Source: Methylohalobius crimeensis 10Ki (lineage in GTDB: Bacteria; Pseudomonadota; Gammaproteobacteria; Methylococcales; Methylothermaceae). From it: a stretch of DNA of 24,000 bases. The notes under the pieces are model-generated. The model searched no databases, was not told the origin of the DNA, and worked only from the letters and a program-made list of their open reading frames with translations. The translations under genes were made by a program, and so were the position numbers. The stretch covers positions 276,690 through 300,689 of the forward strand of contig NZ_ATXB01000002.1 in the NCBI RefSeq assembly GCF_000421465.1, given 5' to 3'. The stretch's first letter is position 1. Every line of letters starts with the position of its first letter. Below are positions 1 through 24,000 of the stretch, piece after piece.

Positions 1-176
1 CCGAGTTAGGCGCCAGCGGGCTGGTGACCGAGGTCGAAAGCATGGGCCGTTTCCTCGCGCTGGCCCGGGCCTTTCCGGCGCTGCGGTTGACACCCGCGCC
101 GGCCGATACGATCGCGGAGGCCTACGGCATCCGGCATTATCCGGTGTTGATTTCCGGAAGGTTTGTCGAGCAATGA
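1..176 (+). CDS. 3' end of a gene cut by the window edge; ICE-associated protein in the position usually held by the PFL_4695-family gene upstream of traD
   Basis: The frame is open from nt 3 and ends ...AYGIRHYPVLISGRFVEQ*. Its TGA (174-176) overlaps the traD ATG at 173 (ATGA coupling). The family assignment rests only on remembered synteny. Confidence 0.4.
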   Translation, partial: ELGASGLVTEVESMGRFLALARAFPALRLTPAPADTIAEAYGIRHYPVLISGRFVEQ

Positions 177-2224
177 GCGACCGGCCCATCGAAGCGCTGT
201 TGCGGCCGCCCGTCGAATTCTGGTCGGCGGTGACGGCGGCCTGCTGTGCCATGGCCGCCGTGCTGTCGCCCCCGCTCCTGCTCATGACGCCACCCATCGC
301 TTATGGTACCGCCGCGGGGCTGGCCTGGCTCGCGGTTTGGCGATTCCGCCAGGGCATGCAAGTGATCCGCTATCAAAAGGCATTGGTGCGCCTGCCCCGC
401 TATCGCCTGGCCGCGGACAAGATTCCCACCGGACGCCACCATCTTTTTCTGGGCCGCGGGTTCCGCTGGACCCAGAAGCACACCCAACGGCTCAGGAACA
501 CCCAGACCGATGAGGGACGGCGGTATGTCGAGCCAAGTGCGCTACATGAACAAGTGCGGGCATGGGAAATCGAATGGGAGAACCATGCTTTGCTGTGCCC
601 CCTGGCACGGCTGACGGCGGCCGACGTGCCTCTCAATCCGCTACGCCCGCTGCCGCCCGTCGGCGGCAAGCCGGAGCTGCACGGCGTCGGGGCGTTGGAG
701 GAAAGGGATATGTGGATGGATCTGCGCGACCGCGAGGGCAACATGCTGGTGCTGGGGGCCACCGGCGTGGGCAAAACCCGGCTCGCCGAAATTTTGATCA
801 CCCAGGACATTCGCCGCGGCGATACGGTCATCGTGTTCGATCCCAAGGGCGACGCGGACCTCATGCGGCGCATCGTCGCCGAGGCGAAACGGTCCGGCCG
901 CGAGGATCAGTTATATTTGTTCCACCTGGGCTATCCGGAAATCTCCGCCCGCTACAATCCCATCGGGGAATACGATCGGGTCACCGAGGTGGCCACGCGG
1001 ATCGCCAACCAGTTGCCCGGCGAGGGCAATTCGGCGGCGTTCCGCGAATTCGGGTGGCTGTTCGTCAACAACGTGGCCCGAGCGCTTCAGGCCCTCGGCA
1101 GGCGCCCGGACTATCCCACGGTATTCAAGTACATCGTCGACATCGAGCCGCTGTTTCAGGAGTACTGCGCGCATTGGCTGGACGATCGCCGTCCCGGCTG
1201 GGAGGCGGAAATCCGGGAACTGGAGGACACGCTCAACGAGCGCACCCTGCCGCCGAACATGCGCGGCCGCGGGCGCCGAACCGCCGCCTTGGTCCAATAC
1301 CTGAAGGAGCGGCGGCTGCTCGATCCCGTCTTGGCCGGATTGACGGCCGCCGTCGAGCACGACAAGACCCATTACGACAAATTGGTGGTGTCGCTGCGCC
1401 CACTGCTGGAAAAGCTCATCACCGGCAAGACCGCCGATCTGCTCGCCCCGGACTACGACGACCTCGACGATGACCGCCCCATCTTCGATTGGATGCAGGT
1501 GATCCGGCGGAAAGGCATTGTCTACGTGGGACTGGACGCCATGGCCGACATGGCGGTGGCGCAGGCGGTCGGCAATTCCATGTTCTCCGACCTGACCTCG
1601 CTCGCCGCCCGGATCTATAAGCACGGGGTGGATCAGGGCTTGCCGGGCGCTCGCCGCCGGAAGGCGAACGTTTCCCTGCACGCCGACGAATTCAACGAGA
1701 TCATCGGCCCCGAATTCATTCCGCTCGTCAACAAAGCCCGGGGAGCGGGGTTCCAGGTGACCGCCTACACCCAGACCTGGTCCGACATCGAGGCGCGGAT
1801 GGGGACGGCCGCCCGGGCCGGTCAGGTGGAGGGCAACTTCAATTCGCTCGTCATGCTGCGCCCCCGGCAATTGACCACCGCGGAATTGTTGACCAGCCGC
1901 CTGGAAACGGTGGACGTGAAGACCAAGATGCTGGTCTCGGGCGTGCACGATTCGTCCGATCCGGTCTCCGACGTTCATTTCACCTCCAATAACCAGGACC
2001 GCATCTCCAACGAGAAGGTACCGTTGGTTCATCCCGCCGACGTGATGGCCCTGCCCCGGGGACAGGCCTTCGCCCTCATGGAGGGCGGACGGCTTTGGAA
2101 GCTCCGCCTGCCGCTGCCCGGTGCGGCCGACGATCCGGCCATGCCGCGTGACCTGGACGAGGTGCTGACGTCCATGCGCACCCGCTACGCCACCGGCGAT
2201 TTGTGGTGGCGGGGAGCGGAATGA
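173..2224 (+). CDS. traD: Conjugative coupling protein TraD (type IV coupling ATPase, PFGI-1/ICEclc class)
   Basis: 683-aa ORF with N-terminal hydrophobic segments, Walker A GATGVGKT and a Walker-B-like VSLHADEFNE. The overall architecture matches TraD/VirD4-type coupling proteins of ICEs. Confidence 0.9.
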   Translation: MSDRPIEALLRPPVEFWSAVTAACCAMAAVLSPPLLLMTPPIAYGTAAGLAWLAVWRFRQGMQVIRYQKALVRLPRYRLAADKIPTGRHHLFLGRGFRWTQKHTQRLRNTQTDEGRRYVEPSALHEQVRAWEIEWENHALLCPLARLTAADVPLNPLRPLPPVGGKPELHGVGALEERDMWMDLRDREGNMLVLGATGVGKTRLAEILITQDIRRGDTVIVFDPKGDADLMRRIVAEAKRSGREDQLYLFHLGYPEISARYNPIGEYDRVTEVATRIANQLPGEGNSAAFREFGWLFVNNVARALQALGRRPDYPTVFKYIVDIEPLFQEYCAHWLDDRRPGWEAEIRELEDTLNERTLPPNMRGRGRRTAALVQYLKERRLLDPVLAGLTAAVEHDKTHYDKLVVSLRPLLEKLITGKTADLLAPDYDDLDDDRPIFDWMQVIRRKGIVYVGLDAMADMAVAQAVGNSMFSDLTSLAARIYKHGVDQGLPGARRRKANVSLHADEFNEIIGPEFIPLVNKARGAGFQVTAYTQTWSDIEARMGTAARAGQVEGNFNSLVMLRPRQLTTAELLTSRLETVDVKTKMLVSGVHDSSDPVSDVHFTSNNQDRISNEKVPLVHPADVMALPRGQAFALMEGGRLWKLRLPLPGAADDPAMPRDLDEVLTSMRTRYATGDLWWRGAE

Positions 2225-2949
2225 TGGCGCAGGTCCGCGAACGCTCCGACCATCCGCAGCCGGCGCAACGGGGGATCGTCCTGAGATCCCTTGGGGGGAT
2301 TTTCCGGCTGGCCGGCTGGCTGCTGCTGGCCCTGGTGTTCTCGATCCTCACCGAGTGGGTCGGGTTGACGTTCTTCTGGCAGGATCAGGGCGTCGCACAC
2401 TGCCACCGGATGCTCGAGCACGAAGTGAGTTATCTCCAGAGCGGATACCGGCCGCACCCATTGGTGCACGATCCCGCCCGGTTCGCCGCCGGCTGGGCGG
2501 AATCCGCAAGGCGCTTGTTCGACAAGACCGGTCTGCCGGATTGGGCGGATCGAGTCGCCGATTCGGGAGGTGGCAGACTGGGTGCTTGGACCGGACGGCT
2601 CTACCGCCTCGTCGAGCCTTATCTATGGTCGGCCTGGTACATTGTGCAGGTGTTCGCGGTCCGCCTGGCGGTGCTCACCCTCGCCCTCCCCGCGTTCGCC
2701 CTGGCCGGGATGGCGGCGGTTTCCGACGGTTTGGTCCAGAGGGATCTGAGAAAATACGGGGGCGGACGGGAATCGGCCTTCGTCTATCATCACGCCAAAC
2801 GCCTGATCGGCCCCTCGTTGATCCTGCCCTGGATTGTCTATTTGGCTTTGCCGGTGTCGGTCCATCCAAACTTCGTGGTATTGCCGTTCGCGGCCCTGTT
2901 CGGGATTTCCGTGGCGGTGGCCGCGTCGATGTTCAAGAAGTATTTGTGA
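2221..2949 (+). CDS. ICE inner-membrane protein, PFL_4697-like (TIGR03747-type)
   Basis: The ATG at 2221 overlaps the traD stop (ATGATG/TGA), with GGGGAG upstream. The 242-aa product has several hydrophobic helices (LAGWLLLALVFSILTEWVGLTFFW...). The position directly after traD is typical of this family. Confidence 0.75.
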   Translation: MMAQVRERSDHPQPAQRGIVLRSLGGIFRLAGWLLLALVFSILTEWVGLTFFWQDQGVAHCHRMLEHEVSYLQSGYRPHPLVHDPARFAAGWAESARRLFDKTGLPDWADRVADSGGGRLGAWTGRLYRLVEPYLWSAWYIVQVFAVRLAVLTLALPAFALAGMAAVSDGLVQRDLRKYGGGRESAFVYHHAKRLIGPSLILPWIVYLALPVSVHPNFVVLPFAALFGISVAVAASMFKKYL

Positions 2950-2976
2950 TTTAGCTATTGACCTCATCTAACAAGC

Positions 2977-3005
2977 TTGCGTCGCGTAACGTTACGCGAT
3001 ATATT
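2977..3005 (+). promoter_or_regulatory. Putative higBA promoter with an embedded operator palindrome
   Basis: TTGCGT (2977-2982) is followed by a 17-nt spacer and TATATT (3000-3005). The spacer contains the perfect 16-bp palindrome CGCGTAACGTTACGCG (2983-2998). The higB ATG lies 7 nt after the -10 element. Confidence 0.5.
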
Positions 3006-3012
3006 CTCGCTC

Positions 3013-3291
3013 ATGATCATCGACTTCCGGCACAAGGGTCTAGAAACGTTTTATCGAACCGGATCAACGCGGGGCATTCAAGCCGCTCATGCCAAAAAGC
3101 TGGGTATGATTCTCGCCATGCTTGATGCAGCGAAAGAACCGCAAGACCTAAACCAATCAGGTTTGCGCTTGCATTCGCTCAAGGGTGCACTGAAAGGATA
3201 CTGGTCGGTGAGTGTAAGCGGTAATTGGCGGGTGACATTCCGCTTCGCCGGAACCGATGTCGAGATGATCGATTATCAGGATTACCACTGA
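3013..3291 (+). CDS. higB: HigB-type toxin (plasmid maintenance system killer, RelE superfamily)
   Basis: [40 protein letters not shown]...[23 protein letters not shown] matches the canonical HigB-like pattern. The ATG at 3013 is preferred over the TTG at 2977. Confidence 0.9.
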
Positions 3292-3301
3292 AGGTAGAAT
3301 T

Positions 3302-3589
3302 ATGATCCATAACCATCCCCATCCGGGCGAAATTCTCAAAGAAACGGTGCTCGATCCGTTGGAATTGTCCATTACGGAGGCAGCCGAACGTTTAGCCATG
3401 TCGCGGGTTGCGCTTTCCCGGGTGCTCAATGGCAAAGCAGGGATCAGTCCGGATTTGGCCATCCGTTTGGAGAAGGCTGGCGTCAGCACGGCACGTTTTT
3501 GGATCAACCTTCAGGCGAATTATGACCTTTGGTGCGCCATGCAACACGAACAACCTCCGATTCGAACGCTGGATGAGCACGCAGTTTAA
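3302..3589 (+). CDS. higA: HigA-type antitoxin (XRE-family HTH)
   Basis: [73 protein letters not shown] is a typical HigA/VapI sequence. The gene starts 10 nt after higB. Confidence 0.9.
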
Positions 3590-3663
3590 TCTAACGGATT
3601 CATTCGCAAAGCCATGTGAATTCAACTCGGCATTGACCCCAACGATTTATAAGAAAATTCAAT

Positions 3664-4101
3664 ATGCGGTACGTCTATTCGCTCACTTTGGAACGCGACG
3701 AGGATGGGGGATACATCGCCAGAACGCGGGATGTACCCGAAGCCAACACCAATGGTGACTCCGAAAAAGAAGCATTGCAGGAGATGAGCGAAGCGTTGGG
3801 TGCGGCCCTCGCGGGATACGCATTGGAGGGGCGAGTCATACCACCGCCGTCCGATGCTTTACCGGGAGAATATCCGGTCCCGGTGGCTCCATTGGTTGCG
3901 GTCAAACTGGCACTTCGATCGGCTATGCACGACGAACATATCACCAACGTGGAATTGGCCCGGCGTTTAGGTGTGTCCGAGGGAGCGGTGCGACGTTTGC
4001 TGGACTTGGATCACGCATTCCGCCTGGACGTTGTGGTGACCGCCCTGGCCGCCATCGGCCGCGGGCTCATCATAGAGGATCAAGAACAGTTCGCCGCTTG
4101 A
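3664..4101 (+). CDS. HicB-family antitoxin with C-terminal HTH; no adjacent hicA
   Basis: The N-terminus MRYVYSLTLERDEDGGYIARTRDVPEANTNGDSEKEALQEMSEAL...GRVIPPPSD is HicB-like. The C-terminus ITNVELARRLGVSEGAVRRLLD is an HTH. There is no room for a hicA ORF between 3590 and 3663. Confidence 0.8.
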   Translation: MRYVYSLTLERDEDGGYIARTRDVPEANTNGDSEKEALQEMSEALGAALAGYALEGRVIPPPSDALPGEYPVPVAPLVAVKLALRSAMHDEHITNVELARRLGVSEGAVRRLLDLDHAFRLDVVVTALAAIGRGLIIEDQEQFAA

Positions 4102-4153
4102 TTCCTAATGGCATGGATATTCAAAGGTCATAAGATTTATATGCTTGCCAAAT

Positions 4154-4173
4154 ATGTAGTTTTTACACTACAT
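4154..4173. promoter_or_regulatory. Inverted repeat upstream of the disrupted killer gene (possible TA operator)
   Basis: ATGTAGT-N6-ACTACAT has 7-bp perfect arms and ends 8 nt before the ATG at 4181. Confidence 0.3.
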
Positions 4174-4180
4174 TTTCAGC

Positions 4181-4322
4181 ATGATTGAAATTGAGCAATC
4201 ATCGACATTTCGAAAATGGGTAACCCGTCTGAAGGACCGCCGCGCACGTATCATCATAGCTTCGCGCATCAACCGATTGGCCGAAGGTTTACCGGGTGAT
4301 ATCAAGCCGGTAGGCGAAGGGG
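4181..4322 (+). pseudogene. 5' fragment of an addiction-module killer gene (RelE/ParE superfamily, TIGR02683-like), interrupted by an IS
   Basis: MIEIEQSSTFRKWVTRLKDRRARIIIASRINRLAEGLPGDIKPVGEG then runs into the IS left end. With the IS present, the frame stops at 4337-4339. Confidence 0.85.
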
Positions 4323-5748
4323 CATATGCGCCAACTTAAGCGCACAAGTGGTTGAAATTTGGAGGAAGTGACGGCAAGTTACAGGCTTTTTTCAACCGCC
4401 AAGTCGAAGGAGCCTGCCATGTCGCCACTTCCGAACAGTGTTGATATCTCATTTGGGCGTTTTCTGCAAGAACTGCCTTCAGGCTATGAGGAGATGGCCT
4501 ATGAATTTCGCGCTTTTGCCCGGGGGCGCAAGATCCGCACCCCATCGGAATTGCTGCAGGTGGTGCTGCTCTATTGTGGTTTGGATTTGAGTCTGAGGGG
4601 GACGGCGGGACACCTGACGATGGGCCATGCCCGGATGACCGACACGGCGATCCATCGACGCTTGAAGGCCTGCGGTCCGTGGCTGAAGGCGATGGTTCAG
4701 CATTTGTATGGCGGGCGATCGGCGTCATTGGTTCCGGGCCACTTGCGCTTTGTGGCCATCGATGGGAGTACGGTCCAAGCCCCCGGAGCGGAAGGGATCA
4801 GTTACCGACTGCACCTAGCGATGGACCTGGTGGAGATGACCTTGGTGCATGCGGAGGTCAGCGATGCCCATTGCGGGGAAGGGCTTCCACATTTTCCCCT
4901 GCAGGCGGGCGATGTGGCGGTGCTGGATCGCGGCTACAATCAACCCGCCTCGCTGATTGCGGCGGCCGAGGCGGGGATCGGTTGGGTGGTGCGCCATAAT
5001 CCTCACGGCATGAACCTTTATGACGACCGGATGCGGAAAGTGGACCTCCATGGCTGGTTGAAACGTCGACAAACGCCCGCCCATCGCTTGGTCCGCGTGG
5101 CCGACCGAGCCCGAGGTCACTACACGGGGGCGGTGCTCCACGCCATTCCCTTGCCCCCCGCCGAAGCGGCCAAGGCCCGCCAGAAACTTCGTCGTCAGGC
5201 AAAAAAAAGGCTATACCCCGTCTCGGCGGGCGTTCCATCTGGCCGGCTGGGTTCTGATCGTCACCACCGTGCCAGTTGCCGTACTGGATACCGAAACCGT
5301 GGGCGAACTCTACCGGGTGCGCTGGCAAGTCGAACTGACTATCAAACGCCTCAAAAGCCTGCTCGATCTGGACAAGCTGCGCGCGCAGGCAGGGGGTGCC
5401 CTGGCGGAAGTCTACCTCTATGGCAAACTGCTCTATACCTGGGTGTTGGAAAAGATCGCCGCCCGACGATTTGGCCCGCACTGGACCCGGCTCGACCAAC
5501 CACGAGCGGGGACGTGGTGGCGACTGTGGGCGATGCTCAAGCAAGCCTTGGCGATCGCCATTCAAGCGGTGGATCGTTGGCGGACGGAAAACTTCGAGGC
5601 TTGCCGGCAAGTCATGAGGGAACGTTCCCGTCGGAGAAAACTGCAAACACTGCCCGATCCGGTGATCCAGCTATTGGAATGGTGTAGAGAAAAAGGTTTA
5701 AGCAATACCTGATCTATCAACAACTTGCAGCTTAAGTTGGCGCTTATG
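4323..5748 (+). mobile_element. IS4-family insertion sequence (1426 bp)
   Basis: The terminal inverted repeats are CATATGCGCCAACTTAAGC (left) and CATAAGCGCCAACTTAAGC (reverse complement of the right end), matching at 18 of 19 positions. An 11-bp direct repeat AGGCGAAGGGG flanks the element at 4312-4322 and 5749-5759. It carries a single DDE transposase gene. Confidence 0.9.
4419..5712 (+). pseudogene. IS4-family DDE transposase, reading frame broken at an A8 tract
   Basis: The N-terminal part (MSPLPNSVDISFGRFLQELP...QKLRRQAKK) is in one frame. The C-terminal part (...LAGWVLIVTTVPVAVLDTETVGELYRVRWQVELTIKRLKS..., a YREK-type motif) is in the +1 frame. The switch is at AAAAAAAA, 5201-5208, and A7 would restore a single ORF. 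GGAG lies upstream of the ATG at 4419. Confidence 0.8.
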
Positions 5749-5923
5749 AGGCGAAGGGGTCAGTGAGTTGCGCATTCATTACGGCCCCGGTTATCGAGTC
5801 TATTTCCAGCAACACGGTAATACCCTGATCCTCTTATTGTGTGGTGGAGATAAGCAGTCGCAAAGCCGGGATATCGCCGCCGCAAAGAAAATCGCCAAAG
5901 AATGGAGTGCTCGAAATGGCTGA
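5749..5923 (+). pseudogene. 3' fragment of the same killer gene
   Basis: From 5750 the sequence reads [57 protein letters not shown]. Removing the IS and one target-duplication copy joins this in frame to the 4181 fragment, giving a product of about 100 aa. Confidence 0.85.
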
Positions 5924-6236
5924 AAAATTTACTAAATTCGATCCGGCCGCCATGTTGGAAACCGACGAGGACATCGCCATTTTCATGGCCGATGCTTTGG
6001 AAACCGGAAATGCATCCTATATTGCAAAAGCGCTTGGTGTCGTGGCTCGTGCCAAAGGTATGACAGAAATAGCGAGAAAAACCGGCCTATCCCGGGAGCA
6101 GCTCTATCGTTCCTTCAGCGAGGAAGGCAATCCCACCTTGAAAACCACCATTGCCGTGATGCGGGCGCTTGGCGTGGATTTGTCGGCCAAAGTCCATGAA
6201 AGTGAAAAAGAAGCCGAAACCAACGATACGGTTTGA
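5916..6236 (+). CDS. Addiction-module antidote protein (HTH, TIGR02684-like), intact
   Basis: [87 protein letters not shown]. The ATG at 5916 overlaps the killer stop (ATGGCTGA). Confidence 0.85.
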
Positions 6237-6256
6237 TATTATTCGCAAAGCCGCTA

Positions 6257-6571
6257 TTATTTGCACGTTTGCATCGGATCGAGTTTTTCCGGAGCGAGAC
6301 GGTAGCCTAAAGAATGCATGATTGCATTGATGTTCTCCAAACGCGGATTTCCTTTTTCGGATAGCGCTTTTTGCAAGCCTTGGCGGGTCATGCCTGCTTC
6401 TTCTGCCATCCCTGAAATGCCTTTTGCCCGGCTGATGATCCGCAAAGCGGACAGCAAGACCCCAATGTTCTGATCTTTGGCGTATTCCTCAAATGTAATT
6501 TTGAGGAATGCATCAATTTCTTCGGGGTGGTCGCGGTAGTAATCCGCTGCGGCGTCGCTGAATTTACGCAT
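6257..6571 (-). CDS. Addiction-module antidote protein (second, paralogous copy)
   Basis: ...LSALRIISRAKGISGMAEEAGMTRQGLQKALSEKGNPRLENINAIMHSLGYRL has the same architecture as the 5916 product. It overlaps the upstream killer gene by 8 nt. Confidence 0.85.
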   Translation of the reverse strand: MRKFSDAAADYYRDHPEEIDAFLKITFEEYAKDQNIGVLLSALRIISRAKGISGMAEEAGMTRQGLQKALSEKGNPRLENINAIMHSLGYRLAPEKLDPMQTCK

Positions 6572-6902
6572 GATTTTTGTACACTTTCCAATAACTCTTG
6601 GCTATTTCAATATCCTGTGACTGGCTGCTTTTATCTCCGCCACACAGGAGAACCACAATGTTGTCCTTATCCTCCCCGAAATAAATGCGGTATCCGGAGC
6701 CGAAAAACAGGCGCAATTCGAAACCCCCTTCACCGAGTGCTTTCCAATCACCGCAATTTCCCTGCTCCAACCTGAGTAACCGCAATTCAATCCGTTTTCG
6801 GGTCTGTTTGTCTTTTAGACCGTACAACCAGTCCATAAATGGTTCATTTCCCTGGTCATCGGCATAGATGATGATCTCTTTCGGGGCGGCCGCTTGTGCC
6901 AT
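6564..6902 (-). CDS. Addiction-module killer protein (RelE/ParE superfamily), intact paralogue
   Basis: ...FMDWLYGLKDKQTRKRIELRLLRLEQGNCGDWKALGEGGFELRLFFGSGYRIYFGEDKDNIVVLLCGGDKSSQSQDIEIAKSYW is collinear with the disrupted killer. The ATG at 6902 has GGAGG 8 nt upstream and is preferred over the ATG at 6917. Confidence 0.85.
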   Translation of the reverse strand: MAQAAAPKEIIIYADDQGNEPFMDWLYGLKDKQTRKRIELRLLRLEQGNCGDWKALGEGGFELRLFFGSGYRIYFGEDKDNIVVLLCGGDKSSQSQDIEIAKSYWKVYKNHA

Positions 6903-6951
6903 ATTTTCAACCTCCATGTTTTACAAATTTCCTTCCTTACAAAGATATCAG

Positions 6952-6969
6952 TGCAAACTATAGTTTGCA
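6952..6969. promoter_or_regulatory. Perfect 18-bp palindrome upstream of the second killer/antidote operon (operator or terminator)
   Basis: TGCAAACTATAGTTTGCA lies between the stop of the 119-aa gene (6981) and the killer start (6902). Confidence 0.45.
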
Positions 6970-6980
6970 ACTATTTTGAT

Positions 6981-7340
6981 TTAATCGGACGAAGCCCGAT
7001 ACGCCATTTTCGGGGAACGGCCGATCCTCGAAACGCTTTTCCCGCCGTCGGGGCGGGTCCAAGACCCCCGAAGGTGCGGTTCCCAATCGGGCCATTCCCC
7101 CAGGGCCGCCGCGCAGGCTCGGGCGGTGCGCCAATAATGATAACGGGTGCCGGGGGCCAGATCCGCCAAACCATGCTCGAGCGCCCATCGCAAATGCTTG
7201 GCCCGCCATTGCCGGGGGTGCGTTACGCCGTAACGCGACTCGATGAGGGTTCTCAATTGCTCGCCCCGGCGGATATGCCGCTCGACCCCGCCCCGGCTTC
7301 CCGGCTGGGCGCGTTCCAGTAGTCTCCTTATATGACTCAT
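6981..7340 (-). CDS. Hypothetical protein, translationally coupled to the recombinase gene
   Basis: 119-aa ORF. Its ATG at 7340 overlaps the recombinase stop (ATGA). No family was recognised. Confidence 0.55.
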   Translation of the reverse strand: MSHIRRLLERAQPGSRGGVERHIRRGEQLRTLIESRYGVTHPRQWRAKHLRWALEHGLADLAPGTRYHYWRTARACAAALGEWPDWEPHLRGSWTRPDGGKSVSRIGRSPKMAYRASSD

Positions 7341-8287
7341 CTCGACGACCCCAAATAGGCGACGGTCACGTCGGTTCGGCCGTGACCCAATTCGTGTGCT
7401 ATAACTTGTCGGGCCTGGCGGTCGGCATCCTTGCCGGCAGTCCTCCGGCCTGCCACCACCGGCGCCTCACGGCCTGTCATCTGTTTGTAGCGCTCGCAGG
7501 CGTAGCCCGCCCGGGCGTCGTGATAACCGCGCAGGCCGAATTCGTGTAGGCGGTCGCGGCCCTCGCGCAACTCCCCGTGGAGCCAAATGGCATAGTTCTC
7601 ACCGGGAGCGATGAGGTTGCGCCTTTCGGATCCCGGCGGGCGCACCTTCAGGGCGAACGCCAGGGCCTTGCGTCCTTCTTCGGTTACCGGCACCCAACGG
7701 GGGGCACCGCGGCCGCCCTTGGTCCCTTCCTGAACGTTGATTTTGCCGTATCGTTCGGCCTCCTTGGCCCACCGGGTGAGATCCGCCAAGGTGGCTTCCT
7801 TGCTCCGGACCCCAAACTCGCGGGCGAGCGCCAAGGCCGCCGCGGCACGATCCAGCCCCGCCTCGCGCAGCGAATCGCGGGCTTGTCCGTAGGTGTGGCG
7901 GTCCAGGGAGACCGGCGCTTCCTGGCGCACCTGGGAGCGCGCGGCGCCGGCAAGCGCCCTCGGACTGACGCACTCCCAACGGCCCTCGCGCGCATGCCGC
8001 ATGACGACGTTGACGGTACTGATCCGGTTCTGAACGGTCGGGGCGGCCAGATCCTGCGTCCGAAGATAAGCGGCGTAGCGCTCGACCAGATCCCGGTCCA
8101 CCTTGCGCATGTCGCGAATGCCCTGGGTCTTCAGCCAATTGTCGAACAGGCGCCAGCGCTCGGCGTGGGACTGGACGGACCCGAAATGGCCACCGCCGAA
8201 CCGGTCAATCAGAACCTGGCGGCCGGCCCAGGCCACCCGCTTTCCCCAACCGTGATTGCGCCTTTCGATCCCTCCAAATTTTCCCAT
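7337..8287 (-). CDS. Tyrosine-recombinase-fold protein (plasmid-type integrase domain protein)
   Basis: 316 aa. Candidate catalytic residues in the expected order are R in FGVRSKEA, H-x-x-R in GYHDARAGYA, and H...Y in HELGHGRTDVTVAYLG. Confidence 0.7.
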   Translation of the reverse strand: MGKFGGIERRNHGWGKRVAWAGRQVLIDRFGGGHFGSVQSHAERWRLFDNWLKTQGIRDMRKVDRDLVERYAAYLRTQDLAAPTVQNRISTVNVVMRHAREGRWECVSPRALAGAARSQVRQEAPVSLDRHTYGQARDSLREAGLDRAAAALALAREFGVRSKEATLADLTRWAKEAERYGKINVQEGTKGGRGAPRWVPVTEEGRKALAFALKVRPPGSERRNLIAPGENYAIWLHGELREGRDRLHEFGLRGYHDARAGYACERYKQMTGREAPVVAGRRTAGKDADRQARQVIAHELGHGRTDVTVAYLGSSR

Positions 8288-8289
8288 CT

Positions 8290-8559
8290 TTATCGATCGT
8301 TGCTGCGTAACAGGTAATAATCCTCCAGTTCCGGTTCCGGCAGCGCATCCGAAACCCGCTCGTCCTCGGCCTCGATCACCCTTTCGAGCATGGCCCGTTT
8401 CGTTACGCCGTAATGCTTGGCCAGGCGGTTCAATGCGTGCCAGGCCGATTCGCCGACGAACAGATTGATCCGGCGCTCACCGCCCCTGCCCGCGACCCGC
8501 TTATCCCGGTACCGCCGCTGCCGTTCAGCGTCGCTCAATGCCATGATCCTGTTCTCCAT
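8290..8559 (-). CDS. Small DNA-binding regulator, probably ribbon-helix-helix
   Basis: 89 aa. LSDAERQRRYRDKR... is followed by RINLFVGESAWHALNRLAKHYGVTKRAMLERVIE, a strand-helix-helix pattern. The gene ends 2 nt before the recombinase start. GTT-N7-AAC sites lie at both ends of the gene. Confidence 0.6.
   Translation of the reverse strand: MENRIMALSDAERQRRYRDKRVAGRGGERRINLFVGESAWHALNRLAKHYGVTKRAMLERVIEAEDERVSDALPEPELEDYYLLRSNDR
8299..8311. repeat. GTT-N7-AAC motif copy 1 (GTTGCTGCGTAAC)
   Basis: Lies in the last codons of the regulator gene, 12 nt before the recombinase ATG. Confidence 0.6.
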
Positions 8560-8564
8560 CGTTC

Positions 8565-8577
8565 GTTACTGCGTAAC
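8565..8577. repeat. GTT-N7-AAC motif copy 2 (GTTACTGCGTAAC; internal 5-3-5 palindrome)
   Basis: Lies 6 nt upstream of the regulator start codon (8559), which is the position expected for an autoregulatory operator. Confidence 0.6.
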
Positions 8578-9154
8578 ATAACTTAGCATCGTACTGCCGG
8601 AACGTGAAATCCCCAACGACCCCGCCTGGAACGGTGAATATTAATATAGAGTTTAAAGGCACTCTACCGAGCCTATGGGGACGATGCCGTCTCGCCGCAT
8701 CGGGCGGTCCCTACGGTCCGGGACTCGGACAATGCCGATCGCCACTGACGCCTGGCGGAAGCGGATCCCTCCATTCCGGGATCTGGAAACATCAGCAATT
8801 TTTACAGCGTACCGCGATCTCAAATCCTCGAAAGGACGGCGGGGGATCGCTGCGGACCGGCCGTCCGCGGGTATCGCCGTTTCTCCGGCAGACAGATTGC
8901 CGGGTATTGGTATCGCGCGCGCTGAGCCATGCCTGCCGGAAGATGCCGCTTCCGGTGACCGTCCCTGGCCGCCTGGCCCGACCGGTGACGCCCCTACAGT
9001 CCGGAGCCGGACGTGTCGGTTGCGCGCGAAAAATGGCCGCCCTTTCTTCTGGAAAGGGGTTTTAGTGTGAGTTTTGACCCGACTTTTGAACCACGCCGAT
9101 AGCACGGCCTTCCCCTCGATACCGCTTGGTACGGGGGTTGCCGGGTCGCCTGCG

Positions 9155-9198
9155 GCGCCCGTCTCTGTCGCGAGCGGAGCGAGCACAGAGACGGGCGC
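9155..9198. repeat. 14-bp perfect inverted repeat with a 16-nt spacer
   Basis: GCGCCCGTCTCTGT (9155-9168) pairs with ACAGAGACGGGCGC (9185-9198). Confidence 0.9.
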
Positions 9199-9223
9199 GT
9201 GCTGGTCGATTCGGTTCCCGCTC

Positions 9224-9425
9224 GGATGTTTCTCCGCAACATCCTCGCAGTGCCGATGGTCCGCCTGTTCCTTCGTAACAGGCTGTTGCGGCAGCGCCTT
9301 GCCCGCCGTTTCTCCGCAACGATCGGGCGGCGGCGGTTTGCCGTTGGTTGAGGTGGATTCCGCTCAAGCGTTCCTCCGTAACGCTCTCGCCGTGCCATTG
9401 GATCGGCCGTTGCTACGTAACGGCC
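9224..9425. repeat. Array of five phased GTT-N7-AAC hairpin repeats
   Basis: The 13-nt motif starts at 9228, 9267, 9308, 9370 and 9409, giving spacings of 39, 41, 62 and 39 bp. The consensus is GTTNCTNCGYAAC. Four copies extend to 6-7-bp stems whose outer bases differ but stay complementary: GGATGTT/AACATCC, GCCTGTT/AACAGGC, AGCGTT/AACGCT and GGCCGTT/AACGGCC. A degenerate copy lies at 8879-8891. Confidence 0.8.
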
Positions 9426-9839
9426 TGAAGAGGAAACACCTTGTTCGCCATTTCGGCGTAAACGCGCCTTGTCTCGATTCCGGGAGGAAATCGAGGGATG
9501 GCCGGCTTCTTCCGCCGGCAATGCCCTGTCAAGGGGATGGCTAGGGCGGTGGGTTTCGGTCTTTTGACCGGTATGGCCAGTCGAGGCGGAGCCCCGGAAG
9601 GGCCTGTGTTGATAGATACCCGCGTTCGGAACCGAGGATCCGGCCGCAGGAAAGTGCGGGTTGCGCTGCGGCTATGGGTCCGCGAGGTTTAATGAGGCGC
9701 GGGCCTCATGGGGTTCCCGCTTTTTATAGAGGCGGGAGGCCTCCTGGGTTCCGACTTTGCCCAAGTCGGCAGGGTTACGCACCACAAATTATGTTTACCC
9801 AGGCTCGGGGTTGTCAACCTGGATCACCGAAAACCGCTT

Positions 9840-10040
9840 AAGACGTACTTTTATTGAATATTAGTTCAATACATATCGCCAGTAATATCAGAAAGGAACG
9901 AGTAATTCTATTTCTGAAAAATTAAAAAACATGTTAATTCAAGTAATATTCAATAATTGTGAGTTAAAATATCTTGTTGCAGTGATCATTAAGTTGATAT
10001 CCGGGAAATATGTTTTATAATTCAACTTATATGCAACTAA
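9840..10040. promoter_or_regulatory. AT-rich repeat region upstream of the parM-like gene; candidate parC-type centromere/promoter
   Basis: There is an abrupt switch to AT-rich sequence. The 12-bp inverted repeat TTATTGAATATT (9851-9862) pairs with AATATTCAATAA (9945-9956). AGTAAT occurs at 9881, 9901 and 9942, and WTTCAA motifs recur. Confidence 0.45.
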
Positions 10041-10059
10041 AGTGCAGACAGGAGTATTT

Positions 10060-11040
10060 ATGTTCGTTTTCGGTCTGGATATCGGTTATTCGAATCTGAA
10101 GCTGTGCTTCGGAGAGACAGGAGAAACCCCCAAAACCGCCATACATCCCGCAGGAGCGGCACCCGCCGAACGGCTCCCCGGCAATATCAGACCGGGTTCC
10201 GGAAACGAAGGGTTCAGGGTCCAGGTCAACGGCAAATCATGGGCAGCGGGCATACATCCCAGCCGTTTCGAGATATGGGAACGGTCGTTGCATCCGGACT
10301 ACAGCCATACCGATTCCTACAAGGCGCTGTTTTACACGGCCCTGATCATGGGGGAACGGGACGAAATCGATCTGCTCGTCACTGGATTGCCGGTCACTCA
10401 GTTCGACGAAAAACGCGAATCACTGACCGGGGAAATGCAAGGAGAACACACCGTTGCCGGAAAACGCACGGTCAAAATCAAACGCGTGGAGATCGTCCCC
10501 CAACCCGTCGGCGGTTTCATGGACGCCTTGGCAAACGCCGACGCGGACACCACCGAAATGCTGGCCGAAGGCCGTGTCCTGGTGGTCGATCCCGGTCACT
10601 TCTCATTCGATTGGGTGCTGATCAACGGATCGGCTCTCCAAAAACAATCCAGTGGTTCCAGCACCGAGGCTATGTCCGCGGTCTTGGAGACAGCCGCGGC
10701 CGAAATCAGCGACGACTATGGCGGGCGGATCGAGCCAGACCGAATTGAACAGGCGTTGCAGCAAGGAAAGAATCACGTACTCCTGTTCGGGAAAAAAGTG
10801 GACTTTGCCCCCTATCTGGACCAGGCATCCCGGGAGGTATCCCTGGTCGCCATCGAAAAACTCAGAACGGCCATGCGCAAGGAAGTCGAATCCATCGACG
10901 CGGTGATCGTCCCCGGCGGTGGCGCCAAATGGTGGGTGCCGATCACCAAGGAGCTTTTCCCCGAATCCCGTGTGATATCACCGGACGAACCGATATTGGC
11001 CAACGCCAGGGGATTCTTCGAATTGGGAGCCTCCGGCTGA
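10060..11040 (+). CDS. parM: ParM/StbA-family actin-like segregation ATPase
   Basis: 326 aa with actin-fold motifs in order: FGLDIGYSNLKL, LVTGLPV, VEIVPQPVGG, VLVVDPGHFSFDW, VIVPGGGAKWW, ILANARGFF. GGAG lies 5 nt before the ATG at 10060. Confidence 0.85.
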   Translation: MFVFGLDIGYSNLKLCFGETGETPKTAIHPAGAAPAERLPGNIRPGSGNEGFRVQVNGKSWAAGIHPSRFEIWERSLHPDYSHTDSYKALFYTALIMGERDEIDLLVTGLPVTQFDEKRESLTGEMQGEHTVAGKRTVKIKRVEIVPQPVGGFMDALANADADTTEMLAEGRVLVVDPGHFSFDWVLINGSALQKQSSGSSTEAMSAVLETAAAEISDDYGGRIEPDRIEQALQQGKNHVLLFGKKVDFAPYLDQASREVSLVAIEKLRTAMRKEVESIDAVIVPGGGAKWWVPITKELFPESRVISPDEPILANARGFFELGASG

Positions 11041-11306
11041 TGTCGAAAAAACTTAGAATCACCCTGTTTATCGATGAGGATTCGATGCCGGAACTGTACC
11101 AGGAGTTGGTGAACATCCCGCCCAGGGCCCGGGCGGTACGCTGCCGGAATCTGGCGATGAGCGGGCTGCTGTTGGTCCGGGGGAACATTCCCCTGGTCAG
11201 GGAATCCCCTAAAATGGAATTGGAGGATGATATGGAAGAGGAACGATCGGCCAAGCGTGAAAAAATGCGAAAAACAGTTAAAAAACTGCTCTCTTCGACT
11301 GATTAG
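11040..11306 (+). CDS. Small ParR-like adaptor candidate (RHH-like N-terminus, charged tail)
   Basis: The ATG at 11040 overlaps the parM stop (TGATG). The 88-aa product has KKLRITLFIDEDSMPELYQELVNIPPRARAVRCRNLAMSGLLL followed by an acidic/basic tail. The assignment is by position and shape only. Confidence 0.5.
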   Translation: MSKKLRITLFIDEDSMPELYQELVNIPPRARAVRCRNLAMSGLLLVRGNIPLVRESPKMELEDDMEEERSAKREKMRKTVKKLLSSTD

Positions 11307-11611
11307 ATTCGACTGCTATTGAAATCCATTCTGATGTCACAAATTCAGAAACAACGAAAAATTACGTATTGGAAAGATTGATGTCAGCGTGTAAACATGC
11401 TGAGCATACGGAGGACCCGAAAGCTAAAGCATGGTAAATGTATGGGCAAAGAAGGCAAGAATAGCTTATCCAATGCGCCGTAAAACCCCGGCTGCATGTT
11501 TGACCAAGAGATCTGTCACTGCTGTGCAGTGAAACACTGGGGCATTATTGGTACCCGCACGGGTGGATCGCCTGTTGTCATCAGTAAGATCCCCATTGAG
11601 AAAATGATTAC

Positions 11612-13522
11612 ATGACTGATAAGCAACCCATCAACCCTCTCGACATTCTTCTGCAACTCGACTGGGCAGAGGGCGACGACTTAGAGTTTAAATCCGCCAA
11701 AGGCGGACTGCCTAAAAGTCTGTGGGAGACATACAGTGCCATGGCTAATGCCCATGGCGGGGTAATTTTGCTTGGGGTGGAAGACGACGGCCGAGTCAGC
11801 GGCGTGCATGAGCCGCGCAAACTCAAAAAGTCTTTCTGGGATACGGTCAACAATCGAGGCAAGGTCAGCCTCAATCTGTGTACCGATACCGATCTCGCCG
11901 AGGTAACGCACCCGGGTGGCCTGATACTCGCCATTCGTATTCCACAGGCGACGCGTTACCAGCGCCCGATTTTCCTGGGTCAGAACCCACTAACCGGCAC
12001 CTATCGACGCAATTACGAGGGCGACTACCGCTGTACCCCACAGGAAGTCGGCCGGATGCTATCCGACCAAGCCGAGGAGCCGGCAGACAGCCGGATACTG
12101 GAAGGCTTCGAGATGGAGGATCTCGATCTGCCCAGCCTACACCAGTACCGCCAGCGTCTCGCTTCCCATAAACCAACCCACCCTTGGCTGAGCGAGGACG
12201 ATGTAAACTTGCTCGCAAAGCTCGGTGGTTGGCGGCGCGACCGCAAAACCGGCACAGAAGGGTTAACGGTGGCTGGCTTGCTGATGTTCGGCCGCGACGA
12301 GACCTTGCGTGAAGGCGTACCCGGTTACCATGTGGACTACCGTGAACGGCTGTCTGATGATCCCGCCGAGCGGTGGAGCGACCGACTCACTGTCGATGGC
12401 ACTTGGCAGCCCAATCTATTCCAGTTCTACCTGCGAGTAGCACAGCGCCTGGTCGCTGACCTGAAACTCCCTTTCCAGCTTGATGCCGACCTCTTCCGCA
12501 AGGGGGAAACTGAAGTCCACGAGGCAATCCGCGAGGCCTTGGTAAACGCCCTGATTCACGCCGATTACAAAGGCCAAGGTGGTATCGTAGTAGAAAAATT
12601 CCGTGACGCCTTCGAGTTTTCAAACCCTGGGACCCTGCTTATCTCGTTTGATCAGCTGCTGCAAGGCAATGTCAGCGAATGTCGCAACAAGGCACTGCAA
12701 ATCATGTTCATGCTAATAGGCGCAGCCGAAAAGGCTGGCTCCGGAGTGGACAAAATGCGTAAAGGTTGGGCCTCGCAGCATTGGCGATCGCCGATGGTCC
12801 GAGAGCAAGTACAGCCAGAGCGAGTGACTTGGCGATTGCCGATGGTCAGCCTGATCCCCGACGAATCTCTGACTCGGCTCGAAGGTGTTTTCGGCAGAAA
12901 ATTCAACCAGTTCAGTCCAAACGAAGTCCAGGCGCTGGTGACCGCCGATGTCGAAGGGACTGTCGACAACTCGCGGATGCGCCAGATCTGCACCATCCAC
13001 GCAGCGGACGTGACTCGTTTGCTCCAGGGATTGGTGGCCAAAGGCGCCCTGGTACAGGAGGGGCAAGGACGGTGGAGCCGCTACCGCCTGCCAGAACCCG
13101 TTCCCTCCGTACATAAGACTGGGAGCTCCGTACATAAGACTGGGAGCTCCGTACATAAGACTGGGAGCTCCGTACATAAGACTGGGAGCTCCGTACATAA
13201 GACTGCAGACTCCGTACATAGTGAAAAACTAAGACTGATCGCCCAGCCAGCAAGAGACCAGCAGCGTTTGCAACCTGATGCAATGGAAAGAATCATTCTC
13301 GAACTTTGCCGGGGACGATGGTTAACCCGAAATCAGCTTTCAGAGCTAGTGGATCGCCACGCCGATGGCCTACGTTCACGCTTTCTGACTCCCATGGTCG
13401 CACATGGACGCTTGCGGCTGCGATATCCTGATAAACCTAACCGTGCCGATCAGGCCTACACTTCCGATGAAGGGGTTAGAGAAAATGCCGTTTCATCAAC
13501 CAAACAAGCCGGTCACCATTGA
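11612..13522 (+). CDS. AlbA_2 (divergent AAA-4) / HATPase_c_4-type putative DNA-binding regulator (COG2865-like)
   Basis: 636 aa. The N-terminus reads EGDDLEFKSAKGGLPKSLWETYSAMANAHGGVILLGVEDDGRVSGV. The middle reads HEAIREALVNALIHADY...NPG...RNKALQIMFMLIGAAEKAGSGVDKM. The C-terminus is winged-helix-like. Confidence 0.8.
   Translation: MTDKQPINPLDILLQLDWAEGDDLEFKSAKGGLPKSLWETYSAMANAHGGVILLGVEDDGRVSGVHEPRKLKKSFWDTVNNRGKVSLNLCTDTDLAEVTHPGGLILAIRIPQATRYQRPIFLGQNPLTGTYRRNYEGDYRCTPQEVGRMLSDQAEEPADSRILEGFEMEDLDLPSLHQYRQRLASHKPTHPWLSEDDVNLLAKLGGWRRDRKTGTEGLTVAGLLMFGRDETLREGVPGYHVDYRERLSDDPAERWSDRLTVDGTWQPNLFQFYLRVAQRLVADLKLPFQLDADLFRKGETEVHEAIREALVNALIHADYKGQGGIVVEKFRDAFEFSNPGTLLISFDQLLQGNVSECRNKALQIMFMLIGAAEKAGSGVDKMRKGWASQHWRSPMVREQVQPERVTWRLPMVSLIPDESLTRLEGVFGRKFNQFSPNEVQALVTADVEGTVDNSRMRQICTIHAADVTRLLQGLVAKGALVQEGQGRWSRYRLPEPVPSVHKTGSSVHKTGSSVHKTGSSVHKTGSSVHKTADSVHSEKLRLIAQPARDQQRLQPDAMERIILELCRGRWLTRNQLSELVDRHADGLRSRFLTPMVAHGRLRLRYPDKPNRADQAYTSDEGVRENAVSSTKQAGHH
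13105..13220. repeat. 21-bp tandem repeat, about 5.5 copies, in frame within the AlbA_2 gene
   Basis: The unit is CTCCGTACATAAGACTGGGAG, with four identical copies, a fifth ending GCAGA, and a partial sixth. It encodes five tandem heptapeptide units read as SVHKTGS (the fifth SVHKTAD), followed by a partial SVH. Confidence 0.95.
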
Positions 13523-13687
13523 GTGTGACAAAAGCCTCGCTGGGATAACGTTTGCCGGTGAGGGGGACGAGACCTGTACCCGGTTAAGGTGGCGGTTGGC
13601 TGCATCGTTGCTGACAACGACAGCCGGCCGGGTCTTTCTGATCTCCCCGCCAAGGGAAGGATCGAAGCTCACCCACCAGACCCTCAC
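13496..13687 (-). pseudogene. MazF/PemK-family toxin, 3'-truncated
   Basis: VWWVSFDPSLGGEIRKTRPAVVVSNDAANRHLNRVQV is a canonical PemK N-terminal half. Similarity is then lost, and the ORF stops at 63 aa inside the 3' end of the convergent AlbA_2 gene. The GTG start overlaps the antitoxin stop (GTGA). Confidence 0.65.
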
Positions 13688-13914
13688 CGCGCTTCACCGG
13701 CCACGTCCCCGATCACCCCCTCGGACCATTCCAGGGCTTCCTGCTCACGCTCCTCATCCTGAGCCATCTCCAGGTATGCGGTTTCCATGTCCTCCGGAAG
13801 CACAAACGGGCGGGCCAAATCCTCAATGAAGCGACTGATGTGGCCCCGACCGATCTTGCGGTGCAGCCCCTCATAGATGGCTTCGTCGATGTTAATGGTC
13901 AGTTTTTTGTTCAT
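13684..13914 (-). CDS. RHH-type antitoxin partnered with the mazF remnant
   Basis: MNKKLTINIDEAIYEGLHRKIGRGHISRFIEDLARPFV... is 76 aa from the ATG at 13914. The longer ORF starting at 14043 is considered an artefactual extension. Confidence 0.6.
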   Translation of the reverse strand: MNKKLTINIDEAIYEGLHRKIGRGHISRFIEDLARPFVLPEDMETAYLEMAQDEEREQEALEWSEGVIGDVAGEAR

Positions 13915-13960
13915 GGCCGTATTTACGTGTTTATAGAAAAAATTAAATGGAGCCTTACCG

Positions 13961-14413
13961 ATGAGTGCCGCAGAACGCTTCGATAGATTGCCGGACAGTG
14001 AAACCGCCGATCTAGCCCGTGCCAGCGCGACAGAATTAAGCAAACTGCTGGCACATAAGCCGGAGGCCGATCGCGCCCGTGTGCAGCTCGACGATACCGA
14101 ACTGATCCTGCCGCGCCACGCTTTGGCGTTGCTGCGTGATATTTTGACCGAAATGGCTCAAGGCAACGCCGTGACCATCGTCCCCACCCATGCCGAGCTG
14201 ACCACCCAAGAAGCGGCCAATATTCTCAATGTCTCCCGGCCATACTTGATCCAGCTTCTGGAAAAGGGGGCCATCCCCTTCACCCGCACCGGCAGTCACC
14301 GGCGGATCCGCTACCAAGACCTGATGGAATACAAGGCCGCACGTGACCGCCAGAGCCAGGAAGCGTTGGAAGAATTGGCGAAGCAAGCTCAGGAATTGGA
14401 TATGGGATACTGA
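13961..14413 (+). CDS. Excisionase-family HTH antitoxin (partner of a PIN toxin)
   Basis: ELTTQEAANILNVSRPYLIQLLEKGAIPFTRTGSHRRIRYQDLMEY is the HTH. The stop overlaps the next ATG (TGATG). Confidence 0.8.
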   Translation: MSAAERFDRLPDSETADLARASATELSKLLAHKPEADRARVQLDDTELILPRHALALLRDILTEMAQGNAVTIVPTHAELTTQEAANILNVSRPYLIQLLEKGAIPFTRTGSHRRIRYQDLMEYKAARDRQSQEALEELAKQAQELDMGY

Positions 14414-15131
14414 TGCCGTTTGTCGTCATCTACGATGCCTGTGTCCTCTATCCCGCTCACATGCGGGATTGTTTGCAGCCAAGTGGACGGTGCAAATTCA
14501 TAATGAATGGATTCGAAACTTGGTCGCAAACCGTCCTGAACTGAAGCCACATGTTAAAAGAACACGTCGGCTAATGGATCAAGCGGTTGAGGATTGCCTG
14601 GTAACGGGACATGAGCAGCTAATCGATGGCCTTGAGCTACCCGATCCGGATGACCGCCACGTATTGGCAGCAGCAATTCGGGCCGGAGCGCAGCTCATTG
14701 TAACCCAACTAATGAGCGATGAGCTCAACAAGCTTGATTACGAATATGCCTCCCGTCATACAGAGGGCATAGGGCGCCTGGCGGAAGACAGTAACTGGCA
14801 GCAACTGGAACCGGAGCAGCGCCACCAATTGCTGTCCGAGCAGAAGCTGACCCAGGCTGACCGGCCGAAAGTTGCCGTGGAGTCCACCGACGAAGTGCTG
14901 AACACCCTGGACCACTGCTCACTAGCGATGTTTGCCGACCGCGTGGCAGCCATGCCCGCCCGATTTGATCATGTCGCCAGCGCGGCTGCCGAGCTGTGTG
15001 AACCGGAAATCCAGTTTGTATCGGTACCGCGCCGCACTCTAAAAACCGAGGCGAATATTGATGCCCGGGCCGAAGAAGTGAAGGACCAGTTCAAAACAGC
15101 GCTGGAAAAAGGCCCCATTTCTGTCAAATAA
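14413..15131 (+). pseudogene. PIN-domain toxin remnant fused to the C-terminal fragment of an unrelated larger protein
   Basis: MPFVVIYDACVLYPAHMRD is in one frame. The sequence then continues in another frame as GLFAAKWTVQIHNEWIRNLVANRPELKP...LELPDPDDRHVLAAAIRAGAQLIVT. This indicates a frame-changing internal deletion near 14465. PIN similarity ends at about 14703. The remaining roughly 140 aa (...RRTLKTEANIDARAEEVKDQFKTALEKGPISVK*) look like the tail of another gene. Confidence 0.65.
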
Positions 15132-15161
15132 AGGCCCGTCAAAGAAAGGACTGCCAAAACC

Positions 15162-16411
15162 ATGCGAACCCTCGCCAACATCGAGGCATTGCTGCCAGAG
15201 CTGGACCACTGCATAGCAGGCGACTTGGAAGACCAGGACCTCGACTTCAAACAGTGGGACCATACCAGCCACGACAAGGCAATCAGAACCGTCGTGCAGA
15301 TGGGCGTCTGCATGGCCAACGGTGGTGGCGGCACGGTGGTGTTTGGCGTGGCGGATCGCATACAAGGGCGGAGCAAAGCCATCCTGGGCGTACCGCCGGA
15401 AATCGATGTCAACCTGCTTAAAAAAGCGGTGTACGACCAGACGGATCCCAAGATCATGCCGGTGTTCGAAGAGCTGGCGGTACCGGATGGCACCGGCCGC
15501 CTCCTGTTGATGCAAATCTATCCCGGCATGCCCCCCCTATACCGACACCGCAGGCCGGGGCACTATCCGCGTCAGCAAAGACTGTATACCCTTAACCGGC
15601 ACCCTCCGACGCAAGATTGGCGTGGAAACCGGCGAAACCGACTACACCGCAGAGGCGGTCGCCCCTGTGGATAACGCCTTGTTGTCCGCCACCGCACTGG
15701 AAGCCCTGAGTAACCAGGCCCGCAAGGAGCGTGCGCCGGTCGACCTTGCTGCGGCTTTCGGATATCGAGCTCCTATCCACCCTGGAGCTGATCAAACAGG
15801 GCAAGCTCACCCGGGCGGCCATCATGTTGGCCGGCACCGAAGCCGCCATTCGGGAATACCTGCCCGGCCACAACTGGACCTTCCTGCAGATGACCTCCGA
15901 TACCGACTACGGCATCCGAGAAGATCGGGTAAGCGCCCTACCGTTGTCCGTTCAGCGCATTGAAGAACTGTTGGTACCCTTCAACCCCATCACCACCTAC
16001 AAACAGGGCATGTTCCACTACGAATACCGCACCTGGCCGGAAATCGCCGTGCGTGAGGCCCTGATGAGCGCTTTCTGTCATGCCGATCTGCGCATCGCCG
16101 GGCCGGTGATGGTCAAGCTGTATGCTGACCGGCTGGAAATCAGCAACAACGGCGGCTTTATCGCTGGTATTACACCCAACAACATCCTGCACCATCAACC
16201 CGCGGCCAGAAACCCCTTGCTGGTCGAGGCGCTTACCCGCCTGCGCCTGGTTAACCGCAGCAATCTGGGCATCAACCGCATGTTTGCTGCCTTGTTGATG
16301 GAAGGCAAAGAGCCGCCCCAGATCCGGGAAATCGGTGAATCGGTGCAGGTCAGCCAGGCAGGCCACGGCGCGGGTTCGCGCGATTACTGGAAGGCTGACA
16401 GTGATCAATAA
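15162..16411 (+). pseudogene. Second AlbA_2/COG2865-type gene, at least two frameshifts
   Basis: The three pieces are collinear with the family. Piece 1 is LDFKQW...GGGTVVFGVAD...LLLMQIYPGMPP. Piece 2 is YTDTAGRGTIRVSKDCIPLTG...ARKERAPVDL. Piece 3 is LRLSDIELLSTLELIKQGKLTRAAIMLAG...REALMSAFCHADL...NRSNLGINRMF. The first shift is at a C7 run (15531-15537). The second is near 15750 and is not in a homopolymer. Confidence 0.75.
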
Positions 16412-16580
16412 CCCCTCCAATACACTCCCTGCAATAGAACGTGCAATTCAGACTATAATTGCACAGGTAATTGCATCGAATGCTATTGAGCACCCGATGG
16501 TTGATCACTATTGGCTCAGGAATTGGCCCCGAGCCATTTTCCGGGCCAATAGCACAGAAGTTGAAGCAGCATGATCCCCT

Positions 16581-16594
16581 AATGTTGCAACATT
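16581..16594. promoter_or_regulatory. Perfect 14-bp palindrome 26 nt upstream of ORF 16620
   Basis: AATGTTGCAACATT. Four TGCAAT/ATTGCA motifs lie further upstream (about 16430-16475). Confidence 0.35.
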
Positions 16595-16619
16595 TTTCCC
16601 TACCCAAGAAAGCAAACCG

Positions 16620-17578
16620 ATGATCACCTGGCTCGATTACTATGTTCATGGGGCCGCCGGAAAGATGCGAATGCTTGGTACGGAAGCCGCTTCCGACCGC
16701 GAAGCGGCGTTCCTGATGGCGAGCGCCGCCACCGGATCGCTTCGGGTAGCCGTTGCGGAGAAGGAAAAAAAACGGTTGGACAGCGATACGTCGCCGTTTT
16801 CGCCGCACCGGACGAGGCCAGACAAAGGGCGGCGGAAACCGGCGACTTCTTCGCCCGCCTCTATTCTCACCGGGCGCTCAGGCCTTCCCATGAGCTGATC
16901 GATCTCTTCCGCGACGCGAAACCGCCCGAGACCCCGGACTGGAAACCACCTCTGCAAGAGGCCTCCTGGTATTTCGATATCCCGTACCGCTGCCTATTGG
17001 TGGGCGAGTATCAGGTAAGGGCCGTTTTTACCCAGCCGACGGCGGATGGAAATATCGCTGTCTTGTGCGTCCTGACGCCGCCGGGCGCGAATGGTATCGC
17101 CGCCCGGTTCGCCTGGCTATGGTCGGAGGAAGACGACAAGACGCGATTGCCTTACGGGTTGCGGGTGCCCGGAGTCGATCCCGTGTCGGTGCGGGACAAC
17201 ATCGAACGTTTGCTCCGACTTTTGGTGCTTTACCACAAGACGGCCGCCAACGAGCTTAGTGTTCCGCTTCCGCGTTTCGACGAAGCCAACGCGGCAGGGA
17301 TGAAGCCCAAAAAGCGCAAGGCCAAACTCAAGACCGCCACCTTGTTTTCGATTCGGGAATTGCGGCCCCCGAACGACCGGCTGGGCCGAAGAGAAGCGCC
17401 CGAAGGTGGAGGCGGATGGCATCTAGAGCACCGGGTGGCGGTCAGAGGCCACTTCCGGTGGCAGCCTTGGGGACCGAAACAGGCCAAACGCAAGCTGATT
17501 TGGATCGAATCCCACGAACGTGGACCACAAGAATCCGAAACAAGACCTATATTGCACAAAGCCGGCAAGCCACGGTGA
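16620..17578 (+). CDS. Hypothetical protein; a continuous product requires a -1 shift on an A8 tract
   Basis: ORF 16620 (frame 0) runs into GAAAAAAAAC (A8 at 16765-16772). The -1 frame is stop-free from 16583 to 17578 but has no ATG, GTG or TTG before 16997. It nevertheless encodes protein-like sequence (DEARQRAAETGDFFARLYSHRALRPSHELIDLFRDAKPPETPDW...). No family was recognised. Confidence 0.5.
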
Positions 17579-17751
17579 CGAATCGGCGGGAACTGAAGCA
17601 ACAAAGGACCGGATTGTCCCTTACCCTTGGCGAAGTCCAAAGGATCTCGCGTGTAACGACCGCTCGCCGCACAACATCTCGCATTCTGTCAACTCAGATC
17701 CAATCTGTTAGCCCAAAGCAGTAATGTCCCCTTTTGTTTGCGGGAGGGGCA

Positions 17752-18131
17752 ATGACAAGGGAGACGATTACGATGAGTCAGCAAGAAGTGGATCGGCTAC
17801 AGATCACTCAATCGGTGGTGGGTAAGCATTTGAAGCAGTGGGAGGCGGCTGATCGGTTGGGTGTGAGTGAGTGTTCGTCAGGTCAAACGGTTGGTGCGGC
17901 GCTATCGGGACGAGGGAGTGGCGGGGCTGGTGTCCGGTCACCGGGGTCGGCGTCCCAATAATGCGCTTGCCGAGTCGGTGCGGCGGGAGGTGGTGGGGCT
18001 GGTCCGGGACCCACTATGCCGACTTCGGTCCGACCCTGGCTTGCGAGAAGCTTGAGGGGGACCACGACTACCGGTTATCGGTGGAGACCCTGCGCCAGTG
18101 GATGATTGCTGAAGAGTTGTGGCAGCGCCGT
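17752..18131 (+). pseudogene. N-terminal remnant of an HTH-containing transposase (ISNCY/IS481-like N-terminus), two frameshifts and 3' truncation
   Basis: The remnant is in three frames: MTRETITMSQQEVDRLQITQSVVGKHLKQWEAADRLGVS / VRQVKRLVRRYRDEGVAGLVSGHRGRRPNN...VVGLVRD / HYADFGPTLACEKLEGDHDYRLSVETLRQWMIAEELWQRR. There is a 4-bp tandem duplication (GTGAGTGA, 17863-17870) and an extra C near 18010. Similarity ends where GC content drops, at about 18135. Confidence 0.7.
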
Positions 18132-18265
18132 GCAGCTGCATGTGATGTGGGATGTATAGCTTAAACTCGGGTGGATTTTGTCTTGACTATGGGGTAGATA
18201 TTGAGTCAAATTCCTAAAAAAATGACTTTATCGCCACAGCCTGCTAAACAATGAGGATCACCGGT

Positions 18266-18706
18266 ATGAAGCTAAGGTTCCTTACATATGCACTAGTTTT
18301 CGCAATTTCTAATTCTTGGGCTGCAGCTGTTTATAATTCTCAAACGGAAGAACTGACTCTCTCGACGGTATCTGTTGATGGGAAAAATTTTTTTGATGTT
18401 GTGCTGCACCTGTCGTTCGCAGATGGAACCTGGAATGTAGTCGAAGCGAGCACTTCCACGACCAACGTTAGTTCCATCTGTGCGCCCGAACACATAACTT
18501 TAGAAAAATATAATGATGTTCCGCTAGGGGTCACTTACGAACAAGCCATTGATATTATAGGTTGCAGCGGTGAGTTGATTGCGGAAGGCATTGATCCTGA
18601 AGATGGTAGCGCTTTTCGAAGCTATCACTTTGAATCCGGAGCCAGTAATTTCGATTTGTCGTTTAAAAACGACTCGCTCGTATCGAAAAGGCAAACTATT
18701 CAATAA
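18266..18706 (+). CDS. Secreted small protein with a BLIP-like/DUF3862-like C-terminal domain
   Basis: The signal peptide is MKLRFLTYALVFAISNSWAAA. The C-terminus ITLEKYNDVPLGVTYEQAIDIIGCSGELI...FDLSFKNDSLVSKRQ fits the DUF3862 pattern. GAGGA lies 8 nt before the ATG at 18266. The local composition is low-GC. Confidence 0.7.
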   Translation: MKLRFLTYALVFAISNSWAAAVYNSQTEELTLSTVSVDGKNFFDVVLHLSFADGTWNVVEASTSTTNVSSICAPEHITLEKYNDVPLGVTYEQAIDIIGCSGELIAEGIDPEDGSAFRSYHFESGASNFDLSFKNDSLVSKRQTIQ

Positions 18707-18917
18707 ATCTGAAGCTGTCAAATAAACCGTGTAACTGACATTCACATAGGCACCCGATCCCCAAATAGAATGACAACTGGTTGAGCGGGCAGCCATGGGG
18801 GCAGGGCTGATGCGGGTTCACGTGGATCGGCTCCCGTTGCCTCTTCGCCACATGGGCAGCTCATCCACAGAACCCGTAAGATTTTTCTGGTCAAAACCAT
18901 CAAGCTTCCCGCCCTGC

Positions 18918-19070
18918 CTACCGCTCCAAACAGCAAGTCATCATATAATCATCGTAGTAGTAACCATTTCCCGCATCGCTGATTTCGGCCTTGGCGATGA
19001 TAAAGCCGGCTCGCAGATAGGCGCGGACGGCCTGGCGGTGAAGTGGTTCAATGGATGTGACCAACCCAGT
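18918..19070 (-). pseudogene. Possible C-terminal remnant of a GNAT acetyltransferase
   Basis: The minus-strand frame reads ...IEPLHRQAVRAYLRAGFIIAKAEISDAGNGYYYDDYMM...*, resembling the N-x-x-A-x-x-x-Y-x-x-x-GF end of GNAT proteins. No N-terminal part is present, and the fragment abuts the stop of the TraI_2-like gene. Confidence 0.35.
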
Positions 19071-20155
19071 TAAAGGATAATACGATGAAGGAGAACTTCA
19101 GGATCGATCAATACACCGGCAGACCGTCCTTTCCGACCGCTATCCGCAATTTCAATCCGGTACATGTTGAGACCGTCCGACGTCCGCTGGTGGAGACCAA
19201 GCTTGAGGAAACCTTTTTGCACCTTTTCCCAATCAGGCGCTTCCATCCCGTACGACGCCGCGCACTCTGAAAACTTCCTGAAAATCCCCGGGCTGACCAG
19301 AAGCATCCCTTCGGGAACCATGCGGACGAGCGCATCCGGGGCGTTGCCCTCGAATTCGCCGGATTGAACGCCTTCCGACAACCAAGCCAAAAATCGCCTG
19401 CCCAACTCCTTGTTTGTAATCTTTCCAGATGCAGACACCGCAGATGCCGCCTTTTCAATGGAGCCAGGCGATCGTGAATCGTTCCGATCGTCATTCCCGC
19501 CGGATACCGTGGCGATTCGACCGACATCTTGCCCGGGTTCCGTTTTGGCCGTGACTGTATCGCTAACCGGTTCCGGCGCTGACAGCGGCGGCAGATTCAA
19601 CCGGTGGCAGGCCCTGTCGAGAATTTCCCCCAATACGCCGGCCTCGGATAAATCGCCGCGAACGACGGCGCACCATTGGGCATACGCTTCGCGATCCGAA
19701 GACAGCCAATCGGCGCCCTCCTCACCTAGAATGCGGAAGGCATACTCGTCGGCCGGGGCGGGTTCTCCCGCTTCAATCCAAGCGATTCCGTGTATCACAG
19801 AAGCGCCGAACACCGCATAGGTCCATAGATCACGCCGATGGCCGGCGGTTTCGGGCGGTGCGCCGGGCGGAAGCACGTATCCCAAACGCAGTTTCAGGGC
19901 CGTGGCGGCAACCGTGAGCGTCCGCTCGAGAATATGGCCCGGTTGAATCCTTCGAGCGGCAGAGGAACCTGCCCGACCGTACTCCGCGATCCGCCGCAGC
20001 GGCGGGAGATAATAGCGGTCGAAGTGCTCGGGAGTGGTCCCGACCAACGCCTCGATGCGGTCGATCTGCCGCTGATGGACATGAAGCGGTTCGGCGGACG
20101 AATCGTTGTTGGCACCGACGGGATACTTCACCCTCAATAAACGCAAGCGCTTCAA
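19070..20155 (-). CDS. TraI_2-like protein (MobH-relaxase-related N-domain plus TraI_2_C domain), short, with degenerate HD motifs
   Basis: EHFDRYYLPPLRRIAEYG...ILERTLTVAATALKLRLGYVLPPGAPPE...DLWTYAVFGASVIHGIAW is collinear with the PFGI-1-class relaxase N-domain. The C-terminus FLAWLSEGVQSGEF...MLLVSPGIFRKF...VQKGFLKLGLHQRTSDGLNMYRIEI matches the TraI C-terminal domain. The start is uncertain: TTG at 20155 overlaps the upstream stop, and GTG at 20131 is the alternative. The part of the 468-aa ORF upstream of 20155 is judged spurious. Confidence 0.7.
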   Translation of the reverse strand: MKRLRLLRVKYPVGANNDSSAEPLHVHQRQIDRIEALVGTTPEHFDRYYLPPLRRIAEYGRAGSSAARRIQPGHILERTLTVAATALKLRLGYVLPPGAPPETAGHRRDLWTYAVFGASVIHGIAWIEAGEPAPADEYAFRILGEEGADWLSSDREAYAQWCAVVRGDLSEAGVLGEILDRACHRLNLPPLSAPEPVSDTVTAKTEPGQDVGRIATVSGGNDDRNDSRSPGSIEKAASAVSASGKITNKELGRRFLAWLSEGVQSGEFEGNAPDALVRMVPEGMLLVSPGIFRKFSECAASYGMEAPDWEKVQKGFLKLGLHQRTSDGLNMYRIEIADSGRKGRSAGVLIDPEVLLHRIIL

Positions 20156-20535
20156 TCCAGCACCGTATGGCCACGGTTTTGCATGCAGCGCCGGTACACT
20201 CTTTTGTAGCGTTCCTCGGCACTCAGGCCCTTTCCGATACCACCGCCCATTCCGGCAAGGCCCGCACCCCAGGCCGCTCCCGTTCCCGGTGCGCCCGCCA
20301 GGGCTCCGACCACGGCGCCCGTGGCCGCTCCGAGAGCGCCTCCGACCAAGGCACCCTTGGCGGTTTCCTGGGCCGTCCCGCCAGAAGCTTGGCTTGCCAA
20401 TTGCCGGCATTCGGCCTGATCCTGGTGGATATAGGCGGCTCGCGGATCTCCGTAGGGATCGACGGTAGGCTGCCAATTGCCGTAGCTGGCGCAGCCAGCA
20501 ATGATCAACAGGACTAAAAGCATCAACAAGCGCAT
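20152..20535 (-). CDS. Glycine-zipper lipoprotein
   Basis: MRLLMLLVLLIIAGC is a signal peptide with a lipobox Cys. It is followed by GALVGGALGAATGAVVGALAGAPGTGAAWGAGLAGMGGGIG (glycine zipper). 127 aa from the ATG at 20535. Confidence 0.75.
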   Translation of the reverse strand: MRLLMLLVLLIIAGCASYGNWQPTVDPYGDPRAAYIHQDQAECRQLASQASGGTAQETAKGALVGGALGAATGAVVGALAGAPGTGAAWGAGLAGMGGGIGKGLSAEERYKRVYRRCMQNRGHTVLD

Positions 20536-20582
20536 GGTTTGTCTCTCTTGATACGATTCGTCATAGGAATTTAGACCATTCA

Positions 20583-21269
20583 TCATGACCCGCCGCTTAA
20601 TCGTTCGATCCATTCGCGGATCTTCATCGGCGACACGATGTTGATGAAACGCACGTCCACGCCGTCCGTGCCCGCCGCGGAAAATTCGAGCGTGCCGATA
20701 TTGAAAAGACGGGCGATCAGCCCCTGTTTCAAGCCGATGGAACGGATGTCCTCGAACCGAACCCGGTGCGTTTCCCGGGCGATGATTCCGATGCTTTGCT
20801 CGACGCCTTCCGGTGTGACAGCATATCGGTGAGCAACCCAGGGAAGGTACAACGCCAGCGCGGACAAGGCCGCCACGCCCCAGCCGGCAAGACGGAGGAA
20901 ACCGATCACCAGCGCCGGATCGAGCCAGGCGGGCAGGCCGGGCAGGTGCATCGCCTCCAGAACGGTTCGGACCGCCAGGACCGGCGCCAACCCAAGCAAG
21001 GCGCCGAGCAGCAGGAACGGTAGATAAAACGGCAGCGATACCCGCAAAGCTTGACGTATCATCACCGGATCGAACGATGTGGTTTCCGGGGCGTTCGTCC
21101 CTTCGGGCACGGCCTTACCGGACCCGGCCACGGCGAAACCGCCCTCGACCTTTTGTATGCGCCAAGACTCGCCGGTCCGCTCGGCGAGGACGTCGCGCAG
21201 CCAGGCCGCCCGTTCGAATCGCTCGAACGGTCGTTGCCCGTGATCCAGAATCACATCAATCTCAGACAT
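20583..21269 (-). CDS. Membrane protein with a C-terminal bacterial PH (bPH_2/YdbS-like) domain
   Basis: Two long hydrophobic helices are followed by YAVTPEGVEQSIGIIARETHRVRFEDIRSIGLKQGLIARLFNIGTLEFSAAG...VRFINIVSPMKIREWIE. The ATG at 21269 overlaps the upstream stop (ATGTCTGA). Confidence 0.75.
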   Translation of the reverse strand: MSEIDVILDHGQRPFERFERAAWLRDVLAERTGESWRIQKVEGGFAVAGSGKAVPEGTNAPETTSFDPVMIRQALRVSLPFYLPFLLLGALLGLAPVLAVRTVLEAMHLPGLPAWLDPALVIGFLRLAGWGVAALSALALYLPWVAHRYAVTPEGVEQSIGIIARETHRVRFEDIRSIGLKQGLIARLFNIGTLEFSAAGTDGVDVRFINIVSPMKIREWIERLSGGS

Positions 21270-21822
21270 TTTGAAACGCCTCCCAATCGGGGCCGATCGC
21301 ATTCACGATCCGCCCGACGGACAAACCGGTTACACGGTGCACCGACAAAATCCGCAGGGCGGGGTGCGGTTCGCCGCTGCGCCGCCAGGCATGCCATACC
21401 TGGCGTTCCTCGGCTTCCGACAACGCCGACTCCGGGCGGCCTTTTCTCCCCGGACAGCCGAAATACCGCCGGATGGCCGCGCAGTCGCTGCGCTGCAAAC
21501 CGTAGAGATCGACCATCAATTGCGTCGGAGCGCCTGCCTGAAACAGTTCCAGGACCGCCTCGCGGTCGCGGCAATCCAGGTCGGCGAGCGCCAGGGCCGC
21601 GTCGAGGCTTTCGGATGTGACCTCGATCTTGATCTCTAGCACCTGGGCCAGCGCGAACAGGACCTTTTGGAATTGGTCGGGGCGCAATCGCCGGATCCGC
21701 CGAATCTGGCGGCGATCCAGACCGAGCCCTTGCAGTGCCTCGGGACGTCCGATATCGCTCAAGCGCGACATCGACAGCAGCAAGTTCAGGTTGAGGTCCT
21801 TCCGGATTTGCGCTTCGTTCAT
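21262..21822 (-). CDS. DUF2857-like protein (ICE/pathogenicity-island replication-region protein)
   Basis: 186 aa. ...LELFQAGAPTQLMVDLYGLQRSDCAAIRRYFGCPGRKGRPESALSEAEERQVWHAWRR fits the remembered DUF2857 core pattern. ATGA overlap with the upstream gene. Confidence 0.6.
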   Translation of the reverse strand: MNEAQIRKDLNLNLLLSMSRLSDIGRPEALQGLGLDRRQIRRIRRLRPDQFQKVLFALAQVLEIKIEVTSESLDAALALADLDCRDREAVLELFQAGAPTQLMVDLYGLQRSDCAAIRRYFGCPGRKGRPESALSEAEERQVWHAWRRSGEPHPALRILSVHRVTGLSVGRIVNAIGPDWEAFQNV

Positions 21823-22295
21823 TCAACAAAATCCTCCCGGATCAAACAATCGACGAGCCCGTCCACCAATTCACCTAGAGCGCCCGTCTGGTTTTCGAAC
21901 CAGGCGCACAAGCGCTGCACCTCCTCGTCCTTCGGATAGCGCAAACGGATCGCTTGAATCAATCGTTCGGTTCCGGCGTCGCAACCGACCGGCAGGTTGC
22001 CGGTCGAAAGCTGATCAAGTATATCGAGCAGAATGTCTTCCACGTCCTGATCGACCATGGCATGACTCATCGGCCACCTCCAGCATCCACGAGTGAAATT
22101 CCCGTATCGAGCGGCTTGCCCCCCCACGGCCAGGCTGGTGCCCGACACATCCACCGGCAACCGCCATCCGCAAGCGATCCTGTCCGCGCAGACACGGGCT
22201 TGATCGGGATCGTCGAACCACGCGAGGATCTGGCCGGTGGCTTCGTAAGCCTTGCCGTCGAAGGACCATATCAAGTCAACGATTCGAGCATTCAT
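21819..22295 (-). CDS. Hypothetical protein
   Basis: 158 aa from the ATG at 22295, which overlaps the upstream stop (TGATG). No family was recognised. Confidence 0.6.
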   Translation of the reverse strand: MNARIVDLIWSFDGKAYEATGQILAWFDDPDQARVCADRIACGWRLPVDVSGTSLAVGGQAARYGNFTRGCWRWPMSHAMVDQDVEDILLDILDQLSTGNLPVGCDAGTERLIQAIRLRYPKDEEVQRLCAWFENQTGALGELVDGLVDCLIREDFVE

Positions 22296-22335
22296 CAAAT
22301 TGCCTCCAATTGCCGTTTTTCGAGCCTCGGGCCGT
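22291..22335. repeat. Copy A of a 45-bp gene-junction repeat
   Basis: TTCATCAAATTGCCTCCAATTGCCGTTTTTCGAGCCTCGGGCCGT matches 23936-23980 at 40 of 45 positions. Confidence 0.85.
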
Positions 22336-22915
22336 CGATCGTTTCGACGGTTCCTTCGATAACTTGCCGGGCCTTTCGTTTGTCGCCGTGCAACCTGATC
22401 GAAGGTTCGCTAGCAAATCCACCGATTCGGTTCGCGGATTCGGCAATGCCCGCCAAATGGGGCGGATATTTCGGTCTCGCGCTTCGCATGGCGTAACCGC
22501 GATAACGGGTCTGGAATTCATTGGCGACGAAGGGCCACTCGTGTTCGGTCTTTCTGCCCAAGGCGATCCAGCCCCCCATATCCTCGATTACGCGATGAAT
22601 CAGGATGTCGTCGAACGCCACGCTTTGGTGAGGCCCCACGCAGCGCACGGCCTTGTCCACCTTGCTCCAGGCCAACAAGGCGCTGTCCGCGGTCGACCCG
22701 CCCAGCATCCTGAACGCATCGGCGGGTTTGGGCAGATACTGGCCGGTGTCCGGGTTCACCACATGGCGGCTCAACGCTTCACGGACGGCGCTCAAGTCGA
22801 ACGGGCGCATGGCCTGCCACCACACGCTCAGGGCGAACTCGGAAATCGCCTTGCCGTAGAAATCGTAGACCCCGGTCATCAAAACGCGGAAATCTTGAAA
22901 ATCCTCGGCGGTCAT
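22295..22915 (-). CDS. Hypothetical replication-accessory protein (possible helicase-loader-type; weak call)
   Basis: 206 aa, starting 4 nt after the initiator-like gene with AAGAGGTGA upstream. The N-terminus FRVLMTGVYDFYGKAISEFALSVWWQAMRPFDLSAVREALSRHV resembles phage replication accessory proteins. Confidence 0.55.
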   Translation of the reverse strand: MTAEDFQDFRVLMTGVYDFYGKAISEFALSVWWQAMRPFDLSAVREALSRHVVNPDTGQYLPKPADAFRMLGGSTADSALLAWSKVDKAVRCVGPHQSVAFDDILIHRVIEDMGGWIALGRKTEHEWPFVANEFQTRYRGYAMRSARPKYPPHLAGIAESANRIGGFASEPSIRLHGDKRKARQVIEGTVETIDGPRLEKRQLEAI

Positions 22916-22919
22916 GACG

Positions 22920-23942
22920 TCACCTCTTGTCGGAATCGTCCAATTCGGGCGGCACCCAGTTGAGGGCGATCCTCATGTTCCTGGACAGGGGGGCATCCGG
23001 GGCCCGGTAATTGTCCGATCGCAATTCGGGCGGGATCCAGGCTTCGGCAACCGCCGCGTTATGGGCCTCGAGTTCGGATGGGTTTCGGGAGCCGCTCCCT
23101 CCACTATCCCCCGGCGATGGGGTTTCCCACGCCTGCGCATAGGGCTCGTCGGGACCGAAAAACGTCGAAGCCCGCATGACGTAGCGCGTGCTAACGATCC
23201 CCGTGGTTTGGCAATACCGGGCGTAGCGTATGACACCGTCAAGCAGCGCCTCCGCTGCCACGCCGGCCTTGCGTCTGGCGGCCCATGCCCGGTAGGCGGC
23301 CTTCTTCGGATTGTTTCCCGATCGGCGGGGATAACACCGCCACGCTTCTTCGAACATGGTCGGGTAGGAAGTTTCCGGTAGGGATTTCTTCGGGTGACCG
23401 GAAGGGGGGCTGGCACGTGGGGGGCGATCGCCGTCAGGTGATGGCCCCTTAACATCTTTTCCCCCTGTTGTAGTCTCTGTTGTAGTCTCTGTAATAGTTT
23501 GCTGTCTCACAGCAAACTTGTTTGTGGTATCACGGCAAACTTGTTTGTTGAATTCACCAGACTTGTTTGTTGAATCCAGCAAACTGGAATCTTGCTCTTC
23601 GCATTCTTGTTTGCTGGATTCAACAAACTGGCATATGGCTTGGTTCAGAGCGGTTTCGTCCAATTGAAAGTACAATCTCGCGGGGACGCCTTTTCTCTCG
23701 ACGTGCAATATGCCCCGCTTGGTCAAAGCTTTCCGGGCCGCCTCCTGTTCGTAACGGGTCAGGCCGGTTTCCTCGGTCCAATCATGCATGCTCTTGTAGA
23801 ACCGCCGTCCCTCTACCCGCCGGTGCCAATAGACCATTTGGGAGAGAAAAACCGCGCCCGCGACGGATCCGGCAATGTCGACGAAGACGCGGTGATAGGC
23901 AATCGGCCTATCCAGGGCATCGATGTAGTTGATGCTATTCAT
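22920..23942 (-). CDS. Replication-initiator/organizer-like protein (winged-helix N-domain, low-complexity linker, phage-type C-domain)
   Basis: The N-terminus is IAYHRVFVDIAGSVAGAVFLSQMVYWH...DWTEETGLTRYEQEAARKALTKRGILHVERKGVPARLYFQLD. The C-terminus is FEEAWRCYPRRSGNNPKKAAYRAWAARRKAG...TFFGPDEPYAQAW. The linker is encoded by the iteron region. Confidence 0.65.
   Translation of the reverse strand: MNSINYIDALDRPIAYHRVFVDIAGSVAGAVFLSQMVYWHRRVEGRRFYKSMHDWTEETGLTRYEQEAARKALTKRGILHVERKGVPARLYFQLDETALNQAICQFVESSKQECEEQDSSLLDSTNKSGEFNKQVCRDTTNKFAVRQQTITETTTETTTGGKDVKGPSPDGDRPPRASPPSGHPKKSLPETSYPTMFEEAWRCYPRRSGNNPKKAAYRAWAARRKAGVAAEALLDGVIRYARYCQTTGIVSTRYVMRASTFFGPDEPYAQAWETPSPGDSGGSGSRNPSELEAHNAAVAEAWIPPELRSDNYRAPDAPLSRNMRIALNWVPPELDDSDKR
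23466..23501. repeat. 12-bp tandem repeat (2 perfect copies and 1 degenerate copy) inside the initiator gene
   Basis: TGTTGTAGTCTC occurs twice, followed by TGTAATAGTTTG. It encodes TITETTTETTT on the minus strand. Confidence 0.9.
23513..23631. repeat. Phased iteron-like repeats plus a 20-bp perfect inverted repeat inside the initiator gene; candidate origin
   Basis: ACTTGTTTGT cores lie at 23516, 23539 and 23561, with TCTTGTTTGC at 23606, giving a period of about 22.5 bp. GTTTGTTGAATCCAGCAAAC (23565-23584) is the exact reverse complement of 23609-23628. GC content is locally lower. Confidence 0.7.
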
Positions 23943-23980
23943 TAAACTGCCTCAAATTGCCGTTTTCCGAGCATCGGGCC
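23936..23980. repeat. Copy B of the 45-bp gene-junction repeat
   Basis: TTCATTAAACTGCCTCAAATTGCCGTTTTCCGAGCATCGGGCCGT. On the minus strand it encodes a 10-codon ORF, MLGKRQFEAV*, whose TAA overlaps the initiator ATG (TAATG). Confidence 0.85.
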
Positions 23981-24000
23981 GTTTCTTCACGACTGGAGTT

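What the first reader, a model, noticed from the sequence alone, without database searches (positions are those of the whole stretch)
8290..9425. Family of GTT-N7-AAC hairpin repeats with covarying stems, next to a small regulator and a tyrosine recombinase
- **Copies:** Eight copies of a 13-nt motif (consensus GTTNCTNCGYAAC) occur within 1.1 kb.
- **Copies at the regulator gene:** One overlaps the start region of the 89-aa RHH-like gene (8565-8577). One sits in that gene's last codons, just before the recombinase ATG (8299-8311).
- **Phased array:** Five copies form an array at 9228, 9267, 9308, 9370 and 9409, spaced mostly 39-41 bp apart.
- **Covariation:** In four array copies the flanks extend the GTT/AAC dyad to 6-7 bp. 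The sequences differ but stay complementary: GGAT/ATCC, GCCT/AGGC, AGC/GCT and GGCC/GGCC.
- **Interpretation:** Compensatory variation of this kind suggests selection for a folded hairpin in ssDNA or RNA, not only for a duplex binding site. Plain iterons or centromere repeats would not show it.
- **Possible roles:** Autoregulatory operators plus a centromere or iteron array for the RHH protein; folded recombination or replication-priming sites used with the adjacent recombinase; or a structured RNA.
- I do not recognise this motif from any described system.
Basis: seen in the sequence. Interest (0 to 1): 0.75.

Follow-up and report, generated by a model that had tools for sequence, protein, structure and literature searches.

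The report
Operator palindromes plus covarying mini-hairpin array
The reported 13-base repeats are real but are two different things: binding sites for a small repressor, and five DNA or RNA stem-loops kept foldable by evolution next to an uncharacterised recombinase's conserved hairpin in a conjugative element.

Summary
In detail: seven exact GTTNCTNCGYAAC copies, with flank dyads of 4, 4, 1, 3 and 4 bp in the array. The "family" splits into two classes.

(1) The copies at 8565 and 8299 are the conserved operator palindrome (GTTAC-N3-GTAAC) of a CopB/RepA2-like RHH repressor. The same palindrome sits upstream of every RHH homologue examined, down to 43% identity. These copies do not fold better than shuffled sequence.

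(2) The five array copies are true stem-loops. Across four orthologous ICE loci their stems change by compensatory substitution (covariation 0.45 vs 0.18 in shuffles, 0/500). They persist in two loci that lack the RHH gene. On the minus strand each is capped by a C(GNA)G triloop under a G·A or A·G pair, the known "mini-hairpin DNA" motif of ssDNA initiation signals.

The "phasing" comes from tandem duplication of a 142-bp unit. The array lies in a 1.2-kb region holding 15 perfect hairpins (2.6 expected). It sits 26 bp from a GTCTCT/AGAGAC hairpin conserved upstream of Integrase_1 recombinases on many plasmids and ICEs.

Most likely the array works in single-stranded form, ssDNA somewhat more likely than a leader RNA. 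The exact role is inferred, not shown.

The parts
9222..9246 (-). Array stem-loop c1 (13-mer 9228-9240). Minus strand: GGATGTT-G-C(GGA)G-A-AACATCC
   Evidence: Flank extension 4 bp. DNA fold -6.6 kcal/mol, z -2.7. CM 35.2 bits. Orthologue in L030/L031 has GGCT/AGCC, a compensatory change.
9261..9285 (-). Array stem-loop c2 (13-mer 9267-9279). Minus strand: GCCTGTT-A-C(GAA)G-G-AACAGGC
   Evidence: z -3.2. CM 32.2 bits. Orthologues read GCCTGTC..GACAGGC (L021) and GGCCGTC..GACGGCC (L030): three double compensatory changes, plus an A.G to G.A switch at positions 4/10.
9298..9330 (-). Array stem-loop c3 (13-mer 9308-9320), bulged: GCCCG-AT-CGTT-GCGGAGA-AACG-G-CGGGC. It is the positional counterpart of the big hairpin in the distal duplicated unit
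   Evidence: Fold -8.0 kcal/mol. CM 27.8 bits. Remodelled in L030 to CCGGC-G-TTGC-gca-GCAA-GCCGG, still a hairpin. Unit alignment.
9364..9388 (-). Array stem-loop c4 (13-mer 9370-9382). Minus strand: AGCGTT-A-C(GGA)G-G-AACGCT
   Evidence: z -2.1. CM 32.6 bits. Identical in L021 and L030. Paralogue of c1 with 3 double compensatory changes.
9403..9427 (-). Array stem-loop c5 (13-mer 9409-9421). Minus strand: GGCCGTT-A-C(GTA)G-C-AACGGCC. This is the most operator-like array copy
   Evidence: z -3.5. CM 34.7 bits. L021 version GATACGCAGTAAC is 1 nt from the operator. L030 version has the GCA centre flipped to TGC.
9150..9440 (-). Two tandem ~142-bp units: proximal 9150-9298 = c2, c1, big hairpin; distal 9292-9440 = c5, c4, c3
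   Evidence: 65/99 identical, ungapped, at offset 142, against a background of 25.9 +/- 5.1.
9155..9198 (.). Perfect 14-bp stem, GCGCCCGTCTCTGT / ACAGAGACGGGCGC, with a 16-nt loop. This hairpin has a GTCTCT/AGAGAC core and is conserved upstream of Integrase_1 genes
   Evidence: I9. The same core with covarying outer stem and 3-16 nt loops occurs in L001-L006, L009, L012, L014, L017, L021, L030, L031. The loop is inverted in the window relative to L021/L030/L031.
9059..9089 (-). Tandem boxes (minus strand TCAAAA-gtcggg-TCAAAA-ctcacac-TAAAAC), about 65 nt from the hairpin towards the recombinase gene
   Evidence: Two tandem ~12-bp boxes at the same relative position in 10 related loci.
8565..8577 (-). 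O1: operator palindrome GTTAC-GCA-GTAAC just upstream of the RHH start
   Evidence: The same 5-3-5 palindrome lies 15-60 bp upstream of the RHH start in L021, L023, L024, L025, L026. Not a significant hairpin, z -0.4. CM 11.4 bits.
8299..8311 (-). O2: operator-like copy GTTACGCAGCAAC in the last RHH codons, 12 nt upstream of the recombinase ATG
   Evidence: Copies at the 3' end of the RHH gene also occur in L021 (9998), L023 (1509), L026 (2603). z +0.5. CM 9.8 bits.
8402..8414 (.). Degenerate internal copy (GTTACGCCGTAAT) that encodes the conserved HYGVT motif of the RHH
   Evidence: Could be coding coincidence or an internal operator.
7222..7234 (.). Perfect palindrome GTTACGCCGTAAC inside the 119-aa gene
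   Evidence: Conserved in L021 (12453) and L030 (6932, 8144). CM 13.9 bits.
8290..8559 (-). RHH gene (84 aa from the ATG at 8544), CopB/RepA2-like repressor
   Evidence: Pfam PF10723 E 9.7e-5. NCBIfam PRK13702 E 2.7e-5, below its curated cutoff. Absent from orthologous loci L030/L031.
7337..8287 (-). Tyrosine recombinase, Pfam Integrase_1 family
   Evidence: PF12835 E 1.3e-10. Catalytic R161 K190 H256 R259 H302 Y311 invariant in 19 homologues.
6981..7340 (-). 119-aa ORF overlapping the recombinase stop; a conserved small partner of Integrase_1 genes
   Evidence: A 95-177 aa ORF follows the recombinase in all related loci. No family match.
8560..9780 (.). Hairpin-dense non-coding region holding the array
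   Evidence: 15 perfect hairpins (stem >=6) against 2.6 +/- 1.6 in 200 shuffles. The adjacent genes have 0. Further compensatory changes outside the array.
9788..9817 (-). Sigma-70-like promoter TTGACA-18-CATAAT reading into the hairpin region
   Evidence: 11/12 match. Equivalent TTGACA-18-GAAAAT in L021. Prediction only.

Best explanation
The repeats fall into two functional classes that share a half-site.

(a) Operators. O1 and O2, and probably the copies at 7222 and 8402, are duplex operator palindromes (GTTAC-N3-GTAAC) of the CopB/RepA2-like RHH. The RHH would repress its own operon, RHH-recombinase-orf119, much as CopB controls the gene that follows it.

(b) Array stem-loops. The five array copies are selected to fold on the minus strand, the sense strand of the recombinase operon. 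Each has a 4-7 bp covarying stem that includes GTT/AAC, then a G.A or A.G pair, then an invariant C-G pair closing a G-N-A triloop. This is the hyperstable, SSB-excluding 'mini-hairpin DNA' motif. Pairs of these stem-loops precede a GCCCG-stemmed hairpin. The whole 142-bp unit has been duplicated, and the proximal unit carries the GTCTCT hairpin that is the conserved cis element of Integrase_1 recombinases.

I infer that the array, and the roughly 16-hairpin region around it, acts when the ICE is single-stranded, during conjugative transfer or rolling-circle replication. It would provide folded, SSB-free landmarks such as priming (ssi-like) signals, or would hold the recombinase's hairpin in a folded state. 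RHH would be able to bind the operator-like copies, especially c5.

Shown here: the two classes, the association of the operator with the RHH, the covariation, the strand-specific C(GNA)G signature, the duplication, and independence from an RHH gene in cis.

Inferred: ssDNA rather than RNA, and the priming or organising role.
For: Operator class:
- The palindrome travels with RHH homologues at 43-80% identity, next to different neighbouring genes.
- The RHH belongs to a repressor family.

Array class:
- Flank dyads beyond chance.
- Fold z-scores of -1.6 to -3.8, against about 0 for the operators.
- 93% of cells paired against 80% in shuffles; covariation 0.45 against 0.18 (0/500 shuffles) and <=0.15 in slid registers.
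- 8 or more double compensatory changes among orthologues and 5 among paralogues.
- All six window-to-L021 loop substitutions fall on degenerate positions 4, 7 and 10 of the 13-mer.
- Positions 4/10 are G.A x7, A.G x4, Watson-Crick x3, A.C x1, and never A.A or G.G. C5-G9 is invariant. The triloop is GNA in 14 of 15 copies.
- The array is retained where the RHH gene is absent.
- The CM finds only the array and its orthologues.

Context:
- Hairpin density is about 6-fold above expectation across 1.2 kb.
- The ICE carries a T4SS coupling protein and a TraI_2 relaxase.
- Natural C(GNA)G mini-hairpins are reported at G4-type origins, IncQ ssiA and N4 ssDNA promoters. They bind SSB poorly, and the RNA versions are less stable (PMC13037366; closing-pair dependence in PMC3201870).
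- Loop inversions in the big hairpin and in c5 are the kind of change I would expect (own knowledge of hairpin-associated small inversions) if these sequences fold as DNA hairpins.
Against: - No direct evidence that the region is ever functional as ssDNA, or that the minus strand is the transferred or lagging-template strand. oriT was not located.
- A sigma-70-like promoter reads into the region in the window and in L021, and the folding strand is the mRNA-sense strand. An RNA leader fits as well.
- GNA triloops closed by C-G also occur in RNA (my own knowledge).
- Stems are almost purely Watson-Crick and both strands fold about equally. The tests for G.U asymmetry were inconclusive or leaned slightly towards the plus strand.
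- No primase gene was identified in the window.
- Only three independent lineages (four loci, L030 and L031 nearly identical) at about 10% divergence are available.
- An RHH could be encoded elsewhere in the L030 element.
Confidence: 0.4

Rival explanations
1. Structured 5' leader RNA. The region from about 9780 to 8560 is transcribed from the distal promoter as a roughly 1.2-kb leader of the (RHH-)recombinase-orf119 operon. The stem-loops, including the five GNA-capped ones, act in the RNA in stability, processing, attenuation or protein binding. This would be analogous to the radC RNA motif that occupies the equivalent position in relatives.
For: - Promoter-like sites read into the region in the window and in L021.
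- No gene lies between that promoter and the operon.
- In L030/L031 the recombinase ATG directly abuts the leader.
- The folding strand indicated by G.A pairs and GNA loops is the mRNA-sense strand.
- Compensatory evolution occurs across many unrelated hairpins.
- The Rfam radC RNA, a four-hairpin cis-regulatory candidate, sits about 95 nt upstream of the GTCTCT hairpin in L002 and L005.
Against: - No Rfam match, even at E <= 10.
- Stems show almost no G.U use and no minus-strand G.U excess.
- The C(GNA)G motif is markedly more stable in DNA than in RNA (PMC13037366).
- L030 lacks the distal promoter part, and no promoter was predicted there.
- No terminators or attenuator-like U-tracts on the minus strand.
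Confidence: 0.3
2. Duplex-DNA accessory array. The five sites are degenerate RHH operators (strong half-site GTTRCG, weak half-site) that assemble a nucleoprotein complex next to the recombinase's core site. The model is the accessory repeats of plasmid multimer-resolution sites (crs/rsd, cer, Tn4430 IRS). Hairpin potential would be secondary.
For: - The array shares the operator's half-site, and c5 in L021 is 1 nt from the operator.
- All copies have one orientation and span about 200 bp, 26 bp from a palindrome linked to the recombinase.
- pAeme4 has a 33-bp repeat array about 105 bp from its GTCTCT hairpin, plus a RepB-type RHH.
- Integrase_1 sits on ColE1-type plasmids that need dimer resolution.
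- The crs/cer/IRS analogy rests on my own knowledge.
Against: - A duplex site gives no reason for differing but complementary flanks, for the G.A/A.G covariation at positions 4/10, or for symmetric T-A to C-G changes within GTT/AAC.
- The array is kept, with hairpins intact, where the RHH gene is absent.
- The 11 other hairpins in the region share no motif.
- The half-sites of the 'core' palindrome are 7-22 nt apart in different loci, which does not fit a fixed-spacer duplex core.
Confidence: 0.15
3. Cis-antisense RNA pair. Both strands are transcribed, and complementary 7-nt loops mediate kissing interactions (ColE1 RNAI/RNAII or R1 CopA/CopT style) that control the recombinase operon alongside the CopB-like RHH.
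For: Stems are Watson-Crick only and fold on both strands. The RHH is CopB-like. A terminator-like site lies on the plus strand at 9040-9058.
Against: No plus-strand promoter was predicted in the region. The strand-specific G.A/GNA signature would become Y.Y mismatches on the other strand. I saw no consistent YUNR motif in the loops (by eye).
Confidence: 0.05
4. CsrA/Rsm-type sponge. Minus-strand hairpin loops presenting GGA would titrate a CsrA-family protein.
For: Loops ACGGAGG and GCGGAGA carry GGA. c4 matches the CsrA-binding consensus I recall (WCANGGANGW) at 9 of 10 positions. An RHH homologue sits next to a CsrA gene in L023.
Against: The middle G of the GGA is the freely varying position. 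GGA is lost in L021 c1 and in L030 c2, c3 and c5, and is absent from c5 everywhere. No Rfam Csr/Rsm hit. No CsrA gene was found among the window ORFs annotated.
Confidence: 0.02

Closest known systems
CopB/RepA2 (IncFII) and CopG-type RHH repressors with dyad operators
   Same: A small RHH protein of the PF10723/PRK13702 family. A 13-bp dyad operator lies just upstream of its own gene, and another lies at the junction with the downstream gene it would control.
   Different: The downstream gene is a tyrosine recombinase, not a Rep. NCBIfam and Pfam scores are low (24 bits against a cutoff of 87; 22.7 against 21). The operator centre 'GCA' always faces the same way relative to the gene, which a purely symmetric operator would not require. 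Binding is untested.
Mini-hairpin DNA, d(GCGNAGC) / C(GNA)G triloop hairpins, in ssDNA initiation signals (G4 oric, IncQ ssiA, N4 vRNAP promoters)
   Same: An invariant C-G closing pair with a G-N-A triloop (GGA, GAA, GCA, GTA) on one strand, capping 5-9 bp stems, within a mobile element that has a single-stranded phase (PMC13037366, PMC3201870).
   Different: A G.A or A.G pair sits between the cap and the stem. There are five copies in a duplicated unit rather than one or two. No cognate primase or polymerase was identified. No sequence homology to those signals was tested. ssDNA function is not demonstrated.
radC RNA motif (Rfam RF01754)
   Same: A conserved multi-hairpin non-coding element on mobile elements. 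In L002/L005 it sits directly upstream of the same GTCTCT hairpin, boxes and Integrase_1 arrangement.
   Different: No sequence or structure match in the window at E <= 10. Its hairpins are different and lack the GTT/AAC and C(GNA)G features.
Integron attC sites / CTX-phage folded attP (ssDNA hairpin substrates of tyrosine recombinases)
   Same: Hairpins with a conserved stem sequence, covarying stem positions and variable terminal loops, next to a tyrosine recombinase. GTT/AAC triplets recall GTTRRRY/RYYYAAC.
   Different: The order is GTT...AAC, not AAC...GTT. The array stem-loops are about 21 nt, against the roughly 57-141 nt I recall for attC sites. I saw no extrahelical bases or cassettes. 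The recombinase is Integrase_1, not IntI or XerCD.
Accessory repeat arrays of plasmid multimer-resolution sites (crs/rsd, cer, Tn4430 IRS)
   Same: About 200 bp of same-orientation repeats adjacent to a palindromic site and its tyrosine recombinase gene, within plasmid/ICE maintenance modules.
   Different: Those repeats are duplex protein-binding sites without covarying hairpin stems. Here the putative core has variable arm spacing.

Membership tests
RHH (CopB/RepA2-like) autoregulatory operator: copies 8565 and 8299 | The adjacent gene encodes an RHH repressor of that family | tested here: met
   PF10723 E 9.7e-5, 22.7 bits (cutoff 21). NCBIfam PRK13702 E 2.7e-5 but below its cutoff. NCBI names it 'RepB family protein'.
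RHH (CopB/RepA2-like) autoregulatory operator: copies 8565 and 8299 | A dyad-symmetric site immediately upstream of the regulator gene, conserved with the protein across homologues | tested here: met
   GTTAC-N3-GTAAC lies 15-60 bp upstream of the RHH start in 6 of 6 loci, at 43-100% protein identity.
RHH (CopB/RepA2-like) autoregulatory operator: copies 8565 and 8299 | The protein binds the site and represses transcription | not testable with these tools
   Needs EMSA or footprinting and reporter assays.
RHH operator: the five array copies | Presence depends on the cognate RHH, and no constraint on the flanks | tested here: not met
   The array is retained in L030/L031, which lack the RHH gene. 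Flanks covary. The CM separates the array (28-35 bits) from the operators (10-14 bits).
Iterons / partition centromere | Near-identical direct repeats bound by an adjacent Rep or Par adaptor | tested here: not met
   No Rep is adjacent. The ParM/ParR-like module has its own AT-rich repeat region (9851-10036) and is unrelated between the window and L021, while the array is conserved. Stems differ between copies while staying complementary.
Mini-hairpin DNA / ssDNA initiation signal | C-G pair closing a G-N-A triloop on a defined strand | tested here: met
   C5-G9 is invariant in 15 of 15 copies. The triloop is GNA in 14 of 15, on the minus strand. Motif definition from PMC13037366 and PMC3201870.
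Mini-hairpin DNA / ssDNA initiation signal | Supports primer or RNA synthesis on ssDNA by a primase or polymerase; lies on the strand that becomes single-stranded | not testable with these tools
   oriT, the T-strand and a primase were not identified. Needs an ssi assay.
Integron attC | RYYYAAC ... GTTRRRY order, a bipartite R/L-box stem with extrahelical bases, and an IntI integrase | tested here: not met
   The order is reversed (GTT...AAC), stems are 4-7 bp, and the recombinase is Pfam Integrase_1.
Rfam RNA families (radC RNA, RNAI, Csr/Rsm and others) | Covariance-model match | tested here: not met
   No hit at E <= 1 for 8000-10200. Only chance-level hits at E <= 10 for 8500-9900.
CsrA/Rsm sponge RNA | GGA invariant in the hairpin loops | tested here: not met
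   The middle position varies (GGA, GAA, GTA, GCA), and GGA is lost in orthologues.
Structured cis-regulatory RNA (generic) | Compensatory base-pair changes across homologues | tested here: met
   But both strands satisfy this, and ssDNA would show the same pattern.
Structured cis-regulatory RNA (generic) | The region is transcribed on the folding strand | tested here: inconclusive
   Promoter-like sites only, and none predicted in L030. No expression data.

The most novel reading that the evidence does not exclude
Integrase_1 recombinases, a widespread and uncharacterised family on plasmids and ICEs, act on a folded single-stranded hairpin: the conserved GTCTCT/AGAGAC stem with a variable terminal loop. 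The Methylothermaceae ICE has added arrays of SSB-excluding C(GNA)G mini-hairpins, and an RHH that recognises their stems, to fold, prime or regulate this ssDNA substrate. That would be a third, independent ssDNA-hairpin tyrosine-recombination system, after integron attC and CTX-phage/XerCD.
Probability: 0.12. Interest if true: 0.85.

Novelty: new variant of a known kind. Interest (0 to 1): 0.6.

Why it matters
If the array works as proposed, it would be a clear natural case of evolutionarily maintained mini-hairpin DNA signals in a conjugative element. It would give a handle on how ICEs organise or prime their single-stranded phase.

Independently of that, the work links an uncharacterised recombinase family (Pfam Integrase_1) to a specific, conserved candidate cis site: the GTCTCT hairpin plus tandem boxes. 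This family is catalytically intact and is found on ColE1-type, IncQ-type and other plasmids and on ICEs. The link makes the family's function directly testable.

It also shows that a motif shared between a repressor operator and structural hairpins can mislead a 'one family' reading.

Tried and rejected
**Ideas rejected**
- **Recombinase as replication initiator.** I considered this for the Rep-less Aeromonas plasmids. It was rejected because those plasmids carry RNAI and are ColE1-type replicons.
- **Motif shared by all Integrase_1 loci.** Rejected. GTT-N7-AAC is absent from L001-L020, and the CM finds nothing there.
- **Array as parC for the neighbouring ParMR.** Rejected. ParMR has its own AT-rich repeats, and it is swapped between the window and L021 while the array is conserved.
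- **CsrA sponge.** Rejected because the GGA varies.
- **attC-like sites.** Rejected on the order and size of the site.
- **Protein-coding explanation.** The degenerate positions 4, 7 and 10 look like codon third positions giving LR(R/S)N. Rejected because the copies fall in different frames (spacings of 41 and 62) and the orthologues carry frame-breaking indels.
- **Big hairpin as an intrinsic terminator.** Rejected: no T-tract on either strand.

**Tests that were uninformative or found nothing**
- Strong constraint inferred from 92% non-coding identity. Identity at recombinase third-codon positions is 88%, so this is not informative.
- Strand assignment from G.U asymmetry: inconclusive.
- blastn of the region against plasmids: no match.
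- The genome contigs and metagenome scans yielded few relatives.
- Literature searches on PF12835, pFNL10 and radC RNA gave no functional information on the recombinase family.
Full report
**1.

- Seven exact GTTNCTNCGYAAC copies lie at 8299, 8565, 9228, 9267, 9308, 9370 and 9409, all in one orientation. There is also a 2-mismatch copy at 8402 and a perfect palindrome at 7222.
- GTT-N7-AAC occurs 12 times in the window against 3.8 +/- 2.0 expected.
- The array copies extend the dyad by 4, 4, 1, 3 and 4 bp. Only about 2% of random positions reach 3 bp.

**2. Genes and setting**

- On the minus strand lie an 84/89-aa RHH, a 316-aa tyrosine recombinase and a coupled 119-aa ORF with no family match.
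  - The RHH matches Pfam RepB-RCR_reg and NCBIfam PRK13702, 'replication regulatory protein RepA'. I recognise this as the CopB/RepA2 group.
  - The recombinase belongs to Pfam Integrase_1.
- On the plus strand lies a ParM-like gene with a small partner.
- The window is from *Methylohalobius crimeensis* and lies inside an ICE. It contains a T4SS coupling protein, a DUF4400/DtrJ gene, a TraI_2 relaxase, toxin-antitoxin pairs and an IS4 element.
- The Integrase_1 catalytic residues R, K, H, R, H and Y are invariant in 19 homologues.

**3. The two copies at the RHH gene are its operator**

- RHH homologues at 43-80% identity (L021, L023, L024, L025, L026) all carry GTTAC-NNN-GTAAC 15-60 bp upstream of their start.
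- Two of these loci (L023, L026) have a second copy 27-28 bp away, and L021, L023 and L026 have another at the 3' end of the gene. This holds even next to a different (P4-type) integrase.
- These copies have no flank dyads (0-2 bp) and do not fold better than shuffles, z about 0.
- This is an ordinary autoregulatory or next-gene operator arrangement of the CopB type.
- One oddity: the 'GCA' centre is always in the sense orientation of the RHH gene, 9 of 9.

**4. The five array copies are a different class**

- As single strands they fold with dG of -5 to -9 kcal/mol and z of -1.6 to -3.8. Copy c3 gains a second outer helix.
- Three orthologous loci were recovered.
  - L021 is a Methylothermaceae MAG that is syntenic with the window, with an IS605 tnpB inserted between the RHH and recombinase genes.
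  - L030 and L031 are from another *Methylohalobius* MAG.
  - All are 89-92% identical to the window in the non-coding DNA.
- Stems change by compensation.
  - c1: GGAT/ATCC becomes GGCT/AGCC.
  - c2: GCCTGTT/AACAGGC becomes GCCTGTC/GACAGGC and then GGCCGTC/GACGGCC. This breaks the 'GTT/AAC' consensus but keeps 7 bp.
  - c3: remodelled into a different bulged hairpin.
- On the 15-sequence alignment, 93% of cells pair against 80% in shuffles. The covariation score is 0.45 against 0.18 (0/500) and <=0.15 in slid registers.
- All six window-to-L021 loop substitutions hit the three degenerate positions.
- A covariance model finds only these copies and their orthologues (26-35 bits). It scores the operators at 10-14 bits and finds nothing in other Integrase_1 loci.
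- L030 and L031 lack the RHH gene and both operators. There the leader abuts the recombinase ATG, yet the array is kept.

**5. Strand and motif**

- On the minus strand, positions 4/10 of the 13-mer are G.A (7 copies), A.G (4), Watson-Crick (3) or A.C (1), and never A.A or G.G. Copy c2 makes an A.G to G.A double switch.
- C5-G9 is invariant, and it closes a GNA triloop in 14 of 15 copies.
- On the plus strand the 4/10 positions would be pyrimidine-pyrimidine mismatches.
- C(GNA)G is the described 'mini-hairpin DNA' motif (PMC13037366; PMC3201870).
  - It is extraordinarily stable in DNA and less so in RNA, and it binds SSB poorly.
  - It occurs naturally at G4-type complementary-strand origins, at IncQ ssiA (CCGAAGG) and at N4 vRNAP ssDNA promoters (GCGGAGC).
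- Tests for G.U asymmetry over the whole region were inconclusive.

**6. Architecture**

- The array is a tandem duplication of a ~142-bp unit: 65/99 identical at offset 142, against a background of 26 +/- 5.
  - c5 is the paralogue of c2, with 2 double compensatory changes.
  - c4 is the paralogue of c1, with 3.
  - c3 is the positional counterpart of the big hairpin at 9155-9198 and shares its outer stem GCCCG/CGGGC.
  - The 39-41 bp spacing follows from this duplication.
- The array sits in a 1.22-kb non-coding region with 15 perfect hairpins, against 2.6 +/- 1.6 expected. The flanking genes have none.
- Several non-array hairpins also show compensatory changes.
- A sigma-70-like promoter at 9817-9788 reads into the region, with an equivalent site in L021.

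**7. The neighbouring conserved element**

- The 9155-9198 hairpin has a GTCTCT/AGAGAC core.
- The same core is found upstream of Integrase_1 genes in every sufficiently long related locus.
  - The outer stems are perfect but differ between loci.
  - The loops are 3-16 nt, so the half-sites lie 7-22 nt apart.
  - Two tandem ~12-bp boxes follow 55-75 nt downstream.
- Its 16-nt loop is inverted in the window relative to the three orthologues.
- In L002 and L005 the Rfam radC RNA motif occupies the position of the array. The window has no Rfam match.
- Integrase_1 is not a Rep. The Rep-less Aeromonas plasmids that carry the Integrase_1, small ORF and RepB-RHH trio have RNAI and are ColE1-type.

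**8. Interpretation**

- Shown: two classes of repeat; the operator-RHH association; structural selection on the array; the strand-specific C(GNA)G cap; the duplication; independence from an RHH gene in cis.
- Inferred: the array acts in single-stranded form.
  - I favour ssDNA, as ssi-like or SSB-free landmarks, or as organisers of the recombinase's hairpin during the ICE's single-stranded phase (0.4).
  - The main rivals are a structured leader RNA (0.3) and a duplex RHH accessory array (0.15).
- The data cannot separate ssDNA from RNA.

**9. Novelty**

- The operator is a new member of a known kind.
- The array is a new variant of known mini-hairpin or structured-leader elements, restricted so far to one ICE lineage.
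- The Integrase_1 hairpin-plus-boxes module is, as far as I could find, undescribed.

Noticed in passing
window 9155-9198 and 9059-9089; L001-L006, L009, L012, L014, L017, L021, L030, L031: A perfect hairpin with an invariant GTCTCT/AGAGAC core, covarying outer stem and a 3-16 nt loop. Two tandem ~12-bp boxes (e.g. CGTCAAAAC x2) follow 55-75 nt downstream. The arrangement is conserved upstream of Integrase_1 recombinase genes that share only 35-60% identity, on ColE1-type, IncQ-type and other plasmids and on ICEs. It is a candidate cis site of this uncharacterised recombinase family.
   Followed up: partly
window 9169-9184 vs L021 9101-9116, L030, L031: The 16-nt loop of the big hairpin is the reverse complement (1 mismatch) in the window relative to the three orthologues. 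The GCA centre of array copy c5 is likewise flipped to TGC in L030. These are hairpin-loop inversions.
   Followed up: partly
window 8560-9780: The whole non-coding region is hairpin-dense: 15 perfect stems of >=6 bp against 2.6 expected. Compensatory changes occur outside the array, e.g. 8852-8868 GCGGAC/GTCCGC becomes GCGGAT/ATCCGC, and around 8825 GTCCT/AGGAT becomes GGCCC/GGGCT.
   Followed up: partly
window 8288-8562 vs L030 5881-5890 / L031: The RHH gene with both operators is a presence/absence polymorphism. In L030/L031 the leader joins directly to the recombinase ATG. In L021 an IS605-type tnpB (10123-11277) is inserted between the RHH and recombinase genes.
   Followed up: partly
window 7222-7234; L021 12453; L030 6932 and 8144: The perfect operator-type palindrome GTTACG(C/G)CGTAAC is conserved inside the 119-aa gene downstream of the recombinase, and once more in L030. 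It may be an additional RHH site or a coding coincidence.
   Followed up: no
L002 2608-2740; L005 3549-3691: The Rfam radC RNA motif lies about 95 nt upstream of the GTCTCT hairpin in a P. putida plasmid and in a P. simiae island. The island also carries a tmRNA gene and a C4 antisense RNA. In both loci a YfjI (DUF3987) gene precedes the recombinase.
   Followed up: partly
L003 3900-4000, L027 3075-3176, L029 7361-7464: Small Aeromonas plasmids (MOB-suite rep_cluster_2037) that carry the Integrase_1, small ORF and RepB-RHH trio have RNAI, so they are ColE1-type replicons. pAeme4 also has 4-5 tandem 33-bp repeats (1055-1219) about 105 bp from its GTCTCT hairpin.
   Followed up: partly
L021 12747-12991 (minus strand): A HEARO RNA (RF02033, 97.8 bits), the IscB-associated omega-RNA family as I recall, lies between the 119-aa gene and a PIN/PhdYeFM pair, with no IscB ORF called there.
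   Followed up: no
window 9820-10040: AT-rich region upstream of the ParM-like gene with inverted and direct repeats (9851-9870/9937-9956; 9935-9953/10018-10036) and a sigma-70-like promoter (9994-10021). This is a probable parC. The ParMR module is unrelated in sequence between the window and L021 (63% nt), which indicates a module swap with the boundary at about 9780.
   Followed up: partly
window 11612-13522: A 636-aa SLFN/AlbA_2 + HATPase_c_4 protein contains a tandem peptide repeat, (KTGSSVH) x4-5, near residue 520. A second, split SLFN/HATPase_c_4 pair lies at 15162-16411.
   Followed up: no
window 4359-5712: IS4-family transposase reading frame split over two overlapping ORFs (4359-5687 and 5269-5712): a probable frameshifted or degenerate IS. 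Two HigB/HigA-like toxin-antitoxin pairs flank it at 5768-6917, one toxin truncated.
   Followed up: no
L023 969-1142: An RHH homologue (46% identity) with three operator palindromes sits divergently next to a CsrA-family gene and upstream of a P4-type integrase.
   Followed up: no
window 9690-9775 (minus strand): Two tandem ~33-nt units, each with the form GAGGC..GCCTC hairpin, then TA(A)AAA, then GGGAACCC, just downstream of the predicted distal promoter. Partly conserved in L021.
   Followed up: no

What the first reader, a model, noticed from the sequence alone, without database searches (positions are those of the whole stretch)
19070..23942. Seven-gene translationally coupled operon mixing replication, envelope and relaxase-like functions
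- **Coupling:** On the minus strand, six of the seven genes are joined by overlaps of 1, 4 or 8 nt or a 4-nt gap, as follows.
  - 340 aa to 206 aa: 4-nt gap.
  - 206 aa to 158 aa: TGATG.
  - 158 aa to DUF2857-like: ATGA.
  - DUF2857-like to bPH: 8-nt overlap.
  - Lipoprotein to TraI_2-like: TTGA.
  - The only real spacer is 47 nt, before the lipoprotein gene.
- **Unusual content:** The operon combines an initiator-like protein with an internal ori candidate, two unknowns, a DUF2857-like protein, a bPH-domain membrane protein, a glycine-zipper lipoprotein and a short relaxase-like protein.
- **Comparison:** DUF2857 proteins are, from memory, associated with the replication region of SPI-7/PAPI-1-type islands. 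I do not know of a described version containing envelope proteins and a TraI_2-type protein.
- Such tight coupling implies stoichiometric co-production, which suggests a functional complex.
Basis: inference. Interest (0 to 1): 0.7.

Follow-up and report, generated by a model that had tools for sequence, protein, structure and literature searches.

The report
Mosaic early operon of a conjugative element
The seven tightly packed genes are real, but they are a patchwork of a phage-type replication cassette, a known type of transfer-activator gene with its membrane companion, and a catalytically dead relaxase copy at the edge of a conjugative island, so they are not a new seven-protein machine.

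Summary
The window is an integrative conjugative element (ICE) of Methylohalobius crimeensis, carrying TraD, DUF4400/DtrJ, Integrase_1 and a ParM-like actin.

The array is a mosaic, not one conserved unit.
- **g1-g2:** a lambdoid replication cassette, made of an O/DnaD-like initiator with internal iterons plus DUF6475. The same pair occurs in phage Bcep176. A 46-nt direct repeat brackets it. A sister strain carries a non-orthologous O-like cassette behind a CI/Cro pair in its place.
- **g3C-g7 (19091-22058):** the only block shared with that strain.
- **g4:** DUF2857, the BisC family of ICEclc activators. Its profile matches FlhD.
- **g5:** a bPH_2 protein that recurs at 47-49% identity a few genes downstream of DUF2857 in distant ICEs. 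There the order is ParA, ParB-like, DUF2857, TrfA, AcaB, bPH_2, SSB.
- **g6-g7:** lineage-specific. g7 lacks about 230 central residues and the HHH/HD catalytic motifs of MobH relaxases, folds like the motif-less 3KQ5, and evolves faster than its neighbours.

Tight coupling is normal for such operons. This is a variant of a known ICE border operon, of modest interest.

The parts
22920..23942 (-). g1: phage-type replication initiator, 340 aa. The N-terminal part matches O-like initiators, the middle carries iterons, and the C-terminal part matches DnaD-like and replication-protein families.
   Evidence: PHROG phrog_9773 'replication initiation O-like' E 2.5e-35 (residues 8-177). phrog_3729 and phrog_1701 match residues 188-279. 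No Pfam or NCBIfam hit.
23497..23629 (.). Iteron array inside g1 (candidate origin). Partly palindromic units of about 19-29 nt lie at 22-23 nt spacing, in the low-GC linker of the gene.
   Evidence: the repeat finder families D1 and D2 and inverted repeats I1-I4. The middle segment of g1 has GC 0.49 and GC3 0.41, against GC3 0.70-0.74 in the flanking parts.
22295..22915 (-). g2: DUF6475 protein, 206 aa. It is the usual downstream partner of phage replication initiators. Its function is unknown.
   Evidence: Pfam DUF6475 E 9e-33. phrog_10105 E 1.6e-64. It is 57% identical to Bcep176 gp10, which follows the phage's 'primosomal protein' gp11 with a 4-nt overlap.
23937..23982 (.). Upstream copy of a 46-nt direct repeat that brackets the g1-g2 cassette. 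It looks like a remnant of another DUF6475-type 3' end, with only 14 open codons.
   Evidence: 41 of 46 nt identical to 22290-22335, at 1647 nt spacing. An in-frame TGA at 23989-23987 was read.
22290..22335 (.). Downstream copy of the 46-nt direct repeat, covering the g2 3' end and the g3 start.
21819..22295 (-). g3: 158-aa ORF with no family. Only its C-terminal 83 aa (g3C, from the internal ATG at 22070 with a GGAGGTG Shine-Dalgarno sequence) is shared with the sister strain. The N-terminal 75 codons belong to the swapped cassette.
   Evidence: DNA homology to L002 stops at window 22058. L002 encodes an 83-aa protein 90% identical to residues 76-158. No Pfam, PHROG or PDB hit.
21262..21822 (-). 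g4: DUF2857 protein, 186 aa. It belongs to the BisC family, with an FlhD-like N-terminal half, and is the presumed transcription-activator subunit.
   Evidence: Pfam DUF2857 E 6e-21. A profile of 25 homologues hits FlhD chains 8j56 (E 1.2e-6) and 1g8e (E 2.3e-5). The AF2 model has pLDDT 84.7. In the Foldseek search FlhD chains have the highest probabilities (0.72-0.91) but non-significant E-values. BisC is reported as a DUF2857 protein in PMC7423338.
20583..21269 (-). g5: membrane protein with two predicted TM helices and a C-terminal bPH_2 domain, 228 aa. It is a conserved companion gene in related ICE border operons.
   Evidence: Pfam bPH_2 E 4e-15. Homologues at 47-49% identity lie just after AcaB and three to five genes downstream of DUF2857 in L088 and in L089. 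L090 and L091 carry the same AcaB-bPH_2 pair with the identical bPH_2 protein, but those contigs end before any DUF2857 gene.
20152..20535 (-). g6: small glycine-zipper lipoprotein, 127 aa, with signal peptide and lipobox LIIAGC.
   Evidence: Pfam Gly-zipper_OmpA E 1.8e-6. The lipobox was read from the translation. Found only in Methylohalobius loci. No lipoprotein precedes the short MobH-like genes elsewhere.
19070..20155 (-). g7: motif-less, internally shortened MobH-like protein of 361 aa (358 aa by NCBI). It has a helical N-terminal TraI_2 remnant, a disordered linker and a TraI_2_C domain.
   Evidence: Pfam and NCBIfam matches are partial and, for NCBIfam, below cut-off. In alignments HHH is replaced by ARR, LDH by LER and LLHD by VIHG, and about 230 central residues are absent. 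The AF2 model (pLDDT 75) has 3KQ5 as best PDB match, probability 1.0, E 1.9e-5. Sequence hits to 3kq5 and 2ipq. dN/dS is 0.39-0.52, against 0.14-0.31 for g3C-g6.
173..2949 (+). Context: TraD-type coupling protein followed by a DUF4400/DtrJ-like protein. These conjugation genes identify the island as an ICE.
   Evidence: Pfam TraG-D_C, TrwB_AAD_bind and DUF4400 (E 2e-57). The same genes, in the same relative orientation to the operon, occur in L002, and a DtrJ-like gene does so in L089.
10042..11040 (+). Context: ParM-like actin (ALP_N), a plasmid-type segregation protein. It fits an element that replicates when excised.
   Evidence: Pfam ALP_N E 8e-35 and MreB-like_C

Best explanation
The array is the promoter-distal part of the early (maintenance plus regulation) operon at the border of an integrative conjugative element of Methylohalobius crimeensis. 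It was assembled from three blocks with separate histories.

**Block 1 (g1, g2 and the first 75 codons of g3): a lambdoid-phage replication cassette.**
- g1 is an O/DnaD-like initiator. It would bind the iterons embedded in its own coding sequence and start theta replication of the excised circle.
- g2 (DUF6475) is its usual phage partner, possibly helping to load the helicase.
- The cassette is exchangeable. It sits between 46-nt direct repeats and is replaced by a different O-like cassette in a sister strain.

**Block 2 (g3C, g4, g5): the regulatory core.**
- g4 is a BisC/FlhD-like activator subunit that would switch on transfer genes.
- g3C may be a small partner standing in for the ParB-type BisD.
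- g5 is a membrane bPH_2 protein that travels with DUF2857 in related ICEs. Its role is unknown.

**Block 3 (g6, g7): lineage-specific.**
- g6 is an outer-membrane-type lipoprotein.
- g7 is a MobH relaxase derivative that has lost its metal-binding residues and about 230 central residues. It cannot nick DNA the way characterised MobH enzymes do. It is either an accessory or regulatory factor or a decaying relic.

**Expression.** By analogy with the sister strain, which has a CI-like S24 repressor and a Cro-like gene just upstream, the operon is probably under an SOS-responsive CI/Cro-type switch, as in SXT. Overlapping stops and starts simply reflect the compact operon style of phage and ICE early regions.

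**Shown:** gene structure, domain content, mosaic boundaries, loss of catalytic motifs, and recurrence of the sub-blocks elsewhere.

**Inferred:** replication function, activator function, regulation, and every protein-protein interaction.
For: **ICE context.**
- TraD, DUF4400, Integrase_1 and ALP_N lie in the window.
- The source species is known from a 100% identical protein.
- Sister locus L002 has the same backbone, and there the operon lies near the island border beside int, xis-like and CI-like genes.

**Block 1.**
- PHROG O-like and DnaD-like hits for g1, and DUF6475/phrog_10105 for g2.
- Iterons inside g1, in a segment with low GC3.
- Bcep176 carries gp11 'primosomal protein' followed by gp10 DUF6475 (57% identical to g2, 4-nt overlap) downstream of a cII-like gene.
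- A 46-nt direct repeat lies exactly at the cassette ends.
- L002 carries Cro-like, a split O-like initiator and phrog_6028 in its place.
- Homology to L002 begins only at window 22058.

**Block 2.**
- DUF2857.
- BisC is a DUF2857 protein and is required, together with BisD, to activate ICEclc promoters (PMC7423338).
- The DUF2857 profile hits FlhD, with weak fold support.
- ICE border clusters of ParA, ParB, DUF2857, DUF1845 and SSB are described in PMC3334931.
- L088 and L089 show ParA, a ParB-like 372-aa protein, DUF2857, TrfA, AcaB, bPH_2 (47-49% identical to g5) and SSB. L089 also has a DtrJ-like gene on the opposite strand, as in the window.
- dN/dS is 0.20-0.31 for g3C, g4 and g5.

**Block 3.**
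- All 19 full-length MobH-like proteins found by the genome scan, plus five full-length reference relaxases, keep E[AS]HHH, a (D/T/S/A)H dipeptide (LDH in most) and LLHDxGKP or a close variant. One further long ORF in that set (L082) does not align over these motifs. g7 has ARR, LER and VIHG instead.
- The 3H and HD motifs are essential for cleavage by TraI of the gonococcal island (PMC6736028).
- g7 folds like the motif-less 3KQ5.
- g7 is the most diverged gene of the shared block, at 79-81% amino-acid identity against 89-96% for the others, with dN/dS 0.39-0.52.
- g7 has a TTG start and no Shine-Dalgarno sequence.

**Coupling is ordinary.** L089 junctions are 8-nt, 4-nt and 8-nt overlaps and a 3-nt gap. 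The Bcep176 early genes overlap by 4 nt.
Against: - Nothing upstream of position 24000 could be read, because the source contig was not retrievable. The promoter and the CI/Cro control are therefore inferred from a sister strain whose upstream cassette is not homologous.
- No ParB-type BisD partner exists in the window. BisC alone did not activate in ICEclc, so activator function for g4 is uncertain.
- g3C has no detectable homology to anything.
- Fold support for FlhD-likeness has non-significant Foldseek E-values. The published assignment for BisC was FlhC, not FlhD.
- g7 still shows dN/dS below 1 and keeps an open 361-codon frame, so it is not simply a dead pseudogene.
- The element carries IS fragments and much cargo, so the whole ICE may be defective.
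- No experiment supports replication from the iterons.
Confidence: 0.65

Rival explanations
1. One reading: the seven products are made in fixed proportions by translational coupling and assemble into one complex. That complex would link replication initiation, the envelope and a relaxase-like DNA-processing protein.
For: Junctions are tight and conserved in the sister strain. g3C-g7 is inherited as one block whose homology edges coincide with gene boundaries. Most starts have good Shine-Dalgarno sequences.
Against: - The seven-gene order is unique to this strain.
- g1-g2-g3N is swapped for a non-orthologous cassette in the sister strain.
- None of 80 MobH-like loci carries g5 or g6 relatives, and only one (L008) has a DUF2857 gene nearby.
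- Distant ICEs place TrfA and AcaB between DUF2857 and bPH_2 and have no MobH-like gene in the 10 kb downstream of bPH_2.
- Equally tight coupling occurs in Bcep176 and L089 among proteins with unrelated roles.
Confidence: 0.05
2. g5, g6 and g7 form a working envelope-associated module. The inner-membrane bPH_2 protein and the lipoprotein would anchor the motif-less MobH-like protein, through its TraI_2_C domain, near the mating pore. There it would act as a non-catalytic relaxosome or coupling-protein adaptor, an exclusion factor, or an inhibitor of competing elements.
For: - g5-g6-g7 are co-inherited with conserved junctions, including the TTGA overlap.
- Motif-less MobH-like proteins are widespread. 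In 55 of the 61 short-form loci a conserved plus-strand neighbour family lies just downstream, and in the one locus scanned against Pfam (L012) it is TraD followed by DUF4400. That is the position a relaxase gene normally holds, so the class is maintained for something.
- The literature already suggests an 'alternative function' for motif-less MOBH3 proteins (PMC6736028).
- dN/dS of g7 is below 1.
- g6 has a weak match to EexN-type entry-exclusion lipoproteins, E 0.034.
Against: - The EexN match covers only the signal-peptide region and is far below cut-off.
- No lipoprotein or bPH_2 gene accompanies the short MobH-like genes elsewhere.
- g7 has the weakest translation signals and the fastest protein evolution in the block.
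- The sister strain may carry a frameshifted g7.
- g7 is about 17 kb from traD and convergent with it.
Confidence: 0.15
3. The region is a decaying remnant. The ICE is defective, and g7 (and perhaps g3) are relics kept open by chance. The 'operon' is then just what is left after deletions removed ParA, ParB, TrfA, AcaB and SSB from a canonical ICE border cluster.
For: - Compared with L088 and L089, the window lacks ParA, ParB-like, TrfA, AcaB and SSB.
- IS and transposase fragments and much cargo lie between the operon and traD.
- g7 has lost its motifs and about 230 residues.
- There is a remnant of a DUF6475 3' end upstream of g1.
- L002 has a split initiator gene and a 1-nt insertion in g7.
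Against: - dN/dS is 0.14-0.31 for g3C-g6, which indicates purifying selection.
- All seven frames are intact, with strong Shine-Dalgarno sequences for g2-g5.
- The block boundaries fall at gene ends.
- The L002 frameshift is one extra C in a short C run and may be an assembly error.
Confidence: 0.15

Closest known systems
ICEclc / PAPI-1 / PAGI-2 / GGI border cluster (ParA, ParB/BisD, DUF2857/BisC, DUF1845/AcaB, DUF3158, SSB, TopB) and its BisDC master activator (PMC3334931, PMC7423338)
   Same: - A DUF2857 gene sits in a co-directional, tightly spaced operon. By synteny with L002, that operon lies near the border of a MobH/TraD-type ICE.
- Distant relatives of the window's g4 and g5 (L088, L089) lie in just such a cluster.
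   Different: - The window has no ParA, ParB-type BisD, DUF1845/AcaB, DUF3158, SSB or topoisomerase.
- DUF2857 is preceded by an 83-aa orphan and followed directly by bPH_2.
- A phage O-type replication cassette stands where ParA and ParB normally are.
Lambdoid phage early-right replication module (lambda O with ori inside the gene, followed by P), as in Burkholderia phage Bcep176 gp11-gp10
   Same: - An O/DnaD-like initiator with iterons inside its own coding region, followed by a coupled second gene.
- g2 is 57% identical to Bcep176 gp10.
- The sister strain has CI-like and Cro-like genes just upstream.
   Different: - g1 is not detectably similar to Bcep176 gp11 by tblastn.
- The second gene is DUF6475, not a known helicase loader.
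- The module sits in a conjugative element with no phage structural genes in view.
SXT/R391 regulatory module (setR CI-like repressor, croS, and an operon ending in setDC, the FlhDC-like activator)
   Same: An ICE whose early operon encodes an FlhD/FlhC-related activator. In the sister strain that operon lies behind a divergent S24-type CI-like repressor and a Cro-like gene. The description of the SXT module itself rests on established knowledge, not on a tool result.
   Different: - No SetC/FlhC-type subunit was identified.
- The activator candidate belongs to DUF2857 rather than to the FlhD or FlhC Pfam families.
- The upstream region of this window was not seen.
Motif-less MobH-like proteins ('MOBH3': Coxiella burnetii 3KQ5, Salmonella STY4665 / 2IPQ; PMC6736028)
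   Same: About 360 aa, with a TraI_2-like helical N-terminal domain lacking the 3H and HD motifs and a TraI_2_C domain. 3KQ5 is the best structural match, and both PDB entries are sequence hits.
   Different: - In a rough NJ tree without bootstrap, g7 groups with catalytic PFGI-1-class relaxases of Methylococcales, not with the large clade of short proteins that come mostly from Betaproteobacteria. It may therefore be an independent, more recent degeneration.
- It keeps the YY dipeptide of its catalytic relatives.
- Unlike most short forms in that clade, it is not next to traD.

Membership tests
BisDC-type ICE activator locus (ICEclc) | Protein with a DUF2857 domain (BisC) | tested here: met
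   Pfam PF11198 E 6e-21, 75 bits against a cut-off of 36.8. 117 homologues at E<=1e-3, the nearest outside the species at only 38-40% identity.
BisDC-type ICE activator locus (ICEclc) | ParB-domain BisD encoded immediately upstream of BisC | tested here: not met
   The upstream gene g3 has no ParB domain or any other family hit. No ParB domain was found in any scanned ORF of the window. Relatives L088 and L089 do have a 372-aa protein with a ParB-like motif in that position; it gave no Pfam hit and was recognised by reading the sequence.
BisDC-type ICE activator locus (ICEclc) | Activates ICE transfer promoters and its own operon (positive feedback) | not testable with these tools
   Needs reporter assays. 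Only the family assignment and the FlhD-like profile match bear on it.
ICE border cluster ParA-ParB-DUF2857-DUF1845-DUF3158-SSB-TopB (PMC3334931) | Co-directional cluster containing most of the eight core genes | tested here: not met
   Only DUF2857 is present. ParA, ParB, DUF1845/AcaB, DUF3158, SSB and topoisomerase were not found in the window.
MobH (MOBH1/2) relaxase | Alternative 3H motif (HHH) and HD motif in a full TraI_2 domain | tested here: not met
   HHH is replaced by ARR, LDH by LER and LLHD by VIHG. Only TraI_2 profile positions 13-115 of 324 are matched, and about 230 residues are absent. NCBIfam MobH scores 67.7 bits against a cut-off of 200, and TIGR03760 scores 72.6 against 161.4.
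MobH (MOBH1/2) relaxase | C-terminal TraI_2_C domain | tested here: met
   PF07515 E 4.9e-24. Hit to 2ipq, E 1.1e-5.
MobH (MOBH1/2) relaxase | Metal-dependent site-specific cleavage of oriT ssDNA | not testable with these tools
   A biochemical assay is needed. Loss of motifs shown to be essential in TraI of the gonococcal island (PMC6736028) predicts no activity.
Motif-less MobH-like class (MOBH3; 3KQ5, 2IPQ) | TraI_2-like plus TraI_2_C architecture without the 3H and HD motifs, about 360-390 aa | tested here: met
   Architecture and motif loss. Foldseek best hit is 3kq5, probability 1.0, E 1.9e-5.
Motif-less MobH-like class (MOBH3; 3KQ5, 2IPQ) | Phylogenetic membership in that clade | tested here: inconclusive
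   An NJ tree on 309 columns places g7 with catalytic gammaproteobacterial relaxases and a few other degenerate forms (L005, L006, L007). It lies apart from the large short-protein clade. There was no bootstrap, and no reference MOBH3 sequences were included.
Lambda O-type initiator with intragenic origin | N-terminal winged-helix O-like domain | tested here: met
   phrog_9773 E 2.5e-35, and also phrog_678 and phrog_270.
Lambda O-type initiator with intragenic origin | Array of iterons inside the initiator gene | tested here: met
   Four to five repeat units at 22-23 nt spacing, 23497-23629, partly palindromic.
Lambda O-type initiator with intragenic origin | Supports replication in vivo | not testable with these tools
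   Needs a replication assay.
Bacterial lipoprotein | Signal peptide ending in a lipobox with Cys | tested here: met
   MRLLMLLVLLIIAGC, read from the translation. Glycine-zipper Pfam hit.

The most novel reading that the evidence does not exclude
The shared block g3C-g7 is a self-contained control unit of a new kind. A ParB-less, minimal FlhD-like activator pair (the 83-aa g3C plus DUF2857) would be co-expressed with a membrane bPH_2 protein, a lipoprotein and a catalytically dead MobH. The dead MobH would dock at the envelope and modulate the true relaxase or the coupling protein, for example as an adaptor, an exclusion factor or an inhibitor. This would link the transfer decision directly to the mating apparatus. 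More broadly, motif-less MobH proteins, here and at the traI position of many elements from mostly betaproteobacterial genomes, would be a functional class of pseudo-relaxases.
Probability: 0.12. Interest if true: 0.6.

Novelty: new variant of a known kind. Interest (0 to 1): 0.3.

Why it matters
- **Modular border operons.** The locus shows how ICE border operons are built from interchangeable parts. A phage replication cassette has been dropped in between short direct repeats, next to a BisC-type regulator that lacks its usual ParB-type partner. This gives a natural test of whether DUF2857 proteins can work without BisD. It also bears on whether ICEs of this family can use lambda-type theta replication when excised.
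- **Motif-less MobH proteins.** The locus adds a datable example of a MobH relaxase losing its catalytic centre. The scan also showed that motif-less MobH proteins occupy the relaxase position in many elements. Their function is an acknowledged open question (PMC6736028).
- **The stronger claim fails.** A new seven-protein machine is not supported.

Tried and rejected
**Searches that led nowhere.**
- The source contig could not be retrieved to read upstream of g1 or of traD. Exact look-ups of g1, P0001 and P0222 found nothing. Only a 1.5-kb Logan contig came back. The genome scan did not return the species.
- blastn of the operon against plasmids gave no match.
- g1 against viral contigs gave no match.
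- The word-indexed search with g4 gave a single hit and the one with g5 gave three.
I anchored the genome scan on g7 instead and the metagenome scan on the three closest DUF2857 proteins.

**Ideas rejected.**
- Defence system: no PADLOC hit for any of the seven proteins.
- Structured RNA or riboswitch control: no Rfam hit in the window.
- Internal promoters or terminators splitting the operon: none above chance, though this is a weak test.
- g3 as a truncated BisD: no similarity to the 372-aa ParB-like protein of L088.
- g6-g7 as a conserved lipoprotein plus short-MobH pair: candidate lipoboxes appeared upstream of only 6 of 43 short MobH-like genes, none convincing or conserved.
- g5 as a fusion created by deleting TrfA and AcaB: its N-terminus is homologous to that of the L089 bPH_2 protein.
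- A second MobH gene in the window: none.

**Evidence I downgraded.** The frameshift in the sister strain's g7 is one extra C in a short C run. It appears in two assemblies that may share reads, so I treat it as weak evidence.

Full report
**Observation**

On the minus strand of 19070-23942 there are seven consecutive ORFs.

- g1 has no Pfam hit but is a PHROG 'replication initiation O-like' protein (E 2.5e-35) with a DnaD-like or replication-protein C-terminal part.
- g2 is DUF6475 (E 9e-33; phrog_10105, E 1.6e-64).
- g3 has no hit.
- g4 is DUF2857 (E 6e-21).
- g5 is bPH_2 (E 4e-15).
- g6 is a glycine-zipper lipoprotein.
- g7 matches only positions 13-115 of the 324-position TraI_2 model, plus TraI_2_C.

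Good Shine-Dalgarno sequences precede g1-g5. The one before g6 is weak, and g7 has a TTG start with none. No promoter-like site was found and no excess of terminator-like sites.

**Context**

A 100% identical protein names the source as Methylohalobius crimeensis. The window is part of an integrative conjugative element. It carries a TraD-type coupling protein and DUF4400/DtrJ at 173-2949, an Integrase_1 gene, a ParM-like actin, toxin-antitoxin pairs, Schlafen/AlbA genes and IS fragments.

A sister-strain MAG locus (L002) has the same backbone. There the operon lies 2-4 kb from the island border, next to an integrase fragment, an excisionase-like gene, a CI-like S24 repressor and a Cro-like gene.

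**The array is a mosaic**

DNA homology between the window and L002 covers only 19091-22058. That runs from about 20 nt inside the g7 stop to the middle of g3.

The break coincides with an internal ATG at 22070 that has a GGAGGTG Shine-Dalgarno sequence. It yields an 83-aa protein (g3C) equal to the 83-aa gene of L002.

Upstream of the break, L002 has a different lambdoid module:
- a Cro-like gene;
- an O-like initiator split over two frames;
- a 254-aa phrog_6028 protein.

In the window, g1-g2 is bracketed by a 46-nt direct repeat (41 of 46 identical, 22290-22335 and 23937-23982). The upstream copy is a 14-codon remnant of a DUF6475-type 3' end. The cassette was therefore acquired or exchanged by recombination at this junction, and the operon continues beyond the window.

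In temperate phage Bcep176, a DUF6475 gene 57% identical to g2 follows the replication-initiator gene ('primosomal protein') with a 4-nt overlap. That pair lies downstream of a cII-like gene, in a run of 4-nt-overlapping early genes.

g1 carries four to five iterons at 22-23 nt spacing in a low-GC3 linker, the lambda O arrangement.

**The regulatory core**

DUF2857 is the domain of BisC. With the ParB-domain protein BisD, BisC forms the master activator of ICEclc transfer competence (PMC7423338). It also belongs to a conserved border cluster of PAGI/clc/GGI-type islands (PMC3334931).

g4 is a divergent member. Its nearest relatives outside the species are 38-40% identical.

A profile of 25 homologues hits FlhD structures (8j56, E 1.2e-6; 1g8e, E 2.3e-5). 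The AF2 model (pLDDT 84.7) gives FlhD chains the highest Foldseek probabilities, but with non-significant E-values. The published comparison was to FlhC. I record the difference without resolving it.

Loci recovered through the closest DUF2857 and bPH_2 relatives (L088, L089/L090/L091) show this order: ParA, a 372-aa ParB-like protein, DUF2857, TrfA, AcaB, bPH_2 (47-49% identical to g5), a small ORF, SSB and a primase. L089 and L090 end in a DtrJ-like gene on the opposite strand, the same layout as the window.

Replication-initiator genes, DUF2857 and a g5-type membrane protein therefore do recur together in this ICE lineage. The genes between and around them differ, however. The window lacks ParA, ParB, TrfA, AcaB and SSB.

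**The relaxase-like gene**

Most homologues of g7 are 550-630-aa MobH relaxases. Alignment shows that g7 lacks about 230 central residues. It also replaces the conserved HHH, LDH and LLHD residues with ARR, LER and VIHG. These are the 3H and HD motifs shown to be essential for cleavage in the prototype TraI (PMC6736028).

A genome-wide scan returned 80 loci.
- Nineteen encode full-length proteins that keep these motifs, apart from one long ORF (L082) that does not align over them.
- Sixty-one encode short forms of about 300-430 aa, and all of these lack the motifs.
- In 55 of the 61 short-form loci a conserved plus-strand neighbour family lies just downstream. In the one locus scanned against Pfam (L012) it is TraD followed by DUF4400.

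The literature already recognises a motif-less 'MOBH3' class with presumed alternative function, including PDB 3KQ5 and 2IPQ. g7 hits both by sequence, and its model (pLDDT 75) has 3KQ5 as its only significant fold match.

A rough NJ tree places g7 with catalytic Methylococcales relaxases rather than with the large short-form clade. This suggests an independent loss.

g7 is the fastest-evolving gene of the shared block. Its dN/dS is 0.39-0.52, against 0.14-0.31 for the others, and its amino-acid identity is 79-81% against 89-96%. The sister strain has a 1-nt insertion in it, but in a short C run, so an assembly error cannot be excluded.

g6 has relatives only in Methylohalobius. No lipoprotein accompanies the short MobH-like genes elsewhere.

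**Interpretation**

The best reading is an ICE early operon assembled from three blocks.
1. An exchangeable lambda-type replication cassette (g1, g2, g3N). Together with the ParM-like actin elsewhere on the island, it would maintain the excised circle.
2. A BisC/FlhD-like activator module (g3C, g4) with its conserved membrane companion (g5).
3. A lineage-specific lipoprotein (g6) plus a catalytically dead MobH derivative (g7) of uncertain status.

Tight coupling is the normal style of such operons. L089 has 8-, 4- and 8-nt overlaps, and Bcep176 has serial 4-nt overlaps. Coupling is therefore not evidence for a seven-protein complex.

What remains open:
- whether g4 can act without a ParB-type partner;
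- what g5 does;
- whether g7 is an adaptor or inhibitor, or a relic;
- what lies upstream of g1.

**Verdict**

The locus is a new variant of a known kind, the ICE border regulatory and maintenance operon. Interest is modest at 0.3. The more interesting by-products are the cassette-like swap of replication modules, a DUF2857 gene without BisD, and the breadth of motif-less MobH proteins.

Noticed in passing
window 22290-22335 and 23937-23982: A 46-nt direct repeat (41 of 46 identical, 1647 nt apart) exactly brackets the g1-g2 replication cassette. The upstream copy is a 14-codon remnant of a DUF6475-type gene end that overlaps the g1 start (TAATG). This implies cassette insertion or exchange, and that the operon continues beyond the window edge.
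   Followed up: partly
window 22070 (internal start of g3), minus strand: A strong GGAGGTG Shine-Dalgarno sequence lies 6 nt before an internal ATG. It gives an 83-aa product that equals the sister strain's whole gene. The 75 upstream codons have coding-like GC3 but no homologues. g3 may therefore be made in two forms, or be an in-frame fusion created by the cassette swap.
   Followed up: partly
loci L009-L085 (mostly Burkholderiales and Rhodocyclales MAGs), e.g. L012 10001-13834: A large clade of short (about 300-430 aa) MobH-like proteins lacks the HHH, HD and Tyr-region motifs. In 55 of the 61 short-form loci a conserved plus-strand neighbour family lies just downstream, which in L012 is TraD followed by DUF4400. 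That is the place a relaxase normally holds, in elements with F-like TraC, TraB and TraK genes. Whether these elements carry another relaxase was not checked.
   Followed up: partly
alignment A2 (DUF2857 family), PDB 8j56 and 1g8e: The DUF2857 profile matches FlhD over its N-terminal ~100 positions (E 1.2e-6). The ICEclc paper likened BisC to FlhC. The C-terminal half of DUF2857 is unassigned.
   Followed up: partly
L002 1856-2182 and L088 7287-7616: In both the sister-strain MAG and an unrelated metagenomic contig, the island border lies next to a DUF446 gene. This suggests a shared integration region for this ICE lineage.
   Followed up: no
L008 7710-11324: A Gammaproteobacteria MAG has a degenerate 399-aa TraI_2/TraI_2_C gene (ETDHH...LLDH...LLRD) followed within 1 kb by DUF2857 and AcaB. 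It was the only one of 80 MobH-like loci with DUF2857 nearby.
   Followed up: partly
L005 3304-6815: A small metagenomic contig carries Integrase_1, a short motif-less MobH-like gene (411 aa), an 83-aa ORF and TrfA in a row. The window also has an Integrase_1 gene (7337-8287), conserved in L002.
   Followed up: no
L002 6360-7416: The sister strain's O-like initiator is split into a 127-aa N-terminal ORF and an overlapping 246-aa ORF in another frame. This could be a frameshift, a sequencing error or a programmed event; which is unknown.
   Followed up: no
window 11612-13522 and 15162-16411: There are two sets of Schlafen/AlbA_2 plus HATPase_c_4 genes. One is intact (636 aa) and one is split into 170-aa and 226-aa ORFs. 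Together with HTH_17, PIN, HicB-like and Gp49/HTH pairs they form a cargo zone rich in toxin-antitoxin-type and possibly defence-related genes, between the operon and traD.
   Followed up: no
window 17734-18164 (+): Several short overlapping ORFs in different frames have HTH-like N-termini, reading like transposase or IS fragments. A low-GC (0.48) secreted-protein gene at 18251-18706 is convergent with g7. The backbone homology to L002 ends at 19091.
   Followed up: no

Follow-up and report, generated by a model that had tools for sequence, protein, structure and literature searches.

The segment at positions 23465-23631 of the window, the name used here for the whole 24,000-nucleotide stretch of Methylohalobius crimeensis 10Ki DNA that was analysed, is probably the vegetative replication origin of a mobile element and lies inside the element's own initiator gene, in the stretch that encodes the protein linker. 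A candidate origin of the lambda O/ori type had been proposed at this place by a sequence-only reading, and all five of the repeat and domain features that it described were recovered above chance, with coordinates shifted by a few bases at most. The features of the region are collected in Table 1, and the evidence from the protein, the repeats, the homologous loci and the neighbouring genes is discussed below.

The initiator gene and its product

The initiator gene opens an operon of tightly packed genes, and its product matches phrog_9773, a phage family annotated as 'replication initiation O-like', over residues 8-177 (E 2.5e-35). The C-terminal part (residues 116-287) matches phrog_3729 (E 2.6e-28), phrog_1701 (E 4e-26) and phrog_26426 (E 6.8e-25), belonging to replication initiation, DnaD-like loader, replisome-organizer and primosomal families. 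Judged by these profile matches, the protein is a phage O-like initiator with a DnaD-like/replisome-organizer C-part. Neither a Pfam family at E <= 0.1 nor an NCBIfam model was matched by the protein. It has no sequence homology with lambda O (E 0.47 in BLASTP; PF04492, Phage_rep_O, not matched), and its resemblance to P22 gp18 (E 0.18) is confined to the winged-helix region and is not significant. A sequence search of the PDB with the family profile likewise gave no match.

A total of 511 homologues of the initiator protein were found, most of them in lambdoid prophages, beside cI/cro-type genes, rather than in ICEs. The exact protein sequence is not on record. Scans for close relatives with the protein's own peptides retrieved none from genome, viral or metagenome contigs, and alignment-based scans found nothing closer to the N-domain than about 60-70%, except an orphan copy in the sister element L001 described below. 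A literature search found no experiment on any member of this O-like protein family.

The AlphaFold2 model predicts a confident winged helix over residues 17-118 (pLDDT about 90), built of helices at 18-24, 27-42, 52-59 and 63-75, a beta hairpin at 79-94 and a helix at 96-118. The PDB neighbours of the O-like model in Foldseek are all generic winged-helix proteins with E-values of only 0.03-0.2, and include plasmid RepA_N (4pql, 4pt7, 5kbj) and DnaD-N (2v79) within this weak range. The repeats encode residues about 105-160, corresponding to the end of the last helix of the N-domain and the disordered linker, which agrees with the earlier claim that repetitive DNA encodes the linker between the winged-helix N-domain and the C-domain. 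Length and sequence of the linker vary freely between homologues, and it is a part of the protein that can accommodate an origin in its coding DNA.

Table 1. Features of the putative origin and the adjoining genes (window positions)
Feature	Position	Strand	Remarks
Initiator gene, phage 'replication initiation O-like'	22920-23942	-	ORF of 340 aa; GAGG ribosome-binding site 7 nt upstream of ATG
N-terminal winged-helix domain, presumed iteron reader	23589-23942	-	aa 1-118; AlphaFold2 pLDDT about 90
Disordered interdomain linker	23373-23591	-	aa 118-190; AlphaFold2 pLDDT below 50
Helical C-terminal domain, presumed loader/helicase contact	23112-23375	-	aa 190-277; AlphaFold2 pLDDT 81-93
Iteron A	23609-23628		nearest of the five to the gene start; reads GTTTGTTGAATCCAGCAAAC on the coding strand; iteron B is its exact reverse complement
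Degenerate iteron slot	23586-23608		between iterons A and B; 22-23-bp phasing kept
Iteron B	23565-23584		exact GTTTG-N10-11-CAAAC
Iteron C	23543-23562		one-base variant, one arm ending CAGAC
Iteron D	23520-23540		21 bp, exact GTTTG-N10-11-CAAAC
Iteron E	23497-23517		21 bp, perfect 9-bp arms; adjoins the 12-bp repeats
12-bp repeats	23465-23500	-	two exact copies and one degenerate; 11-mer ACAGAGACTAC at 23482-23492 and 23470-23480, coding strand
DUF6475 gene, candidate helicase loader	22295-22915	-	206 aa; PF20081 E 9e-33; 4 nt downstream of the initiator gene

The repeat array

The iteron array consists of five dyad-symmetric units of 20-21 bp, whose arms match at 7/9 to 9/9 positions, and one degenerate slot; it occupies nucleotides 315-446 of the 1023 of the gene and is followed by the 12-bp repeats at nucleotides 447-478. 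Centre-to-centre spacings of the iterons are 23, 22.5, 22 and 44 bp, the 44-bp gap between A and B being twice 22 and holding the degenerate slot, which reads AAGAATGCGAAGAGCAAGATTCCA on the coding strand against the iteron form AAGTTTGC...CAAAC. The pattern GTTTG-N10-11-CAAAC is exact in four of the five iterons (0.07 expected; 0/100 shuffles). The four to five repeats phased at about 22.5 bp that had been proposed earlier were recovered as the junctions of these larger units: ACTTGTTTGT occurs in three exact copies at 23516, 23539 and 23561 (spacing 23 and 22), and none of 100 shuffles reached at least four matches with at most one mismatch. A perfect 20-bp inverted repeat had also been claimed. 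The repeat is real, being exact over 20 bp at 23565-23584/23609-23628 and extending to 26 nt at 92%, but it is not a separate element, since each iteron is itself dyad-symmetric and iteron A is iteron B inverted.

The predicted 12-bp tandem repeat (23466-23501) was found as 2.3 copies of CTGTTGTAGTCT with 100% match at 23465-23492, followed by a third, degenerate copy up to about 23500. The expected local drop in GC content was also observed, GC falling from 0.58 for the whole window to 0.415 in the iterons and 0.361 in the 12-bp repeats. The least stable duplex stretch of the initiator gene starts at 23468 (z about 2.2), within the 12-bp repeats; in stability it falls within the lowest 2-3% of the 24 kb and is not the minimum, AT-rich intergenic spots being lower, and at 36% GC the easily melted tract past the last iteron is only moderately AT-rich.

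No DnaA box was found near the repeats; the nearest DnaA-box-like site lies more than 4.5 kb away, and such sites are no more frequent than expected by chance. A role of the repeats as an internal promoter or terminator was dropped because no sigma-70-like promoter was found in 22800-24000 and the terminator-like matches (three, against 1.8 expected from shuffles) are at shuffle level. A reading of the repeats as a partition site was considered and rejected.

Conservation across homologous loci

Homologous loci were examined as a non-redundant set of 110, comprising 61 loci and an independent set of 49 metagenome loci. Short-range repeat coverage in the 61 loci is 0.44 at +300 and 0.32 at +400 from codon 1, compared with about 0.04 elsewhere, and the metagenome loci give 0.30 and 0.33 at the same positions. 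A TRF period of 23 bp, or of 45-47 or 69, was obtained for 41/44 arrays of the first set and 22/27 of the second, and the 23-bp period is kept across about 110 loci from hosts of 39-67% GC. The iteron subtypes CAAAC, CAATC and CCAAC found among the homologues follow the clades.

The 11-mer ACAGAGACTAC is present just past the iterons, at +350 to +620, in 84/110 loci (51/61 and 33/49), against three matches in about 1.39 Mb of flanking DNA. Its codons ACA GAG ACT are invariant at synonymous positions in all 31 of 31 instances, while ACA and ACT account for only 16% and 19%, respectively, of Thr codon use in these genes, and some loci have copies spaced by 10-11 bp, out of frame. By this conservation the 12-bp repeat is a family-wide DNA motif and not merely AT-rich filler; a literature search for the 11-mer returned unrelated primer matches only. 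The iterons start at gene positions 315, 359, 381, 403 and 426, corresponding to frames 0, 2, 0, 1 and 0, so that one DNA word is read as SKQ, TNK, NKQ, TNK and QQT. These patterns clearly indicate that selection acts on the repeat DNA itself rather than on the peptide.

The N-domain and iterons as an exchangeable module

The sister element L001 shares 92-95% DNA identity with the window from the 12-bp repeats onward as far as the stop codon of the initiator gene, and over the DUF6475 and DUF2857 genes as well. The identity resumes exactly at the 12-bp repeats, and the helical C-domain is shared at 88-93% despite a different N-domain, which is unrelated to that of the window (about 30% amino acid identity). 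The iterons of L001 also differ, reading GGATCCTGTAGCACTGGTG (also written GGATCCTGTAGCAC) at intervals of 23-24 bp. In addition, L001 carries an orphan N-domain ORF that keeps one iteron identical to iteron A, and its homology to the window ends right past that iteron. Two further loci, L002 and L003, have N-domains about 70% identical to that of the window and the same TTTGC...CAAACAAG iterons; in L002, the related N-domain and iterons are joined to an unrelated C-part, and the slots matching the degenerate slot of the window hold weak iterons. Across the homologues, iterons are more alike where the N-domains are more nearly identical (Mantel r = 0.43, p = 5e-4), a correlation that physical linkage and shared ancestry could partly explain.

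The check that had been suggested on homologous genes showed that these carry repeats in the linker at the corresponding position, again with a 23-bp period, and that the repeat sequence follows the N-domain and not the C-domain. The N-domain and its iterons are inherited together as one module, to which the C-domain is exchangeable. Purifying selection is evident throughout the initiator/loader module, with dN/dS values against L001 of 0.05 for the N-domain (measured against the orphan copy), 0.28 for the C-part and 0.22 for DUF6475.

The partner gene and the host element

In phages, and also in one other ICE, DUF6475 genes occur as partners of initiator-like genes, and the order O-like/DUF6475/DUF2857 recurs in L001 and L003. 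The structural model of the DUF6475 product (pLDDT 84.8) was compared with viral models using Foldseek, giving 'Replisome organizer' (1.8e-5), 'Replicative helicase inhibitor G39P N-terminal' (6e-4, 1.1e-3 and 6e-3) and 'Replication protein P' (8.4e-3), all with low TM-scores of 0.33-0.43 and names assigned automatically; the same search against the PDB gave nothing meaningful. At the partner position, relatives in Stx1 phages carry DnaC-like and DnaB-like genes, and those in Klebsiella/Enterobacter prophages and the isolated phage SaltyDalty a primase-helicase gene. Model comparison and gene position together make the DUF6475 protein a candidate loader of the helicase, in the place that P holds in lambda or G39P in SPP1.

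An ICE or a plasmid had been suggested as the carrier, and conjugation genes in the window support the former. These include a TraD coupling protein (TIGR03754; 945 bits, cut-off 648), an ICE membrane protein (TIGR03747; 258 bits, cut-off 138.5) and a MobH/PFGI-1-type relaxase, of which TraI_2 and TraI_2_C pass the Pfam cut-offs and the PFGI-1 relaxase NCBIfam model stays below its own. A BisC-like DUF2857 protein (E 6e-21) is also encoded, its domain being found in BisC of ICEclc. The relaxase and DUF2857 genes share the operon headed by the initiator gene, in which all reading frames are intact and translationally coupled. From the genes in the window, the host is classified as a conjugative element of the ICEclc/PFGI-1 class. 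The window shows other signs of mosaicism as well, among them an IS and cargo genes.

Proposed mechanism and alternative explanations

Transcription of the operon from a promoter that, like the regulators, lies beyond the end of the window would produce the O-like protein, the N-terminal winged-helix domains of which would bind the five iterons as dimers. The iterons, about two helical turns apart, would lie on roughly one face of the DNA and allow a wrapped complex like the lambda O-some to form. The resulting strain is proposed to open the adjoining least stable segment with its ACAGAGACTAC repeats, making the 12-bp repeats an unwinding or loader-entry element. The helical C-domain and DUF6475, as a G39P/P-like loader, would then bring the host replicative helicase to the opened DNA, and theta-type replication of the excised circular element would follow.

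The origin proposed here has to be weighed against explanations in which the repeats serve the protein or the RNA. A by-product of a low-complexity, slippage-prone protein linker without DNA function is strongly disfavoured and most improbable: the linker is disordered and of variable length, the 12-bp repeat is read in frame as TETT, and copy number differs between siblings, as with a 69-bp block in Klebsiella, but a 22-23-bp period is no multiple of three, and neither its persistence across about 110 loci of widely differing GC content nor the occurrence of iterons in all three frames, the synonymous invariance of the TETT codons, the occasional motif spacing of 10-11 bp and the dyad symmetry of each unit would be expected of a peptide repeat. 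It is equally hard to believe that the inverted repeats act in RNA as a strong mRNA hairpin controlling translation of the initiator or stability of its message. The sense RNA of 23455-23650 does fold at -65 kcal/mol (z = -6.55 vs shuffles); such a hairpin is, however, the automatic outcome of palindromic iterons of which one is inverted, homologues carry for the most part direct repeats of fixed 23-bp period, a search against Rfam found only sub-threshold, generic miRNA hairpin look-alikes, and terminator-like matches show no excess.

Other explanations accept the module as phage-derived or as DNA-binding and dispute its use as an origin. The presence of most homologues in lambdoid prophages and the other mosaicism of the window, including an IS and cargo genes, would suit a drifting, unused remnant of a lambdoid prophage that the ICE had captured; this is very unlikely given intact and translationally coupled reading frames, dN/dS values of 0.05-0.28, a gene order that recurs in L001 and L003 and well-preserved iterons. 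The iterons could also be genuine binding sites of the O-like protein at which no origin fires, replication proceeding through oriT and the relaxase and the sites serving autoregulation, a transcription roadblock before the BisC-like and relaxase genes, or exclusion of and incompatibility with related phages and elements. The position of the initiator gene at the head of an operon with the BisC-like regulator and the MobH-type relaxase is compatible with such a role, as would be the orphan N-domain ORF of L001, with its single iteron and under purifying selection; in lambda, iterons cloned by themselves are able to silence the replication of incoming phage (PMC3349717). A second mode of replication is moreover not required, since the ICEs so far described, ICEclc included, replicate from oriT via the relaxase (PMC5812530). 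Binding alone is nevertheless unlikely to be the whole function, as the full origin layout (iterons, motif at the stability minimum, loader-like gene and C-domain) is intact under purifying selection, and L001 gained a new module of N-domain and iterons while keeping the C-part and loader, as expected if initiation is maintained.

Implications

An origin within a gene is a textbook arrangement, which keeps the conceptual gain modest; what differs here is the protein family and the conjugative element that carries it. For the element itself, the proposed origin indicates the likely site and manner of replication of the excised circle, and suggests a replication mode other than the relaxase/oriT mode of ICEs, which would affect copy number, stability and transfer frequency. 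A winged-helix N-domain, iterons of 23-bp period and ACAGAGACTAC repeats make up a three-part signature with which origins can be located in hundreds of prophages and elements whose initiator lacks a Pfam family, Stx1-converting phages included. The swap of specificity modules between the window and L001 offers a natural experiment for initiator-origin recognition. A further proposal is put forward tentatively, as less likely to be right than wrong: that the conjugative element carries a complete phage-type theta replicon, made up of the O-like initiator with its in-gene origin and a G39P/P-like loader, at the head of the operon for its BisC-like transfer-competence regulator and relaxase, and that the invariant ACAGAGACTAC is a previously undescribed, host-independent opening or loader-entry signal of the large O-like family including Stx1 prophages. 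Vegetative replication of the excised element would in that case be wired directly to the transfer decision.

Comparison with known replication origins

Replication of ICEs such as ICEBs1, Tn916 and ICEclc is of the rolling-circle type, from oriT by the relaxase (PMC5812530). Autonomous replication of the excised element would be common to these ICEs and the element in the window, whereas the phage-type initiator/iteron/loader set of the window predicts a theta type. In the iteron plasmids of the Rep_3 type (pPS10, R6K, F, RK2), a winged-helix initiator recognises phased direct repeats beside an unwinding element, as is proposed for the window. The iterons of these plasmids are situated outside rep and are usually accompanied by DnaA boxes; their initiator contains a pair of winged-helix domains and lacks a DnaD-like C-domain. 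A plasmid replicon of the Rep_3/RepA type was rejected for the window, which has no Rep_3, Pfam or NCBIfam match for the initiator, intragenic iterons and no DnaA box nearby.

[quoted passage not shown] The G39P-N and replisome-organizer neighbours of the DUF6475 model and the DnaD-like and replisome-organizer PHROGs of the C-part are the SPP1-like traits of the window; the likeness is one of fold and position only, SPP1 being a Bacillus phage from another host phylum, and no helicase gene is seen in the module of the window. In P22, the annotated ori lies within gene 18 (gene coordinates 353-497); its repeats, of the ATCGGTAAAAC type, recur about every 23 bp, two tandem copies of the A-rich ACAAAAGACAATAT come after them, and a helicase gene is directly downstream. 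The sequences of its iterons, of the tract after them and of its protein (E 0.18) are unlike those of the window.

A close parallel in layout is lambda, in which ori is located inside gene O at the junction of the N- and C-domains, at gene coordinates 349-475 of 900 as compared with 315-478 of 1023 in the window, and contains four 18-bp dyad-symmetric iterons spaced 20-24 bp, as compared with five of 20-21 bp spaced 22-23 bp (PMC3349717; PMC7466680). Iteron number varies within the lambda group, which includes the six-iteron origins of the Stx phages 933W and P27, and alters protein length, likewise here (PMC3349717; PMC7466680). The lambda tract is a 38-bp high-AT run, and that of the window, at 36% GC with conserved 12-bp repeats, is weaker; unlike lambda, the window encodes a protein without detectable similarity to O, has DUF6475 and not P as the partner, and belongs to a conjugative element. 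The analogy with lambda and P22 is one of architecture, since neither lambda O nor P22 gp18 is homologous in sequence to the window protein, and it is in position and layout, and not in sequence, that the lambda O/ori precedent invoked by the sequence-only reading was upheld. In both lambda and the window, a less stable A-rich tract follows immediately downstream of the iterons in the direction of transcription, and the gene directly next is a second replication gene in lambda and a candidate one in the window. In position, iteron size, symmetry, spacing and order, the layout in the window agrees with that of ori-lambda and of the annotated P22 origin.

Repeat array in the initiator gene

A 12-bp tandem repeat and an array of phased repeats had been described in the linker-encoding part of the initiator gene in the sequence-only reading, and both were recovered by the repeat finder and TRF, the former as CTGTTGTAGTCT. 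The low local GC content was also borne out (0.415 across the iterons and 0.361 across the 12-bp repeats, versus 0.58 overall). The phased repeat ACTTGTTTGT, with three exact copies (none of 100 shuffles attains the observed number of matches), represents the junctions of consecutive larger units. When the array is read as whole units, GTTTG-N10-11-CAAAC is exact in four of the five (0.07 expected; 0/100 shuffles reach four) and the unit at 23543 is a one-base variant. Every unit has internal dyad symmetry, with arms matching at 7/9 to 9/9 positions. The perfect 20-bp inverted repeat noted earlier is exact, unit 23609-23628 being the reverse complement of unit 23565-23584, but it consists of two opposed dyad-symmetric units; the 44-bp gap between them holds a degenerate unit, giving six phased slots. 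Within the gene, duplex stability is lowest in a stretch starting at 23468 (z ~2.2), several intergenic spots of the window being less stable.

Coordinates of the principal features (window positions unless stated)
Feature	Position	Strand	Remarks
Initiator ORF, 340 aa	22920-23942	-	GAGG ribosome-binding site 7 nt 5' of ATG
12-bp tandem repeat	23465-23492		2.3 copies, 100% match, and a degenerate third copy
22-23-bp array	23497-23585		
Five units of 20-21 bp	starts 23497, 23520, 23543, 23565, 23609		array read as whole units
DUF2857 (BisC-like) gene	21262-21822	-	
Short TraI_2/MobH relaxase	19070-20476	-	below PFGI-1 relaxase cut-off; overlaps glycine-zipper ORF
Orphan 118-aa winged-helix ORF	contig L001, 7964-8320		counterpart window 23609-23942

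Constraint on the nucleotide sequence

Counted along the gene, the iterons begin at 315, 359, 381, 403 and 426, in frames 0, 2, 0, 1 and 0, and one DNA word is therefore read in turn as SKQ, TNK, NKQ, TNK and QQT within a linker predicted to be disordered by AlphaFold2. Homologous loci were collected from genomes and viral contigs (109) and, as an independent set, from metagenomes (80 more), with non-redundant subsets of 61 and 49 loci, respectively. Linker repeats proved to occur at the same place in the homologous genes in both sets: short-range direct repeats make up 0.44 of the bases at +300 to +399 and 0.32 at +400 to +499 from codon 1 in the 61 loci, against ~0.04 everywhere else, and 0.30 and 0.33 in the independent 49. 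In 41/44 and 22/27 arrays, respectively, TRF gives 23 bp, or 45-47 or 69, as the best period. The 11-mer ACAGAGACTAC (up to one mismatch allowed) directly follows the iterons, as read on the coding strand, in 51/61 loci and in 33/49 of the independent set; it has one to three copies usually spaced by 12 bp and sometimes by 10-11 bp, and flanking sequence totalling ~1.39 Mb contains only three matches. In all 31 instances that encode TETT the codons used are ACA GAG ACT, in hosts of 40-64% GC, while ACA and ACT make up only 16% and 19% of the threonine codons of the same genes. The iteron frames, the family-wide repeats and these invariant codons together show, as judged from sequence comparison, that the nucleotide sequence itself is under constraint.

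In the window ACAGAGACTAC lies at 23470-23492 (-), and a copy, usually a 12-bp tandem, is present at +350 to +620 in 84 of 110 homologous loci. It is almost invariant from Vibrio and Enterobacteria to Burkholderiales and also in Stx1a-converting phages (contig L195, 3425-3475). No description of the motif was found in the literature searched, and it is a by-product worth further work.

The O-like protein and neighbouring replication genes

The initiator protein has no Pfam or NCBIfam match. Its residues 8-177 match "replication initiation O-like" in PHROGs (E 2.5e-35) and residues 116-287 match replication-initiation, DnaD-like-loader and primosomal families. The AlphaFold2 model, built on an 18-sequence alignment, has a confident winged helix (17-118), a disordered linker (118-190, pLDDT below 50) and a confident helical C-domain (190-277); Foldseek against PDB returned, with weak E-values, winged-helix proteins only, including plasmid RepA_N initiators and DnaD-N.

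The genes next to the homologues function in replication: DnaC-like and DnaB-like genes in Stx1a-converting phages, where the O-like gene carries the same 23-bp iterons and four TACAGAGAWTAC repeats, and a primase-helicase in Klebsiella and Enterobacter prophages and the isolated phage SaltyDalty. In the window, the DUF6475 gene starts 4 nt downstream of the initiator gene. Its confident model (pLDDT 84.8) has no PDB neighbour; the entries that it resembles among viral models are "replisome organizer", "G39P N-terminal" and "replication protein P" (E 1.8e-5 to 8e-3; TM-scores are low). Other initiator-like genes are likewise followed by DUF6475: in a Burkholderia prophage, in a phage-like circle from Marinobacter and at the head of an F-type ICE. 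In the last (contig L198, 7992-9014) the preceding 340-aa protein is otherwise unrelated to the O-like protein and shares its C-terminal tail motif LEAHNAAVAEAWI (window 22954-23072, aa 291-330; E 0.004), a candidate DUF6475-contact motif.

Exchange of the N-domain with its iterons

Co-variation of the repeats with the N-domain, suggested earlier as a check, was observed. The closest relative, P0001, is encoded on contig L001 of a Methylothermaceae MAG. Between the 12-bp repeats and the stop codon, as well as across DUF6475 and DUF2857, the DNA of L001 is 92-95% identical to that of the window. The N-domain of P0001, however, has only ~30% amino acid identity to that of the window, and the linker repeats differ (GGATCCTGTAGCACTGGTG, 23-24 bp apart). 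Directly upstream of this gene lies an orphan ORF whose DNA copies the window N-domain at 92% identity, iteron A (23609-23628) included; with dN/dS of 0.05 against the window, it may still be a stand-alone iteron binder. Homology stops right after iteron A and restarts at the 12-bp repeats, which indicates that iterons B to E (23497-23584) have been replaced in L001 by a foreign block of N-domain plus iterons. Across the module, dN/dS against L001 is 0.05-0.28. Conversely, L002 and L003 have N-domains ~70% identical to that of the window and the same TTTGC...CAAACAAG iterons, the C-part of L002 being unrelated. Iteron-consensus similarity increases with N-domain identity (Mantel Spearman r 0.43, p 5e-4, 43 loci), to which physical linkage contributes. 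The natural module swap is a further by-product deserving additional work.

An origin of the array purely as a peptide repeat is ruled out by the iteron frames and the synonymous-site data. The array could alternatively function as a strong RNA hairpin (z -6.55), but such folding is an automatic outcome of palindromic iterons, and a hairpin role finds no support in Rfam or in the direct-repeat layout of the homologues. A search for internal promoters was negative, and terminator-like matches stayed at shuffle level. The serious alternative is that the predicted sites bind the protein and serve regulation or exclusion, not initiation, in this ICE. The repeats themselves are confirmed, and their interpretation as a putative iteron origin inside the O-like initiator gene is supported by their family-wide occurrence, the module swap and the layout of known origins.

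Host element

The proposed location on an ICE or plasmid agrees with the gene content of the window: a TraD coupling protein (TIGR03754, 945 bits), the ICE membrane protein TIGR03747, a ParM/PRTRC_D-like actin, an integrase-like gene, an IS and toxin-antitoxin genes. The initiator gene heads a tightly packed minus-strand operon, with the DUF2857 protein and the TraI_2/MobH relaxase downstream. DUF2857 is the domain present in BisC, which regulates bistability in ICEclc (PMC7423338), and by its sequence the element is of the ICEclc/PFGI-1 class. In L001, the same module lies ~3-4 kb from an integrase and is preceded by an S24 repressor and a Cro-like gene. ICE replication as described to date is relaxase/oriT rolling-circle (PMC5812530), which makes a phage-type initiator module here a variation worth testing.

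Elsewhere in the window, a 21-bp tandem CTCCGTACATAAGACTGGGAG (13105-13220; 5.5 copies, 96% match; in-frame SVHKTGS x5) lies inside a Schlafen AlbA_2/HATPase_c_4 protein (11612-13522). The most AT-rich and least stable segment (9840-10040), with TTCAATA-type repeats, is directly upstream of the actin gene (10042-11040) and may serve as a partition site or promoter. Among the conjugation genes stand an IS-type DDE transposase and HicB-like/HI1420-type antitoxin genes (4359-5687, 3664-4101, 5841-6236), which shows that the element contains cargo and mosaic insertions.

Comparison with known origins

Ori-lambda has four 18-bp iterons (39034-39118) and a 38-bp AT-rich tract at gene-O coordinates 349-475, and gene P comes next; in the annotated P22 origin (gene-18 coordinates 353-497), phased ATCGGTAAAAC repeats precede a tandem A-rich repeat, with a DnaB-like gene next; SPP1 oriL lies inside gene 38, with loader G39P next (PMC6316719). 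The elements follow in this order in the window too, at gene coordinates 315-478, in keeping with the lambda precedent invoked earlier. Lambda O and P22 gp18 have no significant similarity to the O-like protein, and the relation is one of architecture, without demonstrable homology.

The post-iteron junctions of the window (23455-23500 (-), ACTATTACAGAGAC...GGGGGAAAAGAT) and lambda (39120-39160; L110 1120-1160, ACTATTACAAAAGAAAAAAGAAAAGAT) have ACTATTACA and GAAAAGAT in common, and P22 has ACAAAAGACAATAT twice at the corresponding place; this likeness could reflect a common post-iteron element or chance. A Klebsiella prophage (L004, 6316-6486; P0075) carries an exact 69-bp duplication of three 23-bp iterons, its initiator being 23 aa longer than its siblings, a copy-number variation that parallels the four versus six iterons of lambda and Stx phages (PMC7466680). 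The arrangement of an origin inside its initiator gene is already known; here it would occur in a Pfam-less family and on a conjugative element.
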